From the NCBI GenBank assembly GCA_965279735.1, contig OZ257260.1, positions 2,161,279 through 2,225,278 on the forward strand: a DNA stretch of 64,000 nucleotides, read 5' to 3'. Below are positions 1 to 64,000 of the stretch, piece by piece. Positions within the stretch are counted from its first letter, which is position 1. The number at the start of each line of letters is the position of its first letter. Below the pieces are notes generated by a model that searched no databases, was not told the origin of the DNA, and saw nothing but the letters and a program-made list of their open reading frames with translations. This stretch comes from Steroidobacteraceae bacterium (GTDB lineage Bacteria; Pseudomonadota; Gammaproteobacteria; Steroidobacterales; Steroidobacteraceae). Made by a program: the position numbers and the translations under genes.

Positions 1-8914: not shown

Positions 8915-11323
8915 TCAGGCAGTTGCAAGGCTCTGGATTGCCGGCGCCAGACCCGCCACGGACGCCTTTTCCACCTTGATCGTTCCCCAGGGTGACGTAC
9001 GCAGCCATTCTTCCAGGCGCTGCGCCGAGAGCGGTGGACTCATGAAATAACCCTGCGCCTGATCGCAACCCAGCTGCTTCAGCAGCTTGAGGCCTGCCTC
9101 GTCTTCAACGCCTTCTGCAACAACCTTGAGGCCGAGGTTATGGCCAAGCTCGATGGTTGAACGGACGATCGTCGATGTCGTCGGGTCGGATGACATCCGC
9201 ATCACGAACGAACGGTCGATCTTGAGCTCGTCTACCGGCAGACGAACGATATAACTGAGCGATGAGTATCCTGTCCCGTAATCGTCGATCGACAGATGGA
9301 TACCGAGACCATGCAGGCGATCCAGAACCTTCTGCGCATGCGCCGGATCTTCCATGAAGCCGCTTTCGGTGATCTCGATGCACAGCAGGTCGGCAGGGAC
9401 TTCGTGCGCCTTCAGGAGCTGTGCGACGAGATCCGGAAGCTCGCGATTCATCAGATCCCTGGCCGAGATATTCACCGAGACCCTGAGCAGCAACCCTTTC
9501 GCCCGCCATTCACCGCATTGACGAATTGCTTCATTCAATACCCAGCGCGTCAGAACCTTTATATAGCCGGTGTGCTCGGCAAAGGGAATGAATTCACCGG
9601 GCGACACGAATCCCCGCGTCGGGTGGTCCCAGCGCAACAAGGCTTCGACCGCACCTGCCGCCGAAGTGGCGAGTGAAACCTTCGGCTGATAGAAAACCTT
9701 GAGTTCGTTTTTCTCGACCGCCCGACGCAGCTCACCGAGCATCGATAGATGCTCCTGCTGATGCGTGTCGTATTCAGGGTCGTAGGTTGCAAACCCGCTC
9801 TTGTTCCGCTTGGCTACGTACATGGCAATGTCTGCGTTGCGCAAAAGCGTGCTGGCATTCTCGCCGTGCTGGGGAAAGTGTGCGATGCCAATACTGGTTC
9901 CAACGTCAAGCGGCTGGCTCTCGTATGAAATCGGCACCTCAAGGGCACGAGTGATCTTGTGGGCCACTCGCGATACATACTCCGGCTTGGCAGTCGGCAA
10001 CAGGACCGCGAACTCGTCGCCTCCCAGACGCGCTACAGTGTCGGAGGAACGCAGTAGATCCCGCAGCCGTACCGCAACTTCCTTGAGGACATGGTCGCCA
10101 ACGCCGTGCCCCAGTGTGTCATTCACGTATTTGAAGCGGTCAAGATCCATCATCAGGATGGTGAGCGGCGCAGCAGTGCGTTGCGAATGCTCGATGGCAG
10201 TCGTCAGGCGCTCGTTGAACAATGCGCGGTTGGGCAGCCCGGTCAACGTATCCTGGTAAGCGAGCCGCAGAATTTCCTGCTCGCGCTCGGCGATACCCGA
10301 TCGCATCTGGTCGAGGCTACTCGCCAGCACGCCGATCTCGTCCCTGCGCTCGACGATGACCTGTGCGGTGTAATCGCCTTTCTGGATCCTGGTGGCCGCG
10401 CGAACCAGTTCGCCGAGCGGGCGCGTAATACCCAGTGCGATTGCAATGCTGCCGGCGATGGACAGCAGCAGGCTGAAGGCAGCGAGCGCGACCAGCGTGT
10501 CCCGTAACCGGTCAAAAGCCGCAATGGCAGCCGCGACTGAACGCTGCAAAACCGCCACGACCTTGGTGTCGGCATGCTGCTTCAGTTCAATGACACGCAA
10601 CTGCTGCTCGGATTCGCCAGTACCGATGCGATCCGCATCGAGCGCGTGCGGCAGATCCGGAAGCTCGGCCTGGAGCAGGTTCTTGGCATCCTGATCAAGG
10701 GTGGACGCAAGCATCGTCCACTCACTGCCGGCTCCCCGGTCAAGAAATGAAACCTCAAGTGAAGTCAGTTGGCGCAGTTCGGCAGCCAGCGCATCGTCTA
10801 CCGTGCGCCCCACTGCGATCCACGCAATGGGAATCGGCGCCAGCACCGGGACAACGACCAGCTGGTACGCATGATTTTCGAGCAGCTCGATTGACGACAC
10901 GCTGCCTTCGCGCTGTGCCGATTCCATCATCGAAGGAAAATCGAAGGCGCGCGACGCAGCCTCGGGATGGAGAGTATCGGCAAGCACCTTGCCATCTAGC
11001 GACACCAGCATCATCGCGTTGGCATCGATGCGCGCCCCGTGGTTCTGGAGGGCCGACAGCACAGTACCGAGATCATTGGTGGCAATGGCTTCACGGAAAG
11101 CAAAATCGGCAGCCAGGACCTTGGCTGCCTGCAGTAGACGCTCCCGGTTCTGCTCCAGCAGACGCTCGAAGATGCGTTCGCCGACGCCGAGCTCCCCGTC
11201 GATCTTCTGCCGCGCATTCGTCGAATTGGCGGCATTTACCGCGACGAATGCCGCGAGCTGCACCAGGGCCAGCAGCGCCACAAAGAACACGATGATCCGT
11301 GTTCGCAGGCGGCGAAAATTCAC
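8915..11323 (-). CDS. periplasmic-sensor GGDEF-EAL protein (diguanylate cyclase/phosphodiesterase) with HAMP
   Basis: 802 aa. An N-terminal TM, a ~250-aa extracytoplasmic region, a second TM and a HAMP domain precede the GGDEF motif (RLGGDEFAVLLP). The EAL domain carries VEALLRW, DDYGTGYSSLSY and EGVE. Confidence 0.9.
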   Translation of the reverse strand: MNFRRLRTRIIVFFVALLALVQLAAFVAVNAANSTNARQKIDGELGVGERIFERLLEQNRERLLQAAKVLAADFAFREAIATNDLGTVLSALQNHGARIDANAMMLVSLDGKVLADTLHPEAASRAFDFPSMMESAQREGSVSSIELLENHAYQLVVVPVLAPIPIAWIAVGRTVDDALAAELRQLTSLEVSFLDRGAGSEWTMLASTLDQDAKNLLQAELPDLPHALDADRIGTGESEQQLRVIELKQHADTKVVAVLQRSVAAAIAAFDRLRDTLVALAAFSLLLSIAGSIAIALGITRPLGELVRAATRIQKGDYTAQVIVERRDEIGVLASSLDQMRSGIAEREQEILRLAYQDTLTGLPNRALFNERLTTAIEHSQRTAAPLTILMMDLDRFKYVNDTLGHGVGDHVLKEVAVRLRDLLRSSDTVARLGGDEFAVLLPTAKPEYVSRVAHKITRALEVPISYESQPLDVGTSIGIAHFPQHGENASTLLRNADIAMYVAKRNKSGFATYDPEYDTHQQEHLSMLGELRRAVEKNELKVFYQPKVSLATSAAGAVEALLRWDHPTRGFVSPGEFIPFAEHTGYIKVLTRWVLNEAIRQCGEWRAKGLLLRVSVNISARDLMNRELPDLVAQLLKAHEVPADLLCIEITESGFMEDPAHAQKVLDRLHGLGIHLSIDDYGTGYSSLSYIVRLPVDELKIDRSFVMRMSSDPTTSTIVRSTIELGHNLGLKVVAEGVEDEAGLKLLKQLGCDQAQGYFMSPPLSAQRLEEWLRTSPWGTIKVEKASVAGLAPAIQSLATA

Positions 11324-11967
11324 GGGGCCGCCCCGTGGTCAGCGTGATCCTGCATCGCAGGCGAAATGGCATCCAGCTGAAACGCCTCGTCAGCCTGCCC
11401 TTCAGCCAGTTGCATCTTCCGCGTTACCGGCTCGCGCAAAGCAGAGTGCCAGACGTTCAGGACGTAGTCGCCAGCCGGCAGATTTTTCACCGCTGCCCGC
11501 CCATCGGCGTCAGAGCGGGAGAACCAGGGAGTGTCCACCACCACTACCCACGCCACCATCTTGTCGTGGATGTTGCAACCGAGAACGACAACACCGGGCT
11601 TGTCGAAGACCACCGGCTCGGAAGGCCGACCGGAGTAAAGCTTCGTATTGAAGACCTTGGCCGGCGAGAACGAATAGACCTGGTGACGGATGTTGTCGCT
11701 GTTGGGGAAGCTGACCGCGGCACCTGTCTGGATAACAGTAACGGCCGGTATGAACATCTTGTTGACCTGGTCGATCTCCGCCTTTTTCGGCGCATGCAGA
11801 TTGGCTCCCGGATTCGCAGGGACCGCATAGACGACGGCATTTTCAAGTGGCTTGCCATCACTGTCAGTTACCTTCACCGCCAGCTCGGCAGCGTTCGCCA
11901 CCAATGCGGACAGCATCAGCATGAGACCGACGTACAGCAAACAGCAACCGGTGGAACGGATACTCAC
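11320..11967 (-). CDS. exported cupredoxin-like protein (family often annotated 'methylamine utilization protein')
   Basis: 215 aa with a signal peptide (LMLMLSALVANA|AE). A candidate type-1 Cu ligand set is His in NIRHQVYSF plus LGCNIHDKM (C-x2-H-x2-M, the same spacing as amicyanin CTPHPFM). It overlaps both neighbouring genes by 4 nt. Confidence 0.6.
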   Translation of the reverse strand: MSIRSTGCCLLYVGLMLMLSALVANAAELAVKVTDSDGKPLENAVVYAVPANPGANLHAPKKAEIDQVNKMFIPAVTVIQTGAAVSFPNSDNIRHQVYSFSPAKVFNTKLYSGRPSEPVVFDKPGVVVLGCNIHDKMVAWVVVVDTPWFSRSDADGRAAVKNLPAGDYVLNVWHSALREPVTRKMQLAEGQADEAFQLDAISPAMQDHADHGAAP

Positions 11968-12404
11968 TTAGTAACCACATCGCGCTTCATGGGCGCCAGC
12001 AGTGCGAGCAGTTCGTTTCGCTCGCGCAGCCCGACTTCATGGCGAATCATGATCTCGCGCAGCAGCTCGACCATCCCGTACATTTCCGCTTCGGTGATGT
12101 TGAGGCCCGCATGCACGTCGACCATCGTGTCTCCGGTGTAGGTGCAGGGCCCGCCCGCCAGAGCGCAGATCTGCTCGATCAGCATTGTCTTCACGCGAGG
12201 AATGTTCACGCCCTCGAATGAGCGCTTGAGTTCGGGCTTTGCCGCCGTCTCATCGATCAGCTCATTGGACACCGCTGCAACGGTGGTTGCCCCGCCCATG
12301 CGTTCATACAACGTAGGAATGCCGGTTTCTGCGGCAATCACGGCGCGAGCAAGCAGTCCGGAGGCAACGACCGCCAGAGCCAGCGGCAGAACGCGAATCA
12401 GCAT
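11964..12404 (-). CDS. group 1 truncated haemoglobin with N-terminal signal peptide
   Basis: 146 aa. TLYERMGGATTVAAV...ICALAGGPCTYTGDTMVDVHAGLNITEAEM matches the trHbN pattern (GGP..Y.G..M...H..L.I). A hydrophobic leader MLIRVLPLALAVVASGLLARAVIA precedes the globin domain. Confidence 0.75.
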   Translation of the reverse strand: MLIRVLPLALAVVASGLLARAVIAAETGIPTLYERMGGATTVAAVSNELIDETAAKPELKRSFEGVNIPRVKTMLIEQICALAGGPCTYTGDTMVDVHAGLNITEAEMYGMVELLREIMIRHEVGLRERNELLALLAPMKRDVVTK

Positions 12405-12624
12405 GGAATTTCCCCGGGATGAGCCAAGAAATACGGGTGGACGTATGTCAAATGCCAGGGCGCAACCGTAACGGCACGCGGCTTTGGGGCGATGTTAAGT
12501 TGCTCACAGGTCAGGGGACCCGCCCGGAGGCAGGCGACGCAACATAAGAGGTCTGTGAAGCAGGTCGTACGCGGCGCCTGGCAATCAGGGTATCTAGCCT
12601 CCGCGTAGCTCCCTCAGGACCCGT

Positions 12625-13512
12625 ATGACGCGCATGAAACCAAGCCATTCAGATCTCGCGAGACGCCTGCTTCCAGTGCTTTTTGCTTCCTTGCTGGCAG
12701 GCCACCCCGCCATGGCAGCCGGCAACCGTCTGCTTGCCACCGGCGGCGTAATGCAGGTCGAAGGGGCCGCTGGCGGAGGACTCGTCCCCTGGGCATTCAT
12801 TGCGGGCCTCGGCACCCGCGATCAGGTCGGAGTCAGCGCGTTCTGTACGCGTGTCGAACCCGATGACTTCCGGCTCACGAGCTGCGGACTCGGAGTCGGT
12901 GTGTTCGATCGCCTGGAGGTGTCATTCGCGCGCCAGAAGTTCGACCTTGGTACCACGGTGGCGGGTGAATCCATCCGGCAGGACATTTTCGGAGTGAAGT
13001 ACAAGCTCCTTGGTGACGCGGTGTATGACCAGGATTCCTGGGTGCCGCAGGTTGCGTTCGGGCTCCAGTACAAGAAAAACGAGGACTACGATTTCGTACC
13101 CGCACTCCTTGGGGCGAAGGACGATTCAGGCATCGACTACTACGTATCGGCTACCAAGGTCTATCTCGCCGGACCGCTGGGGCGGACCTGGCTCCTGAAC
13201 GCCACCCTGCGTGCCACCAAGGGCAACCAGCTCGGGATCCTGGGTTTTGGCGGCGATCGCGATGATGGCTACCGGTTCGAACCGGAAGTCAGTGCGGCCG
13301 TATTCCTGCATGACCATCTCGTGCTGGGCGCCGAATACCGCGCGAAACCCGACAATCTCAGCGTTTTCAAGGAAGACGATTTCTGGGACGGCTTCGTCGC
13401 GTGGATTCCGCACAAGTCCGTGTCGCTGACGCTGGCTTACGCGGACCTCGGCAACATCGCGGACAAGGCCGACCAGCGCGGCCTGTACGCATCAGTGCAG
13501 GTCAGTTACTGA
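12625..13512 (+). CDS. DUF3034-like exported protein, probable outer-membrane beta-barrel
   Basis: 295 aa with a signal peptide (LFASLLAGHPAMA|AG). It has alternating beta-strand-like segments and an aromatic C-terminus (YASVQVSY). The family assignment is from memory. Confidence 0.55.
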   Translation: MTRMKPSHSDLARRLLPVLFASLLAGHPAMAAGNRLLATGGVMQVEGAAGGGLVPWAFIAGLGTRDQVGVSAFCTRVEPDDFRLTSCGLGVGVFDRLEVSFARQKFDLGTTVAGESIRQDIFGVKYKLLGDAVYDQDSWVPQVAFGLQYKKNEDYDFVPALLGAKDDSGIDYYVSATKVYLAGPLGRTWLLNATLRATKGNQLGILGFGGDRDDGYRFEPEVSAAVFLHDHLVLGAEYRAKPDNLSVFKEDDFWDGFVAWIPHKSVSLTLAYADLGNIADKADQRGLYASVQVSY

Positions 13513-14080
13513 GAACGTCCGGACCGCTCTGCCGGCGACGCGCCAGATTGCGGAGCGTTCTCTCCTCTTCCCACCATTCCGGCAAGGGCGGTGGGCCCGC
13601 CGAGAACGCGCGGTGGCCGAGTTCTTCGAGCGCACGCGCATAGACCGCGCGCTTGAAGTAGATCACCTCGCGCACCGGGGACCAGTAATCAACCCAGCGC
13701 CAGCTCTCGAACTCAGGCGTGCTCGTGGTATCGAAGCGCACGCGATCCTCGGGTCCGGTCAGCTCAAGCATGAACCAGCGCTGCTTCTGGCCGATGCACG
13801 CCTGCTTCGTGTTCCTTCTCACGTACTGGGCAGGTAGCCGATATCGCAGCCAGCCCTGAGTGGAAGCAATGACCCTTACGTCAGCCTGTTCCAGCCCGAT
13901 CTCTTCCTTGAGCTCCCGGAACATGCCCGCCTCCGGATCTTCGTCCCGCCCGATTCCCCCTTGGGGAAACTGCCAGCCGCGTCCGCCGGTCCTGCCGCCA
14001 AGGAACACGTCACCGTTGCCGCGGACCAGTACGATCCCGACATTGGCGCGAAACCCGGCTGTATCGATGAAGTCCGTCAT
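13502..14080 (-). CDS. rppH: RNA pyrophosphohydrolase RppH (Nudix)
   Basis: The N-terminus FRANVGIVLVRGNGDVFLGGRTGGRGWQFPQGGIGRDEDPEAGMFRELKEEIGL contains the Nudix box GGx5Ex7REx2EExG. Confidence 0.9.
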   Translation of the reverse strand: MTDFIDTAGFRANVGIVLVRGNGDVFLGGRTGGRGWQFPQGGIGRDEDPEAGMFRELKEEIGLEQADVRVIASTQGWLRYRLPAQYVRRNTKQACIGQKQRWFMLELTGPEDRVRFDTTSTPEFESWRWVDYWSPVREVIYFKRAVYARALEELGHRAFSAGPPPLPEWWEEERTLRNLARRRQSGPDVLSN

Positions 14081-14174
14081 TAGGCGTCCTGGCTACTCGA
14101 ATGATTTTTCCACATTCGGCGGCGAGTCACCATCACGCAGATCGCAATGAACGGTCAACACGGGTGCAGCGGGT

Positions 14175-15197
14175 TTGGACGACCACCACCGGAACCCGTA
14201 CCCTTGCCATCCCGTGAACAACGCCAGACCTGCCGTCCTTGTCGCCCTGCTGGCGGTGCTGGCACTTGCCGCGCTCGGCGCTTCCGTGCTGATAGGCAGT
14301 GTCGCCCTGTCGCCCTCCGCGGCCTGGAACGGCGTGATGGGCCACGAATCGGGGCTGGCGCGCACTCTCATTCTCGATTTGCGCTTGCCCCGGGCCCTGT
14401 CGGCCTTTGCCATCGGCGGATTGCTCTCGCTGGCCGGAGTACTGATGCAGGTACTGCTCAGGAACCCTCTTGCCGATCCTTACGTCATGGGTGTTTCAGG
14501 CGGGGCCGCAGTTGCAGCCTTGTCTGCCATGCTGCTGGGCCTGACCGGATGGCTGGTGGATGCCAGCGCCACGCTGGGTGCACTCGCCACGACGTTGCTG
14601 GTATTCGTCCTGGCACACGGAAGTGGAGGATGGACGCCCGCCCGATTGTTGCTGACCGGGGTCGTTGTCGCCGCAGGAGCGAGTGCCGCTGTCAGCTCTC
14701 TGCTTGCCCTCGGGGATGATTCCCGGCTGAGAGGCATGCTGTTCTGGCTGATGGGGGACCTTTCCTTCAGCACCCGCGCGCAACCACTGCTATGGCTGCT
14801 GGCAGCCGGGCTCGTGTTGGGAGTGCTGCTCGGACGACAGCTCAACGTCCTCGCCAAGGGCGACCTGAAGGCCCAAGGCCTGGGCGTTCCGGTACGCGCG
14901 TTGAGAATCGGGATCTTCGTCGCCAGCTCGTTACTGACAGCGGCGTCGGTCACCGTCGCTGGAACCATTGGTTTCATTGGGCTTGTCACCCCACATCTCG
15001 CGAGGCTGCTGCTCGGCTCTGATCATCGCCGCCTGATCCCGGCTGCGATCCTGCTTGGTGGCACGCTGTTGATGCTGGCGGATCTGCTCGCCCGCACGGC
15101 CTTCGCTCCCCGGCAGCTTCCGGTCGGTGCCCTCACCGCTCTCGTGGGCGTGCCGCTTTTCCTGGCGCTGATGCGTAGGGACGGACGTAACGGCTAG
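14175..15197 (+). CDS. FecCD/BtuC-family ABC importer permease (iron-chelate or cobalamin type)
   Basis: 340 aa and polytopic. Typical FecCD segments are present: LRLPRALSAFAIGGLLSLAGVLMQ, NPLADPYVMGVSGGA and GFIGLVTPHLARLL. The start is uncertain. Confidence 0.85.
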   Translation: MDDHHRNPYPCHPVNNARPAVLVALLAVLALAALGASVLIGSVALSPSAAWNGVMGHESGLARTLILDLRLPRALSAFAIGGLLSLAGVLMQVLLRNPLADPYVMGVSGGAAVAALSAMLLGLTGWLVDASATLGALATTLLVFVLAHGSGGWTPARLLLTGVVVAAGASAAVSSLLALGDDSRLRGMLFWLMGDLSFSTRAQPLLWLLAAGLVLGVLLGRQLNVLAKGDLKAQGLGVPVRALRIGIFVASSLLTAASVTVAGTIGFIGLVTPHLARLLLGSDHRRLIPAAILLGGTLLMLADLLARTAFAPRQLPVGALTALVGVPLFLALMRRDGRNG

Positions 15198-16237
15198 CGG
15201 GTGCGGGGAAACGCCACGACGTGATCCGGCTCGATGCGAATGCCGATGAACTCGCCAATGCGGTGGTTGTGGTGACTGGGAACGAGCGAGAGCAGCGAAG
15301 CACCGCCCGGCAGCTTCAGGGTGTACAGGAACTCCGCCCCGCGAAAGGCCTTCTGGCTGATCTCGACCTTCAACTGGCTGTCGTCATCGTGAATGACATC
15401 GTCCGGCCGCAGCAGCAGATCCACATGACTGCCCTGCGGATAGCTCGCGGCAAAGCTGCCGTGGACGCTGCCCAATTCGGTTTTCACCGTATCCGGAGCC
15501 GTCACTTCCCCAGGCAGGAACGCGCCCTGGCCGATGAAATCCGCGACGAAGCGGGTCGCGGGACGATGATAGAGATCGTAAGGCGCATCCCATTGTTCCA
15601 GCCGCCCGCCCTGCATCACGCCGACGAGGTCGGCCATGGCGAATGCTTCGTTCTGGTCATGGGTCACCAGTAGCGCCGTGGCATTCAGTTTCTTCAGGAT
15701 CTCGCGTACCTCGAAACCAAGGCGGGCGCGCAACTCGATATCGAGGTTCGAGAATGGTTCATCCAGGAGGACGAGCTCCGGCTGCGGTGCGAGAGCACGC
15801 GCCAGCGCCACGCGCTGTTGCTGTCCACCCGAAATCTCGTGCGGATAGCGCTTGCGGGTGTCTTCGAGCCCAACGATGGCAAGCATCTCCATGGCCCGTC
15901 GCTCGCGATCGGACCGCGGCATCTGGTGCAAGCCAAAAGCCACGTTCTCGAGAACGGACAGATGCGGGAACAGGGCGTAATCCTGGAACACCATGCCGAT
16001 GTGACGCGCGGCAGGCGGAACAATCACCCCGCGGCTCGACAGCAGGCGGCCCCGCGCGTGGATCTCGCCTGCATCAACGGGTTCGAAACCGGCAATGCAC
16101 CGCAAGGCCGTCGTCTTCCCGCATCCACTCGGGCCCAGCAGGCAGCCAATGGCGCCTTGAGGCAGGTTGAGATCGAGTCCTGCCACCGCGGCGACAGATC
16201 CGAAGTGCCGCTCCACTTTGCGCAGTTCAAGCCACAT
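15194..16237 (-). CDS. ABC transporter ATP-binding protein (FbpC/PotA-like, Fe3+ import)
   Basis: Walker A is GPSGCGKTT, the signature is ISGGQQQRVALARAL and Walker B is LVLLDEPFSNLD. A C-terminal TOBE-like domain is present. Confidence 0.9.
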   Translation of the reverse strand: MWLELRKVERHFGSVAAVAGLDLNLPQGAIGCLLGPSGCGKTTALRCIAGFEPVDAGEIHARGRLLSSRGVIVPPAARHIGMVFQDYALFPHLSVLENVAFGLHQMPRSDRERRAMEMLAIVGLEDTRKRYPHEISGGQQQRVALARALAPQPELVLLDEPFSNLDIELRARLGFEVREILKKLNATALLVTHDQNEAFAMADLVGVMQGGRLEQWDAPYDLYHRPATRFVADFIGQGAFLPGEVTAPDTVKTELGSVHGSFAASYPQGSHVDLLLRPDDVIHDDDSQLKVEISQKAFRGAEFLYTLKLPGGASLLSLVPSHHNHRIGEFIGIRIEPDHVVAFPRTR

Positions 16238-17891
16238 TCACGCCTCGCCGGGTCAGAAGGGCCACCGGGATCAGGCCGGCCAGAACGATCGCCACCGCAG
16301 GCACGGCCGCCCGCTCCCATTCCCCGTTGCTCGTCATTTCGAAAACGCGCACCGCCAGCGTGTCCCAGCCGAAAGGCCGTGTAATGAGGGTGATCGGCAT
16401 TTCCTTCATCACATCGACGAAGACGAGCACTGCGCCCGTCGCGATGCCTGTGCGCAGGAGAGGCAGATGCACGCGCTTCAGCAACGCGCCTCGTGTGACT
16501 CCCAGGCTGATGGCAGCCTCATCGATGTTGCGCGTGACGCGCTGGAGGCCGCTCTCGACCGGACCGTAGCCCACAGCGAGGAACCGCGCGAGATAGGCCA
16601 CCAGCACCGTCACCAGCGTGCCCTGCAGATACAGCGTTGGTCCGGAAGCACCCAACAGCAGAGTGAGGCCGCCTTGCAGAAAATTGTTGAACCAGGCCAT
16701 GGGCACCACGATCCCCACCGCGAGCACGGTACCGGGAATTGCGTAACCGATTGTGCCCAATCTCGCGAAGCTCCGCGTCCAGCGACCGGGCTCCATGCGA
16801 GTGACGTACGCTAGCGTAACCGCGGCAGCGAGAATGATGACGGCTGCACTACCTGCCAGCACCAGACTGCGAATCGCGAAGCCAACGTAGCGCAAGTCGA
16901 AATCCGCGAGGTGATCCGCGGCCCACACCAGCAACTGGAAAAACGGCAACAGGAACGCGCCAAGGAACACGAGCGTTGCAGCGCCACATGCGAGCCAGCG
17001 CGAAACGCCCTTCAGAACGATACGGCTATCTGAGGAGGCCCCCGCACGATCAGCGCCGTAACGAACCCTTGCGCGCGAACGGCGCTCGATCCACAGGATG
17101 ACCAGCACCAGCAGCATCAGGATCGCAGCGAGCTCGAGCGCCGCACTCAGCGTGAACATGCCGAACCACGCGCTATAGATCGCCTTCGTAAACGTGTTGT
17201 AGTTGAACACTGCGACAGTGCCGAAATCGGCGAGCGTTTCCATCGCGACGAGTGCGATGCCGGTTGCGATCCACGGACGCGCCATGGGCAACGCAACCCG
17301 CCATGCAGCGGCGCGCGCGCTCAGGCCAAGTGTTTGCGCTGCCTCGAGCACGCGACGGCCCTGGCTCAGAAACGCACTGCGTGCGAGCAGGTAGACATAC
17401 GGGTACAGCGCCAGCGAGAGGACTAGGATTGCGCCCCAGCCATTGCTCGAGCGAATTGCCGGCATCCAGGCGGAAGTGCCCCATGAAGCGCGCAACCAAG
17501 TCTGTAGCGGGCCGGAATAGTCGAGAAACCCGACCACGACGAACGCGAGCACATAAGCCGGGATCGCGAGTGGCAAGAGCAGCGCCCAATCGAAGAATCG
17601 CCTGCCTGGAAAGTCACAGACCGCGGTGAGCCATGCGAGGCCGGTACCGAGTACGGCCGTCAGGATCACTACGCCGGCCAGCAGGCGGACGGTGTTGAAG
17701 ATGACTTCAGGCAGGACATACCGGGACAGGTGACTCCACACCTCGGTATCCACGTTGAACAACGAGCCGATCACCACCAGCAGCGGCAGCAGTGCAGGCA
17801 GTGCAAGGGCAGTTGCAAGTGCAGCCGCGCGGGATGCATGCCGGTCCCTGAACCAGGTAGACGTGATCGCGGCCTGGGCCGGGGCGTTCAT
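16227..17891 (-). CDS. iron(III) ABC transporter permease (FbpB-like, duplicated MetI-type domains)
   Basis: 554 aa with two tandem permease halves. It overlaps the ATPase gene by 11 nt. Confidence 0.85.
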   Translation of the reverse strand: MNAPAQAAITSTWFRDRHASRAAALATALALPALLPLLVVIGSLFNVDTEVWSHLSRYVLPEVIFNTVRLLAGVVILTAVLGTGLAWLTAVCDFPGRRFFDWALLLPLAIPAYVLAFVVVGFLDYSGPLQTWLRASWGTSAWMPAIRSSNGWGAILVLSLALYPYVYLLARSAFLSQGRRVLEAAQTLGLSARAAAWRVALPMARPWIATGIALVAMETLADFGTVAVFNYNTFTKAIYSAWFGMFTLSAALELAAILMLLVLVILWIERRSRARVRYGADRAGASSDSRIVLKGVSRWLACGAATLVFLGAFLLPFFQLLVWAADHLADFDLRYVGFAIRSLVLAGSAAVIILAAAVTLAYVTRMEPGRWTRSFARLGTIGYAIPGTVLAVGIVVPMAWFNNFLQGGLTLLLGASGPTLYLQGTLVTVLVAYLARFLAVGYGPVESGLQRVTRNIDEAAISLGVTRGALLKRVHLPLLRTGIATGAVLVFVDVMKEMPITLITRPFGWDTLAVRVFEMTSNGEWERAAVPAVAIVLAGLIPVALLTRRGVNVA

Positions 17892-17951
17892 GCGGGAAAC
17901 CTGGGCAGGCGTTGAGCGACGTTCACAAGGAAACCCCTGTGAAAGCCTGGC

Positions 17952-19001
17952 TCAGGGGAAGCCTGCCCGGTCCATGAGGCGGACGGCATCCGCCTGTAGT
18001 TCGCCTGCCTTGTTCACGTTGATGGGGTTCTGCTTGAAGGTACCCCAGGCCGCAACCAACGGGTTCGGCGGGACGGAGGGGGTCACTGCGTATTCAAGGT
18101 TCAATGCAGCGAAGAGGCCCTGGGCTTCGGTACCCGACAGCCATTCGAGGAATTTGCGGGCGTCAGCCGCATGCCGCGCGTGAGCAGTCACTCCGGCGCC
18201 CGAGACATTCACGTGCACGCCGCTCCCCGCCTGGTCAGCCCAGAACAGCTTGATCGGCAGCGCCGGGTCGTCGCGCAGCATGCGTCCGTAGTAGTAGGTG
18301 TTAACGAGACCGACGTCGCACTGCCCCGCCGCAATCGCCTCCAGCAACTTGAGGTCGCTCGAAAAGACGTTGGTGGCGAGATTGGCCACCCAGCCTCGCA
18401 CGATTTCTTCCGTGGCCGGCTCACCCCGCTCCGCGATCAGCATGGCCACCAGCGACTGGTTGTAGATCTGCTTCGAGGTCCTGAGACACAGCTTGCCCTT
18501 CCATTTCGGATCCGCGAGGTCGGCATAGGTACTCAAGGTCGCGGGATCGACGCGTGTCGTGCTGTACGCAATCGTCCGGGCACGCAATGAAAAACCAAAC
18601 CAGCGATTGCCCGGATCACGCAGGTTCGCAGGGATGTTCGCGGTCAGCACCGGCGAGTCGATGGGCTGCAGCAAGCCGCGCTCGGCGGCATACCAGAGTT
18701 CCCCCGCATCCACCGTCAGCAGGATATCCGCCGGGGAATTCTTCCCTTCGGCATTCAGGCGCTCAAGCAAGGGACCGGCATCGTCGGTCACGAATACGAT
18801 TTTGGTCCCCGTTTCCGCGGTGTACCGATCGAAAAGCGGCTTGATCAGCGACTCCACGCGCGCGGAATACACCACCAGCTCGCCAGAAGAGGGAGCACAG
18901 GAAGCCGCCAAGAAGGCTGTCAGCAGACACCCGAAACAGCGCAGGATCAGGGATTTATTTATGCTATTCAATGACATGTGAATAATTCTCGAGACCGGCA
19001 T
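17952..19001 (-). CDS. Fe(3+) ABC transporter substrate-binding lipoprotein (FbpA-like)
   Basis: A lipobox is present (LTAFLAASC). It has a family 1 solute-binding fold and sits upstream of the permease and ATPase on the same strand. The start may instead be the internal ATG at 18977. Confidence 0.8.
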   Translation of the reverse strand: MPVSRIIHMSLNSINKSLILRCFGCLLTAFLAASCAPSSGELVVYSARVESLIKPLFDRYTAETGTKIVFVTDDAGPLLERLNAEGKNSPADILLTVDAGELWYAAERGLLQPIDSPVLTANIPANLRDPGNRWFGFSLRARTIAYSTTRVDPATLSTYADLADPKWKGKLCLRTSKQIYNQSLVAMLIAERGEPATEEIVRGWVANLATNVFSSDLKLLEAIAAGQCDVGLVNTYYYGRMLRDDPALPIKLFWADQAGSGVHVNVSGAGVTAHARHAADARKFLEWLSGTEAQGLFAALNLEYAVTPSVPPNPLVAAWGTFKQNPINVNKAGELQADAVRLMDRAGFP

Positions 19002-19094
19002 CCGGCCTCAACAAATGCGAATGACTCTCATCGAGCATAGCAGGCGAACAGCAGGCCGAACACCATCCGCTGACTTTTTAATGCTGGAGCTCGC

Positions 19095-20192
19095 TCAACC
19101 AGGCTCGGCTTCGACCCGATTCCGCCCATTCTGTTTCGCGCGGTACAGCGCCACATCCGCAGCACCGAACAGCCGCTCGGCCACGGCCTTGAGGTCGGTT
19201 TCGTCGCGCGCCAGACTGGCAGCCGCCATCCCGATTGATACGGTCAAGGTTCGCTCAACACCTGCCGTCACTTCGAGAGGCGTGCCGTTCACCGCGGCAC
19301 GGATGCGCTCAGCGAGAATCTTCGCCTGCTCAAGGCTCGCATTCGGCAGCAACACCACGAACTCATCGCCCCCATACCGCGCCGCCGCGTCGCTCGAACG
19401 CACCTGCGAATCGACACGCTGGGCAACTTCCCTAAGCGCGACGTCGCCTGCCAGATGCCCGAACTGGTCGTTGATCTCCTTGAACCGATCGAGATCGATG
19501 AGCAGGCAGACGAGGCTCGTTCCCTGCCGCCGCGCCTTGGCGAGTTCTTCCATCAGACGCGCCTGCAGATAGCGGCGGTTATGCCAACCCGTCAGGAAAT
19601 CGGTGAGCCCGCTGCGGACCAGGCGCGAGCGATTGATCGCGTTCTCGATGGCGAATGAAACCATCACGCCGAGATGGGCAAAGAAATCCGTCGCAAGATG
19701 GCGGGTAAACCGTTTCTCATCGCGGCTGCCGAACACGATGCAGCCATGCAGCTTGTCCTGGCGACGCAGCGGAATCAGCGCGACACTGCGGATGTCCGCC
19801 GCGTTTCGCAACAGCAACTGGTGATCAGGGCCCATGTAGGGACCGAGCCAGGGTTTGTGCAGGGCGTGGAACTGCGGCGCCATGCCTACGACGCTGTCCG
19901 TGAAAACCACTTCGGGAAACTGCTCGAGGCTCACCTGGTCGCCGAGCAGGAGATGACGGATTTCATGCTGTGGATCGGCCAACACCAGCGCGACAGCATC
20001 CAGACCGTATGATTCGCGGAGACGCCTGGCAATGACTTCGAACAGCTGCGGCAGTGTTTCCGCACGCAGGATCTCGAATTCGCGCTCCTGGTTTCTCTTC
20101 AGCAGACGTTCGTTGTGGCCCGCCTCTTCGATCAAGGCAGCGATTCGCGCACGCAGCTCCCGGTTCTCGCCTTCCGGATCGCGTGCGGACAT
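19095..20192 (-). CDS. cytoplasmic sensor-domain (GAF/DUF484-like) diguanylate cyclase
   Basis: 365 aa. The GGDEF domain carries RYGGDEFVVLLP and an RxxD-like I-site region. There are no TM segments. Confidence 0.85.
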   Translation of the reverse strand: MSARDPEGENRELRARIAALIEEAGHNERLLKRNQEREFEILRAETLPQLFEVIARRLRESYGLDAVALVLADPQHEIRHLLLGDQVSLEQFPEVVFTDSVVGMAPQFHALHKPWLGPYMGPDHQLLLRNAADIRSVALIPLRRQDKLHGCIVFGSRDEKRFTRHLATDFFAHLGVMVSFAIENAINRSRLVRSGLTDFLTGWHNRRYLQARLMEELAKARRQGTSLVCLLIDLDRFKEINDQFGHLAGDVALREVAQRVDSQVRSSDAAARYGGDEFVVLLPNASLEQAKILAERIRAAVNGTPLEVTAGVERTLTVSIGMAAASLARDETDLKAVAERLFGAADVALYRAKQNGRNRVEAEPG

Positions 20193-21290
20193 CTACCTTT
20201 CCTTCGGCCTTTCCGCCAGATAGTCACGGCCGCGCTGCATGAGGGTCTTGAAACCTTCAGCATCCTTGCCGTTCACCGCCTGCCAGACACGCTCTACTGC
20301 ATTGCGCAGCGCTTCGAGGGATTCCGTGCCGTAGTCGTTGAGGCTCTGGATCTCGAAGTAGAGCTCGGGACTTTCGAGCGCAACCTTGCTCGCCACGTCG
20401 ATCTGCGCATCGAATGTAGTGCTGGACAGGCGTGCGAGTCGCGGCGCCGCTTCACCGCTGTCGGCCAGCGCCGTGAAGAAAACGATATTCAGCGCGTGCG
20501 ACAACCCCAGCACGTAGGCAATCAGGCGATCGTGCTCATCGAGGCTCATCACCACCCGTTCCGCCATCGTCGAAGCAAACAGCCCCTGCGCCGTCGCAAG
20601 CGCTTCGGGCGATCCGGCATCGACAAAAATCACATGCCGGCCTGACAGAAGCTCGGTATCCGGACCGAACATGGGATGCACCGAGGTAACACGGCAGCCT
20701 GCTTCGCGCAGGGCATTGATTCCCGCACGCAGCGGCGTCTTCAGTGAACCTATGTCGAAGATGGTCCCGGCCGGTTTGCGAACAGCCAGCTCCTTGAGCA
20801 CGGTGTCGGCAATCTTGAGTGGCGTGGCCACGACGATCAGGTCGTAGTCGAGCGGCACCGCTCTCCAGTCCGGTACGGATTCCGCGCCCGGCGGAATGCC
20901 GGCAGGATCCGCGACTGCTACGCGGTACCCTTGCGAACCCAGGAAGTCGACAAACCACCGGCCCATCTTGCCGAAGCCGCCGATCACCAGCGCCGACCGG
21001 CCTCCGCCCTGCCCGTGCGCCACCACCTGCGCATGTTCCTGCGTTGTCAAAGAGCTGCGGATGAGCATGCGCATCAGCGACTCGGCGAACTCCGGCGAAA
21101 CGCCGAGTGCAGCGGCTTCGTTCCGGGCATGCAGCAGGACATCGCGCTCACGACTGAAATCACGGGTTGCAAGGCCGGTTGCGCGCTTGACCTTCGCAAC
21201 CTCGCTGCCCAGCGCCTGTCTTTCGGCCACCAGTTCCAGCAATTCCCTGTCGATCGCGGTAATCCGCTTCCTGAGTTCTTCGAGAGTCAT
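20193..21290 (-). CDS. tyrA: bifunctional chorismate mutase / prephenate dehydrogenase
   Basis: From the ATG at 21290 it reads [27 protein letters not shown], a chorismate mutase type II helix. A Rossmann GxGxxG follows ([13 protein letters not shown]), then the prephenate dehydrogenase core. Confidence 0.85.
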
Positions 21291-21379
21291 GCGCGCCTGA
21301 ATTTCCGGTTGGATCCTGCTGTGGGCACTCCTTTTACAGAGTGCGCTTTGGTCAGGCAAGAGCCAAGCGCGGCGCGGAA

Positions 21380-21412
21380 GCGGCGCTCCGCCGCAGACTT
21401 GCGGAGCGCCGC
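21380..21412 (-). terminator. perfect 12-bp stem hairpin (GCGGCGCTCCGC-9 nt-GCGGAGCGCCGC) between the R/D-rich gene and tyrA
   Basis: Read directly from the sequence. It is GC-rich with no clear U-tract, so terminator or attenuator function is uncertain. Confidence 0.4.
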
Positions 21413-21429
21413 CAGGCCGAAGAAACCGG

Positions 21430-21837
21430 CTAGAACAGGGGCAACGTGACGATCAGCGTCGCATCGAGCCCGCCGCCACGGCGCACCTCGTACGCGTCCC
21501 GCGGATAACCGTACGAATAGTAGTCGCGCGAGGCAACGTGGTAGTGCACATCGCGATAGTGACGACGGTCATCGCAATAGCGACCGTTCACCACATAACG
21601 CGGGGCGTAACGGGGTGCGTAGCGAACATACCGGCGGTCGTCGCGACTCGAGTAGCGGCGGTCATACCGGTCGTCGCGCCGCTCGTGCCGGACATCGTGC
21701 CTGTCATCACGCCTGTCGCTGTGCCGATGTTCATGGCGGTCATTACGGTTGTCACGATCGCGGTGTCCGTCCGCGAAGGCGGGCGTGGCGATCGTCACGA
21801 GTGCAAGCACAGCGGCCACCAACATCGGTTTCTTCAT
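21430..21837 (-). CDS. small secreted Arg/Asp/His/Tyr-rich low-complexity protein, unknown function
   Basis: 135 aa. The signal peptide [22 protein letters not shown] is followed by [59 protein letters not shown]. The C-terminus is hydrophobic (LIVTLPLF). Confidence 0.6.
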
Positions 21838-22022
21838 GATCTTCTCCTTGAGATTCCATTGCGGCCCTACATTGAGGCCCGGCTACTGAACGTCTACTGA
21901 ATCGACGGGCGCGCAGGGAAACTGCCATCCGGAACGGCTTCGGCGCATAATTCAGGCGCCGTTCAGAAGCCGCCTCACGCACGTATCAAGCCCGCAGAAT
22001 TCGCAATCACGATCGAGCCCCA

Positions 22023-22688
22023 ATGTCTTCCTCAGAATTTCTTCCCGAACCCCTGCCGCAGGATCCATTTGTCCTGTTTGCAGAATGGTTCGGCACTGCC
22101 CGTGCGCAACGTGTGCAGCCGAATCCGGATGCTATGGTGCTGGCCACTACCGGCAAGGGCGGCAATCCCTCGGCTCGCGTCGTGCTCTGCAAGCACCTGG
22201 TAGCGACGCCGGGTTACGTGGTGTTCTTCACGAACTACCAGTCACGCAAGGGACAGGAACTCGAGTCAACGCCTCGCGCAGCAGCCGTCTTTCACTGGGA
22301 CACCCTGTCGAGACAGGTTCGCCTGGAAGGGCCGATCGTGCGCTCGCCTGCAGACGAGAGCGATGCGTACTTTGCGAGCCGGGCGCTTGCCAGCCGGGTC
22401 GGCGCGTGGGCGAGTGAACAAAGCCGGCCGTTGTCTTCCCGCGCAGCCCTTGCAGCACAGGTTGCTGCGACAGAAACCCGTTTCCACGTGCAACCAGGCG
22501 CAACGAACGGTGCTGTGCCACGCCCCCCGCATTGGGGAGGTTTTCGCCTATGGCCCGATACTCTTGAACTATGGGTGGAAGGTCCCGGCCGCACTCACGA
22601 TCGCGCGCGGTGGACGCGAACACTGGCACAGGCAGACGCGACGAGCTTCACTCCGGGCCTTTGGCAAGGCACTCGCCTGAACCCTTGA
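22023..22688 (+). CDS. pdxH: pyridoxamine 5'-phosphate oxidase
   Basis: 221 aa. The internal segment is RVVLCKHLVATPGYVVFFTNYQSRKGQEL and the C-terminus is WGGFRLWPDTLELW...RLNP, both typical of PdxH. Confidence 0.9.
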   Translation: MSSSEFLPEPLPQDPFVLFAEWFGTARAQRVQPNPDAMVLATTGKGGNPSARVVLCKHLVATPGYVVFFTNYQSRKGQELESTPRAAAVFHWDTLSRQVRLEGPIVRSPADESDAYFASRALASRVGAWASEQSRPLSSRAALAAQVAATETRFHVQPGATNGAVPRPPHWGGFRLWPDTLELWVEGPGRTHDRARWTRTLAQADATSFTPGLWQGTRLNP

Positions 22689-22702
22689 GCAGGACATCCT
22701 CA

Positions 22703-22888
22703 ATGATTGAAACCACTGCCGAAGTCACCTGCCCCAACTGCGGCGAGAGCATCATGCTGTTCATCGACCTGTCGGTCGAGGCGCAGAGTTACATCGAGGA
22801 CTGTGCGGTGTGCTGTCGTCCGATGACGGTCAGCTACACCGCCGACGAAACAGGTCTCGCGGATCTCAGCGTCGAAGCAACGGACTGA
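22703..22888 (+). CDS. CPXCG-motif cysteine-rich small protein (zinc-ribbon like)
   Basis: From the ATG at 22703 it reads MIETTAEVTCPNCGESIMLFIDLSVEAQSYIEDCAVCCRPMTVSY, with CPNCG and CAVCC cysteine pairs. Confidence 0.7.
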   Translation: MIETTAEVTCPNCGESIMLFIDLSVEAQSYIEDCAVCCRPMTVSYTADETGLADLSVEATD

Positions 22889-22894
22889 AATTCA

Positions 22895-23668
22895 TTGTTC
22901 CGCCGCCTGCGTATCGTCTTCCTGCTTGCCGTTCTCGTCTTCGTGGCCCTGGGTACGTGGCTCGATCGCGTGCAGAGCACCGATTGGGATGGCCCGCTTC
23001 TCGTCGCGCTGTATCCCGTCAATGCCGATGGAAGCGAAGCTGCGGCCGGGGAACTGCGCACCCCAGCAACGGCCAGCACGGCGTCGCTCGAAAACTTCTT
23101 CAATCGCGAAGCGAAGGAATATCGCGTGGCCGTTGAGCGTCCGCTGCGCTTCGTGCTGGCGCCTGCCCTGACGGAAGCGCCTCCTGCGCTGCCGCCCGAT
23201 GCGGGCACTTTTGGCGTCATGCTGTGGAGCCTGAAGCTGCGCTCGTGGAACTTCGGTGTTGACGATCCACCGGGACCTACTCCCACCATCCGCTTGTTCC
23301 TGCTCTATCACGATCCGGCCTTGAGTCCGAGCGTCCCGCACTCCGCAGGGCTGCAAAAAGGAATGCTCGGCATCGCACACCTTTTTGCCGCCAACCATAT
23401 GGCGGGCTCGAACCAGGTCGTGATCGCACATGAACTGCTGCATACCCTGGGCGCCACGGATAAATACGATTTCGTGGACAATCAACCGCTGTACCCGTCC
23501 GGCTTCGCGGAGCCCGAGCGCATGCCACGTTATCCCCAGGAATTTGCAGAGCTGATGGCGGGCCGCATTCCGGACTCATCGAACGCCTCGCATACACCGG
23601 AATCGCTGAACCAGGTCCTGATCGGACCCGACACCGCAACGGAAATTGGCTGGCGGGCGACACCTTGA
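22895..23668 (+). CDS. membrane-anchored hypothetical protein with HExxH zinc-metallopeptidase-like motif
   Basis: 257 aa. The N-terminal TM is IVFLLAVLVFVALGTW and the motif is VIAHELLHTLGATDKYD. Its stop overlaps the TTG start of the downstream ABC ATPase (TTGA). Confidence 0.55.
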   Translation: MFRRLRIVFLLAVLVFVALGTWLDRVQSTDWDGPLLVALYPVNADGSEAAAGELRTPATASTASLENFFNREAKEYRVAVERPLRFVLAPALTEAPPALPPDAGTFGVMLWSLKLRSWNFGVDDPPGPTPTIRLFLLYHDPALSPSVPHSAGLQKGMLGIAHLFAANHMAGSNQVVIAHELLHTLGATDKYDFVDNQPLYPSGFAEPERMPRYPQEFAELMAGRIPDSSNASHTPESLNQVLIGPDTATEIGWRATP

Positions 23669-24456
23669 ACAGTCATCCCGAGCAGGCTGCAGCGCCCCTG
23701 CTGCAATGTTCCGGATTGACCGTGAGTGTGGCCGGACGCGAACTCGTACGCGATCTTTCATTCACGGCTGCGGCCGGCACCGTCACCTGCGTGCTGGGAC
23801 GCAACGGCACGGGGAAAACCCTGACACTGCATACGCTGGCGAGATTGCGTGCAGCACAGGGCGGTACCGTCCTGCTGCGGGGCCGTCAGCTCGATACCTG
23901 GTCCCGCAGCGAATTTGCTCGGCAAGTCGCCCTGCTGACCCAGGATAACGAAGACCCCTTTCCTGCGAGCGTCCTGGAAACGGCCTTGATCGGGCGGCAT
24001 CCCCATATCGGTTTCTGGGAGTGGGAAAGCGAGCGGGATCGGGAAATCGTGCGGAACGCGCTCGACGCCGTGGAACTTCGCGAATTCTCGACGCGGGCGG
24101 TCGCTACTCTTTCCGGTGGTGAGCGACGCCGGGTCGCCATTGCGGCCCTGCTTGCACAGGACCCTGCGGTGCTGCTGCTCGATGAGCCCACCAATCACCT
24201 GGACCCGCATCACCAGACCGGCGTACTGCGCCTCCTGCAGGCTCTCGCTGCCGACGATCGCGCCATCATCATGAGCCTGCATGACGCGGGGCAGGCAGCG
24301 CGATTCGCTGATCACGTGCTGCTCCTCTTCGGCGATGGCGACTGGTTGCACGGAACAACCAGCGCAGTCCTGACCCCTGAAAATGTCGCGCGCCTGTACC
24401 AGACGGAAGTCCGCGAACTCACCTGGCCCGGTGGCCGCACCTTCGTGACTTTATAA
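23665..24456 (+). CDS. ABC transporter ATP-binding protein (FecE/FepC/BtuD-like)
   Basis: Walker A is GRNGTGKTLTL, the signature is LSGGERRRVAIAALL and Walker B is VLLLDEPTNHLD. No permease or binding-protein gene is adjacent. Confidence 0.85.
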   Translation: MNSHPEQAAAPLLQCSGLTVSVAGRELVRDLSFTAAAGTVTCVLGRNGTGKTLTLHTLARLRAAQGGTVLLRGRQLDTWSRSEFARQVALLTQDNEDPFPASVLETALIGRHPHIGFWEWESERDREIVRNALDAVELREFSTRAVATLSGGERRRVAIAALLAQDPAVLLLDEPTNHLDPHHQTGVLRLLQALAADDRAIIMSLHDAGQAARFADHVLLLFGDGDWLHGTTSAVLTPENVARLYQTEVRELTWPGGRTFVTL

Positions 24457-24591
24457 TCTCCTCGATATGAACCAGTCTTAAGGACAGGCCCGCGACCTCC
24501 GTATGGCATAATCCGGCGGATAAATACGGGTTCAACAGATTGTCAGAGTCAAGGCCAAGGACCCGAAAGAGTCCAGCCTGTCGAGGGGTCT

Positions 24592-26304
24592 ATGCAGTTT
24601 CTAAGATTCAGGCGCGAAGCCGACGGCCGGCAGATCGTGGATGTTGCGTTGCGGGGACCGGCCTTGTACGCCGAGCCGCTGCTGAACAAGGGTTCGGCGT
24701 TTACGGCGGAGGAACGGCGCGAGCTGGGTCTTGAAGGACTCTTGCCGGCGACGCGCAAGACGATGGCGCAACAGCTGGACCGCGTCCGGCACATGCTGGA
24801 CGCCCGCACCGACCCGCTCGACAAATATCTCGAACTCGCGGCCCTGCAGGACCGGAACGAACACCTGTTCTTCAAGCTGCTGCGCGAGAATCTCGAGGAA
24901 TTCCTGCCGATCGTCTACACGCCGACCGTCGCCGCAGCCACCCGCCGCTTCAGCAACATCTTCCGGCGCGGACGCGGACTCTTCATCACGCCCGACCATC
25001 GCGGTCGCATCGCAACCGTTCTCAGGCAGGCGGTGAAATTCAGCAACGTGCGCCTGATCGTCGCGACGGACAACGAAGCCATCCTCGGCATTGGCGACCA
25101 GGGCGCCGGCGGCATGGCGATCTCGATCGGCAAGCTGTCGATCTATTCGGCCGCTGCGGGCATTCATCCCGCGCAGACGTTACCCATCAGCCTCGATGTC
25201 GGCACAGACAATCCTCTCCTGCTGAATGACGATGCATATCTCGGGTTGCGCCAACCGCGGCTGCGCGGAACGGCCTATTTCGAACTGCTCGATGAATTCG
25301 TCGATGCAGTGAACGAAGTGTTCCCCGGTGCACTCATCCAGTGGGAAGACTTCCGCAAGGACAACGCACTCGCCGTGCTTTCACGCTATGCGGACCGTAT
25401 CGCTTCGTTCAACGACGACATCCAGGGCACGGGCGCCATCGCTGTCGCGGGCGCCATGTCTGCCGCGAGATTGCTGGGTTCACGCATTTCCGAACAGCGC
25501 ATCGTGGTCTTCGGTGCGGGCGCTGCGGGTCTCGGCATCACTCAGCAGTTGCGCGCTGCGATGGTCGCGGATGGTATTGCTCCGGAAGTTGCACGCCAGC
25601 GCGTGGGCGTCATCGACAGCCGCGGCCTGCTCGTCGACGACAAGCCGCAGAGCGAAGCCTACAAGGAAGAACTCGCGTGGCCCGCACAGACGGCAGCGGA
25701 TTATGGCCTTGGCGATCCCTCGAAGCGCGATCTGGCTACGGTCATCCGCAACTTCAAGCCCACTGTTCTCATCGGCACGTCCGGCATCGGCCAGGCATTT
25801 ACCGAAAGCATCGTGCGGGAGATGGCGCGTCACGTTGCGCGGCCAGTGATCCTGCCGCTTTCGAATCCGACGGAAAACGCCGAAGCCACTCCGCTCGACC
25901 TGCTGACCTGGACGGAAGGCCGCTGCCTCTGCGCGACAGGGAGCCCTTTCGATCCGGTCACGATCGGCACGCGTGTGTTCCATATCTCCCAGGGCAACAA
26001 TGCATTTGTTTTCCCCGGCCTTGGCCTCGGCGTGCTCGTGGGCGAAGTTAAACGCGTTACGCCGGGTGTGCTGGCAGCCGCTGCACGAGCACTGGCGAAC
26101 ATCGCCACGCAGGCAGAACTCGATGCGGGCATGCTGTTTCCGCGCATCTCACGCCTGCCACAAGCTGCGCAGGCAGTGGCGGAAGCCGTCGTCGCTGCTG
26201 CCGGCAATGAAGGCGTGGGACGAATGATTCCAGCCGCCGATATTCCGGAGCAGGTCGCGCGGGCCACCTGGACTCCCGAGTACCCGGAACTCGTCGCCGT
26301 CTGA
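24592..26304 (+). CDS. maeA: NAD-dependent malic enzyme
   Basis: 570 aa. Family-typical segments are LYAEPLLNKGSAFTAEERRELGLEGLLP, VYTPTV, FNDDIQGTGAIAVAG and GAGAAGLGI. Confidence 0.9.
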   Translation: MQFLRFRREADGRQIVDVALRGPALYAEPLLNKGSAFTAEERRELGLEGLLPATRKTMAQQLDRVRHMLDARTDPLDKYLELAALQDRNEHLFFKLLRENLEEFLPIVYTPTVAAATRRFSNIFRRGRGLFITPDHRGRIATVLRQAVKFSNVRLIVATDNEAILGIGDQGAGGMAISIGKLSIYSAAAGIHPAQTLPISLDVGTDNPLLLNDDAYLGLRQPRLRGTAYFELLDEFVDAVNEVFPGALIQWEDFRKDNALAVLSRYADRIASFNDDIQGTGAIAVAGAMSAARLLGSRISEQRIVVFGAGAAGLGITQQLRAAMVADGIAPEVARQRVGVIDSRGLLVDDKPQSEAYKEELAWPAQTAADYGLGDPSKRDLATVIRNFKPTVLIGTSGIGQAFTESIVREMARHVARPVILPLSNPTENAEATPLDLLTWTEGRCLCATGSPFDPVTIGTRVFHISQGNNAFVFPGLGLGVLVGEVKRVTPGVLAAAARALANIATQAELDAGMLFPRISRLPQAAQAVAEAVVAAAGNEGVGRMIPAADIPEQVARATWTPEYPELVAV

Positions 26305-26325
26305 TCTGCGGGTTCCGGAGGGCGC

Positions 26326-26823
26326 GTGCGAGACTGGATCCGCGACATGCTCGCCCCCTTGACGGAACTCCTGCGCGAATACGCCTGGAGCATGCCGCTC
26401 GGCCAGGGCATTCACCTGCTCGGCATTTCCTTGCTGCTGGGTGCTGCAGTCCTTCTTTACCCACGGCTGATCGGCAGCACACGCGATGAGACCGCAGCGG
26501 CGCTCGCCGCACGCCTGCTTCCCTGGATGTGGAGAGCATTCGCGGTCATCGCAGTGACCGGCTTTGTCCTGTTCACTGCCGAGCCGGTGCGACTCATGCG
26601 CAGCCCGGTTTTCAGGACAAAGATGATCATGCTGGTCATCGCGATCGTCCTCACGCTGTTCCTGCAGCGGCGCCTGCGCAGAGAACCCGTGCCTCCTGTT
26701 GTCACCGTCAATGCCGCAGTCGGCTGGATCGCCGGTCTTTCATTGACGCTGTGGATCGCCATCGCCGCCAGCGGCCGGCTCATCGGCTACGGGCAACGCC
26801 TGCTGCGTTATTTTTTCGGCTAA
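26326..26823 (+). CDS. polytopic membrane protein, unknown function (paralog of the next gene)
   Basis: 165 aa with ~4 TM segments. It shares the LPW.W.AF....TGF.LF pattern with ORF 26837..27325. Confidence 0.5.
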   Translation: MRDWIRDMLAPLTELLREYAWSMPLGQGIHLLGISLLLGAAVLLYPRLIGSTRDETAAALAARLLPWMWRAFAVIAVTGFVLFTAEPVRLMRSPVFRTKMIMLVIAIVLTLFLQRRLRREPVPPVVTVNAAVGWIAGLSLTLWIAIAASGRLIGYGQRLLRYFFG

Positions 26824-26836
26824 GGCACCTGACCTC

Positions 26837-27325
26837 ATGCCGCTCGAAAATCTCTGGTACTGGCTTGAAGGGTTCGGCTTCGCGGTGGCGATTCGTGAAT
26901 CGATGTGGATCTTTCCCCTCATCGAGACGCTGCATGTCGTGACCCTCGTCATCACCGTAGGCACCATCGCCTATCTTGATTTCCGCCTTCTCGGCGTGGC
27001 CTTCCGACAACGCTCAGTGACGGCAACGGCTGCTGAAGTATTGCCATGGACGTGGGGGGCCTTCATCGCCACTGTCGTGTCCGGCTTTCTGCTGTTCGCA
27101 TCCGCTGCCTCGTACTACGTGATCATCCCGGCCTTCCGCTACAAGCTGCTGTTCCTGCTGCTAGCGGGGATCAACATGCTGGTCCTGCATTTCGGTGCGT
27201 GGCGCCAGGTCGCCGAGTGGACCGATGACTCGCTGATTCCGCCTGCAGCAAAGGGAGCGGCAGCGTTGTCTCTCCTTTTCTGGAGTTGCGCCGTTGTATT
27301 TGGACGCTGGACCGGCTTCTTCTAG
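26837..27325 (+). CDS. polytopic membrane protein, unknown function (paralog of the previous gene)
   Basis: 162 aa with ~4 TM segments. It has the same LPWTWGAFIATVVSGFLLF pattern. Confidence 0.5.
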   Translation: MPLENLWYWLEGFGFAVAIRESMWIFPLIETLHVVTLVITVGTIAYLDFRLLGVAFRQRSVTATAAEVLPWTWGAFIATVVSGFLLFASAASYYVIIPAFRYKLLFLLLAGINMLVLHFGAWRQVAEWTDDSLIPPAAKGAAALSLLFWSCAVVFGRWTGFF

Positions 27326-28407
27326 GTGATTCTCAGCAGCCTCGCGGCATTGCCGCCGAGGATGGCTGTCTTGTCGCTATCGCTCAGGAACGGCGCGTTC
27401 AGGACAAAATCCACGCCAACAGGCCAGTCGAACGGGAAGTCGGTCCCGTAAAGAATCTGGCTGACGCCTGCTTCCGCGACGAGATGCCGCAGTCCTTCCT
27501 CGTGGAAGACCATGGTGTCCACCAGCAACTCCCGCTTGAAGTATTCACTCGGCCGCTTCTTGAGTGCACGGCAATCCGCGCCAGGCCCGCGATCGCACAA
27601 GGCATCGGAGCGGCCGCTGTACGACGCGAGATAACCGCCTGCATGGGCCGCGCAAATCCTCAGGCCAGGAAAGCGGTCCAGTGTGCCTTCAAAAATCAGG
27701 TGCGAGAGGAACACAGTCGTCTCCAGCGGATTGCCGATCGTGTTGCTGAGGAAGCCCTTCCCCTGCAATCGCGCATTGACCGTAGTGCCCGGGGCCGGCT
27801 GCGGATGCATGAAGACCAGCACACCCAGTTCCTCTGCCTTCGCCCAGAACGGATCGAACTTGCCATCCGACAGCTCGATGCCTTCGGCACTTCCGCCAAT
27901 TGAAACGCCGCGGAATCCCTGTCTCGTCACCGCGTCACTCAATTGTTCGGCGGCAAGCTCGGGATACTGCAGGGCGACCGACGCGAGACCCACGAAGCGC
28001 CCCGCTCCCGCCGCACACCAGGCTGCGAGTTTTTCATTCTGGACGCGGACTATCTCGCGGGCCAGCTCGCGCTCGGCGCCATACCACCAGGCGTTGATAC
28101 TCAGCACCTGGACGTCGATGCCTTCCTTGTCGAGGTATTGCAGGCGCTGCGGCCCGAGCGCGAGGCCAGGAGTCGCGACGAGATCCTTCACTGTTGCAGC
28201 GAGCCGTGTACTGCCAAGGAGAGCCTGAACATCCGGGATCACACAGTGGCCATGGACATCGACAACCTTGATCCGGCGCCCGCCGATGGAGACTTGTCGC
28301 CGCGCCTCAAGTGCGTTCGCAACATCTCCAAGCAACCCTGCTCGAAGCAGAGTCATCCCCGCCGTGCCGGCGGCCAGCCCCGCAATGAAATTCCTGCGAC
28401 TCGTCAT
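27322..28407 (-). CDS. Tat-exported amidohydrolase_2 (ACMSD-like) family metal-dependent hydrolase
   Basis: From the ATG at 28407 it reads MTSRRNFIAGLAAGTAGMTLL, a twin-arginine leader. The D-x-H-x-H metal motif is VVDVHGHCVIP. The longest ORF reaches 28461 and would overlap the upstream gene. Confidence 0.8.
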   Translation of the reverse strand: MTSRRNFIAGLAAGTAGMTLLRAGLLGDVANALEARRQVSIGGRRIKVVDVHGHCVIPDVQALLGSTRLAATVKDLVATPGLALGPQRLQYLDKEGIDVQVLSINAWWYGAERELAREIVRVQNEKLAAWCAAGAGRFVGLASVALQYPELAAEQLSDAVTRQGFRGVSIGGSAEGIELSDGKFDPFWAKAEELGVLVFMHPQPAPGTTVNARLQGKGFLSNTIGNPLETTVFLSHLIFEGTLDRFPGLRICAAHAGGYLASYSGRSDALCDRGPGADCRALKKRPSEYFKRELLVDTMVFHEEGLRHLVAEAGVSQILYGTDFPFDWPVGVDFVLNAPFLSDSDKTAILGGNAARLLRIT

Positions 28408-28457
28408 GCCCTGCTCCCTGCCTGTTCCTGATTGTGAAGAACCTGCTGCGGTCCCGC

Positions 28458-30659
28458 TCAAGCGAGCGCGGCTTTCACGCGCTCCGGTGTCAGCGGCAGG
28501 TCCCGAATGCGCCGGCCCGTCGCATGAGCGAATGCATTGGCAATAGCGGCCGCTGCAGGACCCGTAGATCCTTCACCTGCTCCCAGCGAGCGTTCTCCTG
28601 GCCGGTTGATGAGTTCAACTTCGACCTTCGGTACTTCGACCATCGTGAGAATCGGATAGCGCGACCAGTCACGCGTCGTGATGCCGGCCCGGTCGAAACT
28701 CACTGCTTCCTTCAGCGTCCAGCTGGTCGACTGGATGATGCCGCCTTCGATCTGGTTGATCAGGCCATCGGGATTGATGACCAGGCCCGCGTCGACCACG
28801 GCATGAACCTTCGTTACCCGTACCGTGCCGGATGCACGATCAACCTCTACCTCGGCGACTGCCGCTACGTAACACGCGAGATTCTTGTAGCGGGCGAAAG
28901 CAATGCCACGACCCCGACCGCTGCCTTGTTCTCCAGCGCGCCAGCCCGCATTCAATGCGAATTTTTCCAGCACCGCGCGAGCACGCGGATCAGCCAGGTG
29001 AGCAAGCCGGAAAGCGAGCGGATCGGCGCCCGCTGCGAAAGCGAGTTCATCGACAAAGGATTCCAGTGCCCAGACATTTGCGTAGGCACCCAGCGTCCTG
29101 AGTGCGGATACACGAATCGGCATGTCCCTGACCAGGTGATTGACGACGCGTTGACGCGGAAAGTCGTAGAGCGGAATGGCGTTGCGATCGCCACCACCCG
29201 CGGGTTGCGCAATCATGCGGGGCGGCGCCGGTTGCAGAGGATTCTCAAGATCCCAGGCCGCAAGCAGGTTGACGCCGCCGTCCTCCCCTGGCCGGGTCGT
29301 GTGGGTGTTGCTCCATACGTCGTAGTTCCAGTCAACGACACGCTGATCGAGCACGGCGCCCGAGATCTTCATCGTCATCGCGGCGCCATACGGCTCCCAC
29401 GCGAACTCATCCTCCCGCATCCACTGCACTCGGACCGGCCGGCCCGGCACAGCTCGCGCAAGCAACGCGGCATCGAGTGAGACGTCGTCAGCACCATTGT
29501 GTCCATAGCAGCCTGAGCCGGGGATATGGATGCAACGAATGTCGCTTGCCGGCATGCGCAACGCGGCAGCCATTGTCTCCTGCAACGGAAAGACTCCCTG
29601 CGTATGTGTCCACACCGTGAGCTTGTCGTCTGCGAACCCGGCGACAGCACAGGAGGGGCCAATCGAAGCATGCGAAAGATAGGGTTTGCGATAAGTCGCC
29701 TCGATCGTCTTTGCGCCCGGTGGCAACGGTGCCTGCCTGTCGCTGATGACTTTGTCTTCCATTGGCAGCGACAGCAGATGCCGATGGATGCTGGCCGGAT
29801 CCGGAAGATCGCGGCCGCCTGTCCATTTCGCGCTACTGGCGAGTGCCGCGCGCGCCTTTATGGCCTGCTCTTCACGCTGCGCAACGACGCCGAGAAAACT
29901 TCCGTCACGCACCACGGCGATCACGCCGGGCAGCGCCATGATGGATGTCGCGTCGACACTCGCAAGCTTCGCGTCGTACCGGGCCGGGCGCACGATTCGT
30001 CCATGCACCATGCCGGGCAGGCGCAAATCCTGGACGTACGCAGGTGCTCCGGTCACTTTGCCCGGAATATCCAGGCGTGCTGTCCGCTGGCCCACGATCC
30101 TGTGTGCAGAGGCTGCCTTGGGCGCGACTGAACCTGTCGCCTCCCGCTTCAGATCAATGTCAGCGGCCAGTTCACCGTAACCCAGCCGGCGACCGTCGCG
30201 ACTGCTGATCGTCCCGTCGATGACTGACAACGTATCCACTGCAACGCCTAATCTATTTGCCGCGAGACCGATCAGGATCGCACGCACTTCAGCTCCTGCC
30301 AGACGCAACGCAGTGCCGCTGTTCTCGATCGACTGACTGCCTGATGTCACGCCCTCATCGGGCGTCCTGCCCGTATCGCCTGAAATCATCTGCACACGGG
30401 CAAGCGGGAGATCGAGTTCCTCGGCCGCAATCTGCGCGAGGGCCGTCACGATGCCCTGGCCGAGTTCGACCTTGCCTGTGCACACGGTCGCTGTCCCGTC
30501 GGCATTGATGCGGATCCACGCATCGAGCATCCGGTTGCCATTCAGGCTCCCGGGCAGCGTGGGTTGCGCAGCGAATCCGAACTTCGCGTCGAGCGAAAAC
30601 GACACGACGATCGCACCGAGACCGGCGGTAAAGGCGCGGCGTGAGAGCTGGGGATTCAT
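28458..30659 (-). CDS. molybdopterin-binding subunit of an IorB/aldehyde-oxidase-type hydroxylase (xanthine dehydrogenase family)
   Basis: The start is the internal ATG at 30659, which forms an ATGA overlap with the 2Fe-2S subunit stop. The leader MNPQLSRRAFTAGLGAIVVSF is Tat-like. About 733 aa of aldehyde oxidase/XDH a/b hammerhead and Moco domains follow. Confidence 0.85.
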   Translation of the reverse strand: MNPQLSRRAFTAGLGAIVVSFSLDAKFGFAAQPTLPGSLNGNRMLDAWIRINADGTATVCTGKVELGQGIVTALAQIAAEELDLPLARVQMISGDTGRTPDEGVTSGSQSIENSGTALRLAGAEVRAILIGLAANRLGVAVDTLSVIDGTISSRDGRRLGYGELAADIDLKREATGSVAPKAASAHRIVGQRTARLDIPGKVTGAPAYVQDLRLPGMVHGRIVRPARYDAKLASVDATSIMALPGVIAVVRDGSFLGVVAQREEQAIKARAALASSAKWTGGRDLPDPASIHRHLLSLPMEDKVISDRQAPLPPGAKTIEATYRKPYLSHASIGPSCAVAGFADDKLTVWTHTQGVFPLQETMAAALRMPASDIRCIHIPGSGCYGHNGADDVSLDAALLARAVPGRPVRVQWMREDEFAWEPYGAAMTMKISGAVLDQRVVDWNYDVWSNTHTTRPGEDGGVNLLAAWDLENPLQPAPPRMIAQPAGGGDRNAIPLYDFPRQRVVNHLVRDMPIRVSALRTLGAYANVWALESFVDELAFAAGADPLAFRLAHLADPRARAVLEKFALNAGWRAGEQGSGRGRGIAFARYKNLACYVAAVAEVEVDRASGTVRVTKVHAVVDAGLVINPDGLINQIEGGIIQSTSWTLKEAVSFDRAGITTRDWSRYPILTMVEVPKVEVELINRPGERSLGAGEGSTGPAAAAIANAFAHATGRRIRDLPLTPERVKAALA

Positions 30660-31126
30660 CACGCGCGCCCCGTATTCCCGGCCGCTCGCAGCACCGCACG
30701 AACAATACGGTTCTGCGTGCCGCAACGGCAGAAATTGGCTACGAGCGCAGTGCGCACCTCCTGTTCGGAAGGATGCGGCTGCCGATCCAGCAAAGCCTTC
30801 GCGGTCATGATCATGCCGTTGATGCAGTAACCACATTGCGCTGCCTGCTCTTCGATGAAGGCACGCTGCAGGGGATGCAGATTGTCCGTGGTACCCAGTC
30901 CTTCCAGCGTGACGACTTCAGCGTCGCCCACTGAACCGGCAGGCACGACACACGAACGTGTCGCCACCCCGCGGATCAACACCGTGCAGGCGCCACACTG
31001 CCCAAGTCCGCAGCCGAACTTCGGCCCGTTGAGTTCGAGGTCATTGCGCAGGACATACAGAAGCGGTGTGTCCGCTTCAGCCGGGACACTGCGCATCACG
31101 CCATTGACCTTCAGGTCGATCGCCAT
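30659..31126 (-). CDS. (2Fe-2S)-binding small subunit (IorA-like)
   Basis: 155 aa with two cluster motifs: CGLGQCGACTV, and CGYCINGMIM with CRCGT. Confidence 0.9.
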   Translation of the reverse strand: MAIDLKVNGVMRSVPAEADTPLLYVLRNDLELNGPKFGCGLGQCGACTVLIRGVATRSCVVPAGSVGDAEVVTLEGLGTTDNLHPLQRAFIEEQAAQCGYCINGMIMTAKALLDRQPHPSEQEVRTALVANFCRCGTQNRIVRAVLRAAGNTGRA

Positions 31127-31266
31127 TGCGAACTCTCCCCTGGCTGCTGCCGGGCAGCTTTTTTATTGCTGGCGATAGTGCACCGATCGCCCGGCACCGT
31201 CGAGGTCCCAAAGGAATATTCGGCTCCCGAAGGTTTCCGGTTGCCCAATAGTGCGATCATTCGTGC

Positions 31267-32637
31267 ATGACAGCATTTGCCACGATTGATCTGCCTGCCC
31301 CCCTGCACCAGGGCCTCAAGGAAATCGACTACATCGAGATGACACCGGTGCAGGCGCTAAGCCTGCCCGCGATTCTCTCGAGGCGCGACGTGGTGGTGCA
31401 GGCCCAGACAGGCAGCGGCAAAACCGCGGCCTTCGCGCTCGGACTTTTATTCACGCTCGACGCCTCCGTGACCGTGCTGCAGGGACTGGTGCTGTGTCCG
31501 ACGCGGGAACTCGCAGATCAGGTCAGTCGCGAGATCCGGCGACTGGCGCGCTTCATTCCCAACGTCAAGGTCCTCACCCTCTGCGGGGGCATCCCATTGC
31601 GGCCCCATCTCGCATCGCTTGCCCACGAGCCGCACATTGTGGTCGGGACGCCCGGCCGCATCCTCGAGCTGATCCAGAAAAACGCGCTGCCACTGAAGGG
31701 CGTGAAGGTACTCGTGCTGGACGAAGCCGACCGCATGCTGGACATGGGTTTTGCCGACGATCTGGCGAGCATCGTGGAAGCGACGCCAGCCCAGCGCCAG
31801 ACGTTGCTGTTCTCGGCAACGATTCCGCCTTCGATCCGTGAAATGACCGGACAGCTGCAACGCAATCCGCTCGACATCACGGTGGCAAGCAACGAGGAAG
31901 AAACGCTCATCGAGCAGACATTCTTCGAAGTCGACCCCGAACAGAAGCTGGCCGCGCTCGAATCACTGCTGCTGCTCAAGCGGCCCGAATCTGTAGTGGT
32001 GTTCTGCAATACCCGCCAGGAAGTCCGCACGGTAGCGGGCGAACTGGCCGCTCATGAATTCCCGGTGCTGGCGCTGCATGGCGAGCTCGACCAGCGCGAG
32101 CGGGAAGAGATGCTCGTGCAATTCTCCAATCGAAGCTGCACGGTACTGGTCGCGTCCGATGTCGCCGCCCGCGGCCTCGACATCACGGATCTGCCGATGG
32201 TAATCAACTTCGACATGGCCAACGATGCGGATACGCATCTGCATAGAATCGGGCGGACCGGCCGCGCAGGCCGCAAAGGAGTCGCTCTCAGCCTATGCAC
32301 GCCGCGCGAAGCGGGTCGCGCCAACCTGATCGAAGACCGCCTGGGAACTCCTTTGCACTGGGGAAAAATCCCCGCTGCTTCCGCTGGTGCCGCGCAGATG
32401 CTCGCTGCGTTTGTCACGCTCGCGGTGGATGCGGGCCGCAAGGACAAATTGCGACCCGGTGATTTGCTGGGTGCCCTGACAGGCGATGCAGGACTGCCTG
32501 CAACTGCGGTGGGAAAGATCGACGTTTTCCCCACGCGAACCTATGTGGCGATCGCCCGCGAGTGGCATGAGAAGGCGTTGCAACGACTGCGTGCCGGCAA
32601 GATCAAGGGCCGCAACTTCCGCGTGCGAAAAGCCTAG
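31267..32637 (+). CDS. dbpA: ATP-dependent RNA helicase DbpA
   Basis: The Q-motif and Walker A are AQTGSGKTAAF. DEAD is present (VLDEADRMLD), as are SAT and HRIGRTGRAG. The C-terminal DbpA RNA-binding domain reads GDLLGALTGDAGL...GKIDVFP. Confidence 0.9.
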   Translation: MTAFATIDLPAPLHQGLKEIDYIEMTPVQALSLPAILSRRDVVVQAQTGSGKTAAFALGLLFTLDASVTVLQGLVLCPTRELADQVSREIRRLARFIPNVKVLTLCGGIPLRPHLASLAHEPHIVVGTPGRILELIQKNALPLKGVKVLVLDEADRMLDMGFADDLASIVEATPAQRQTLLFSATIPPSIREMTGQLQRNPLDITVASNEEETLIEQTFFEVDPEQKLAALESLLLLKRPESVVVFCNTRQEVRTVAGELAAHEFPVLALHGELDQREREEMLVQFSNRSCTVLVASDVAARGLDITDLPMVINFDMANDADTHLHRIGRTGRAGRKGVALSLCTPREAGRANLIEDRLGTPLHWGKIPAASAGAAQMLAAFVTLAVDAGRKDKLRPGDLLGALTGDAGLPATAVGKIDVFPTRTYVAIAREWHEKALQRLRAGKIKGRNFRVRKA

Positions 32638-33488
32638 TCCGCGGCGTTTTCCTGGCGACCGAGTTCGCGACGAATGGCTTCCTCGCGCGCATCGTCGATC
32701 GCGAGCATGACCGTCTCCACATCGGGAACGGTTTCGTCCTTTGCAAAAACGCCGGTCAGCCGGGTCTCGGGCAGCAGGTCGCCTTTTTCAAAGAGCGCCC
32801 ACATTTCGCCGGCGTAGTCAGTGGTGAGCAGTTCCGGCGCAAAGCGCCCGAGCGTGGCAGTGAGATTGCCGACATCCCGCTGCAGCATCGCGAAGGCGTT
32901 GTTGTTGCCTGCTGCATTCACCGCCTGCGGCAGATCGATGATGACCGGTCCCTCGGCATCGACCAGCACGTTGAATTCGGACAGATCGCCATGGATGAGG
33001 CCCGCACACAGCATGCGCACCACCTGACCCATCAGGAATGCATGGAAGGTCCGTGCCTGCTCCGGTGACAGCTCCACTTCACCGAGACGGGGGGCCGAGT
33101 AACCTGCCGCGTCGGTGACCAGTTCCATGATCAGCACGCCATTGAAGAAACCAAACGGCCGCGGCACCCGTACGCCAGCCGCCTGCAGCTGGTACAGCGC
33201 ATCCACTTCGGTATTCTTCCAGGCGGTTTCCTGTTCCTTGCGGCCAAAGCGCGTGCTTTTCGCCATGGCGCGCGCCTGCCGGCTGCCACGAACCTTGCGT
33301 CCTTCCTGGTACTGCGCGCGTTGCTGGAAGCTGCGCTGGGCCATGTCCTTGTAGACCTTGGCGCAACGAACCTCGGATCCCGAGCGCACGACGTAGACGG
33401 AGGCTTCCTTGCCGCTCTTGAGCTGGCGCATCACCTCGTCGATCAGTCCATCTTCGAGCAGCGGCGCAAGTCCGTCGGGAATTCTCAT
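32634..33488 (-). CDS. RIO1-like atypical serine protein kinase (PA4780 family)
   Basis: 284 aa. GKEASVYVV is the ATP-binding loop, and the catalytic and metal loops are LIHGDLSEFNVLV and IIDLPQAV. Confidence 0.8.
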   Translation of the reverse strand: MRIPDGLAPLLEDGLIDEVMRQLKSGKEASVYVVRSGSEVRCAKVYKDMAQRSFQQRAQYQEGRKVRGSRQARAMAKSTRFGRKEQETAWKNTEVDALYQLQAAGVRVPRPFGFFNGVLIMELVTDAAGYSAPRLGEVELSPEQARTFHAFLMGQVVRMLCAGLIHGDLSEFNVLVDAEGPVIIDLPQAVNAAGNNNAFAMLQRDVGNLTATLGRFAPELLTTDYAGEMWALFEKGDLLPETRLTGVFAKDETVPDVETVMLAIDDAREEAIRRELGRQENAAD

Positions 33489-33569
33489 CGGTTCTGGCAG
33501 GCAGCGGAAAGGGCCGCCACCTTACAGGGTTTCCGCCTCAAGCACCCGGCCGGGTCAGGGGAGGAGGCC

Positions 33570-33968
33570 TCAGGACGTTGCGGCTGCCAGCTGGGGGAAA
33601 GTGCGCGCCGCCACCGTCCGGCATTCCAGCCATTGGGCAACAAGCTGCGAAAGCCGGACCAGGATCTTGGGGTGACGCGTCATGCGCTGCTCATAAAGCC
33701 CGAGGCGCTCCGACAGGTCAGCCTCCTCCCGCAGCCTCTGTGCAATCTCCGCCAGCTTCCTGGCCGCCCCTGCAGGGCTCTGCTCCTCTTCAAGCAGGCG
33801 CCTGGCGGAGTACATGTCCTCGAGCACGGACTGAAGGCCCGCTTTCTCGATATGCCAGAACACCATCGCCAGCTGCCCTGCGGCCTCGACCCACTCGTCA
33901 TGGGACATGGTCTTTGCCATCACTTGCCTCCAGGCAGCCCGAAAACGGAATTGCAGACTCATCGCCAC
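33570..33968 (-). CDS. hypothetical helical protein
   Basis: The ORF lies on the same strand upstream of the RIO kinase. I recognise no motif, and the start is ambiguous (several Met in the first 22 codons). Confidence 0.35.
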   Translation of the reverse strand: MAMSLQFRFRAAWRQVMAKTMSHDEWVEAAGQLAMVFWHIEKAGLQSVLEDMYSARRLLEEEQSPAGAARKLAEIAQRLREEADLSERLGLYEQRMTRHPKILVRLSQLVAQWLECRTVAARTFPQLAAATS

Positions 33969-34181
33969 GGCGACGCAGGCCCAAGCTACAAAACCCGGGG
34001 TGGCTTTGCCATCGCCTTACGGTATTTGAGGCATTAAACGTTTGTAATGTAGGTGCGACAGCGCTCTCGTATCCGAAGGTCATGACGAGCGTACCGCAGC
34101 GCCGCATGCGGACGGCGCACGGGCCAACTTTGCAAACCGTATTCCGTGCGTTACGCTGATGATTCAAGGGGGAATCCACAA

Positions 34182-35225
34182 ATGACAATGAACAGGACCG
34201 CACAGGTCTTAGGGTTGGGGCTGTCCGTGGCCTTGAGCCTTTCGACCGCCGTAGCGCAGAACGCGAACCAGAGCCTCGCGACGCCTCAGTCGCAATTCAA
34301 GCCCATGCCGACACCGGCCGTCGAAGCCCCGGCCAGGGATTTCAAGACGGCGGAAGAGCACTACGCCTATCTGCTGAAGCAGGCCAATGGCGGCACCAGG
34401 CACACCCAGGCCACGATTCCGGACTGGAGCGGATTATGGTCATCCGGTGCCAACACCATGACGGCGACCTTCCTCAAGAGCACGAGCGAAGGAGCACTGA
34501 TGCGGCCGGGCGGCACTGTCAGGGAAGGCATACTGACTCCCGCGTATGAAAAGCAGTTCAAGGACCGCCGTGACGAAATCGGCAAGCTCGGTCAGCAGAA
34601 ATTCGACCGCCTGACACGCTGCGAATTTCCGGGCACAGCACGCTGGCTGTGGGAGCCGTACATCAAGGAGTTCGTCAACACGCCGAAGCAGACGTGGATG
34701 ATGAACGACTTCATGAATGAAACCCGCCGCGTGTACATCAACAGCGAGCACGTCAACATCGATGCGAAGCACTCCGCCACCGGCGACAGCATCGGGTTCT
34801 GGGACAAGGACAAACTGATCGTCTGGACCAAGTGGATCAATCCGGCGGACTACACGCGCGGGATGCCACTGACCAGCAACCAGCTCGAGATGGTGGAAAC
34901 CTGGCAGCTGCGCCATGGCGACAATGGCGCGAAGCAGCTGACCACGCAGGTGACCTATTACGACCGGCTGTCTCTCCTGAAGCCTATTTCGCTGGTCTAT
35001 CTGCAGGAATACCGTCCCGATCTGGAGAAGATCGGGGTGCGTATCCGCAACTGGGAATGCTCGACCAGCAGCAACGACTTCATCGATGCAGAGGGCAATA
35101 CGTCGGTACGTCTGCCGGGCGACCCGGAGTACAAGGACCCGCGCGGCGCAACGGATTACCCGGAACTTCCCGGGCAATCACTTGACCCTATCTTCGATGC
35201 CGAGAACAACGCTCCCGCGCAGTAA
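34182..35225 (+). CDS. secreted hypothetical protein
   Basis: From the ATG at 34182 it reads MTMNRTAQVLGLGLSVALSLSTAVAQ, a signal peptide. The codon usage is typical of the window, and I recognise no family. Confidence 0.6.
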   Translation: MTMNRTAQVLGLGLSVALSLSTAVAQNANQSLATPQSQFKPMPTPAVEAPARDFKTAEEHYAYLLKQANGGTRHTQATIPDWSGLWSSGANTMTATFLKSTSEGALMRPGGTVREGILTPAYEKQFKDRRDEIGKLGQQKFDRLTRCEFPGTARWLWEPYIKEFVNTPKQTWMMNDFMNETRRVYINSEHVNIDAKHSATGDSIGFWDKDKLIVWTKWINPADYTRGMPLTSNQLEMVETWQLRHGDNGAKQLTTQVTYYDRLSLLKPISLVYLQEYRPDLEKIGVRIRNWECSTSSNDFIDAEGNTSVRLPGDPEYKDPRGATDYPELPGQSLDPIFDAENNAPAQ

Positions 35226-35297
35226 TCAGCAATCAGGCGAATGCAGGCGCTGCCCGCGCACGGGCGGCGCCACAAGTATCAAGCGAGAGGAAAGACG

Positions 35298-35768
35298 ATG
35301 AACAAGCTGAATGTCATGACTGCCGCCTTGCTGGCCTCGATCGGCATCGCCGGATCGGCCACTGCGCACCATTCCTTTGCGATGTTCGACCAATCGAAGC
35401 AGACGCTCATCGAAGGCCGCGTCACGGCGTGGAACTACAACAACCCGCATAGCTGGCTGATGATCGAGGCTCCGGATGAAACCGGCAAGCTGCAGACCTG
35501 GAGCTTCGAAGGGGCTGCACCCGTTCATGCGACGCGCCAGGGCGTCACGGGCCAGACCTACCAGAAAGGGGAAGCGGTGCGCGTCATCATGAGCCCCATC
35601 AAGGATGGACGTCGCGCAGGCGCGATGTGTTTCGTCGTGAAAGCCGATGCGACGATCACCCAACCGAATGACGGCACCTGCAACGCTGTACAGGTCATCG
35701 AACGCTGGAAGGCGAAGGGCTGGCTCGATAACAGCAAGCATCTCGAATCCCATTCCACCGCGGACTGA
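35298..35768 (+). CDS. DUF6152-like small secreted protein (mature N-terminus His-His)
   Basis: The ATG at 35298 is preceded by GAGAGGAAAG. The signal peptide MNKLNVMTAALLASIGIAGSATA is followed by HHSFAMFD. The family name is from memory. Confidence 0.6.
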   Translation: MNKLNVMTAALLASIGIAGSATAHHSFAMFDQSKQTLIEGRVTAWNYNNPHSWLMIEAPDETGKLQTWSFEGAAPVHATRQGVTGQTYQKGEAVRVIMSPIKDGRRAGAMCFVVKADATITQPNDGTCNAVQVIERWKAKGWLDNSKHLESHSTAD

Positions 35769-35854
35769 TTCGATCCCGGGCCTGCCCCGGAATGGACAGC
35801 AAATGAGTGTTATGGGGCAGACATAACGCAGAAGGACGTAGATTTTTCAAACAA

Positions 35855-35886
35855 GGCGGCGCCATCGCACCTGTGATGGCGCCGCC
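35855..35886. terminator. perfect 12-bp GC hairpin (GGCGGCGCCATC-8 nt-GATGGCGCCGCC) after the DUF6152-like gene
   Basis: Read directly from the sequence. An A/T-rich run (gatttttcaaacaa) lies on its 5' side on the plus strand, so it gives a U-rich tail only on the minus strand. Confidence 0.5.
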
Positions 35887-36004
35887 GGTGTCCCGCTGGT
35901 GCGGCACGCGTTTTGCTAGTATCCCGGCGTAATGCCGGATATTTCCTCCCGCTTCCTTTCCACCCACGCGCTGCACGCATCCTGCCCGCGCCTGCGAATC
36001 CATC

Positions 36005-36850
36005 TTGTCCACTAGCTTGTCCACTGGCGCCAGCGCAATTGCACTGCAAGCGGCACTTGCCGGTGATGTGCGCCTGCCTGACGGTACCCACGACCTGCAC
36101 ACTGCTTACAGAACCGCGAGGCCCTTCCCGCATGTCGTGATGGACAACCTGTTCTCCACCCCGTTGCTGGATAGTGCAATGGCGGAAGCGCCGCGCATGG
36201 CGCCCGAACAGTGGCTGAACGTGGAACAGGAGAACCTCGAGAAAATCGTGCGCATGCGCTCCGCCATCGAGCTTGGCGACGCAGGCAGCCGGCTGCTCGG
36301 TGTGCTGCACTCGGCTGCGTTCCTGTATCTGTTGTCCGAGATCACGGGCATCTGGCAGCTCCTGCCCGATCCGTACCTGCAGGGAGGCGGACATGCTCTG
36401 ATGCGGAGGGGCGGCTACTTCAAGGTCCATGCAGACCGTAACGTCGCCTACGACACGGGCCTGACGCGGAGGCTGGCATTGATCATTTTTCTCAACCGGG
36501 ACTGGCCACCCGAATATGGCGGACAGCTCGAGCTGTGGAACGCGGAAGCCACGCGCTGCGAAGCGTCCATCGAACCCGTCTTCAACAGGACCATCCTGTT
36601 CGAGGTGGCCTATCCCAACTATCACGGCGTTCCCGCACCGCTGGCCTGCCCGCCCGACCGCGTGCGGCAGTCGTTCATCGTGTACTACCACACGGCAGGC
36701 AGCGACGAAAAACCGAAGCCCCACACTTCGATCTTCGCGCCCCACTTCTATCGCAAGAAGAAATCAGCCCTCAGGAAATTTGCAGCCCAGGTGACGCCGC
36801 CGATCGTGGCGAGCCTGGCGCGCAAGCTGATCGGACCGAAGAAAACCTGA
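36005..36850 (+). CDS. 2OG-Fe(II) oxygenase (prolyl 4-hydroxylase-like)
   Basis: An HxD...H facial triad context is present (YFKVHADRN ... NYHGV). The segment RRLALIIFLNRDWPPEYGGQLELW is typical of the 2OG-FeII_Oxy_2 family. The start is uncertain (TTG at 36005). Confidence 0.7.
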   Translation: MSTSLSTGASAIALQAALAGDVRLPDGTHDLHTAYRTARPFPHVVMDNLFSTPLLDSAMAEAPRMAPEQWLNVEQENLEKIVRMRSAIELGDAGSRLLGVLHSAAFLYLLSEITGIWQLLPDPYLQGGGHALMRRGGYFKVHADRNVAYDTGLTRRLALIIFLNRDWPPEYGGQLELWNAEATRCEASIEPVFNRTILFEVAYPNYHGVPAPLACPPDRVRQSFIVYYHTAGSDEKPKPHTSIFAPHFYRKKKSALRKFAAQVTPPIVASLARKLIGPKKT

Positions 36851-36861
36851 GTTCCCGCGTC

Positions 36862-37401
36862 TCAATCCAGCTTTCGCGTTTCAATCGCACCGGAAAGTGT
36901 TTCCTCACCGAGCGACACGTAGAGCATGCGATCCGAAACCGCGAGATCGATATCCATGCGCCGGTCGAGTCGCACCACCATCGCGGCCAGCAGCTCCGGA
37001 TCCACCTTGTTGATTTCCAGGGCGTCGCTGCGATGGATTCGCTCGCCCGCAAGGCGCGCGAGCCAGTGCTCCATGTCACGATGGGCATAGACCGCCACGC
37101 GCGGAGCCGCCTTGCCCGCCTTGTGCAGACGTGCAGCTTCGGGCGCTCCAATCTCGATCCATGCCTGCAGCACGCCCGTCAGGTCGCGCACCGAGAGGGC
37201 AGGCTCATCGGGATCAGAGAGCCCCTTCGAGAACGCTATACCCTCGGTGTATTCGAGGCAGTACGCCAGCAGTCGCGTGATGAGGAATTCCGCGGTCTCC
37301 GAAGGATGCCGCGCCATCCGCAGTTGCAGCGTTTCGTAAACGCCGCGGTCGGCATCGGCGAGGCGAACCGTGAAAACGTAAATCGTCGCGCTCAACGCCA
37401 T
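36862..37401 (-). CDS. yaeQ: YaeQ family protein
   Basis: From the internal ATG at 37401 it reads MALSATIYVFTVRLADADRGVYETLQLRMARHPSETAEFLITRLLAYCLEY, the YaeQ N-terminus. The length is ~179 aa. Confidence 0.85.
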   Translation of the reverse strand: MALSATIYVFTVRLADADRGVYETLQLRMARHPSETAEFLITRLLAYCLEYTEGIAFSKGLSDPDEPALSVRDLTGVLQAWIEIGAPEAARLHKAGKAAPRVAVYAHRDMEHWLARLAGERIHRSDALEINKVDPELLAAMVVRLDRRMDIDLAVSDRMLYVSLGEETLSGAIETRKLD

Positions 37402-37475
37402 GCTACAACTGCCTTCGTGGATCAATTCGCGATCATTGCACAGTACCGGGCCCGACCCGGAGAGAAAGCGGGCCG

Positions 37476-38387
37476 ATGCATCTGACAAAGCTGCGTGAGC
37501 TGCTGCTGACCGCCCCGACCCGGCCGGATCGCCCGTCACACCTGAGTGCAGCCAGTGGCCTGGTTCGCGTGAACGACGACATCTATGTCGTGGCGGATGA
37601 CGAATATCATCTCGGCCGATTCTCCATCGCGGGTGACTCACCGGGGAACCTCATTCGGCTGCTTCCCGGCGACCTGCCGCTGGTCGAGAAGAAGCGGAAA
37701 AAGATGAAACCGGATTTTGAGGTGCTCGCCCTGCTGGGGCCGTCCGCCTGCCCGAATCGTGGCGCATTGCTTGCGTTAGGCTCCGGCTCGAAAGACCAGC
37801 GTCGACGTGGCGTTCTGCTCCCCTTGGGCACAAGCGAACCTGACCTCCCCCGCTCAAGTGTTGTCGATGCTTCCGCGCTGTATGCCGCGGCCGGGCAGGC
37901 TGTTCACAAACTCAACATCGAAGGCGCGGTGATCATCGAGGACAGGCTGGTCCTGCTGCATCGAGGTAACCGGAAGAATTCGCCGAATGCGTTGCTGACC
38001 TTCGATCTGCGTGCCGCACTCGACTCCCTGGCAGACGAGGATTCACCACCGCCGCCGCTGCTGGCCAGCCAGTCATTCGATCTCGGGGAGATTGGAGGCG
38101 TGCCCTTCGGTTTCACTGACGGCGCCGCCTTGCCGGATGGAACTCTCGTGTTTTCCGCGGTGGCCGAGGACACTGATGACAATTACGCGGATGGCCCCTG
38201 CGTTGGCGCTGTGATCGGCCTCATCAGGCACGGCAAGCTCGTGGTGTTACGCCGCCTGGACAAACCGCACAAGGTCGAAGGGATTCACGCGGAAATCGAG
38301 GGGAAAACCATTCGCCTGCTGCTTGTCACCGATGCCGACGATGCCAGCGTGCCCGCTTCGCTGTATTCCGCGGAGTTGAGACTTTAA
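37476..38387 (+). CDS. hypothetical protein (possible beta-propeller; DUF3616/phytase-like resemblance is tentative)
   Basis: 303 aa. Recurrent x-(F/I/V)-E-(V/G) strand motifs occur (KPDFEVLALL, LNIEGAVII, KVEGIHAEI). I see no signal peptide. Confidence 0.5.
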   Translation: MHLTKLRELLLTAPTRPDRPSHLSAASGLVRVNDDIYVVADDEYHLGRFSIAGDSPGNLIRLLPGDLPLVEKKRKKMKPDFEVLALLGPSACPNRGALLALGSGSKDQRRRGVLLPLGTSEPDLPRSSVVDASALYAAAGQAVHKLNIEGAVIIEDRLVLLHRGNRKNSPNALLTFDLRAALDSLADEDSPPPPLLASQSFDLGEIGGVPFGFTDGAALPDGTLVFSAVAEDTDDNYADGPCVGAVIGLIRHGKLVVLRRLDKPHKVEGIHAEIEGKTIRLLLVTDADDASVPASLYSAELRL

Positions 38388-38404
38388 AACCTGCGCATCG
38401 GACT

Positions 38405-38611
38405 CTAGCGCGAGCGACTCGACGTGTGAGCATCGCTTGCGGCGAACAGCTTGAGGCATTTCGAGCACTGGACCCAGCGCCCTTCATCGGCCCCGCTTTC
38501 CACCAGCGTCCGGCTGTGGCACTTCGGGCAGATGCCGAGCGCCATCACTTCACTCTGCAACGGCGTTCTCGTGGCGAGCTGCATCAACTTTGCGATGGAC
38601 GGGACTTTCAA
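38405..38611 (-). CDS. possible small zinc-ribbon protein
   Basis: 68 aa with CPKC...CSKC pairs (MALGICPKCHSRTLVESGADEGRWVQCSKCLKLF). It is short with no other support. Confidence 0.35.
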   Translation of the reverse strand: MKVPSIAKLMQLATRTPLQSEVMALGICPKCHSRTLVESGADEGRWVQCSKCLKLFAASDAHTSSRSR

Positions 38612-38690
38612 CGGTCAGCTCTTAATCTTGAGCGCCGGGTCAGGAAGGAGCCCCCGACGTTCCGGACGGAACGCCGGGGGCAAGCATCAG

Positions 38691-40190
38691 CTAGTTCGCA
38701 GCCATGCTGCGGCCAGGCATCGTGGCGTAGAAGTCCGCCTTGGTGATCGGGCGATCGGGATTCGGCGCATGCACCGAAATCAGGGTGTCATAGTTGAAAC
38801 CCAGGCGCTCGAAGTTGTCCGCCATGGCGACGTGGGTGAAAAGACCCACGGCCGGGGGCGGCGTGTTCGGCGCAGGCATGTTGAACATGTCGGCATAAGC
38901 CACGATCCGCTCTTTCGGCAGATACGCGACGAGCAAACCGTCAGCATGCGCGATGCCCTTCATCAGGTGCACTTCCACCGTCCGGGTGCCATCCGTGAAC
39001 ACGCGCTTGTCACCAACGGTCTCGATCACAGGCTTCTTGCCCGACTTCGCGATGGCATCCGGTGCGAGAGTTCGCGGCGCGTTGAGCCACTTCTCGAAGT
39101 ACGCCTTGTTCGACTCGTGCATCACGAGCGTGATGCCTTCAGCGACCGGAGCAGCCATGCCACTCGTGTGGTCTGCATGGTGGTGGGACACGATGCCATA
39201 GCGGATCGGCTTGTTCGGAATGACGCGCTTGGCTTCGGCAATGATCGCCATGCCGCGGGCTTCATTCTGGGGGCCTGGTTCGAACAGGAGAATGTAGTCG
39301 GCAAATTCCACCGCAAGCGCAACGTAGCCGCCCGTGATGCGATACACGCCGTCAGCCAGCTTCTCCGATCCCACCTGGGGAGGCGCGCCGCCCGGAGGCG
39401 GACCGCCGGCACCCGGAGCACCCGCAGCGGGTGCAGGGGGCGTTAGCAATGCCTGGATGTTCGCCGGATTGGCGGTTGCACCCTGCACGAACGCTTCGAA
39501 ACTCGGCCATCCCGCGCGCGTTTGGCGGATTTCCGCCGGGAACTTGAGCCCGTTGCTGTCCCGGTAACCGCTGTAGTTCGTTTCAACGAGCATGTCGCCG
39601 TAAATGGGATGCTCGAGCCACGTTTCCACCTTGTCGACCAGGTTGGTCTGCGCGTTGATGTAGCCCACGAGCTTGTACGACTGTCCGCCCGGTGACTTGG
39701 GAGCCGCAGGAGACCACGTCACGACGTGCTGGCGATTTGCGCCCGAACCCGTGGTGCGTGAAGTGGCATTGTTGGCTGCAGCGCCTTTCAGGAAGCCCCA
39801 GGGGGTGATCCAGATTTCAAGCTGCTGGCCCCAGGCTGCCTGCGCGGGAGTGATGTTCTGCTGGAACTGACCCTGCGATGCAGGATTGCCCTGCGGCGGC
39901 ATGGCCCAGGTGACTGCCGTGGCGCGTGAAGCGGGCTGCGAGAAATCGATGCCCCGGACGTAGTCGTTGAGGTTCTGGCGCGGCCACGGGTTGTTGGCGT
40001 TGCTGTTCTGGCCGAGATTGAAGTTCGCGGCGACTCCGAAATAGCTGACGGATGTCAGGTTGTCGGCACCCATCGCCTTCGACGAATTGCTGATGACGGT
40101 GCTGGCGTTCTGGGCTGTCACGGTCGTCGCCGCGAGCAGCATGAACGCGAGGCCACCCATCCTCCATGAAGATATTCTGCGTGTGATCAT
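38691..40190 (-). CDS. exported two-domain MBL-fold metallo-hydrolase
   Basis: From the ATG at 40190 it reads MITRRISSWRMGGLAFMLLAATTVTAQ, a signal peptide. An N-terminal domain of ~270 aa is followed by the Pro/Gly/Ala linker PPAPAAGAPGAGGPPPGGAPP. The MBL core carries GIVSHHHADHTSG. Confidence 0.8.
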   Translation of the reverse strand: MITRRISSWRMGGLAFMLLAATTVTAQNASTVISNSSKAMGADNLTSVSYFGVAANFNLGQNSNANNPWPRQNLNDYVRGIDFSQPASRATAVTWAMPPQGNPASQGQFQQNITPAQAAWGQQLEIWITPWGFLKGAAANNATSRTTGSGANRQHVVTWSPAAPKSPGGQSYKLVGYINAQTNLVDKVETWLEHPIYGDMLVETNYSGYRDSNGLKFPAEIRQTRAGWPSFEAFVQGATANPANIQALLTPPAPAAGAPGAGGPPPGGAPPQVGSEKLADGVYRITGGYVALAVEFADYILLFEPGPQNEARGMAIIAEAKRVIPNKPIRYGIVSHHHADHTSGMAAPVAEGITLVMHESNKAYFEKWLNAPRTLAPDAIAKSGKKPVIETVGDKRVFTDGTRTVEVHLMKGIAHADGLLVAYLPKERIVAYADMFNMPAPNTPPPAVGLFTHVAMADNFERLGFNYDTLISVHAPNPDRPITKADFYATMPGRSMAAN

Positions 40191-40344
40191 TGCTTCCCCC
40201 TTCTGTCCTTCAAGTGTCAAAAAAACCGTAAATGCCGGCTTGAGAAGCCGGCCGAAAAAACGTGCCCGATGTTGAAGGGTCCGCCCGCGACAGGCAATAG
40301 ACTCTTCAGAACCCATTGCTCAGACGTTCCGCGCCTGCGATTCC

Positions 40345-41004
40345 TCAATCACCCAGCTTGGCCTTGAGCTCGTCGAGCTCTTGCCGCAAAGCCGCAACGA
40401 CCCGCTCCAGAAGTTCGATGCGGTCGACCGATGAACTGCTCCGCGTTTCGCGAGGAGGTTCCGCTGCCTCCGCGACTGCATCCGGAACATCCACTGCGCC
40501 GCTCAGCAGGTGTGCATAGCGGGAATCGCGGCGATTGGGCTCCCGCGGCAGGCGCACGACGAACGGACCGTCTTCCCGCGACGCCAGCTGGGCCAACGCC
40601 GACTCGACTTCGCTGACATCCGTCACTTCCGCCATGCGGGCGCCGCGCGTCCGCAGTTCCCCGGGAGTCTGCGGCCCGCGCAGCAGCAGCTCGCACAGGA
40701 TGGCGGTCTGTACCGGACTGAATTCCAGCGAGCCGAAGCCCGTATTGCAGAACCTGTGCTGGTACTTCGGCACACGGCTGCCGAATCCCGATCGCTCCAT
40801 CACCAGGTGCTTCCGCACGAGTCCGTCAATCGCCTCCTGCACCGCGCGCTCGTCGAGCTCCATGAGCGGATCGCGATTGCTTTTCTGGTTGCATGCATTC
40901 GTCAACGCATTCAACGACAACGGATACTGGTCGGGCGTCGTGATCGCTTTCTCGATAAGCGAGCCGATGATGCGGGCTTCAATGGGGGTGAACTCGATGG
41001 CCAT
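40345..41004 (-). CDS. yceH: YceH (DUF480) family protein
   Basis: From the ATG at 41004 it reads [46 protein letters not shown], the typical YceH N-terminus. A C-terminal coiled coil is present. Confidence 0.85.
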
Positions 41005-41019
41005 GGAAATGCAGGCGCC

Positions 41020-41034
41020 GCATTGATTCAATGC
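41020..41034. promoter_or_regulatory. perfect 15-bp palindrome GCATTGA-T-TCAATGC just upstream of yceH
   Basis: Read directly from the sequence. It sits 16 nt upstream of the yceH ATG in the divergent yceH / PQQ-dehydrogenase intergenic region. Confidence 0.3.
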
Positions 41035-41346
41035 CGCAAAAGCAGAACAGAAATGACTTCAGGGCGCCAGTCATGATTTCTTAAGAGACCCCGTGCCCGG
41101 TCCTCATTTTTTTATTGCGCCGCAAATAAAAATGGCCCGGACAGCGGTAACGCCATCCGGGCCAAGGAAGCTGTAACTTTTCAGGGGAGCGCTACAGCAT
41201 GGGTGCAGGATTCCATAAGGCGCAGCGGCCGGAAATTGCCTGTCCGCCGATGTCGCTGTCAGCGGAGACCTACGCGATGGATCCAAGCCAGCCGCGGAAA
41301 TTGACTCCATCTGGTTTGTGAATGAGCATGCGCAGGCGTTGCATAC

Positions 41347-42615
41347 ATGGGGAAGAACAAAGTGACGAAAAGAAGCACGTTTGGACTGGGTATTGCCTTG
41401 CCTGCGATGTTTGCGCTGGGCGCTGGTCTGCTCTCTGGCCCGGCCTCAGGCCAGAACCTGAATATCGGCATAGCGCCTGTGACCCTGGGCGCGGAGCCCT
41501 ATTACTTCGACACCGCAGAACAGCACCGGATCCGCGTCGACATCGTGGCGCGAGGTCTTGCCCATCCTTTCAGCCTCGCCTTCCTGCCGAATGGCGATGC
41601 GCTGGTCGTGGAACGGGGTACGCGACTGCGACTGATCAAGAAAGCAGCGATAGCAGGAGAAACGGGCGTGCTTGTTGCACAGCCGGTGGAAGGAATCCCT
41701 GTCATAGCTCCCGTTCGCGGCGGCGGCATTCACGAGATCGCGCTTGATCCCGGTTTCGCCACCAACGGACTTGTCTATCTCTCCTACAACAAGCCGGGGG
41801 CACCCATCGCCACTTCGGATCCTGCCGCCCGCCCGCCGACTTCGATCGGTCTCGCACGCGCACGATTCGACGGCACCCGCCTGGTCGATCTGAAGGAAAT
41901 CCTGCGCGGCGAAGAAAGGCCCGGCGCAAGTGGGTCCCGCATCGCCTTCGGTCCCGACAACACGCTGTTCATGACGACCGGCGCGCCCTTCACCACCGAA
42001 GCGCAGGACCTCGGGAATGTCTACGGCAAAGTGTTGCGGATCAGGACCGATGGCAGCATCCCCACCGACAATCCTTTTGTCGGCCGCAAGGGTGCGAGGC
42101 CGGAGATCTATTCTTTCGGACATCGCGATTCGCTCGGGCTTGCCTTCCAGCCACGGTCCGGCACCCTGCTTTCGCTCGAGTACGGACCGAATGGTGGCGA
42201 TGAAATCAACGTCGTGCTGCCCGGCCACAACTACGGCTGGCCGACGTACAGCTACGGCAGGACGTACGAGGGTCCTCGCGTCTCCGCCCTGCCACTGGGC
42301 AAGGACATCGAACAACCGCTCGTCGTCTGGCTGCCGTCGATCGCACCGACCGGCATGACTTTCTATACCGGCGGCCAATTCCCTGCATGGGTAGGCAATG
42401 TGTTTGTCGGCAGCGGTCGCCGCGGCGAAGTGCCGCGGACGGGTGGACTCGAACGCATCGTCTTCAACGACAAGCTGGAAGAACTGCGCCGCGAAACGCT
42501 GCTGACCGACCTGCACCAGCGCATCCGCGACGTCCGCCAGGGCCCTGATGGCCTCCTCTATGTCCTGACCGATGAGGATGACGGAGCGCTCTTGAGGATT
42601 TCCCCCGCGAAATAG
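41347..42615 (+). CDS. PQQ-dependent soluble sugar (aldose/sorbosone) dehydrogenase, beta-propeller
   Basis: 422 aa with a signal peptide. The sGDH-type motifs are FGHRDSLGLAF, GPNGGDEINVVLPGHNYGWP and GLLYVLTDEDDGALLRISP. Confidence 0.85.
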   Translation: MGKNKVTKRSTFGLGIALPAMFALGAGLLSGPASGQNLNIGIAPVTLGAEPYYFDTAEQHRIRVDIVARGLAHPFSLAFLPNGDALVVERGTRLRLIKKAAIAGETGVLVAQPVEGIPVIAPVRGGGIHEIALDPGFATNGLVYLSYNKPGAPIATSDPAARPPTSIGLARARFDGTRLVDLKEILRGEERPGASGSRIAFGPDNTLFMTTGAPFTTEAQDLGNVYGKVLRIRTDGSIPTDNPFVGRKGARPEIYSFGHRDSLGLAFQPRSGTLLSLEYGPNGGDEINVVLPGHNYGWPTYSYGRTYEGPRVSALPLGKDIEQPLVVWLPSIAPTGMTFYTGGQFPAWVGNVFVGSGRRGEVPRTGGLERIVFNDKLEELRRETLLTDLHQRIRDVRQGPDGLLYVLTDEDDGALLRISPAK

Positions 42616-42649
42616 CGTCCGAAAGAACAATTGGTCGACTTCGTCGACA

Positions 42650-42806
42650 AGTGGGCCTACCGGCAAGTAGGTCGCGGACGCGACAGGTAGGCCTGCCGGC
42701 AAGTCAGAAGCGGAAGTGCCGATTGGATAGGCCACTTTCTGCTTCGCCTCTGGCCTGTCGATAGACCTGCTTGGCGGCAGCCCTACCTGCCGGTAGGCCT
42801 ACTTGC
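42650..42806. repeat. cluster of three ~21-bp REP-like palindromic units GT(A/G)GGCCT(A/G)CCGGCA(A/G)GT.. (two direct, one inverted)
   Basis: The units are GTGGGCCTACCGGCAAGTAGG (42650-42670), GTAGGCCTGCCGGCAAGTCAG (42687-42707) and the reverse complement of CCCTACCTGCCGGTAGGCCTACTTGC (42781-42806). Each contains GGTAGG/CCTACC self-complementarity. Confidence 0.5.
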
Positions 42807-43050
42807 AGATAGAGTCGGCCGTCGTTGTTTCCGACCGCCCTGTTCCGGTGAATCGCTTCCCCCGCCCTGCGCCATTTTGGGCGGCGTTCTGCGTTCGGCG
42901 ACGCAAGATCCTCCTCCCCTTTTACAAATCGAACCGCCGGGGGTGAAAAAAGCGACTCATCTGCTTCACATATTGCGTCTGCAGCACCGTGGCACATCCC
43001 TTGCAAAGTCCTGGTTGCGGCGATGAGGATTCAACCCCGAGGAGCGCATC

Positions 43051-43233
43051 ATGAGCCAGGTCATTCCAGCCTCGAACGACAGGTCTGCAGACAGGGTGCA
43101 AACGCTGCGACTGCAAGTGCAGTTTGCGGTGCTGCTCGGTGGCATGAACGATGTGCTGCAGGAATGCCTGCAGGAATTGCGCTTGCTCACGCAAGTGCCC
43201 GTGCCAGTGCCTTCGCTTCGTAAATTCAAGTAA
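43051..43233 (+). CDS. possible small protein (60 aa), unknown function
   Basis: The ATG is preceded by GAGGAGCGCATC, a GGAG about 8 nt upstream. It is the only ORF in a ~750-nt gap otherwise free of convincing genes, and I see no motif. Confidence 0.3.
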   Translation: MSQVIPASNDRSADRVQTLRLQVQFAVLLGGMNDVLQECLQELRLLTQVPVPVPSLRKFK

Positions 43234-43364
43234 CCGGATTTTCCAAAGCGAGGATCGATCTCGGGTTCCAGAGTCTGGGGCTGTTTGATTCCGTTCGCTG
43301 GCGAGCAAGGCTTTGGCAAGTGGCTTAAGCTCCGCACCGGTTTTGGCAGCGGAGAGCCTCGCAC

Positions 43365-44174
43365 ATGGATCTGGGAATCAAGGGCCGGGTAGCGCTCGTC
43401 ACAGGTGCGAGCAAAGGCATCGGCAAAGCCATCGCCCGCGGGCTCGCCGACGAAGGAGTCAATCTCGTATTGCTGGCGCGCACGGCTGCGACGCTCGAGA
43501 ACGCAGCCGACGAAATCCGGAAGGCCACCGGTGTCAGGGTGCTCGCAGTCCCCACCGACATCAGCGACATGGCATCGATCAACGCCTCCATCGCGAGGGC
43601 CGTTGCCGAGTTCAGCGTCATACACATCCTGGTGAACAGCGCCGGCGGTCCCATCAAGCGACCGGAACGCCAGATCATGTGGCCAGATGCTGACTGGCTC
43701 GATGACATCAATACGAAATCCGTCGGCATGCTGCGCGTTACACAGGCGCTCATTCCGCACATGCCCACCGATGGCACGGGTCGGATCGTGAACATCAGCG
43801 GCATTTCCGGATCGAGCGTTCTGTACGGAGCGCTCACCCACGGCCTGAACAATTCAGCGATGAATCACGTGACCACCTATCTCGCGGCCGATCTGTCTGA
43901 TGCAAGAATCACGGTGAACGTCGTGATCCCCGGACTGATCGCCACCGAGTGGCGCGAGAGCTGGGCGGAGAATGCCGGCCTGCAGCGCGGCGTGACAAAG
44001 GAGCAGTTCCTGGAGCAGATCTGCAAGGAGTGGGGCATCGTGTCGAAACGCTGGGGCACGATGGAAGAGGTCTCGGACCTCGTCGCCTTCCTCGTCTCGG
44101 ACCGGGCGAGTTACATCAATGGCGCACAGATCACGGTCGATGGCGGGTATGCCATCAACGTCCGGGGTTCCTGA
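43365..44174 (+). CDS. SDR family oxidoreductase
   Basis: The cofactor motif is MDLGIKGRVALVTGASKGIGKAIA (TGxxxGxG). NSAG is present and a catalytic Y-x3-K-like region follows. 269 aa. Confidence 0.9.
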   Translation: MDLGIKGRVALVTGASKGIGKAIARGLADEGVNLVLLARTAATLENAADEIRKATGVRVLAVPTDISDMASINASIARAVAEFSVIHILVNSAGGPIKRPERQIMWPDADWLDDINTKSVGMLRVTQALIPHMPTDGTGRIVNISGISGSSVLYGALTHGLNNSAMNHVTTYLAADLSDARITVNVVIPGLIATEWRESWAENAGLQRGVTKEQFLEQICKEWGIVSKRWGTMEEVSDLVAFLVSDRASYINGAQITVDGGYAINVRGS

Positions 44175-44185
44175 ACGCCCTCCGG

Positions 44186-44761
44186 CTACTGTGCTTTCTT
44201 CTGATTGGGATACCAGAAGTGCAGATGGCAGTTCTCGCAGACCTCATCGAGTTCTCCACCGACTTCGCTGATCGCGTCGAAGTTGCGCTCGCGGATCGCG
44301 CCTTGCACTTTTTCGACGGTTGTATCGATGGCCTGGGCAAACCCCCGCCACACCTCCGGTTCATTCCGGATCATTTCCTCGATCTGGGCAGGGTTGAGCT
44401 CTGATTCAGGGTTCGACGACACGGCGCCCGGCTTATCGACATGCCTGCCGGGAATCATCACTGCGTTGAAAGCTTCAGACAGCACGACGCCGGCGTGCTC
44501 GACCACTTTCCAGTCCTCATCGGTTTTGGGTCTCGAGTCCTTCTCCCCTTCCAGGGTCTCGGTGACCGCAGTGGAATTCCAGATGACATCCGCCGCCGGC
44601 ATCACCATGGAATCCATGATCTCGGCGATGGTTGCGCGCGGGTGGTAGGGAATTTCAGGCGCAGCCACGGGGACGGCGGCTTTCTGGCATCCGCCCAGCA
44701 AGCCTGCCATCACGATCACCACGGCGACAGGCGCGAAGCGCCCGGGATTCATGAACTGCAT
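44186..44761 (-). CDS. lipoprotein cytochrome c (class II, cytochrome c'-like with C-terminal CxxCH)
   Basis: A lipobox is present (MAGLLGGC). It is predicted all-helical with a single haem motif near the C-terminus (VCENCHLHFW). The start is 44761 or 44752. Confidence 0.65.
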   Translation of the reverse strand: MQFMNPGRFAPVAVVIVMAGLLGGCQKAAVPVAAPEIPYHPRATIAEIMDSMVMPAADVIWNSTAVTETLEGEKDSRPKTDEDWKVVEHAGVVLSEAFNAVMIPGRHVDKPGAVSSNPESELNPAQIEEMIRNEPEVWRGFAQAIDTTVEKVQGAIRERNFDAISEVGGELDEVCENCHLHFWYPNQKKAQ

Positions 44762-44917
44762 GTTTGGTCTCCTTGAAGTCAGGGTCGCCAATGCGGCTTA
44801 AGACTGACTTAAGGCATCGATCGGGACGGGTAAATTGCTGCAGGGAGGCAAAACTGACGCCGCCCGGACGCTGGCGTACCATGCCCATGGCTTGATCGTT
44901 CAATACCGACGACGAAC

Positions 44918-45901
44918 ATGCACAGCAGCCCATCCGCGTTCTTCCTTTTCATCGCTGGCAGCCTGCTGTTGCCGGCCGCATCGTGCCTGGCGGCGGTGGA
45001 TTCATCGACGTTGCCACCCTCGGCCGAGGGCGCTGAAGAGCTGACAGAGATCATCATCACGGCAAGGGAGCCGCGCTATGCGGCACCGACGCAGCGCGAC
45101 CGGATCGGCCGCATCTGGGCGCCCGTATTCATCAATGACCAGGGTCCGTTTCGCCTCGTGCTGGACACCGGTGCCAGCCATTCCGCCATTACTGCGGAAG
45201 TCGCCGAGGCCCTACAGCTCACTGCCAATCCGGCGGACAACGCGAAACTGCTGGGCGTGACCGGTTCAGCGGTGGTGTCGACCGTCCGGGCGAAGTCGCT
45301 CGCTGTCGGTGATCTGCAATTGACGGGCAAGCGCCTGCCCATCATCGACGATGCCATGGGTGGGGCTCAGGGCATCCTCGGCAGCGAGGGTCTCGCAGAC
45401 AAGCGCGTCCACATCGACTTTCGGGATGATTTCATCCTGATCAGGCGTTCAAGGAATGAGCGCGCACCGGCGGGTTTTCTCACGATTCCGATCAAGTTCT
45501 CGCGCGGCAACCTGCCGATGGTCGACGCCATGATGGGTGGTGTGCGCGTCACGGCTGTCATCGATACCGGTGCCCAGACCACGATCGCCAATCTGGCGAC
45601 GCGTGAAGCGCTGTATCAGTGGCAGCTGAAACGGCCTTCGGTCGACACCATCATCGGCACCACCGCGGACATCCAGAAGGGCGAGGGTTACTCTGCGCCG
45701 CCCATCCTCATCGGCGGACTGCAACTCCGCAGCGACCGCACTTCCTTTCTTGACCTGTACATCTTCCACCACTGGAAGCTGATCGATAAGCCAGCCGTCC
45801 TCATCGGCATGGATGCGCTCGGACTCTTCGATACGCTCATCATCGACTACCGGCGGGCCGAATTGCAGGTCCGCATGCGGCCTCCGGATTCGGATAGCTG
45901 A
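44918..45901 (+). CDS. secreted retropepsin-like (clan AA) aspartic protease with two DTG lobes
   Basis: A signal peptide is present. There are two catalytic-type motifs, LVLDTGASHSAI and AVIDTGAQTTIA. Confidence 0.7.
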   Translation: MHSSPSAFFLFIAGSLLLPAASCLAAVDSSTLPPSAEGAEELTEIIITAREPRYAAPTQRDRIGRIWAPVFINDQGPFRLVLDTGASHSAITAEVAEALQLTANPADNAKLLGVTGSAVVSTVRAKSLAVGDLQLTGKRLPIIDDAMGGAQGILGSEGLADKRVHIDFRDDFILIRRSRNERAPAGFLTIPIKFSRGNLPMVDAMMGGVRVTAVIDTGAQTTIANLATREALYQWQLKRPSVDTIIGTTADIQKGEGYSAPPILIGGLQLRSDRTSFLDLYIFHHWKLIDKPAVLIGMDALGLFDTLIIDYRRAELQVRMRPPDSDS

Positions 45902-45950
45902 ACCGGACAGCCAAGGCTGGCCTTCCCTGGCCAACCGTTCGCCAACGCGC

Positions 45951-46445
45951 CTACTTCGGCGGTGCGGGTGGGAGCATCGCCGGATCCCAATGCTCATCCG
46001 CCTTGCCATTCTTGATGCGCCACATGTCGAACCAGGTGGTCGTGTATTTCTGGCCGGGCTTCGTCGGATGATCCATTTCCCTGGCAAATGCCACCGAGAC
46101 CAGATCCCCTTGCGCCAGCACGGCGACCACTTTTGTTTTCCAGTTGTTGCGATCGGGAATCGGGCCCGGCGTCCTCCGGCCGAAGAAATCCATCACCGGC
46201 TTCAGGCCCGAAGCGACATTCGGATTGTGCTGGATGTATTCGTCCGTCAGGTATTTCGGTGCCTCGCTCCAGTGATTGGCTTCCAGAAGATCGCGGACGA
46301 TATGCAAAACCACCTGCTTGTTGGCATGCAGCTTCGGATCGGGATCGGTAAACAGCGATTCCGGGTCGGCATGGCCCACCACGGGCGCCTGTGCGAAGAC
46401 CGGGAACGATGCCGCGAGCAGGGTCAGTACCAGCCATGGTTTCAT
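45951..46445 (-). CDS. exported NTF2/SnoaL-like fold protein
   Basis: 164 aa. The signal peptide is MKPWLVLTLLAASFPVFA. The SnoaL-like segment is YLTDEYIQHNPNV...WFDMWRIKNGKADEHWD. Confidence 0.65.
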   Translation of the reverse strand: MKPWLVLTLLAASFPVFAQAPVVGHADPESLFTDPDPKLHANKQVVLHIVRDLLEANHWSEAPKYLTDEYIQHNPNVASGLKPVMDFFGRRTPGPIPDRNNWKTKVVAVLAQGDLVSVAFAREMDHPTKPGQKYTTTWFDMWRIKNGKADEHWDPAMLPPAPPK

Positions 46446-46609
46446 TGTGAATCCCCCTTTTGATGACGGAAACAGGACGCGGTCGAGGTTTGCACACCTG
46501 CGATTCTTTGGAAAGACAGCCAGACCTCTACCGCGTTGCTGCTGGTTGCGTTCCGTAGACGGCAGGCTGAGACTTGACCCTGGCTGTTGCTCTGGATGAG
46601 GTTGCCGTA

Positions 46610-47368
46610 ATGAAATCCAATTGGAAGATCCTGCCGGCCCTCGTTCTGCTCGCCGCGTTGGATACGGCCGACGCAGCTTCCAGCGGCAGCCTGCTCGACC
46701 TGATCAAACCCAGGACTGCGGCGACGGCTTCTGCTGGCGCACTATCGGAAGACCAGGTGGTTGGTGGCCTGAAGGAAGCGCTCGGCAAGGGTGTGCAACA
46801 GGCCGTCACGACGCTCGGCAAACAGAACGGCTTCCTCGGCGATGCCGCAGTGAAAATCCCCATGCCTTCCAGCCTGCAGAAGGTCGAGAAGGGTCTGCGG
46901 GCAGTGGGCAAAGGCCAGCTCGCTGACGAATTCGTGACCACGATGAACCGCGCGGCCGAACAGGCCGTGCCGGAAGCCGCCGGCATCCTTGGCGATTCGG
47001 TGAAGCAGATGTCGATCGCCGATGCGAAGTCGGTTCTCACCGGGGGCGATACCGCCGCCACCGATTACTTCCGTCGTTCCAGCCAGACCGCACTGCGCGA
47101 CCGCTTGCTGCCCATCATCAAGGCTTCCACGGAGAAAGCGGGCGTCACCTCCTCTTACAAACAGATGGCGGGCAAGGCGAGCGGTGCGCTCGGCAAATTC
47201 GGGGGCGGCCTGATCGGCACCGAGATGCCGGACCTCGACAGCTACATCACGGACAAGGCTCTCGATGGCCTGTTCCTGAAAATCGCGGACCAGGAAAAAC
47301 AGATCCGCCAGAATCCCGTCGCCCGCACGAGCGATCTACTCAAGACCGTGTTCGGCTCGACCAAGTAA
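46610..47368 (+). CDS. DUF4197 domain protein (exported)
   Basis: From the ATG at 46610 it reads MKSNWKILPALVLLAALDTADA. The segment LSEDQVVGGLKEALGKGVQQAVTTLGKQNGFLGDAAVKIPMP matches my memory of DUF4197. Confidence 0.7.
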   Translation: MKSNWKILPALVLLAALDTADAASSGSLLDLIKPRTAATASAGALSEDQVVGGLKEALGKGVQQAVTTLGKQNGFLGDAAVKIPMPSSLQKVEKGLRAVGKGQLADEFVTTMNRAAEQAVPEAAGILGDSVKQMSIADAKSVLTGGDTAATDYFRRSSQTALRDRLLPIIKASTEKAGVTSSYKQMAGKASGALGKFGGGLIGTEMPDLDSYITDKALDGLFLKIADQEKQIRQNPVARTSDLLKTVFGSTK

Positions 47369-47375
47369 ACGATCC

Positions 47376-48320
47376 GTGCACAGCCTCGAGTCCGAGCTCC
47401 GCGAGCTCCATTCATCGCAGTTGCTGCCCGAAGCGGACGCCGCGCGCGCCATCGCCCTTGAGAATGGCAGTGTCTTTTCCCTGCACCGCGAGCTGCTGTT
47501 CGTGCTCTACGGTGCGGTGGCATCGCTCGTTGCAGGCATCGGCCTCGTCATCAAGAACAACCTCGACCGGATAGGTCCTGTCACCCTGATCGTCGCCTTG
47601 CTTGTTGTCGCCGGGGCCTGCTACGCGAGCGCCATCCGCACGATGCTGCGTGGCGAGTCACGATCCTTGCCGGGTGACTACGTGTTGCTGCTGGGAGCTC
47701 TGACCTTCAGCGCAACCCTGGGTTATGCCGAAACACAATTTCATTGGCTGGGTGGGGACTGGTCGAAACATCTGCTCGTGCTGGCGGTACTGCATGCCTC
47801 GACGGCGTACTGGCTCGACTCACGACTGGTGTTGTCCCTCGCGCTCACCTCGTTCACTACCTGGCTCGGCGTAGAAGCACAGTGGGGAGTCCTGCTCGAA
47901 TCCGGCCGTTCGCTCACCTCTGCCGGTTACCGAAGCCTCATTGCTGCCATCACGTTCTTCGTGGCACTCGTCATCCATCGTGCCTTGGGCGCCAAGCGCG
48001 ATTTTGTTCCGGTGTACGAACACTTTGCGGGCAACCTTGCGTTCTGGGGTGCGCTGGCCCTGGGCTTTGCCGACAGCACACGATTGATCGGAGTGGTCCT
48101 GCTTGCAGCATTGACGACAGGCGCTGCGATGCTTGGCTTACGCCGGTCACGCGAGAGTTTCATTGTTTATGCGATCGGCTACGCCACGTTTGGCGCGTGC
48201 GTGCTTGAGGCGCAGCTCCTGCGCGATGCACTGCCTGTTGCGCTCGCGATTCTGACCACCATCGTGATCGCAGCCGTCCTGCTCTGGCGGCTGCGCGCTG
48301 CAGTGAAGGCGGGCCATTGA
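47376..48320 (+). CDS. polytopic membrane protein (DUF2157-like, tentative)
   Basis: 314 aa. A soluble N-terminal ~35 aa is followed by ~8 TM segments. It overlaps the next gene by 4 nt. Confidence 0.55.
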   Translation: MHSLESELRELHSSQLLPEADAARAIALENGSVFSLHRELLFVLYGAVASLVAGIGLVIKNNLDRIGPVTLIVALLVVAGACYASAIRTMLRGESRSLPGDYVLLLGALTFSATLGYAETQFHWLGGDWSKHLLVLAVLHASTAYWLDSRLVLSLALTSFTTWLGVEAQWGVLLESGRSLTSAGYRSLIAAITFFVALVIHRALGAKRDFVPVYEHFAGNLAFWGALALGFADSTRLIGVVLLAALTTGAAMLGLRRSRESFIVYAIGYATFGACVLEAQLLRDALPVALAILTTIVIAAVLLWRLRAAVKAGH

Positions 48321-49408
48321 ACCTCGTCCGGCCTTCGGTTCAGCAGGAGCGCTGGCTCGCAGCGATCTCCCGTTACCTGCCCAAGCAGGAACTGATTGAA
48401 CGAACTGGCGGATGGAAGACCGGCGCGCTGGTGAGTCGCTGCCTGTTCTTCGTCCTGGGGCTCGTCGCAGCAGGCACTATCCTGGCCATCTTTCATCTCC
48501 TTGAGATTCCTCAGGCGAATGGCATCGCGGGGCTGGTGCTGCTCGGCGCAGCGGAGTGGTTGATCCAGCAGCGCCGCTTTTTCTGGTCAGGTATAGAGGA
48601 AGCGCTCTGGGCCTCCGGCTTGATCGCGATTTCCGTCGGTATCATCGAAACGATCACCCGATGGGATGATATCGCTGCAGCGTTGCTGATTGCTGTCGCG
48701 CTCCTGTTGGCAGGATGGCGTTTGCTCAATCCGCTTTTCACGACTGCGGGCGCGGGCGTGGCTTCCGTAGCGGTCGGGATGATTTTCAATGCACGCTGGA
48801 GCGGCAGTGGCGAACCGGTGGCAAGCCTGTTCTGTTTCGCGCTCGCGACCGTGGCCCTCATTTCAGGCAGCCGCTCGTTCAAGCGACCCGCTCACGATCG
48901 CATGCTGGACTGGCTGGTCGTGGCCATGCCCGCCGCCGGTTGCGTGTGGACGGAAATCTCATGGTCCGGACAACAGCCTGAAAGCGCATCTGGCTGGTCT
49001 GCATTCGTGCGGTGGCTGCCACTGCTGATGTCACTCACGTTCGGCATTGCAGCCGCATGGATCGGCATCCGTCGCCGTACTCACTCGCCCCTCCTCGCGG
49101 CGCTCGTTTGTACGCTCTGCATTGCCTATACCGTTTATCCGGCTGTGGGCATGGATCTGGAGTGGTACCTGTTTCTCTGGGGAGGTGCCGCACTGCTGCC
49201 AGCCATTGCCATAGAGCGTTACCTGCGCACGCCGCGCAAAGGCATCACCTCAAAGAACATCGGCGATAGCGCAACGGCACAGAAACTGCTGGAGGTGATG
49301 GGCACTGCAGTGATGGCTCCTCAGACCGCGCAGACTCCACCAGAGAGCGCAGGCTATCAAGGACAGGGCGGTGGTTTTGGCGGCGGAGGTGCAAGCGGCA
49401 GATACTGA
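48317..49408 (+). CDS. polytopic membrane protein with glycine-rich C-terminal tail
   Basis: 363 aa with ~9 TM segments. The C-terminus is PPESAGYQGQGGGFGGGGASGRY. Confidence 0.55.
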   Translation: MNLVRPSVQQERWLAAISRYLPKQELIERTGGWKTGALVSRCLFFVLGLVAAGTILAIFHLLEIPQANGIAGLVLLGAAEWLIQQRRFFWSGIEEALWASGLIAISVGIIETITRWDDIAAALLIAVALLLAGWRLLNPLFTTAGAGVASVAVGMIFNARWSGSGEPVASLFCFALATVALISGSRSFKRPAHDRMLDWLVVAMPAAGCVWTEISWSGQQPESASGWSAFVRWLPLLMSLTFGIAAAWIGIRRRTHSPLLAALVCTLCIAYTVYPAVGMDLEWYLFLWGGAALLPAIAIERYLRTPRKGITSKNIGDSATAQKLLEVMGTAVMAPQTAQTPPESAGYQGQGGGFGGGGASGRY

Positions 49409-49423
49409 TACTGGCCAGCGCTG

Positions 49424-49822
49424 CTATCGCGAACGTGCATCGCCATCGACATACAGCCAGCGCCCTGCTTCGCGAATGAAGCGACTGCGCTCGTGAATAC
49501 GTGCAGCCGACCCTCCGCCAACGCGAAAGCGCGCGATGAATTCGACATCCGCGGAATCCGCACTGACCGCCAGTGTTTCGATTACCTTCAGCCCCAGCCA
49601 CTTCGTGCCTCGTTCAAAAGGCACCGCAGCCGGACGCGTACGGGGATGCCAGCTTGAGAGCAGATAGCTTTCGTTCTCCATCACGAACGCGACGTAACGT
49701 GAACGCATCAATGCTTCCGCAGTGGGCGCAGCTTCGCCAGTGTGCCAGCGACCGCAGCATTGGTCATAGGCAGAATTTGAACCGCAGGGACACAGCCCGG
49801 TACGTACCTTAAACCCCTGCAT
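49424..49822 (-). CDS. ychJ: YchJ family protein (SEC-C motif)
   Basis: The N-terminal motif is CPCGSNSAYDQCCGRWH and an NTF2-like body follows. Confidence 0.8.
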   Translation of the reverse strand: MQGFKVRTGLCPCGSNSAYDQCCGRWHTGEAAPTAEALMRSRYVAFVMENESYLLSSWHPRTRPAAVPFERGTKWLGLKVIETLAVSADSADVEFIARFRVGGGSAARIHERSRFIREAGRWLYVDGDARSR

Positions 49823-50432
49823 TCGCGGCCTCCCACACCGGATATCGCGTCATGACTGATGCGTAGAGCGAGGATTCCTCCAGGCTGGCCAGCCACGCCT
49901 CAATGCGCGGCATCCTCATTTCCGTGAATGCCTGGAAATCAACGCGTGCGAACTGGCGCACGAATGGAAAGAGGGAGATATCCGCCAGACTTGGAGCGTC
50001 ACCGAACAGATACGCACTCCTGCGCAGCCGTTCTTCCAGCGGGCCAAGCAGCTCGCCCGCTGCGGCACGATGTTCGACCGGATCAGACCCTGCGTGACGA
50101 TCCGGATACTTCACCCGGTCTAGATGGTATTTGAAGGGCCCGTCGCAATTTGCAATAAGTGCGTTCATTGCCGCGCCGGGCGCAAGCCATTGCGCGGGAT
50201 CATTCTGTTCAAGCGCCCACCGCATGATTTCCAGGCTCTCGTCGATCACCCGACCGTCCGGCAGCACCAGCACGGGAACAGTTCCCTTGGGCGATGCCTT
50301 GAGCATCGCCGCCGGCTTGTCACGCAGCGCAACTTCGCGATGAGCCCAGTGCATGCCTGCCACCGTGAGTGCCATGCGGGCGCGGATCGCGTAGGGACAT
50401 CGACGAAAGCTGTAGAGGATCGGCAGGGGCAT
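49809..50432 (-). CDS. glutathione S-transferase family protein
   Basis: MPLPILYSFRRCPYAIRARMAL is the thioredoxin-like GST N-domain. VPVLVLPDG is present. 207 aa. Confidence 0.8.
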   Translation of the reverse strand: MPLPILYSFRRCPYAIRARMALTVAGMHWAHREVALRDKPAAMLKASPKGTVPVLVLPDGRVIDESLEIMRWALEQNDPAQWLAPGAAMNALIANCDGPFKYHLDRVKYPDRHAGSDPVEHRAAAGELLGPLEERLRRSAYLFGDAPSLADISLFPFVRQFARVDFQAFTEMRMPRIEAWLASLEESSLYASVMTRYPVWEAANAGV

Positions 50433-51487
50433 TAGCGGTAAAGCTTCAGATTGAAGTACGCCGATACGATGTTGTCTTCGCGCAGCCGGTCGTAGTTTTG
50501 CCAGTCCCGGTATTTCTCGAGCAGCACAGTGCGCTTGAGCTCCTCCGGACCCAGGCCTTTGGCCATGCCAGTTGTCACCGCGGAGATGAGGTCTTCAAAA
50601 TACTCGCGTGCCGCAGTCACATCGCTTTTCTGGAAAAATCCGGTACCGTGGCCCTGCACCAGCACATCGAAATCGAGGGCTTCGATGTTGCGGTACGAAC
50701 GCACCCATTCCGCGAGCGGGTGGCCATCGAAATTGCCGCACGCGCTGGGCAATGCCCGCATGGTCGTCGAGACGAGTGCATCGGCAGGGAAGTCGACCGA
50801 AAACGCCACCCTTTCGGCCGGGAACAGCAACACCGTTCCATCGTTTGCATGATTCTGGCCGGGATGAAGGAGTTCGACCGTCTTGCCGCCCAGCACTATT
50901 TTCATGCGCTCCGTGTAGACGATCTCCGGTCGACGTACGAATGCGTAGTATTCGCCCGGCGTCACGTGACCATCCGCATCGACATCGTGTGTCCGGAAAA
51001 AATTGCTGCCGCACACACCCCGATAATCCGGATAAGTCGGGCGATCGCGAACCTCGTCGCGCTCGAAGGTGCGATTGTCGTTCGCATCGACGAATCCGCC
51101 CGGCATGTGGGGAATCCTGCCATCCATGTTTCGCAGCATGCCCTCATGTGCGACAAAGGTGGCCGTCGCTGCGAAGACGCTTCCGCCCTCTGCATGATCC
51201 CAGTGACTATGGCTGTAGATGACGTAGCGCACCGGCACACCGAAACGGGCATCCAGCTGCTCTTTCAGCCAGATGGAAAAATCCACGGTGATGGGGTCAG
51301 CGAGGATGATGCCCTCGGGCGTCACCAGGAACACCGTATGCCAGTTCCCGACGCTGGCGCGATAAAGATCGCCGGAGATCTGTGTAATGGCTTTTACCGG
51401 GGGAGCAGGCGTTGCAGCCTGCGCATGCAATTGTCCGCAGGCAAGCCATGCCACCAGCATGATCGCGGAACGGTTCACCAGGTTCAT
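50432..51487 (-). CDS. exported MBL-fold metallo-hydrolase carrying an inserted EF-hand pair
   Basis: A signal peptide is present. The MBL motif is YSHSHWDHAEG. Two EF-hand loops are present, DANDNRTFERDE and DVDADGHVTPGE. Confidence 0.8.
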   Translation of the reverse strand: MNLVNRSAIMLVAWLACGQLHAQAATPAPPVKAITQISGDLYRASVGNWHTVFLVTPEGIILADPITVDFSIWLKEQLDARFGVPVRYVIYSHSHWDHAEGGSVFAATATFVAHEGMLRNMDGRIPHMPGGFVDANDNRTFERDEVRDRPTYPDYRGVCGSNFFRTHDVDADGHVTPGEYYAFVRRPEIVYTERMKIVLGGKTVELLHPGQNHANDGTVLLFPAERVAFSVDFPADALVSTTMRALPSACGNFDGHPLAEWVRSYRNIEALDFDVLVQGHGTGFFQKSDVTAAREYFEDLISAVTTGMAKGLGPEELKRTVLLEKYRDWQNYDRLREDNIVSAYFNLKLYR

Positions 51488-51520
51488 GTATTCCTCAACA
51501 TGGAACAGGCCGTCGGCGGC

Positions 51521-51937
51521 TCAATCCAGCAATGCAGTCAGTTTTCGAGGCGCCAGGAATCTGTAGCTCGCGACCAGCAGGCGACCCACCCTGTCCCAAT
51601 CGGGATCATCGAGGACTATACCGACGATGTTGGAAAACCACACCGGACGAAAGAACGGAGCGTTGTCGAAACTCGCCGGATCGAATTCCGGCCCGGGGGT
51701 GCGAAACGTGAGAACGCAGAGCGGACCGTCTGATGCAGCAGCCTTCGCATAAGCCGGGGGCCAGCCGCCACTGATCATGAGCACATGAGCGAAATTCTTC
51801 TTGCGCACGCACCAGCGCGTCCCCGCCCACGCATGCTCCTCGTAGGCCTCAGGCAACTCGAGACATATTGCGCGCAGCTCTTTGAGGACGACGAGCGGAA
51901 CTCGTGGACGGGTGGCTGGTGCGGATCCTTCTCTCAT
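51521..51937 (-). CDS. MmcQ/YjbR family DNA-binding protein
   Basis: 138 aa. LRAICLELPEAYEEHAWAGTRWCVRKKNFAHV is the typical YjbR N-terminal pattern. Confidence 0.7.
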   Translation of the reverse strand: MREGSAPATRPRVPLVVLKELRAICLELPEAYEEHAWAGTRWCVRKKNFAHVLMISGGWPPAYAKAAASDGPLCVLTFRTPGPEFDPASFDNAPFFRPVWFSNIVGIVLDDPDWDRVGRLLVASYRFLAPRKLTALLD

Positions 51938-52198
51938 TACTCTCTTCTCAGCGCCTGCAAGAGGTTGATTCCGGCAGAGACCTGAGGAACGTACATTTCA
52001 CTTAACTTATTGGACGCGACAGCAATTGTAAAATCGCCTGTATTTCTCGCAGCTCGCTTAAATCCCTCGGCCACCGGTGAAGTGCGATTCCAGTCGCACT
52101 TTCACTACCTCATCAGCAAATCGAATCGAGCGGGCGATAAGGTGCCGACACTTGTTCATCACTGTCTGTCTTTAGCAACTTCTTCAAGGCAAAAACTC

Positions 52199-53890
52199 AT
52201 GAGTCACTCCGCTGCCAGGCGCGATCTGTTCTCAATGTCCAATCCCCTGCAATGGTTGCTCATGGCTTTCTGGGCCGTGGCGATGATGGTGGGTGGAGCG
52301 GCAAATGCGAGCGTAGCTGTGCGTGTTGATGCAGACCAAGATCCAATTAAGTCCTTTGTAACTGTCACTGATGCGACCACTGGACTTCCGATTGCAGGGT
52401 TGAACGCTAGCAACTTTACTGTTTTCGTCGATGGCGTCGCGATTTCATCACCGCCGAGCGTCGATTTGCCGCCGGAGCAAGATAGCGCCAAAAGAGTTTC
52501 CGTAGTCTTTGCGATGGATTTCAGCCAATCCGTTCAAACCGCTGCTTTGGCCCCAATGCAAAACGCCGTAATCGCTTTCATCAACGCAATGAAACCGGGC
52601 GATTATGCGGCCATAGTCAAGTTCAATTTCACTAATCCAAGCAAGGCATCTGTTGTCCAGCCGTTCACGCTAATTGACCCAGCCGGAAAGTCAGCATTGG
52701 CGGGTGCAGTCATGGCCCCTTATCCCGGTGAGGGAACCAACCTTTACGACGCCATTGTGAAGTCGACTCAAGAATTCACAGCGGCCGCGGGCACTTTACC
52801 CAGCGGCCCAAAGGCCATCATCGTAATCGGCGATGGCGGCGAAGGCTCCTCAACCAACACAGTGAACGCTGCCTTGGCGGCCGCGAACGGGCAAAACCTG
52901 TCGATCTTCACGGTTGGGGTTGGTGAATTTGCTACTACTTCAGGGCAGCAGCGCTTGACGCAAATTGCCGCCCAGGCCAGCGGTGAGTTCTATGCGGCAC
53001 CGAACGATACTGAAATCACCAATGCTTACACAGACATCAAGAAGCGCCTTAGCAACGAGTATCAACTGTCTTTCAGCTCGACCATCAGCCCCACACCTCC
53101 TTGCGATCCGCACACCATAAAGGTTCAAGTGGGTTCGCAGGAATCAGTCGTCGAATCATTCACCCGCTGCACACCGTCGCTGACTACAGTTCCTCAGTTG
53201 GCAGGCAAAACGCAGGCCGAGGCGTCTACAGCACTCGCTACCGCGTCTTTGACATTGGGAACGGTTACCACGCGTTCAAGCTCTACAGTTGCCGCAGGAA
53301 AGGTAATCAGCCATACGCCAATCGCAGGATCAGTCGTAAATACAACTACGGCCGTCAATATCGTGATTTCGACTGGCGCATCCGCACCAGATGTCGTCGG
53401 TTTGACGCAAGCAGCGGCTTCTACCGCAATCGCGAACGCTGGATTGGTAGTTGGCAGCGTCACGCAGCAAACGAGTTCCAATGTCAGCGTCGGCTTCGTA
53501 ATTAGCCAAACTCCTCCCGCCGGAACGTCAGTGGTCGCGGGTTCTTCGGTAAATCTCGTCGTATCAACCGGTCCGCAGATGGTCGCAGCACCCAACGTCG
53601 TCGGCTCGACACAGGGCGCCGCTACTACTTCTATCACTGGAGCGGGACTGGTTCTCGGCACAGTCACGCAGCAGTCCAGTTCCACTGTCGCTTCGGGCAG
53701 CGTGATCAGTCAGACACCGGCGGCCGGCACTTCGGTTGCGGTTGGGTCAACAGTGACGCTCGTCGTATCGAATGGACCACCCCCGGCATCTAACGGCGGC
53801 GGTGGTGGTGGCGGTGGCGCCACGGGCCCGTTCGAGATCCTCTTCGGCGTGGGATTGCTGGCCATGGCGCGACGCAGACGGATGGTCTGA
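52199..53890 (+). CDS. exported VWA-domain protein with three PASTA repeats and a Gly8-TM-RRRR C-terminal sorting-type tail
   Basis: The leader is WLLMAFWAVAMMVGGAANA. The MIDAS motif is VVFAMDFSQS (DxSxS). Three ~66-aa repeats span 53186-53776 (VPQLAGKTQAEASTAL...VISTG, PDVVGLTQAAASTAI...VVSTG, PNVVGSTQGAATTSI...VVSNG). The tail is GGGGGGGGATGPFEILFGVGLLAMARRRRMV. Third codon positions are visibly more A/T-rich than in the neighbouring genes. The start is 52199 or 52235. Confidence 0.8.
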   Translation: MSHSAARRDLFSMSNPLQWLLMAFWAVAMMVGGAANASVAVRVDADQDPIKSFVTVTDATTGLPIAGLNASNFTVFVDGVAISSPPSVDLPPEQDSAKRVSVVFAMDFSQSVQTAALAPMQNAVIAFINAMKPGDYAAIVKFNFTNPSKASVVQPFTLIDPAGKSALAGAVMAPYPGEGTNLYDAIVKSTQEFTAAAGTLPSGPKAIIVIGDGGEGSSTNTVNAALAAANGQNLSIFTVGVGEFATTSGQQRLTQIAAQASGEFYAAPNDTEITNAYTDIKKRLSNEYQLSFSSTISPTPPCDPHTIKVQVGSQESVVESFTRCTPSLTTVPQLAGKTQAEASTALATASLTLGTVTTRSSSTVAAGKVISHTPIAGSVVNTTTAVNIVISTGASAPDVVGLTQAAASTAIANAGLVVGSVTQQTSSNVSVGFVISQTPPAGTSVVAGSSVNLVVSTGPQMVAAPNVVGSTQGAATTSITGAGLVLGTVTQQSSSTVASGSVISQTPAAGTSVAVGSTVTLVVSNGPPPASNGGGGGGGGATGPFEILFGVGLLAMARRRRMV

Positions 53891-53915
53891 CAGCCTCTTC
53901 AACCTGGATGACAAA

Positions 53916-53944
53916 CCCCGGCCTCGTGCCGGGGTTTTCTTTTC
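53916..53944 (+). terminator. rho-independent terminator (CCCCGGC-ctcgt-GCCGGGG followed by TTTTCTTTTC)
   Basis: Read directly from the sequence. It lies 26 nt after the VWA-PASTA stop, between convergent genes. Confidence 0.75.
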
Positions 53945-53949
53945 TGGAG

Positions 53950-54654
53950 CTACAGCGGCAAGGTGTCCAGCGTGTTGTAGATGTTCTTAAGCCAGGTCTT
54001 GACGCGCTGGCGCTCCAGCATGCCCAGTGCATCCGGCTCATTGCGATTGTTGATCGCGGACCAGAAGCTCGCGCTGTGCCGGTCGATCTTGTTCATGCTG
54101 GCTTCGTGGAGTTGCGGCAGCGTGACCACTCGCGCACCGACCGCCAGCGCATCCTTGAGTGCCTGCGAATCCTCGAGCTGCGAAAAGTCCGACCCACGCC
54201 CCTGGTTCCGGACGACAAAGTAATTGGGCCCCGCGCCGAACGCGGCCACCAGCCGGCCGAGCAGATCGGCAGAATCCTTGCCGCTGTCCGCGAGATGCCA
54301 GAAATTGACGGTGACGCCCATCTCCGCCAGCAGCGTCAGCAGATCCGAGTCCTTGATCCAGCGCGTGAGAGGTGCTGCCGTCTGCGCGGCCAGATCGACG
54401 ATGGCGCTCTTCTGCACACCGGCAACCGGTTCCTCTTCGAAGGTCTTGACGATCCGGTCCAGGCCTTCATAGCTGTCGACGATGACAGGTGACGCGTAGT
54501 CAGCATAGAAGCGTGTGAACGAAGTGTGCGACCGATCGGTGTCGAAGCCCGTAAACGGCCTACCCTTGTCGATGAAATACTGGGCGAGAACACGTGCGGT
54601 CACCGATTTGCCGATGCCGCCTTTCTCGCCGCCGATGAAATTGAGGGAACTCAA
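53950..54654 (-). CDS. orphan ParA/MinD-superfamily P-loop NTPase, TraL-like
   Basis: The deviant Walker A is FIGGEKGGIGKS. The likely start is TTG at 54654, preceded by AGGAAATCACCC. The longest ORF reaches 54849, but its extra 65 aa look non-coding. The resemblance to IncP TraL (KGGVGKS...IDTD...) is from memory only. Confidence 0.6.
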   Translation of the reverse strand: MSSLNFIGGEKGGIGKSVTARVLAQYFIDKGRPFTGFDTDRSHTSFTRFYADYASPVIVDSYEGLDRIVKTFEEEPVAGVQKSAIVDLAAQTAAPLTRWIKDSDLLTLLAEMGVTVNFWHLADSGKDSADLLGRLVAAFGAGPNYFVVRNQGRGSDFSQLEDSQALKDALAVGARVVTLPQLHEASMNKIDRHSASFWSAINNRNEPDALGMLERQRVKTWLKNIYNTLDTLPL

Positions 54655-54793
54655 GGGTGATTTCCTGCCGGAAGGGAATGATCGCGAAAGTATAGACGCC
54701 CCGAAATGCAGGGCAGGCGCTATTTTCGATTCCTGAAGGCCATTGCTGATGGCCTGCCAGCCCAGGCCCTCTTTTGGTGCTTGCCTGTGTCTA

Positions 54794-56125
54794 CTAGCGC
54801 AACGGCGCAGGCCCCGTGTATTCAACGATGTAGAGACCGCCACCCGCACGATCTGCCGCGTAGATCAACCCCTTCTCGTCGACATAGACATCGTTGATCG
54901 CGATGTCCTCCATTTTTCCTGATGGCGCGGTGGGGACGAGCACGCCGATTTCCTGCGGCTTTTTCGGGTCAGCGATGGAGTACACACGCACGCCTGCGTT
55001 CTGGAAGGATGCGACTACGGTCTGGGTGAGCTTCGCAGCCGTTGCCTTCGGCCGGTTCATGTGGATGTTGTGCGCGCCGAACCGTCCTGCCTTGCAGAAC
55101 TCCTCAAGGCCCGCGGGATACGGAAACTGGGTGATTTCGTGCGGGTGGGTTTCGTCGCTGATATCCACGGTCCAGATGGGCTTCGGCCAGTCGGCGCAGG
55201 CTGGCTGGTTTGCTTCCTGCGTGACGATGGCGATATTGCGCTCGAAGAGCGGCAGGAATGAATGCCCGATGTATCCCGGCGTCACTGGAAACCAGGAACG
55301 CTGACCTATGAGCTTCGGCCTGGTCTTGTCCGCAATGTCGATGACGACAATGCCGCCATCGATCCACCCTGCATACACCCGATCGGGCCGCTCTGGAGAT
55401 ACAAACGCACTGTGCATCCGCACGCCGTCTTTCGTTTTCGTTCTCGGTAGCGGAGCGCCGGGCTCGCCTTTGCGCATCCCCGGCATCCACCAGCGACCGA
55501 TCTCCTTCGGGCTGCGCGGGTCGCGCATATCCACGATCATCAGGAACTGGTCATCGCCTCTTGGCGGCACCGCCGGAATGAAATCCGGAGAGCCGCTGGA
55601 TAGATACGCGTACTGGCCGTCGACGAACCACACGTAATGCGCGCCGCGGGATTCCCCTCCCGAAGTATTGAAATAGGAAATCTGTCTTGGCTTTGCGGGG
55701 TCGGTCACGTCGTAGACCAGAGCGCCACCCCCGGGCTGCCCTGGCAGATCGGTATTCTGCGCGACGACCATGGTCCGGCCGGAAACACCGAGGCTGTTGC
55801 AACGCACGTGTGGCGACAAGGTGGGCACCTGCGCCAGCACCCGGGGCGCCCGCGGGTTCGTCACATCAACCGTCGTGAAACAGGTGGGCGCTCCGGCGTG
55901 AGCGTAGAACAGCACCCGACGGCCGTCGGCATATTGCTCGAGGTCCAGGCCTTCCCCTCCGTTGCCGCGACCATTCAGGTCCGAGTGACCGACGATGCGC
56001 AGATTGAGCGCTTCACGGGGAGCGGGCTCCGCGGCTGAAGCCGCCATGGAGTATCCGGCCAACAGGAGCGCAAGCGCGCTTGATGCAGCGCACCGTACTT
56101 CTCGACGCCATGCTCGTGAGCTCAT
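54794..56125 (-). CDS. exported LVIVD-repeat beta-propeller protein
   Basis: From the ATG at 56125 there is a signal peptide (ALALLLAGYSMAASAAEP). Recurrent LVIVD-type units occur: ALVYDVTDPAKP, FLMIVDMRDPRSPKEI, GIVVIDIADKTRPK, VRVYSIADPKKPQEI and GLYIVEY. Confidence 0.7.
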   Translation of the reverse strand: MSSRAWRREVRCAASSALALLLAGYSMAASAAEPAPREALNLRIVGHSDLNGRGNGGEGLDLEQYADGRRVLFYAHAGAPTCFTTVDVTNPRAPRVLAQVPTLSPHVRCNSLGVSGRTMVVAQNTDLPGQPGGGALVYDVTDPAKPRQISYFNTSGGESRGAHYVWFVDGQYAYLSSGSPDFIPAVPPRGDDQFLMIVDMRDPRSPKEIGRWWMPGMRKGEPGAPLPRTKTKDGVRMHSAFVSPERPDRVYAGWIDGGIVVIDIADKTRPKLIGQRSWFPVTPGYIGHSFLPLFERNIAIVTQEANQPACADWPKPIWTVDISDETHPHEITQFPYPAGLEEFCKAGRFGAHNIHMNRPKATAAKLTQTVVASFQNAGVRVYSIADPKKPQEIGVLVPTAPSGKMEDIAINDVYVDEKGLIYAADRAGGGLYIVEYTGPAPLR

Positions 56126-56381
56126 TGCAAAACTCCTGCAGACAGAATCGCCGATCACATTCGATCGACTATACGGCGCGACACCCGGTCCGGCAAAGCA
56201 ATCAGCAGCACGAGACAACATTTCCAGCAGCCTCCCGTTTGCACACGGCGGCACAATGCCGCGATACTGCACGCGCCGTGAGCTTTCCGTCACTCAACAA
56301 GAGCCACCGCATGAAGAAAATCGCAATGGGAATCGCCGAGCTGGCATTGGCGGCCGCAGTACCTGCCAACGGGGGTTGACG

Positions 56382-56639
56382 ATGTCTTCGAGGAAGACAG
56401 CGTCGAAGCGACGGGATTTTCTGAAAGCAGGCGTCGCAGGCGCGTGGGCACTGGCCAGCGGCGCCAATGCACAGACAATGGCGAAAATTTCGAAGCAGGC
56501 GGCCGAGTACGAGGACCAGCCACGGGACATCCGGATGTGCGCAACCTGCTCGTTCTTCGAGGCACCGGCAGCGTGCAAAGTGGTTGAAGGGGAGGTCAGC
56601 GCGAAGGGCTGGTGCAACCTCTTTGCCATCGTTGATTGA
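56382..56639 (+). CDS. high-potential iron-sulfur protein (HiPIP) with Tat leader
   Basis: From the ATG at 56382 it reads MSSRKTASKRRDFLKAGVAGAWALASGANA. The four Cys sit in HiPIP spacing (MCATCSFF...ACKVV...KGWCNLF). Confidence 0.8.
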   Translation: MSSRKTASKRRDFLKAGVAGAWALASGANAQTMAKISKQAAEYEDQPRDIRMCATCSFFEAPAACKVVEGEVSAKGWCNLFAIVD

Positions 56640-56686
56640 ATAGTGGACTGACTTGGTCGCAGCGGATCAAACCTGAGGAACAGAAC

Positions 56687-58204
56687 ATGCGATTCCTGAC
56701 AGACGAAGACCGGGCGAGGCTGACCCCTTCCGAATTTCTGGAGGATGCGACGCCCATCCCGACCCAGATGGTTTCAAGCGATGAATGCCTGCCGTTTCCA
56801 CAGTCGGAAAAGCAGCGCGAATTGCAGGCGCGCCTGCTGCATCTCGGCGATGGACTCGCAAAGCGACAAGGCCTCTCCCGCCGGCAATTCTTCCAGACTG
56901 CGGCAGGCATGGCAGCGGCGTACGTCGCCCTGAACGAAACATTCGGCGGACTCTTCGATGTTTCAAGCGCTGAAGCCGCGACGCCCGAGATGGCGCAGGC
57001 CCGGGCGGACGCACTCAAGGACCAGTTCATCATGGACATGCATACGCATTTCCTGCGTGACGACACACGGCTGACGCAGTTCATCAACATGCGCGCCGCG
57101 GTCGGCATTGCCGGGTGGAACAAGAGCCTCTCGGGGAAGGAGCAGACGATCGAGGATCTCAAGTACGAGAACTACATCAAGGAGATGTTCCTCGACAGCG
57201 ACAGCAAGATCGTGCTCATTTCCTCCGCGCCGTCGGACATCGAACAGGACTGGTTCCTCACCAACAGGCAGATGGCGGAAGCGCGGGACAAGGTGAACCA
57301 GCGGTTTGGATCGCGACGGCTGTTTTCGCACGCGATCTTCACGCCCGGCCAGCCCGGCTGGCTGGAACAGGTCGATGCCGCCATCGAGCTCAAGCCCGAA
57401 TCCATGAAGGGCTACACCGTCGGTGACAACACACACAAGGACATCAGCCGCTATCCGTGGCGTCTCGATGATGAAAAGGTCACCTACAAGGCGTACGAGA
57501 AGTTCGTGAAAGCGGGCATCAAGAACGTCTGCGTGCACAAAGGCCTGTTTGCGCCGCCCCTTGACAAGCAATTTCCTGCCCTGCGTCCATTCGCAGATGC
57601 GAGCGATGTAGGCAAGGCGGCGAAGGACTGGCCGCAGCTCAATTTCATCATCTATCACGGGGCCTATCGCCACGTCGGCGGCGACCCCAAGGTCGCGCTC
57701 GCAGAGTTTGAACAGACCGGCCGTATCGCCTGGACCAGCGACCTCGCCGATATTCCGGAGAAGTATGGGGTCAACAACGTCTATGCCGATGTGGGCCAGC
57801 TATTCGCAACGACCCTGATCGCGGAACCGCGAGTCACCGCCGCCCTGTTGGGGACGATGATCAAGCACATGGGGGTCGACAAGGTGTGTTGGGGCACCGA
57901 TGCCGTGTGGACCGGCTCACCGCAATGGCAGATCGAGGGCCTCCGCCGTATCGAGATTCCCGAAGACATGCAGAAGAAATATGGCTTCGCGCCGCTCGGT
58001 GCAGCCAATGGTCCGGTCAAGAGTGCGATCTTCGGCGGCAACAATGCCCGCCTCTACAACATCGACCCGAAGCGGGCTGCGGTGGAACTGAAGCAGGACA
58101 AGCTCTCGGAGCTGAAAGCCGAGTACGAACGTAATGGACCTGCACGCAGCAACCTGCGCTTCGGGTACGTTGCCGGACCCGCGGACCATTCGGCCTTCGC
58201 CTGA
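56687..58204 (+). CDS. amidohydrolase family protein with an internal twin-arginine motif
   Basis: The ATG at 56687 is preceded by GAGGAA. The motif SRRQFFQTAAGMAAAYVAL begins ~60 aa in. The metal motif is MDMHTHF. 505 aa. Confidence 0.8.
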   Translation: MRFLTDEDRARLTPSEFLEDATPIPTQMVSSDECLPFPQSEKQRELQARLLHLGDGLAKRQGLSRRQFFQTAAGMAAAYVALNETFGGLFDVSSAEAATPEMAQARADALKDQFIMDMHTHFLRDDTRLTQFINMRAAVGIAGWNKSLSGKEQTIEDLKYENYIKEMFLDSDSKIVLISSAPSDIEQDWFLTNRQMAEARDKVNQRFGSRRLFSHAIFTPGQPGWLEQVDAAIELKPESMKGYTVGDNTHKDISRYPWRLDDEKVTYKAYEKFVKAGIKNVCVHKGLFAPPLDKQFPALRPFADASDVGKAAKDWPQLNFIIYHGAYRHVGGDPKVALAEFEQTGRIAWTSDLADIPEKYGVNNVYADVGQLFATTLIAEPRVTAALLGTMIKHMGVDKVCWGTDAVWTGSPQWQIEGLRRIEIPEDMQKKYGFAPLGAANGPVKSAIFGGNNARLYNIDPKRAAVELKQDKLSELKAEYERNGPARSNLRFGYVAGPADHSAFA

Positions 58205-58206
58205 CC

Positions 58207-59526
58207 CTACTGCTGATAGCTGCGGGGGAACGTCACCCGGAATGTGGTGCCCTCCCCTGCAGCGGTCTCGAGTTCGATGCTGGCGTCGAGCAGTTCGCAG
58301 AGGCGTTTGACGATCGAGAGCCCGATGCCCTCGCCGGAGGGTGGCTGATGGGACCGGGAATCGCTTTGTGATGCGAGCGTCGGCGCGGGAGTCGCGGGTT
58401 CGGAAGCGCGGCCTTCGTCCTGCGCCCTTTCTTCCACGGCCTGCGCCTCGGTGGTCGCCTCTTTCAGCGCGTGCTCGATCGGCGTCACGCTTTTGGCGCT
58501 GAAGCCCGGGCCTGTATCCTGCACACAGACGATCCATTGCATCTGCCGCTCACCGGTGCCCTCTTCCCAGATCACGCGAACGCCGCCCCGTTCCGTCATC
58601 TTCAATGCGTTGAGCACCAGGTTCTGGACTATGCGCCGCACTTTTACCGCGTCGCCTTCGACACGGAGAGAGTCAGGCCCCACCGCCTGCAGGAACAGTC
58701 CGCGCTCTTCGGCACTGGGACGCATCGAATCGCAGAACTCCCCGAGAAGAGCCGCGGCATCGAAGGCGCTCACCTTCCGCTGCTCATGGCCAGCCTCAAG
58801 TCGCGCCTGGTCCATCAGGTCGCTCACCAGCTGGCTCAGCGAAGCCACTTCGACACGCAGGATTTCCGAATACTGGGTGAATTTGGATTCCGACACGCCG
58901 TCGCGATTGAGTACTCCGGAGGCAATCGCGATCACATGCGTGGTCCCCCGCAGGTCATGCGACGCTTCCCGCCAGGCTTCCGCGCGCTCCCGTTCGAGAC
59001 TCTGGACCTGCTTCAGTGCAGTCTCGAGGTCGCGTAGCCGGCTGCCTGCTTCGGTTTGCTGAAGCGTCACGTACCGCGTTGCACTGGCACAGACTCCGTC
59101 GCTGCAGAGCCTGACCAACGCACGCAATGCGGTAGGCACGACGCTGGAAACCAGCTCGGGATGCGTCGCGCCGTAACGCTCGATCTCGTGCAGGAGGGAC
59201 AGATGAAGATGTCCCCACTCGCACATGGCTTCCGGAAGGTTGTAGCCCTGCTGCCAGCGATGCAGGCCATGCTCGGAAGCATTCTGCCGTTCATCCTCAA
59301 GCGCCTGCGCCCTGGTCGCGGAATCCTCGGCACACAACCTTCGCTCGAATGCATCGAGAACCGCGGGGATATGGTCGTTGAACTGATTGCGGGTAGTCGC
59401 CGAACCCGTCGTCAGCGTCGGGTCCAGATCAACGCCGCGGCGCCAGGAGGACAGGATCGCTTCCCTGCGCTCATGCAGATGCAAGGCCAGCGAGGTCAGC
59501 TGATCATTGACGGTCGGGTCGGTCAT
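58207..59526 (-). CDS. cytoplasmic sensor histidine kinase (no adjacent response regulator)
   Basis: From the ATG at 59526. The H-box is EASHDLRGTTHV and the HATPase_c segments are DTGPGF and GEGIGLSIVKRL. The N-terminal helical sensor is RsbRD-N-like (tentative). There are no TM segments. Confidence 0.85.
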   Translation of the reverse strand: MTDPTVNDQLTSLALHLHERREAILSSWRRGVDLDPTLTTGSATTRNQFNDHIPAVLDAFERRLCAEDSATRAQALEDERQNASEHGLHRWQQGYNLPEAMCEWGHLHLSLLHEIERYGATHPELVSSVVPTALRALVRLCSDGVCASATRYVTLQQTEAGSRLRDLETALKQVQSLERERAEAWREASHDLRGTTHVIAIASGVLNRDGVSESKFTQYSEILRVEVASLSQLVSDLMDQARLEAGHEQRKVSAFDAAALLGEFCDSMRPSAEERGLFLQAVGPDSLRVEGDAVKVRRIVQNLVLNALKMTERGGVRVIWEEGTGERQMQWIVCVQDTGPGFSAKSVTPIEHALKEATTEAQAVEERAQDEGRASEPATPAPTLASQSDSRSHQPPSGEGIGLSIVKRLCELLDASIELETAAGEGTTFRVTFPRSYQQ

Positions 59527-59542
59527 CGATTCTCGTGATTGT

Positions 59543-60364
59543 TCAGCGTGGCTCAAGGGCAATCGGAATTGTCTGGACGACTTCGAATGCGTTGCTCGCG
59601 GCATGGTCCCATCTTTCGACAGTACAACGCCTGATGGATTCATCCGGCGAGTAACGGATGATGTTCACGGAGTTCGGGATGCCGCCCCGGATCCGGGTAG
59701 AGACAGCCGTACCAGCCTGCACCGCCCAGAGGGAGCGCGACAGTAAGGGTATGTCCTCATTGATCCGCCGCACGTAGGGTAGATGAATGTGCCCACCCAG
59801 GATCAGATCGGCGCCCGCGTCAGCCCAGGCGCGCAACGCCTCCGACGCGCCATGGAGCCGGTTCTTGCAATCCGCCGCCGTAATGACATGCGCGGGTTGA
59901 TGCGTGACGACGATGCGTAGCTGCCCCGGTTGCGCAGCTTCAAGGCGTGCCTTCACCGTCGCCACCTGGGCCGCCGACACTTCGCCATCCTCATGACGGC
60001 CAGGTCGGGTCGTATTGACGCCAATCACGAGCAAGGCCGGCAGGGAGATCTCCGGTTCAAGATTCTCGCCGAAGGCTTTCCGGAAGCCGGCATAGGGGCT
60101 CAGCATCCGGGCGGCCAGGTTGAAGAGCGGAATATCGTGATTGCCGGGAATCGCGAGCTTATGGGGCGCAGAAAGCGCAGTGAAAAATCGCCCTGCCGCC
60201 GTGAACTGGTGACTACGTGCACGTTGCGTGATGTCGCCGCTCAGGATCACGACATCGGGCTGCTCTCGCGAGCACAACGCCAACAGCGCTGCCACCACGG
60301 CTTGCTGTTCGGTGCCGAAATGTGGATCGGAAATATGCAGGATCGTGAGCGCCGATTCACTCAC
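59543..60364 (-). CDS. metallophosphoesterase (CpdA/calcineurin-like)
   Basis: The motifs are LHISDPHFG, SGDITQRA, GNHD and GGHIH. Confidence 0.85.
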   Translation of the reverse strand: MSESALTILHISDPHFGTEQQAVVAALLALCSREQPDVVILSGDITQRARSHQFTAAGRFFTALSAPHKLAIPGNHDIPLFNLAARMLSPYAGFRKAFGENLEPEISLPALLVIGVNTTRPGRHEDGEVSAAQVATVKARLEAAQPGQLRIVVTHQPAHVITAADCKNRLHGASEALRAWADAGADLILGGHIHLPYVRRINEDIPLLSRSLWAVQAGTAVSTRIRGGIPNSVNIIRYSPDESIRRCTVERWDHAASNAFEVVQTIPIALEPR

Positions 60365-61302
60365 CGGGCGGCCTCGCGTGGCGTTGCAGGCAGACGCATC
60401 AAGCGCAGCGTTCGCGGCTCCACGGTGAAAGTGAGCGGCGACGACAGCATGGCAATCTCTCCATCCGTCGCGACCTTGATGAGACGGCTGCGGCTACCGC
60501 GCAGCTTGACGACGAGTTGCGTGAAACTGAAGGAGTCGACGCCTTCATCTGCGCCCAACGAACCCATCGCGCCCCGAATCGCGGCTCTCGCGAGCCCCCA
60601 TTTCCCCGCTGCGCGGACGACCACGGCGGCGAGCTGCCCTTGCCGTACTACCGCCGCTTCATCGATACCTACCTGCTCCAGTTGCAACCGGCTGTTGCCC
60701 ACGAAAAGCGTTGAAGTTGCTGCGGTCCGCTTTTCACCCTGGTGGTCATACTCGAGCAGCAGCGAGCGGTGATCGCGAAAGAGGGTCGCGAGGCCTGCGC
60801 ACATCGCGACGAAGCGCGTACGGCCGAAGCGTTTCTTGAACGCCTCGCGATCCTCCAGCAGGTCCGGATACAGGCCCACGCTCGCATTCACCAGGAATAC
60901 GCGGCCGTTCACCAGCCCCACCTGCACCGGCCTTTCCACCGCTGCAAGAAGGGTCCGGGTTGCCTCGGCGATATCCGTCGGGATGCCGTACGAACGGCCG
61001 AAATAGTTGAAGGTACCGGCTGGCAGAACGCCAAAAAGCAGCTGCTGTTCCACTGCAAGCTGTGCGACGGTGCGCAGGGTACCGTCGCCTCCTGCGGCCA
61101 CCAGCACCCCATCCTCTTCACGCGCGCGATTTGCCATGCGCGCAGTATGCTTTTCAATCTCGCCCGGAGCGCCAGCTACGGCAAGCTCGCAGCGACGTCC
61201 GGAAGCAGCGAATATTTCCTTGATGGTCGCGACATCGGCGTCGACCGTCTGCTGGCCCGATCCTCCGTTCAGGACTATGAAGAATGGGGTATTGTCGTGC
61301 AT
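60361..61302 (-). CDS. diacylglycerol/lipid kinase family protein (YegS-like)
   Basis: FFIVLNGGSG and VAAGGDGTLR (GGDGT) are present. It overlaps the phosphoesterase start by 4 nt. The start is 61302 or 61329. Confidence 0.85.
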   Translation of the reverse strand: MHDNTPFFIVLNGGSGQQTVDADVATIKEIFAASGRRCELAVAGAPGEIEKHTARMANRAREEDGVLVAAGGDGTLRTVAQLAVEQQLLFGVLPAGTFNYFGRSYGIPTDIAEATRTLLAAVERPVQVGLVNGRVFLVNASVGLYPDLLEDREAFKKRFGRTRFVAMCAGLATLFRDHRSLLLEYDHQGEKRTAATSTLFVGNSRLQLEQVGIDEAAVVRQGQLAAVVVRAAGKWGLARAAIRGAMGSLGADEGVDSFSFTQLVVKLRGSRSRLIKVATDGEIAMLSSPLTFTVEPRTLRLMRLPATPREAAR

Positions 61303-61373
61303 CGTCGCCGCCACAGATGCCACGATCACCGCCGCATGTCAAAGCAAAGACGCAATTTCCCGGATTGAAAAAA

Positions 61374-62078
61374 ATGCAGGCAGTGCGTCGGGGCTTTTCC
61401 ACGGTGATTGCATTGGCGAAGCGCGAACTCGCCGCGGCGCTCGCGCTGCTTCTCATTGCAGGCGGCAGCCTGCTCTTCCTTGAGCTGGCGGAGGAAGTTT
61501 CCGAAGGTGAATCACACGAGGTCGATCGCGCGATCATGCTGGCGTTGCGCAACCCGGCGGATCTCTCCATTCCCCGCGGACCCGCCTGGTTACATCACGC
61601 GATGGTGGATATCACGAGCCTCGGCAGCAGTACCTGCCTGGCCCTGGTTACCCTCTTCACGGCGGGTCTGCTGCTGATCCTGAAGAAACGCCTTGAAGCG
61701 GTGCTGGTCGTGGTCGCCGTGACGGGGGCAGCCACTTTCATGACACTGTTGAAAGGCTTTTTCGACCGCTCGCGGCCGGATGTAGTGCCGCATCTCGTCG
61801 AGGTCTTCAATGAAAGCTTCCCGAGCGGGCATGCCATGGTGTCAACCGCGACCTACCTCACGCTCGGGACCCTGAGCGCTCACGCCAGCGAGCGACACCT
61901 TGCGGCGTACATTCTGGCTGCCGCCGCTTTGCTGACCATACTGATCGGCTGCAGCCGCGTGTACCTCGGCGTGCACTGGCCCACCGACGTGCTCGCCGGC
62001 TGGTGCGCCGGGGCCGTATGGGCCATGGGCTGCTGGCTCATCACCGTCTGGCTCCAGCGGCGCTCGCCGCGACGCTAG
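61374..62078 (+). CDS. PAP2 family phosphatase (membrane)
   Basis: The acid phosphatase motifs are KGFFDRSRPD, PSGH and SRVYLGVHWPTD. There are ~5 TM segments. Confidence 0.85.
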   Translation: MQAVRRGFSTVIALAKRELAAALALLLIAGGSLLFLELAEEVSEGESHEVDRAIMLALRNPADLSIPRGPAWLHHAMVDITSLGSSTCLALVTLFTAGLLLILKKRLEAVLVVVAVTGAATFMTLLKGFFDRSRPDVVPHLVEVFNESFPSGHAMVSTATYLTLGTLSAHASERHLAAYILAAAALLTILIGCSRVYLGVHWPTDVLAGWCAGAVWAMGCWLITVWLQRRSPRR

Positions 62079-63316
62079 CGCGGTTCGATCCGCAGGATTG
62101 CGCCCTGGTCTTCGTCGGTCACGACGTACAGCAAGCCATCAGGACCCTGTTGTACGTCGCGAATCCGCTGACCCAGATCGGCCAGCAAAGTCTCGCGACG
62201 CAGCTCTTCCATCTTCTCGTTGAAGAGGATGCGGTCGACGCGACCCGTGCCCGGAATTTCTCCGGTGCGCAAGCCGCCGACGAATACATCGCCGGTCCAC
62301 TTCGCCAGCTTGTCGCCGGTGTAGAAGGTGAAGCCGGAAACCGCGATCGCGGGCGTCCAGTAAACGACGGGGGGCTCGTAGCCCACGTGCGTCGGCAGAT
62401 CGGCCTGCCACGGACCCGGATATTTGCGCCCGTAGCTGACGAGCGGCCAGCCATAGTTCTTACCGGCGCGAATGACGTTGAGCTCATCGCCTCCGTTCGG
62501 ACCGTTCTCGCTTTCCCATACCTCACCGGTTTGCGGATGGAGGGCCAACCCGAGCGGACTGCGATGGCCGAGCGTGTAGATCTCAGGCTTGTAGCCAGCC
62601 TGGCCAACGAACGGATTGTCGCTCGGCACACTGCCATCGTCGCGGATGCGGAGAACCTTGCCGCCGTAGTTGCCGGGAGCCTGTGCATCGCCGCCACTCG
62701 TACCGATGTACAGCATGCCATCACGACCGAACGCGATGGGCACAGCGCCGCCCGCGTTGTCGTTGGCGACGAAGATGTCCTTCAGTTCAGCAAGTCCCTG
62801 CGCCGTCCATTTCGCCCGTGCCACGGCAATGCTCCTCTTGTCGTCGCCGAGCGGCTTCGTGTAACTGATGTACAGGAGCTGGTTCTGTGCGAACTGCGGA
62901 TGCAGCGCGACATCCATGTAACCGTGCACCGCGCCAGGGAGTCCGGAGATGCCCCTGGAAAATGCCACCGGACCGCCGCTGACGGGATTGGGATCCAGCT
63001 TGCCGTTGCGGATCACGCGCAGGCGACCTGCCCGCTCGGTCACGAGCAGTGTGCCATCCGGCAGGAACGTTGCACTGAAGGGATGGCTGAGTTCCTTCGT
63101 GACGACGACCACACGGATGTCCTGGCCTTCGCCCGTGGGGTAGTTGAAAGGGCCGTCATGGAGCGGCCGATCAGCAAGGCCGTCAGGCGCAATCGGGATT
63201 CCGGACTGGAAGGGCACGGTCCGCTGCGCGAATGCCGGCGCCATGACAGTGGTGGCCAGGACGGCCATGAGCGGCCAGCGCGCCCGCCTGGGTTGCAACA
63301 CCTGCGAATTCGACAT
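62075..63316 (-). CDS. PQQ-dependent soluble sugar dehydrogenase (paralog of 41347..42615)
   Basis: 413 aa with a signal peptide. The motifs are LGHRSPLGLAL, GPNGGDELNVIRAGKNYGWP and GLLYVVTDEDQGAILRIEP. Confidence 0.85.
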   Translation of the reverse strand: MSNSQVLQPRRARWPLMAVLATTVMAPAFAQRTVPFQSGIPIAPDGLADRPLHDGPFNYPTGEGQDIRVVVVTKELSHPFSATFLPDGTLLVTERAGRLRVIRNGKLDPNPVSGGPVAFSRGISGLPGAVHGYMDVALHPQFAQNQLLYISYTKPLGDDKRSIAVARAKWTAQGLAELKDIFVANDNAGGAVPIAFGRDGMLYIGTSGGDAQAPGNYGGKVLRIRDDGSVPSDNPFVGQAGYKPEIYTLGHRSPLGLALHPQTGEVWESENGPNGGDELNVIRAGKNYGWPLVSYGRKYPGPWQADLPTHVGYEPPVVYWTPAIAVSGFTFYTGDKLAKWTGDVFVGGLRTGEIPGTGRVDRILFNEKMEELRRETLLADLGQRIRDVQQGPDGLLYVVTDEDQGAILRIEPR

Positions 63317-63400
63317 GAAGGGTCCCCCGGTTTTACTCGACGCCGGAGTATAGGACGAGCTTCACCCGGGAAGCTCGCCAGTCAGGACCCTCTCTTCTGT

Positions 63401-64000
63401 CTACGGTTTCATCGCACCCTGCGGCACGGCGAACGCGATGAACTCGCCGCTATACCCTGCGCCCGAGACTGGAACGACGAGGTACTGCTTGCCGTTCAAC
63501 ATGTAGGTCATCGGCGAACCGGTCTGCGGTGCGGGCATGTAGACCGCGCCCACTTCAGTCCCCGTCATCTTGTCGTAGGCACGCAGCATGGCGCCGCGCC
63601 GGCCGTCGGGTGTGGTTCCGAACCCAGGTTCGCCGGCAACGACCAGCGAACCCATGACGAGTACACCCGTTCGTCCATTGGCCCTGCCTGTACGCGGAAT
63701 GGTGAGGCCACGAAGCGCAGGATGGTTCTTGATTGCATCAGGCGTTTCACCATGCGCCACCTGCCACACGATCTCGCCCTGGTTGATATCGATCGCCGAA
63801 ATCGTTCCATAGGGTGGTTTGAGCAGCGGCAATCCCTGCACGGTGACAGCAGGTGCCCCCGCCTCCGACGAAGATCCGACGACCGGTGCCGCAGGAGGCG
63901 CTGCTGGATCACGGGCCTGTCCATTCACGTAGCTGAAGGCTTCCGGGTCCGGTCCGGGCACGAGGCCGATCACCGATGGACTGCGGAAAGAATAAACATA
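63401..64000 (-). CDS. PQQ-dependent dehydrogenase (glucose/quinate/alcohol type), C-terminal part; N-terminus beyond the right window edge
   Basis: The frame stays open to position 64000. KPPYGTISAIDINQGEIVWQVAHGE, LRAYDKMTGTEV and PMTYMLNGKQYLVVPVSGAG are typical C-terminal propeller blades of quinoprotein dehydrogenases. Confidence 0.75.
   Translation of the reverse strand, partial: YVYSFRSPSVIGLVPGPDPEAFSYVNGQARDPAAPPAAPVVGSSSEAGAPAVTVQGLPLLKPPYGTISAIDINQGEIVWQVAHGETPDAIKNHPALRGLTIPRTGRANGRTGVLVMGSLVVAGEPGFGTTPDGRRGAMLRAYDKMTGTEVGAVYMPAPQTGSPMTYMLNGKQYLVVPVSGAGYSGEFIAFAVPQGAMKP

Follow-up and report, generated by a model that had tools for sequence, protein, structure and literature searches.

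The locus considered here raises the question of whether four neighbouring genes, encoding an exported globin, a cupredoxin-like protein, a GGDEF-EAL enzyme and a DUF3034 protein, together inform the cell of conditions in its envelope through c-di-GMP, a biofilm signal that is made and broken by the membrane enzyme of this locus. The genes lie in a 64,000-nucleotide stretch of DNA from a Steroidobacteraceae bacterium, analysed as a whole and called the window below, and a first-pass annotation had read them as one uncharacterised module leading from envelope gas or redox state to c-di-GMP. The reading favoured here, with a probability of about one half, is that two conserved two-gene units are joined into one envelope signalling module, in which the cupredoxin acts as co-sensor and the barrel-globin unit is optional. 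A literature search turned up no account of a module of this kind, as the annotation had supposed, and the locus is a good candidate for an unstudied form of extracytoplasmic sensing, with copper, gases or redox state as the stimulus. Judged by its sequences, the pattern is beyond chance, because the putative metal ligands His95, Cys131, His134 and Met137 of the cupredoxin-like protein are invariant in 20 of 20 homologues and because gene adjacency is kept across phyla.

Three of the genes lie on the minus strand and are chained by 4-nt overlaps, as originally described, with start and stop codons sharing GTGA at both junctions (aaGTGAgta and ccGTGAatt; Table 1), while the DUF3034 gene is transcribed divergently. 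The region between the two transcription units is presumed to be a bidirectional promoter region; a sigma-70 consensus scan of it gave nothing above shuffle expectation. Pfam searches called a globin, a dCache_3-HAMP-GGDEF-EAL enzyme and a DUF3034 protein, and found only CarboxypepD_reg in the 215-aa protein. The globin, the cupredoxin-like protein and the DUF3034 protein all bear predicted export leaders; hydropathy, AxA sites and conservation throughout the families support them.

Table 1. Positions of the genes, domains and sites of the locus, counted from the first nucleotide of the window.
Feature	Position	Strand	Detail
Sensor enzyme ORF	8915..11323	-	802 aa
EAL, aa 531-764	9032..9733	-	Pfam, E=1e-76
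GGDEF, aa 355-508	9800..10261	-	Pfam
HAMP, aa 295-343	10295..10441	-	Pfam PF00672, E=1.3e-11
Periplasmic dCache_3, aa 44-214	10682..11194	-	Pfam PF14827, E=2e-13
Overlap, cupredoxin stop / sensor enzyme start	11320..11323	-	GTGA
Cupredoxin-like ORF	11320..11967	-	215 aa
Cys131-Asn-Ile-His134-Asp-Lys-Met137, predicted Cu ligand loop, amicyanin-type C-x2-H-x2-M	11557..11577	-	translation
His95, predicted N-terminal type-1 Cu ligand (IRHQV)	11683..11685	-	translation
Overlap, globin stop / cupredoxin start	11964..11967	-	GTGA
Globin ORF, exported group-1 (TrHbN-2-like) truncated haemoglobin	11964..12404	-	146 aa; Pfam Bac_globin
Proximal His (F8), residue 98, in DVHAG	12111..12113	-	translation
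Cys80 (E16)...Cys87 (EF loop), C-x6-C in CALAGGPC	12144..12167	-	translation
Divergent intergenic region, globin operon vs DUF3034	12405..12624	.	220 bp
DUF3034 ORF	12625..13512	+	295 aa

Across genomes, the cupredoxin gene keeps close company with the sensor gene. Of 70 species-level genomes whose sequence extends 2.5 kb or more past the cupredoxin gene, 69 have the sensor gene directly after it; one genome (L075) has a cupredoxin and no sensor. The pair spans Beta-, Gamma- and Alphaproteobacteria, Acidobacteriota and Nitrospirota, with a gap of 4-6 nt in RefSeq annotations and of -4 nt in the window, where the two genes are translationally coupled, and no further gene family recurs in its neighbourhoods. 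The output of the downstream enzyme is mostly GGDEF-EAL and sometimes a class III cyclase (dCache_3-HAMP-Guanylate_cyc beside the cupredoxin in L062, L066 and L103), so the sensor pair is not dedicated to c-di-GMP alone; in L126, a hybrid histidine kinase adjoins a small cupredoxin. That the cupredoxin stays constant while the output domain swaps fits a role as an input module.

The cupredoxin-like protein starts with a hydrophobic leader (aa 5-33 by hydropathy) ending in VANA, with AE following. Its one Pfam match is CarboxypepD_reg (146-193); Pfam and NCBIfam profile searches call no cupredoxin in it, no NCBIfam model claims it, and sequence-only PDB searches gave no significant match. An AF2 model (pLDDT 80.5) suggests that a CarboxypepD_reg-like Ig sandwich, made up of aa 27-50 and 149-197, is interrupted by a cupredoxin domain (~aa 60-145). 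The best Foldseek matches of this model are pseudoazurin, NirK, plastocyanin and amicyanin, and HHalign pairs the protein with a PF00127-positive cupredoxin at 96% probability (E=3.9e-9), aligning His95 with the His of the canonical cupredoxin; the His95 loop is the lowest-confidence part of the model (pLDDT <50). The amicyanin-type type-1 copper site proposed earlier, whose IRHQV and CNIHDKM strings are present in the translation, thus gains from the invariance of the motif and from the modelled fold, and the ligand loop is kept in divergent relatives (L111, L112, L154, L156, L126). The protein would accordingly be expected, from its residues and its model, to bind copper. The polar surface of the family is unusually conserved, including a set of polar residues that surrounds the metal site (D66, Q67, N89, D91, N92, R94, Y98, K109, Y111, D135). 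Distant paralogues in rhizobia adjoin SCO and oxidase genes, not sensors, so that members of the superfamily may take part in copper handling.

For the sensor enzyme, Pfam and hydropathy agree on the topology first proposed, a periplasmic sensor domain between two transmembrane segments (TM1 aa 5-34, TM2 aa 273-303, by hydropathy) followed by HAMP. The dCache_3 domain carries a patch, D72..F75..A78..D83..T86..S89.L91.N93..R97..A101, whose residues are kept in at least 90% of 88 homologues. In translation, the GGDEF motif of the window enzyme (RSSDTVARLGGDEF at 10010-10051) is intact and an RxxD I-site is present; the first Gly of the motif is retained in only 66 of the 88 homologues (about three quarters), and the I-site is poorly conserved among them. 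The EAL domain, with EALLRW at 9629-9646 by translation, has E-x-L-x-R-W, N and E-x-T-E motifs identical in 88 of 88 homologues and DD, K-x-D, E-G-x-E and Q-G motifs retained in 86-87 of 88. Hydrolysis of c-di-GMP is proposed as the conserved activity of the family.

The globin (Bac_globin, E=1.4e-11) has the hydrophobic leader reported at the outset, of Sec type and covering aa 1 to ~25 (hydrophobic stretch 1-27 by hydropathy), and its PDB sequence matches include Shewanella benthica TrHbN (SbHbN; E=1e-16) and M. tuberculosis HbN (~1e-9 to 3e-10). The proximal F8 His is retained in all 115 members of the exported globin family, which probably bind haem, and the cysteines of C-x6-C, specific to exported globins, in 113-114 of 115, Cys80 and Cys87 being a candidate periplasmic disulfide. 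Leaders are hydrophobic in 111 of 114 family members, with a lipobox in roughly a quarter to a third. Because the leader is of Sec or lipoprotein type, the globin would be exported unfolded, and the acquisition of haem b by a globin exported in this way is a point against the proposed module. The distal pocket of the window globin is wholly apolar (TrHbN-2 type), so that O2 sensing is not its obvious reading; across the family the pocket is likewise apolar, and Tyr B10 and Gln E11 are absent from most members; an apolar TrHbN pocket without these two residues is associated with low O2 affinity (PMC11904497).

The divergently transcribed gene, called DUF3034-like in the first-pass annotation, encodes a true member of that family (PF11231, E=4.8e-106 over the whole profile), with a predicted leader ending in AMA before an A and the expected aromatic C-terminal residue (VQVSY). 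Its Gly-rich N-terminal segment (aa 35-63) is the most conserved part of the protein and is not confidently modelled; residues 68-294 are modelled as a 12-stranded outer-membrane beta-barrel (AF2, pLDDT 77, 12 long strands). The best Foldseek matches are FapF, OmpG, NanC and KdgM, with E-values against known barrels down to 6e-8 and target-normalised TM-scores up to 0.8 (KdgM). FapF, NanC and KdgM resemble the model in strand number (12) and size at an identity of ~10% and with no detectable sequence homology, and FapF likewise has an N-terminal plug segment.

The globin gene adjoins the DUF3034 gene in 71 of 80 DUF3034-anchored loci, and in all 23 of those with room on both sides, and this pair shifts as a unit among three layouts relative to the cupredoxin-sensor pair. 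The two pairs are found together in about half of loci. In 54 genomes the flanks of the cupredoxin-sensor pair reach 6 kb on each side; of these, 26 have neither globin nor DUF3034 within 8 kb and two more have the globin without DUF3034, while 5 of the 23 well-flanked DUF3034-globin loci have no cupredoxin and no sensor nearby. The locus is made of two conserved pairs that can occur apart, and its four genes are not one obligate unit; since the pairs stand apart in many loci, the link between them is facultative and could reflect co-regulation only. The layout of the window, in which the globin, cupredoxin and sensor genes run in one direction and often overlap, occurs in 21 of 80 cupredoxin-anchored genome loci and in 12 of 23 well-flanked DUF3034-anchored metagenome loci, and the four-gene set recurs with unrelated flanks in Steroidobacteraceae, Methylophilaceae, Burkholderiaceae, Oxalobacteraceae, Pseudomonas and Novosphingobium. 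The co-occurrence on which the earlier description depended is therefore borne out across families, short of an obligate unit, and of the envelope gas/redox module that it drew, the export leaders, the copper motif and the truncated haemoglobin stand, while the single unit and the specificity for c-di-GMP fall away.

The function of the module, including contacts between its proteins, what is sensed and which way regulation runs, we infer as follows. The exported type-1-copper cupredoxin would serve the periplasmic dCache_3 domain as its physiological ligand, and the state of the cupredoxin would alter binding to the sensor, with Cu(I)/Cu(II) redox favoured and apo versus holo protein as the alternative; HAMP would then switch the enzyme between hydrolysis and synthesis of c-di-GMP. 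The barrel-globin pair would provide an optional second input, with the globin located at the outer membrane together with the DUF3034 barrel. There its reaction partner may be a small oxidant or gas. Because the globin pocket is apolar, NO, nitrite and peroxide are likelier candidates than O2. The globin may then signal to the cupredoxin, through electron transfer or by sequestering it, and hence to c-di-GMP.

Should all four proteins instead form one obligate gas/redox sensor, with the globin as primary O2/NO receptor, the cupredoxin as its redox partner and DUF3034 as an integral part, the shared layout and its recurrence amid unrelated flanks would find a ready explanation, but the lack of globin and DUF3034 within 8 kb in about half of the cupredoxin-sensor loci and the solitary DUF3034-globin pairs speak against it, as does a pocket linked to low O2 affinity in most of the globins, and we consider it distinctly unlikely. 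The self-sufficiency of the cupredoxin-sensor pair in half of genomes fits a sensor of copper availability, in which the dCache_3 enzyme reads the apo versus holo state of the cupredoxin-Ig protein and the globin pair has no part in sensing or only shares its regulation; the complete and invariant copper ligand set and the distant paralogues beside SCO copper chaperone and haem-copper oxidase genes point the same way. Type-1 sites, however, hold copper very tightly and classically serve electron transfer rather than reversible metal sensing, and copper-resistance or homeostasis genes are not recurrent in the neighbourhoods, which leaves this explanation doubtful.

NO dioxygenases occur among the group N truncated haemoglobins, and cupredoxins carry electrons, so the locus might encode a metabolic or detoxification chain, the exported globin handling NO, nitrite or peroxide with electrons from the cupredoxin and the GGDEF-EAL enzyme being a mere neighbour. 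SbHbN, the closest solved relative, indeed reacts with peroxides (PMC11904497). Such a chain is very unlikely given that the cupredoxin goes with the sensor gene (69 of 70) rather than with the globin (~50%), stays with the dCache_3-HAMP sensor despite the swap of output, and has no recurrent reductase, cytochrome or denitrification genes nearby. Many homologues of the cupredoxin-like protein are named 'methylamine utilization protein' in RefSeq/NCBI, and its polar cluster at the metal site is more typical of an enzyme than of a simple electron carrier, as might suit a MauL-like maturation factor that installs a modification or a cofactor on another periplasmic protein, possibly the sensor domain; with mau (methylamine dehydrogenase) genes absent from the examined window flanks and not recurrent in ~160 related loci, and given the lack of an NCBIfam assignment, this appears highly improbable.

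The co-sensor role of the cupredoxin is best read by analogy, acting on dCache_3 in the manner of NspS-MbaA and PruR-DcpA. In the polyamine sensor NspS-MbaA of Vibrio cholerae, the gene of a periplasmic partner likewise directly precedes that of an inner-membrane enzyme, which has a periplasmic domain as well as GGDEF/EAL domains in the cytoplasm, and NspS binds the periplasmic domain of MbaA and sets the balance of phosphodiesterase and cyclase (PMC8079147, PMC8967002). MbaA has a degenerate GGDEF motif (SGDEF), as does a quarter of the present enzyme family. NspS has the fold of a solute-binding protein and binds polyamines, whereas the partner here is a predicted type-1 copper cupredoxin in an Ig-like domain, nothing points to a small-molecule ligand, and a second conserved pair, outer-membrane barrel and globin, is often attached. 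The pterin-responsive PruR-DcpA of Agrobacterium tumefaciens, whose operon is conserved widely in Proteobacteria, combines a cofactor-binding periplasmic protein, encoded upstream, with a dual GGDEF-EAL enzyme; the two associate through the periplasmic domain in a way governed by the redox form of the cofactor, tetrahydro- versus dihydro-pterin (PMC11194511). In the present system, copper bound by a protein would instead serve as cofactor, with haem carried by a second protein. The closest analogue for an outer-membrane component feeding a c-di-GMP enzyme is YfiBNR (TpbB) of Pseudomonas and E. coli, which comprises an outer-membrane protein, a redox-sensitive periplasmic regulator and, in the inner membrane, an enzyme that carries a periplasmic sensor together with HAMP. 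It has no sequence relationship to the present locus: YfiB is an OmpA/Pal-like lipoprotein and not a barrel, YfiR is a non-metalloprotein and YfiN is a cyclase only.

Haem proteins are linked to c-di-GMP enzymes in globin-coupled sensors (DosC, BpeGReg), DosP and the H-NOX/NosP partners, all of them cytoplasmic, fused or soluble, and built on sensor-globin, PAS, H-NOX or FIST-type folds; the H-NOX proteins of facultative aerobes have apolar distal pockets too. The present globin differs from these in being a truncated 2-on-2 haemoglobin that is exported and in many cases lipidated. Its primary genetic tie is to an outer-membrane barrel, that to the enzyme being facultative. Its best sequence match among solved structures, SbHbN of the TrHbN-2 subgroup (PDB 8TLS, 7TT9, 8UGZ; PMC11904497), is a leaderless and hence cytoplasmic protein of 116 aa. 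In the text of PMC11904497 on SbHbN, periplasm, operon and diguanylate are absent, and the matches listed for 'neighbor' and 'signal' are crystallographic and NMR usages. SbHbN and the window globin have in common hydrophobic residues at B10, E7, E11 and G8, Met E10 and Cys E16, the last being Cys51 in the native SbHbN protein, which has Gln in place of the second Cys of C-x6-C; Tyr CD1 and His B13 of SbHbN correspond to Phe and Thr in the window globin.

The locus in the window is best read, on gene order and sequence, as a fusion of two autonomous and tightly coupled gene pairs, a cupredoxin-like protein with a dCache_3 sensor enzyme and a DUF3034 protein with a globin, since each pair is conserved among relatives and the two are joined in only part of the loci. 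ORF calls place all four genes where the first-pass annotation had put them (see table), with the minus-strand genes chained by the two 4-nt overlaps that it had described, the stop/start sequence being GTGA at both junctions, and the strings that it quoted (IRHQV, CNIHDKM and VQVSY) occur in the translations. The divergent intergenic region measures 220 bp. Scans of the window for promoter and terminator consensus sequences gave matches at shuffle level only, an Rfam search gave none, and NCBIfam models matched neither the globin nor the cupredoxin-like protein nor DUF3034. Pfam searches with the four proteins matched Bac_globin, dCache_3-HAMP-GGDEF-EAL and DUF3034, and in the 215-aa cupredoxin-like protein only CarboxypepD_reg, at residues 146-193.

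Genes of the locus and domains of the sensor enzyme
Feature	Position	Strand	Basis
Sensor enzyme	8915-11323	-	ORF, 802 aa
Cupredoxin-like protein	11320-11967	-	ORF, 215 aa
Globin	11964-12404	-	ORF, 146 aa
DUF3034 protein	12625-13512	+	ORF, 295 aa
dCache_3	aa 44-214 of enzyme	-	Pfam
HAMP	aa 295-343 of enzyme	-	Pfam
GGDEF	aa 355-508 of enzyme	-	Pfam
EAL	aa 531-764 of enzyme	-	Pfam

Homologues of the 215-aa protein number more than 7,000 in the database; JGI labels them 'plastocyanin', NCBI 'methylamine utilization protein'. The protein had been described as a signal-peptide protein with the C-x2-H-x2-M spacing that is of amicyanin type, and both elements hold up: hydropathy reveals an N-terminal leader, and His95, Cys131, His134 and Met137, which make up the His ... 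Cys-x(n)-His-x(n)-Met ligand set of type-1 copper proteins, are invariant in 20 of 20 aligned homologues (47-67% identity to the window protein). The distance from His to Cys, 36 residues, is near the range of about 38-47 typical of cupredoxins, and the ligand motif is kept in divergent relatives. An unusually large polar cluster (D66, Q67, N89, D91, N92, R94, Y98, S99, S101, K109, Y111 and D135) is likewise invariant across the 20 homologues. The AF2 model (pLDDT 80.5), least reliable around His95 where pLDDT falls below 50, predicts an Ig-like sandwich, formed by strands 27-50 and 149-197, that is interrupted by a cupredoxin domain at about residues 60-145. Foldseek searches with this model support the Greek-key beta-sandwich fold of cupredoxins, the top PDB match being pseudoazurin 8k9p (E=1.5e-4, probability 1.0) and other leading matches, also at probability 1.0, being the extra cupredoxin domain of Thermus NirK, plastocyanins, amicyanin and the Nitrosopumilus purple cupredoxin 5fc9; normalised to the target, the TM-scores of the cupredoxin matches are 0.5-0.65. 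The Pfam cupredoxin models PF00127 and PF13473 do not match the window protein, and PDB searches with its sequence or the family profile gave no significant cupredoxin match. HHalign, in turn, aligns the family profile with a relative from locus L126 at 96% probability (E=3.9e-9) with the four ligands in register, and this relative itself exceeds the PF00127 threshold with 27.9 bits. The assignment thus draws on fold, motif and the bridging HHalign match, sequence-only evidence being weak, and together these point to a type-1-site cupredoxin fused into an Ig-like domain and predicted to bind copper. Distant cupredoxin-Ig paralogues of 30-33% identity occur on a plasmid of Phyllobacterium zundukense (L165, 5770-6486) and on Sinorhizobium and Rhizobium plasmids (H17-H25), adjoining an SCO-family copper chaperone, hemA, a metallophosphoesterase and a cbb3-type oxidase-like operon and not a sensor enzyme; these SCO and oxidase-like neighbours hint at a copper-handling role for the wider superfamily.

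The coupling of this protein to its sensor was followed in a cupredoxin-anchored scan with one genome per species, which returned at least 599 relatives, of which the best 80 were kept. Among the 70 of these loci with at least 2.5 kb downstream, the dCache_3 sensor gene directly follows the cupredoxin gene in 69, its output being GGDEF-EAL in 68 and a class III cyclase in one, frequencies that describe the closest relatives and may not hold for distant members. The exception, L075, has a cupredoxin-Ig gene with no sensor downstream; there (6352-8630) the gene is preceded by a non-DUF3034 ORF with an outer-membrane-protein-like C-terminus (...TWNYRF). The architecture dCache_3-HAMP-Guanylate_cyc was also found in two more relatives. 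At L062 (3917-5965), L066 (8537-10462) and L103 (4957-6870) the cupredoxin gene is followed by a dCache_3-HAMP-class III adenylate/guanylate cyclase and no GGDEF-EAL, the same input being wired to another second messenger. All-vs-all clustering of the best 80 of the at least 599 relatives revealed no other recurrent family.

The enzyme itself agrees with its earlier description as a GGDEF-EAL protein whose sensor region lies between two TM helices ahead of a HAMP domain, hydropathy placing the TM segments at residues 5-34 and 273-303. In the window protein the GGDEF active site reads RSSD-x5-GGDEF, with I-site and motif both intact, and the EAL domain carries EALLRW, N618, E650-x-T-E653, DD680-681, K701-x-D703, E737-G-V-E740 and Q757-G, so that an intact GG[D/E]EF site and the EAL catalytic residues, the combination of a bifunctional enzyme, are both present at the sequence level. 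Across 88 homologues the EAL domain is kept in all and its catalytic motifs are essentially invariant, whereas the GGDEF motif is intact in about 66 (~75%) and the RxxD I-site is poorly conserved, which suggests that the conserved output is c-di-GMP hydrolysis. Synthesis or GTP sensing is a likely function of the GGDEF domain in the window. The conserved patch of dCache_3 in these homologues spans residues 72-101.

The globin, previously described as a truncated haemoglobin with a hydrophobic leader, is matched by Bac_globin PF01152 (E=1.4e-11, 45 bits vs a cut-off of 21), and hydropathy finds the leader in the window protein as in 111 of the 114 globins considered. Its closest solved relatives in a PDB sequence search are Shewanella benthica TrHbN (E=1e-16) and then M. 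tuberculosis HbN, and it shows the 2-on-2 domain of group 1 truncated haemoglobins, with His at the proximal position F8 and with Gly-Gly hinge motifs that read 'MGG' and 'AGGP'. A family set of 115 members from related loci has the proximal His throughout and Phe at CD1 in 112. The window globin has Ile B10, Val E7, Leu E11 and Met G8, positions that are hydrophobic across the family, B10 being I, L, V or M in 102 of 115 and Tyr in 10, which were all from Caballeronia or Trinickia among those inspected. The Tyr B10/Gln E11 network of the NO-dioxygenase type TrHbN-1 is lacking in the window globin, whose pocket by sequence fits the TrHbN-2 subgroup as defined in PMC11904497, a pattern that this S. 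benthica paper links to low O2 affinity.

Export of the globin would have consequences for its haem. A regex lipobox before Cys was found in 40 of the 114 globins, several being false positives by eye, so that roughly a quarter to a third of the family, including members from Methylophilaceae, Pseudomonas and Usitatibacter, would have a real one. In the globin leaders inspected no twin-arginine motif is visible, and export would therefore be of the unfolded protein; by the Sec or lipoprotein route, the globin would take up its haem only after reaching the periplasm. A C-x6-C pair in E16 and the EF loop (window residues 80 and 87) is present in 113-114 of 115 globins. In the cytoplasmic S. benthica globin the second of these positions is Gln, and its two cysteines cannot form a bond (PMC11904497). 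From the near-invariance of the pair in leader-bearing globins and this difference we infer that it forms a periplasmic disulfide. The strongest matches to the window globin in the protein library searched are tandem TrHbN-domain proteins (P0244-P0256 and others), with 12 globin stretches in 1,882 aa, 9 in 1,386 aa and 8 in 1,120 aa; the two that were read, P0249 (two domains) and P0245 (four domains), start with a signal peptide, P0249 also retaining the C-x6-C pair, and exported poly-globins appear to be a sizeable group. A truncated haemoglobin of Herbaspirillum seropedicae from a 501-bp ORF is reportedly the subject of a spectroscopic study; it might be an orthologue, and the globin ORF at the Herbaspirillum robiniae locus L078 is 501 bp long. 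Membership of the globin-coupled sensors, H-NOX or NosP was rejected, as Pfam finds no such domain in the four proteins. Those systems are cytoplasmic and use either a sensor globin joined to its output domain or an operon-encoded H-NOX or NosP protein, whereas here a separate leader-bearing TrHbN is encoded. The globins thus identified form a large clade of predicted exported and sometimes lipidated truncated haemoglobins and bring up the matter of periplasmic haem b loading.

For the DUF3034 protein, the match to PF11231 runs over the full length of the model (positions 1-255 of 255, E=4.8e-106), and the family is highly conserved, with more than 6,000 database homologues. The signal peptide and aromatic C-terminus attributed to this divergently transcribed gene product are both borne out, as a leader ending AMA|A and as VQVSY, the family-wide C-terminus SxQxS[F/Y] being the usual aromatic beta-signal. 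An AF2 model (pLDDT 77) has 12 long strands across residues 68-294, and Foldseek matches it to FapF, OmpG, NanC and KdgM with E-values down to 6e-8 and a best target-normalised TM-score of 0.8 (KdgM). With its leader, even strand number and beta-signal the protein is predicted to be an outer-membrane beta-barrel. A search of PDB sequences with the DUF3034 profile gave nothing meaningful. The most conserved segment is N-terminal (RLLATGGVMQxEGSAGGGLVPWALIAGLG), where the model is not confident, and could be a plug or docking segment.

The DUF3034 and globin genes keep together and vary in their attachment to the cupredoxin and sensor. Both are present in 26 of the 54 cupredoxin-anchored loci with at least 6 kb on each side, and across the cupredoxin-anchored genome loci the globin adjoins DUF3034 wherever the latter is present. 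The pair lies divergently upstream as in the window (21 loci), upstream on the same strand (Caballeronia), or downstream of the enzyme (9 loci, in Herbaspirillum, Undibacterium and Pseudomonas). Six loci have a globin with DUF3034 undetected, three from Trinickia and three on short contigs. The Trinickia loci L018, L027 and L065, where the globin lies upstream of the cupredoxin and DUF3034 is undetected in the upstream flank, are the only well-flanked ones of this kind, and their globins have Tyr B10. At L077 (Undibacterium sp., 5607-8668) two tandem DUF3034-globin pairs follow one cupredoxin-sensor pair. In a DUF3034-anchored survey of 80 loci from metagenome contigs, the globin adjoins in 71. 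Twenty-three of the loci have 3.5 kb or more on each side, and none of these lacks the adjacent globin; 18 of the 23 have a cupredoxin-like gene, 13 a dCache_3 sensor and 5 neither. At L126 (1779-6576) DUF3034 and globin come first, then a canonical cupredoxin of 126 aa that matches PF00127 and lacks the Ig domain, and last a hybrid histidine kinase that combines HAMP, two receiver domains and Hpt; on sequence this is a two-component version of the module. At L139 (6118-9359) two ORFs in different frames share sequence, a cupredoxin-like one and, with its 5' end, a GGDEF-EAL one without detectable dCache_3; DUF3034 and globin follow directly, and the arrangement may be a further variant or a frameshift. 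Intergenic distances were taken solely from the window and RefSeq annotation, as ORF-call starts in relatives are over-extended. RefSeq annotates the same four genes on a Burkholderia and a Novosphingobium plasmid, with gaps of 4-6 nt between cupredoxin and enzyme and of -1 to 11 nt between DUF3034 and globin.

Periplasmic sensor domains are common among c-di-GMP enzymes, but the signal is known for few of them, and partner proteins in the periplasm (NspS, PruR, YfiR) are only now emerging as a general solution. The layout of NspS-MbaA and PruR-DcpA, a leader-bearing partner encoded immediately upstream of a TM-periplasmic domain-TM-GGDEF-EAL enzyme, is found here in 69 of 70 genomes. In those systems, nspS directly precedes mbaA and its product attaches to the periplasmic domain of MbaA (PMC8079147), and PruR, which binds pterin in the periplasm, depends on the reduced form of the pterin for its complex with the periplasmic domain of DcpA (PMC11194511). 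The partner folds differ, NspS being an SBP and PruR a MoCo-like pterin-binding protein, whereas that of the module is a cupredoxin with an Ig-like sandwich; by analogy the module would work like these systems while being a member of neither family. The cupredoxin-Ig protein persists through swaps of the output domain and occurs both alongside the globin and in its absence. Its gene context is that expected of an input subunit for the dCache_3-HAMP sensor, and it is probably a co-sensor of the enzyme. On the NspS-MbaA and PruR-DcpA precedents, the state of the copper site would control binding to dCache_3 and hence the balance of phosphodiesterase and cyclase, redox state being favoured as the signal and metallation being the alternative. 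At the outer membrane, the DUF3034-globin pair would add a further input that is optional, signalling to the cupredoxin, through electron transfer or sequestration, the presence of a small oxidant or gas. The lipobox globins seen have no Asp at +2, which by the E. coli rule sorts a lipoprotein to the outer membrane. The proposed arrangement is reminiscent of the YfiB-YfiR-YfiN geometry. We put the overall picture of two-unit envelope signalling, drawn by analogy, at about 0.5, the specific role of globin and barrel being a good deal more tentative. Less likely still is an envelope-spanning metalloprotein relay, in which a barrel-held outer-membrane haem globin would react with NO, nitrite or oxidants and swap an electron with the type-1 copper protein, whose oxidation state, in place of a small molecule, would be read by the dCache domain, setting c-di-GMP or cNMP. 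If true, the relay would provide the first protein-redox-state ligand of a Cache sensor, and neither DUF3034 nor an exported haemoglobin of bacteria would have had a physiological role assigned before.

Four other readings were weighed against the two-unit picture, the main discriminators being the 69/70 adjacency to the sensor, the adjacency to the globin in ~50% and the swapping of output domains. The first-pass version is taken here as a four-protein gas sensor in which all parts are obligate, and the neighbourhood comparison that the annotation proposed shows that the same four genes do recur elsewhere, but not as one obligate unit, only 26 of 54 loci having the globin pair. A haem-copper chain with a purely metabolic function would bring together the predicted haem and copper proteins, but has to face a sensor gene beside nearly every cupredoxin gene and a haem protein beside only about half. 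A copper-availability sensor would make metallation, in the two-unit picture the alternative to redox state, the signal proper. A MauL-like maturation role has the NCBI name on its side. Membership of MauL and methylamine utilisation, judged on gene context, was rejected: the window genes lie not in a mau (methylamine dehydrogenase) cluster but among unrelated housekeeping genes (HemJ, RppH, Ppx, ErpA-like, a bactofilin with DUF6776, and iron-type ABC transporters), and flanking genes are also unrelated in the DUF3034-anchored loci inspected. 'Methylamine utilization protein' is a misleading database name, which the present analysis corrects.

Each domain family is known, as are partner-dependent periplasmic c-di-GMP sensors as a kind. 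The searchable literature, which includes few subscription journals, yielded no description of this module, of metalloprotein partners of such sensors or of a link between an outer-membrane barrel and a truncated haemoglobin that is exported or lipidated, and no role for DUF3034, which three papers name once each without making it their subject. The module would add metalloprotein partners to the list of periplasmic partner proteins and supplies a first functional context for DUF3034. Relatives number at least 599 in the genome scan, from several phyla, with more than 7,000 copper-protein and more than 6,000 DUF3034 homologues in the protein database, and the module is a testable candidate for the coupling of copper, redox or NO-type cues outside the Gram-negative cytoplasm to biofilm decisions.

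Three neighbours in the window deserve mention. A gene for a HemJ-type protoporphyrinogen oxidase (8367-8900, plus strand; TIGR00701 barely over cut-off) is convergent with the sensor enzyme, at a distance of 15 bp from the stop codon of the latter. Its role in haem biosynthesis makes this place beside a haem-protein operon suggestive, but the adjacency is not kept in relatives; a functional link to the module was rejected because the gene is convergent, is absent from the module flanks in the annotated relatives L001 and L002, and is not among the families recurring across genome loci. A bactofilin gene (7041-8278, minus strand) lies immediately 3' of the DUF6776 gene, with which it is probably co-transcribed. 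A second c-di-GMP gene, 8 kb off at 19095-20192 on the minus strand, encodes a DUF484/GAF-GGDEF protein of 365 aa.

Follow-up and report, generated by a model that had tools for sequence, protein, structure and literature searches.

Does an A/T-rich gene in the genome of a Steroidobacteraceae bacterium encode a surface protein of foreign origin, and how would its unusual C-terminus be handled by the cell? The gene lies within a 64-kb stretch of DNA, the whole of which was analysed and is called the window below. A preliminary description had read from it a signal peptide, a VWA domain, three PASTA-like repeats and a tail made of eight glycines, a hydrophobic helix and four arginines, and had proposed both a sorting signal and horizontal acquisition. 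The reading frame and its limits were confirmed by translation, and the ATG start agrees with the N-terminal length of the homologs in alignment. On sequence grounds, the product is a member of a Steroidobacteraceae-centred family of predicted exported VWA proteins, sharing a Gly-rich/transmembrane/Arg tail. The features discussed in the text are collected in Table 1.

Table 1. Features of the VWA-PASTA locus, with positions counted from the first nucleotide of the window and residues (aa) from the initial methionine.
Feature	Position	Strand	Basis
Divergent intergenic leader/promoter region, 261 nt	51938..52198	.	Lowest-GC intergenic region of the window
CDS, VWA-PASTA protein with GlyGly-CTERM-like tail	52199..53890	+	563 aa plus stop; translation, Pfam/NCBIfam scans, homologs
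Predicted Sec-type signal peptide, aa 1-37	52199..52309	+	Sequence, model, alignment with homolog N-termini
N-terminal beta-strand region, aa 38-101	52310..52501	+	Model strands 37-44, 50-58, 73-77, 87-89
VWA domain, aa 102-275	52502..53023	+	Pfam PF00092, E=1.7e-13
End of VWA fold and small beta region, aa 276-329	53024..53185	+	Model helix 270-286; strands 288-292, 304-311, 316-322
PASTA repeat 1, aa 330-394	53186..53380	+	PF03793 stretch, repeat alignment, folds 3py9, 3m9g, 5e12
PASTA repeat 2, aa 396-460	53384..53578	+	PF03793 stretch, repeat alignment, folds 3py9, 3m9g, 5e12
PASTA repeat 3, aa 463-526	53585..53776	+	Best PF03793 stretch
Putative C-terminal sorting region	53777..53887	+	PPPASN linker, Gly8, A-T-G-P-F-E, helix, RRRR, MV; alignment
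Intrinsic-terminator-like hairpin and T-rich run	53913..53947	+	Terminator scan; hairpin 53913-53937

Architecture of the VWA-PASTA protein

The predicted order of the parts, from the N-terminus, is signal peptide, beta region, VWA domain, second beta region, three PASTA repeats, and a tail composed of Gly8-ATGPFE, a membrane helix and RRRR. The order originally described is supported by Pfam and by the AlphaFold model of the whole protein (mean pLDDT 82), which add to it the small beta regions found on both sides of the VWA domain. The signal peptide shows a basic n-region, a helix at residues 15-30 in the model, and the residues A-N-A before Ser38, where cleavage is predicted. A Tat signal was rejected as unlikely, because the RR pair of the n-region is not conserved in the homologs.

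The VWA domain scores 51.6 bits with PF00092, against a gathering threshold of 23.8, and the MIDAS is complete in sequence: the DxSxS motif already noticed (D107-x-S109-x-S111, that is DFSQS, nt 52517-52531) is accompanied by T180 (nt 52736) and D212 (nt 52832). Conservation was evaluated in two family alignments, A1 with 13 sequences and A2 with 29. D107, S111 and D212 are invariant in both; S109 never varies in A1, and its conservation reaches at least 90% in A2, as does that of T180 in A1. The PDB matches of this domain include integrin I-domains, the alpha2delta VWA domain and BatB.

Structural similarity extends beyond the VWA core, since the Foldseek matches to 4fx5 and to inter-alpha-inhibitor H1 reach past it. 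The N-terminal beta region falls under a match to TIGR03436 (acidobact_VWFA; aa 50-316, E=4.6e-20), the score of which, 72.4 bits, lies below the cut-off of 81.25; the protein is therefore considered as related to this family, not as a member of it. In the region that follows the VWA domain, C324 never varies in the alignments, and C302 is kept in at least 90% of the sequences; the two residues would be joined by a disulfide.

The three repeats of about 66 aa, located at 53186-53776, turned out to be genuine PASTA domains, as their sequence pattern had suggested, and not Ig-like modules. PF03793 matches them with 138.2 bits (gathering threshold 23.2, E=8e-41) in three stretches, of which the third aligns aa 463-525 with positions 2-64 of the 64 of the model. 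By using Foldseek, the PASTA part of the predicted structure was matched to 3py9 (E=5e-15), 3m9g and 5e12, all ectodomains of PrkC/PknB; a profile search of the PDB assigned the same part to PknB (E=2.6e-24), and NF033483 aligns across aa 326-524. Repeats 2 and 3 are 68% identical as protein and 66% as DNA, and their duplication is therefore old. A recent repeat expansion, or phase variation, was also considered and rejected: the repeats are 52-66% identical in DNA, and the codons of the Gly8 run are a mixture of GGC and GGT.

Full-length homologs are 48-58% identical, the best identity to the window copy being 54-58%, and the genomic homologs carrying both VWA domain and tail come almost all from Steroidobacteraceae or from related gammaproteobacterial MAGs. 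The fusion of VWA and PASTA had been called unusual for a diderm. It is so in the literature, in which no paper on fusions of VWA with PASTA, or on Steroidobacter sortases, was found, but within this clade it recurs: at least 9 intact loci in genomes and dozens of proteins from metagenomes have it. The best-known role of PASTA domains is the binding of peptidoglycan fragments. Members of the VWA-plus-tail family have between 0 and 4 of them, and this variation suggests that they act as a spacer or stalk rather than as a muropeptide sensor; other members have poly-Pro or poly-Gly linkers, or another domain, in the place where PASTA would be.

The terminator-like hairpin, of 10 bp with 7 G-C pairs, begins 23 nt past the stop codon, and its position just after the gene suggests a monocistronic unit; the number of terminator-like sites in the scanned region (2) is not enriched over the 2.5±1.5 expected from shuffles. 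Within the 261-nt leader, no match to the sigma-70 consensus was found, an Rfam scan for regulatory RNAs gave no match, and conservation of the leader sequence was not seen upstream of the homologs.

The C-terminal tail and the search for its enzyme

Hydrophobic helices are predicted only within the signal peptide (aa 1-37) and at aa 546-559. In the tail, the Gly8 run (G533-G540, nt 53795-53818) precedes a hydrophobic helix, ILFGVGLLAMA, at about 53831-53869, which is followed by RRRR (53870-53881) and by the terminal MV. G537-G540 are invariant in A1 and A2; G543 shows no variation in A1 and a conservation of at least 90% in A2. Tabulated together, 129 distinct family tails gave the motif Gn-[A/S]-x-G-x-x-[E/D], with an acidic residue in 71% of them (E 67%, D 4%) and with a long Gly run, of 5-11 residues in most members. 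A Glu three residues past the conserved Gly is not known as a feature of canonical GlyGly-CTERM tails. The tripartite layout typical of sorting signals, which had first drawn attention to this end of the protein, is kept in every intact homolog of 43 genome loci, whether PASTA repeats are present or not. No ORF outside the VWA family was found to carry the tail in about 760 kb, corresponding to the homolog loci and the window.

The tail was compared with the models available for known sorting signals. With TIGR03501, no match was reported for the window's tail at or above the cut-off of 15.5 bits, and a weak match, of 12.5-13.5 bits, was seen to the GlyGly-CTERM end of NF038115. The TIGR03501 cut-off was passed by the tails of 5 out of 9 homologs (17.7-19.0 bits), and these align column for column with the tail of the window protein. 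With TIGR02595, which describes PEP-CTERM, neither the window's tail nor the 9 homolog tails gave a match at E<=10; the sequence reads G-P-F-E, the Pro-Glu-Pro motif is missing, and membership in PEP-CTERM was discarded. No Cys is present in aa 527-563, as expected for GlyGly-CTERM and not for MYXO-CTERM, and all MYXO-CTERM matches of the tails stayed below the cut-off of 20.

According to PMC3237569, low-scoring tails may be promoted when homology runs through trusted examples. Since 5 of the 9 homolog tails pass and the alignment runs through the tail, the window's tail may tentatively be assigned to GlyGly-CTERM. Of the two types originally put forward, the case for GlyGly-CTERM comes from the homologs, with the protein's own tail below threshold, and PEP-CTERM is not supported. 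VWA proteins were named among the GlyGly-CTERM targets as early as 2011 (PMC3237569), and the PASTA-bearing form is a variation on this known theme.

The earlier statement that the window encodes no sorting enzyme holds, as no rhomboid-like or exosortase-like gene was detected among the ORFs of its 64 kb, out of a contig of about 4.04 Mb. In the ORFs of the window and within 10 kb of 45 homologs no rhombosortase was found by using phmmer with GlpG and a rhomboid HMM built from four sequences, the latter applied to 793 kb, a search of limited sensitivity for divergent rhombosortases. Exosortases were absent among the multi-pass membrane ORFs of the window and of the homolog neighbourhoods; an NCBIfam scan of those lying beside homologs returned LptF/LptG, Nuo subunits, ACR3 and unknowns, and no sorting enzyme. 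A seed for a rhombosortase search was looked for without success: tblastn of E. coli GlpG against plasmid records gave generic rhomboids only, and the Acinetobacter candidate reached 37 bits with TIGR03902, against a cut-off of 84. In genomes with several targets, enzyme and targets lie far apart (PMC3237569), and the lack of a rhombosortase nearby is to be expected in such genomes. With no rhombosortase or exosortase in the window or near the 45 homologs, the enzyme acting on the window's tail is one that we still infer.

Base composition and origin of the copy

The gene and its leader had been described, by eye, as richer in A/T than the flanks, and the measured values bear this out. The gene has a GC content of 0.564 and a GC3 of 0.583, against a GC3 of 0.726±0.039 (minimum 0.612) for the 57 other genes called in the window (z=-3.7); its codon-adaptation index, calculated from the window's genes, has a z of -2.9. 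The lowest GC of the 64 kb was found in 1.5-kb segments starting at 51.6-52.3 kb (0.535 vs 0.612±0.018), and the leader has a GC of 0.487, the intergenic mean being 0.593.

The conclusion drawn from this composition, that the gene is foreign, stands only in part. The composition is atypical, but homologs are found in the host's own family with native GC3, and no sign of a Gram-positive source was seen. When 24 homologs in other genomes were compared with the GC3 of their own neighbours, a mean z of -0.13 was obtained (range -1.8 to +1.3), and all of them have a GC3 of at least 0.70; a lower-GC donor was not identified among them. The homologs sit in core-genome contexts, among housekeeping genes. 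The host affiliation is supported by Ppk1 of the window, which is 80-90% identical to Steroidobacteraceae proteins. The VWA-PASTA gene lies between a YjbR-like gene (51521-51937) and a ParA-like gene (53950-54849). Genes flanking the VWA-PASTA gene have no counterpart in the homolog loci, and no tRNA gene, notable flanking direct or inverted repeat, integrase or transposase was found among the neighbours scanned. The VWA-PASTA copy is foreign in composition only.

The low GC3 and the lack of synteny suggest that the copy was brought to where it now lies by horizontal transfer, from a lower-GC relative and not from a Gram-positive organism. Alternatively, as regards origin only, the gene could be native, with vertical inheritance, and weak codon selection or local mutation bias in a poorly expressed surface gene would account for the low GC3. 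This is a serious possibility, although not the one we would expect: the family is one of the Steroidobacteraceae, where the host is itself placed, signs of mobility are missing, neither a lower-GC donor nor a homolog closer than 58% identity is at hand, and the neighbouring YjbR-like gene is also somewhat low in GC3 (0.65). Vertical inheritance does not agree well, however, with the observation that homologs in 24 genomes match the GC3 of their neighbours and only the window copy deviates, nor with flanking genes that have no counterpart near any homolog, nor with a region that is the lowest in GC of the entire 64 kb.

Proposed pathway, alternatives and known systems

A model that would account for the whole set of observations can be outlined as follows. 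Export would take place through Sec, and the C-terminal helix would keep the protein for a short time in the inner membrane, the Arg cluster lying on the cytoplasmic side. The tail would act as a GlyGly-CTERM-type signal for a rhombosortase whose gene lies at another place in the genome, and cleavage would fall at the Gly run or directly behind it; the new C-terminus would then be lipid-modified, and type II secretion would move the protein to the outer surface. Such a pathway of cleavage, lipidation and type II secretion was shown for VesB of Vibrio cholerae (PMC6219818). At the surface, the protein would be anchored by its C-terminus and would have its three PASTA modules as a rigid stalk; the N-terminal VWA head would bind a carboxylate of its ligand through a divalent cation held by the MIDAS, as an adhesin or a matrix-binding protein would. 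Taken as a whole, from membership in the exported VWA family to rhombosortase-type sorting, PASTA stalk, adhesin head and horizontally moved copy, the model appears to us somewhat more probable than its negation. Points against it are the sub-threshold score of the protein's own tail, the absence of a rhombosortase in 793 kb, the non-canonical Glu and the lack of a low-GC donor.

Two other readings of the tail were weighed against rhombosortase sorting. The tail might be a plain, unprocessed C-terminal anchor, keeping the protein in the inner membrane with VWA and PASTA in the periplasm, perhaps in contact with peptidoglycan or muropeptides, and with the Gly run as a flexible linker. The failure of the window's tail with TIGR03501 and the lack of a sorting enzyme nearby would fit this arrangement, as would the peptidoglycan-fragment binding for which PASTA domains are known, the PknB/PrkC ectodomains being the closest solved relatives, and the existence of membrane-anchored bacterial VWA proteins (BatB, 3ibs; 4rck). 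In 129 distinct sequences, however, GGGG-[A/S]-x-G is kept and an acidic residue is preferred at a constant spacing, a pattern that a simple anchor would not preserve; moreover, homologous tails pass the curated GlyGly-CTERM cut-off and most family members dispense with the PASTA repeats, and we regard this reading as unlikely.

The tail, written as Gn-[A/S]-x-G-x-x-E, could instead be a separate, unnamed signal for an enzyme of the exosortase family or for an undescribed one, maybe tied to exopolysaccharide. The Glu conserved where the helix begins is reminiscent of that in PEP-CTERM, and two family members (loci L030 and L047) adjoin exopolysaccharide loci, where the best matches of the neighbours, all sub-threshold, are the XrtA/PEP-CTERM-system components TIGR03027, TIGR03007, TIGR03018 and TIGR03016. 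Occurrence of the tail on one family only, in the approximately 760 kb searched, also suggests a dedicated pairing of enzyme and tail. Yet Pro-Glu-Pro is missing and TIGR02595 does not match even at E<=10, and neither the window nor the multi-pass membrane ORFs nearby yielded an exosortase. Of about 45 loci, only 2 adjoin exopolysaccharide genes, and where the Glu is missing, as in GSLGLGSLALGL..., the tails match GlyGly-CTERM in the typical manner; this second reading is quite unlikely. A combined version, in which a distinct signal dedicated to one VWA family is handled by a non-rhombosortase enzyme and the PASTA repeats are functional binders, for example of peptidoglycan fragments from neighbours, strikes us as a rather remote prospect.

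Should the rhombosortase pathway be true, surface anchoring by GlyGly-CTERM and rhombosortase would reach the Steroidobacteraceae, a widespread soil and sediment family, and would define a family of over 100 proteins, annotated publicly just as "VWA domain-containing protein". In this diderm family PASTA domains would be interchangeable stalk elements, away from their classic kinase and penicillin-binding partners. Current models probably under-call such targets, because this type of tail, marked by a long run of Gly and by the Glu, scores below the cut-off in many members. No existing idea is overturned; the use of the locus lies in better annotation and in a test case for sorting-signal specificity.

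Like the GlyGly-CTERM targets (PMC3237569), among them VesB of V. cholerae (PMC6219818), the window protein has a signal peptide, no other membrane helix and a motif free of Cys, located at the extreme C-terminus; the Gly-rich motif is flanked by a small residue and followed by a Gly/Ala/Leu-rich helix and an Arg cluster. VWA passengers are already known in that group, and the PASTA repeats are one difference. The window's tail, moreover, is sub-threshold, and the family is marked by the long Gly run and by an acidic residue that is common at the third position beyond the conserved Gly. The Steroidobacteraceae are not among the organisms studied for GlyGly-CTERM.

As to the head, the placement of the VWA domain between N- and C-terminal beta regions is shared with TIGR03436 and with inter-alpha-inhibitor-like proteins (6fpy and 4fx5, to which 324-370 columns were aligned by Foldseek). 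These families are not known to be described with PASTA repeats or such a tail. The Bacteroides proteins BatA/BatB are also envelope-associated VWA/MIDAS proteins, an association predicted for the window protein; the Foldseek match to BatB (3ibs) has a target-normalised TM-score of 0.70, NF047508 gives a weak match, and a profile search of solved structures retrieved 4rck, deposited as a hypothetical membrane-spanning protein. Bat proteins, however, have N-terminal helix anchors and are encoded in a bat operon, whereas the window gene appears monocistronic and its product has a predicted cleavable signal peptide and a putative C-terminal sorting tail.

With PknB of M. tuberculosis (2kui, 5e10, 5e12) and PrkC/Stk1 of S. 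aureus (3py9, 3m9g) the protein shares tandem PASTA domains of about 65 aa and the same fold. Unlike them, it has no kinase or penicillin-binding domain and its host is a diderm gammaproteobacterium; its PASTA repeats lie between a VWA head and a putative C-terminal sorting tail, and their number varies among orthologs.

Domain architecture and fold

The gene under study encodes a protein of 563 aa, and translation and Pfam confirm both the frame and the order of VWA domain, PASTA repeats and sorting-signal-like tail given in the preliminary description. The longest ORF opens with a TTG at 52010; the ATG at 52199 gives, in the alignment with homologs, an N-terminus matching theirs in length and character. 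A terminator-like hairpin of 10 bp was found by a terminator scan 23 nt 3' of the stop codon and, the upstream neighbour being divergent, the gene is therefore probably a monocistronic unit.

The VWA domain corresponds to aa 102-275 (Pfam, E=1.7e-13), and the NCBIfam model TIGR03436 ('acidobact_VWFA') aligns with aa 50-316 at 72.4 bits, below its cut-off of 81.25 bits. The MIDAS set is complete (D107, S109, S111, T180 and D212): neither family alignment (13 and 29 sequences) shows any variation at D107, S111 or D212, while S109 and T180 are invariant or at least 90% conserved. Pfam PASTA matches three stretches with 138 bits (E=8e-41; cut-off 23.2 bits), at the positions previously read by eye, and aa 326-524 are aligned by the PASTA portion of the NCBIfam Stk1/PknB model. 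The repeats share 50-68% identity at the protein and 52-66% at the DNA level, and are therefore old duplicates.

The structure was predicted by AlphaFold2 from 29 homologs, with a mean pLDDT of 82; only residues 1-13, 31-33 and the tail are poorly defined. By using Foldseek against the PDB, the PASTA part was found to resemble the S. aureus PrkC ectodomains 3py9 (E=5e-15) and 3m9g, as well as M. tuberculosis PknB (5e12, 5e10). The N-terminal two-thirds resemble 4fx5 and inter-alpha-inhibitor H1 (6fpy), over the VWA and flanking beta regions, and also BatB (3ibs) and integrin-type or anthrax-receptor VWA domains. A PDB sequence-profile search agrees with these matches; the repeats, assigned to PASTA from their sequence pattern, thus adopt the PrkC/PknB fold and no other in the model.

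Positions of the VWA-PASTA gene, its repeats and other features, in the window and at loci carrying relatives
Feature	Location	Position	Strand	Basis or remark
VWA-PASTA gene	window	52199-53890	+	translation, Pfam
PASTA repeat 1	window	53186-53380	+	Pfam, repeat alignment
PASTA repeat 2	window	53384-53578	+	Pfam, repeat alignment
PASTA repeat 3	window	53585-53776	+	Pfam, repeat alignment
Ppk1	window	2793-4922
Uncalled stretch	window	21838-22570
Two adjacent paralogous small membrane proteins	window	26326-27325	+	165 and 162 aa, both DUF6644
Uncalled stretch	window	29481-30658
Uncalled stretch	window	36851-37475
Glucose/sorbosone-type dehydrogenase-like gene	window	41347-42615	+	sub-threshold TIGR03606
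Protein with two retropepsin-like aspartyl protease domains	window	44918-45901	+	327 aa; Asp_protease_2 matched twice
Three-gene run	window	46574-49408	+
DUF4197 protein, first of the run	window	46574-47368	+
Orphan ParA/MinD-type ATPase	window	53950-54849	-	Walker A motif GGEKGGIGKS
Secreted-looking protein	window	54794-56293	-	499 aa; LVIVD repeat, weak choice-of-anchor B match
Uncalled stretch	window	59644-60360
Paralog of 41347-42615	window	62075-63316	-	sub-threshold TIGR03606
PQQ beta-propeller domain gene	window	63401-63973	-	third gene, at window edge
Exopolysaccharide locus beside VWA-tail gene	L030	2470-10538
Exopolysaccharide locus beside VWA-tail gene	L047	1-9747
Multi-helix protein	L047	8512-9864	-	longest ORF
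Multi-helix protein	L008	280-1608	-	longest ORF

The C-terminal tail and its putative processing

All intact homologs, with and without PASTA repeats alike, end in the same order: Gly run, small residue, any residue, Gly, hydrophobic helix and Arg cluster. In about 760 kb (loci and window), only members of this family match the tail pattern. The 129 distinct tails compared were those with G(3+)-[A/S/T]-x-G, the pattern used for selection; their last Gly run usually spans 5-11 residues. Ala (66%) or Ser (34%) comes directly after the run, and the third position past the next Gly holds Glu in 67% of the tails and Asp in 4%. The window tail, GGGGGGGG-AT-G-PFE-ILFGVGLLAMA-RRRR, agrees with this pattern.

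Searched alone against NCBIfam, it matches neither TIGR03501 nor TIGR02595; its only match, a weak one, is with the GlyGly-CTERM end of NF038115. Of nine tails from homologs, five pass TIGR03501 with 17.7-19.0 bits (cut-off 15.5 bits); MYXO-CTERM scores remain under the respective cut-off, and PEP-CTERM was never matched by the nine. Haft and Varghese (PMC3237569) promote low-scoring tails where homology passes through trusted examples, and report that Cys never occurs in GlyGly-CTERM motifs and that rhombosortase adjoins its target mainly in single-target genomes. Because homologous tails pass TIGR03501, and by this promotion rule, the window tail is provisionally filed as GlyGly-CTERM-like by homology, in a class whose defining trait is co-occurrence with rhombosortase. 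The earlier reading as a GlyGly-CTERM/PEP-CTERM-type signal thus holds for the conserved layout and, as regards GlyGly-CTERM, for five of the nine homologous tails, not for a direct match of the tail itself.

Neither the window nor the 793 kb searched around 45 homologs contains a rhomboid-like ORF, and none of the window's multi-pass membrane ORFs matches rhombosortase or exosortase models, as anticipated by the remark that the window encodes no sorting enzyme. The membrane proteins scanned beside homologs comprise LptF/LptG, Nuo subunits and ACR3, the others being unknowns. A less favoured reading is that the tail is handled by an exosortase-type or novel enzyme: Glu is frequent in family tails, and the homologs at loci L030 and L047 adjoin exopolysaccharide loci in which the export protein, chain-length determinant, tyrosine kinase and outer-membrane protein come closest to XrtA/PEP-CTERM-system components, though always below threshold. 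No exosortase was seen in these two stretches.

If a rhombosortase is instead the processing enzyme, as preferred here, the protein would be exported by Sec, held transiently in the inner membrane via its C-terminal helix and cut at the Gly-rich motif; the new C-terminus would then be lipid-modified, and type II secretion would carry the protein to the cell surface. The model is VesB, for which lipid modification at the new C-terminus and type II secretion to the surface have been shown (PMC6219818).

At L047 and L008, another locus with a relative, the VWA-tail gene has a divergent neighbour coding for a protein of 442-450 aa (411 aa as called in L047), with 10-11 predicted helices, no family match and 90% identity between the two loci. 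One possibility is a Wzy- or ligase-like enzyme belonging to the adjoining exopolysaccharide locus.

Composition, relatives and genomic surroundings

GC3 is 0.583 in the VWA-PASTA gene and 0.726±0.039 in the other 57 genes of the window (minimum 0.612; z -3.7); overall GC (0.564 against 0.614±0.019, z -2.6) and a window-derived codon index (0.565 against 0.696±0.045, z -2.9) are also low. The 1.5-kb windows starting at 51.6-52.3 kb have the lowest GC (0.535; rest 0.612±0.018), and the 261-nt leader is the lowest-GC intergenic region (0.487; mean 0.593), which bears out the A/T-richness noticed by eye. In 24 other genomes, homolog GC3 is close to that of the neighbours (mean z -0.13, range -1.8 to +1.3); low GC3 does not characterise the family.

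Ppk1 is 80-90% identical to proteins named Steroidobacteraceae, Steroidobacter, Povalibacter and Peristeroidobacter at NCBI, which identifies the window as chromosomal DNA from a gammaproteobacterium of the Steroidobacteraceae; ppx, hemJ, malic enzyme and dbpA are its further housekeeping genes. When one genome per species was scanned, relatives turned up at 43 loci, nearly all from Steroidobacteraceae or unclassified gammaproteobacterial MAGs. Their neighbours are core genes (LptF, LptG, NADH dehydrogenase subunits and, by eye from translations, aminotransferase-like and translational-GTPase-like genes), with synteny kept within sub-lineages. The best full-length identity of any homolog to the window protein is 54-58%, and none of the homolog loci holds counterparts of the window's flanking genes.

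The foreign origin first proposed is thus only partly sustained. The clade to which the host belongs is also where the family is native, with no pointers to a Gram-positive origin, no mobile-element marks seen around the gene and no donor found for the low-GC3 copy. The window copy itself is compositionally and positionally odd, which is consistent with lateral transfer from a relative of lower GC that has not been sampled.

The ParA-like gene lies directly downstream, convergent; its product matches conjugal-transfer TraL weakly (50 bits, cut-off 360), and no other transfer genes are nearby. Its ORF and that of the LVIVD-repeat protein share about 55 nt, and one of the two starts therefore probably lies downstream of the longest-ORF start. 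After the DUF4197 gene come two genes with a 4-bp overlap. Their products, of 314 aa (about 7 helices) and 363 aa (about 8 helices), are multi-pass membrane proteins without a match in Pfam or NCBIfam; the second ends in a Gly-rich tail, GQGGGFGGGGASGRY. Four stretches of 625-1178 nt, of normal GC (0.61-0.63), were left uncalled by the simple GC3-based caller used and match nothing in Rfam at gathering thresholds; genes of unusual codon use, pseudogenes or RNA genes may lie in them.

The proposed PASTA stalk and comparison with known systems

Since the proposed anchor is C-terminal, the succession of VWA head, stalk of three PASTA repeats, Pro/Gly linker and anchor makes geometric sense. Most family members are 350-390 aa long, without PASTA and with only Pro- or Gly-rich linkers, while others carry PASTA units (2, 3 or 4 of them) or have an unrelated domain at the C-terminus; this variable make-up supports the reading of PASTA as a stalk. 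The head, with its full MIDAS, is most simply predicted to be a divalent-cation-dependent binder of a carboxylate-bearing ligand, which would make the protein an adhesin or one that binds matrix.

Many metagenomic proteins of 800-980 aa (P0002, P0003, P0018, P0053, P0088, P0095) begin with a lipoprotein-type signal (..SGC/AGC), after which come 6-14 tandem PASTA repeats. Identity between these repeats and the ones in the window protein is 50-62%; a large non-PASTA C-terminal domain is present as well in P0088 and P0095.

Judged by the literature searched and the generic source names of matched proteins, the VWA-PASTA fusion and the restriction of this fusion to Steroidobacteraceae-like bacteria seem undescribed, and so does the tail variant with long Gly run and conserved Glu, a variant that the curated model often misses. 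The family can aid annotation and serve for testing how specific sorting signals are. It is not very surprising: PASTA and VWA are both well-known domains, and GlyGly-CTERM tails on VWA passengers are already known, VWA-domain proteins being among the targets reported by Haft and Varghese (PMC3237569).
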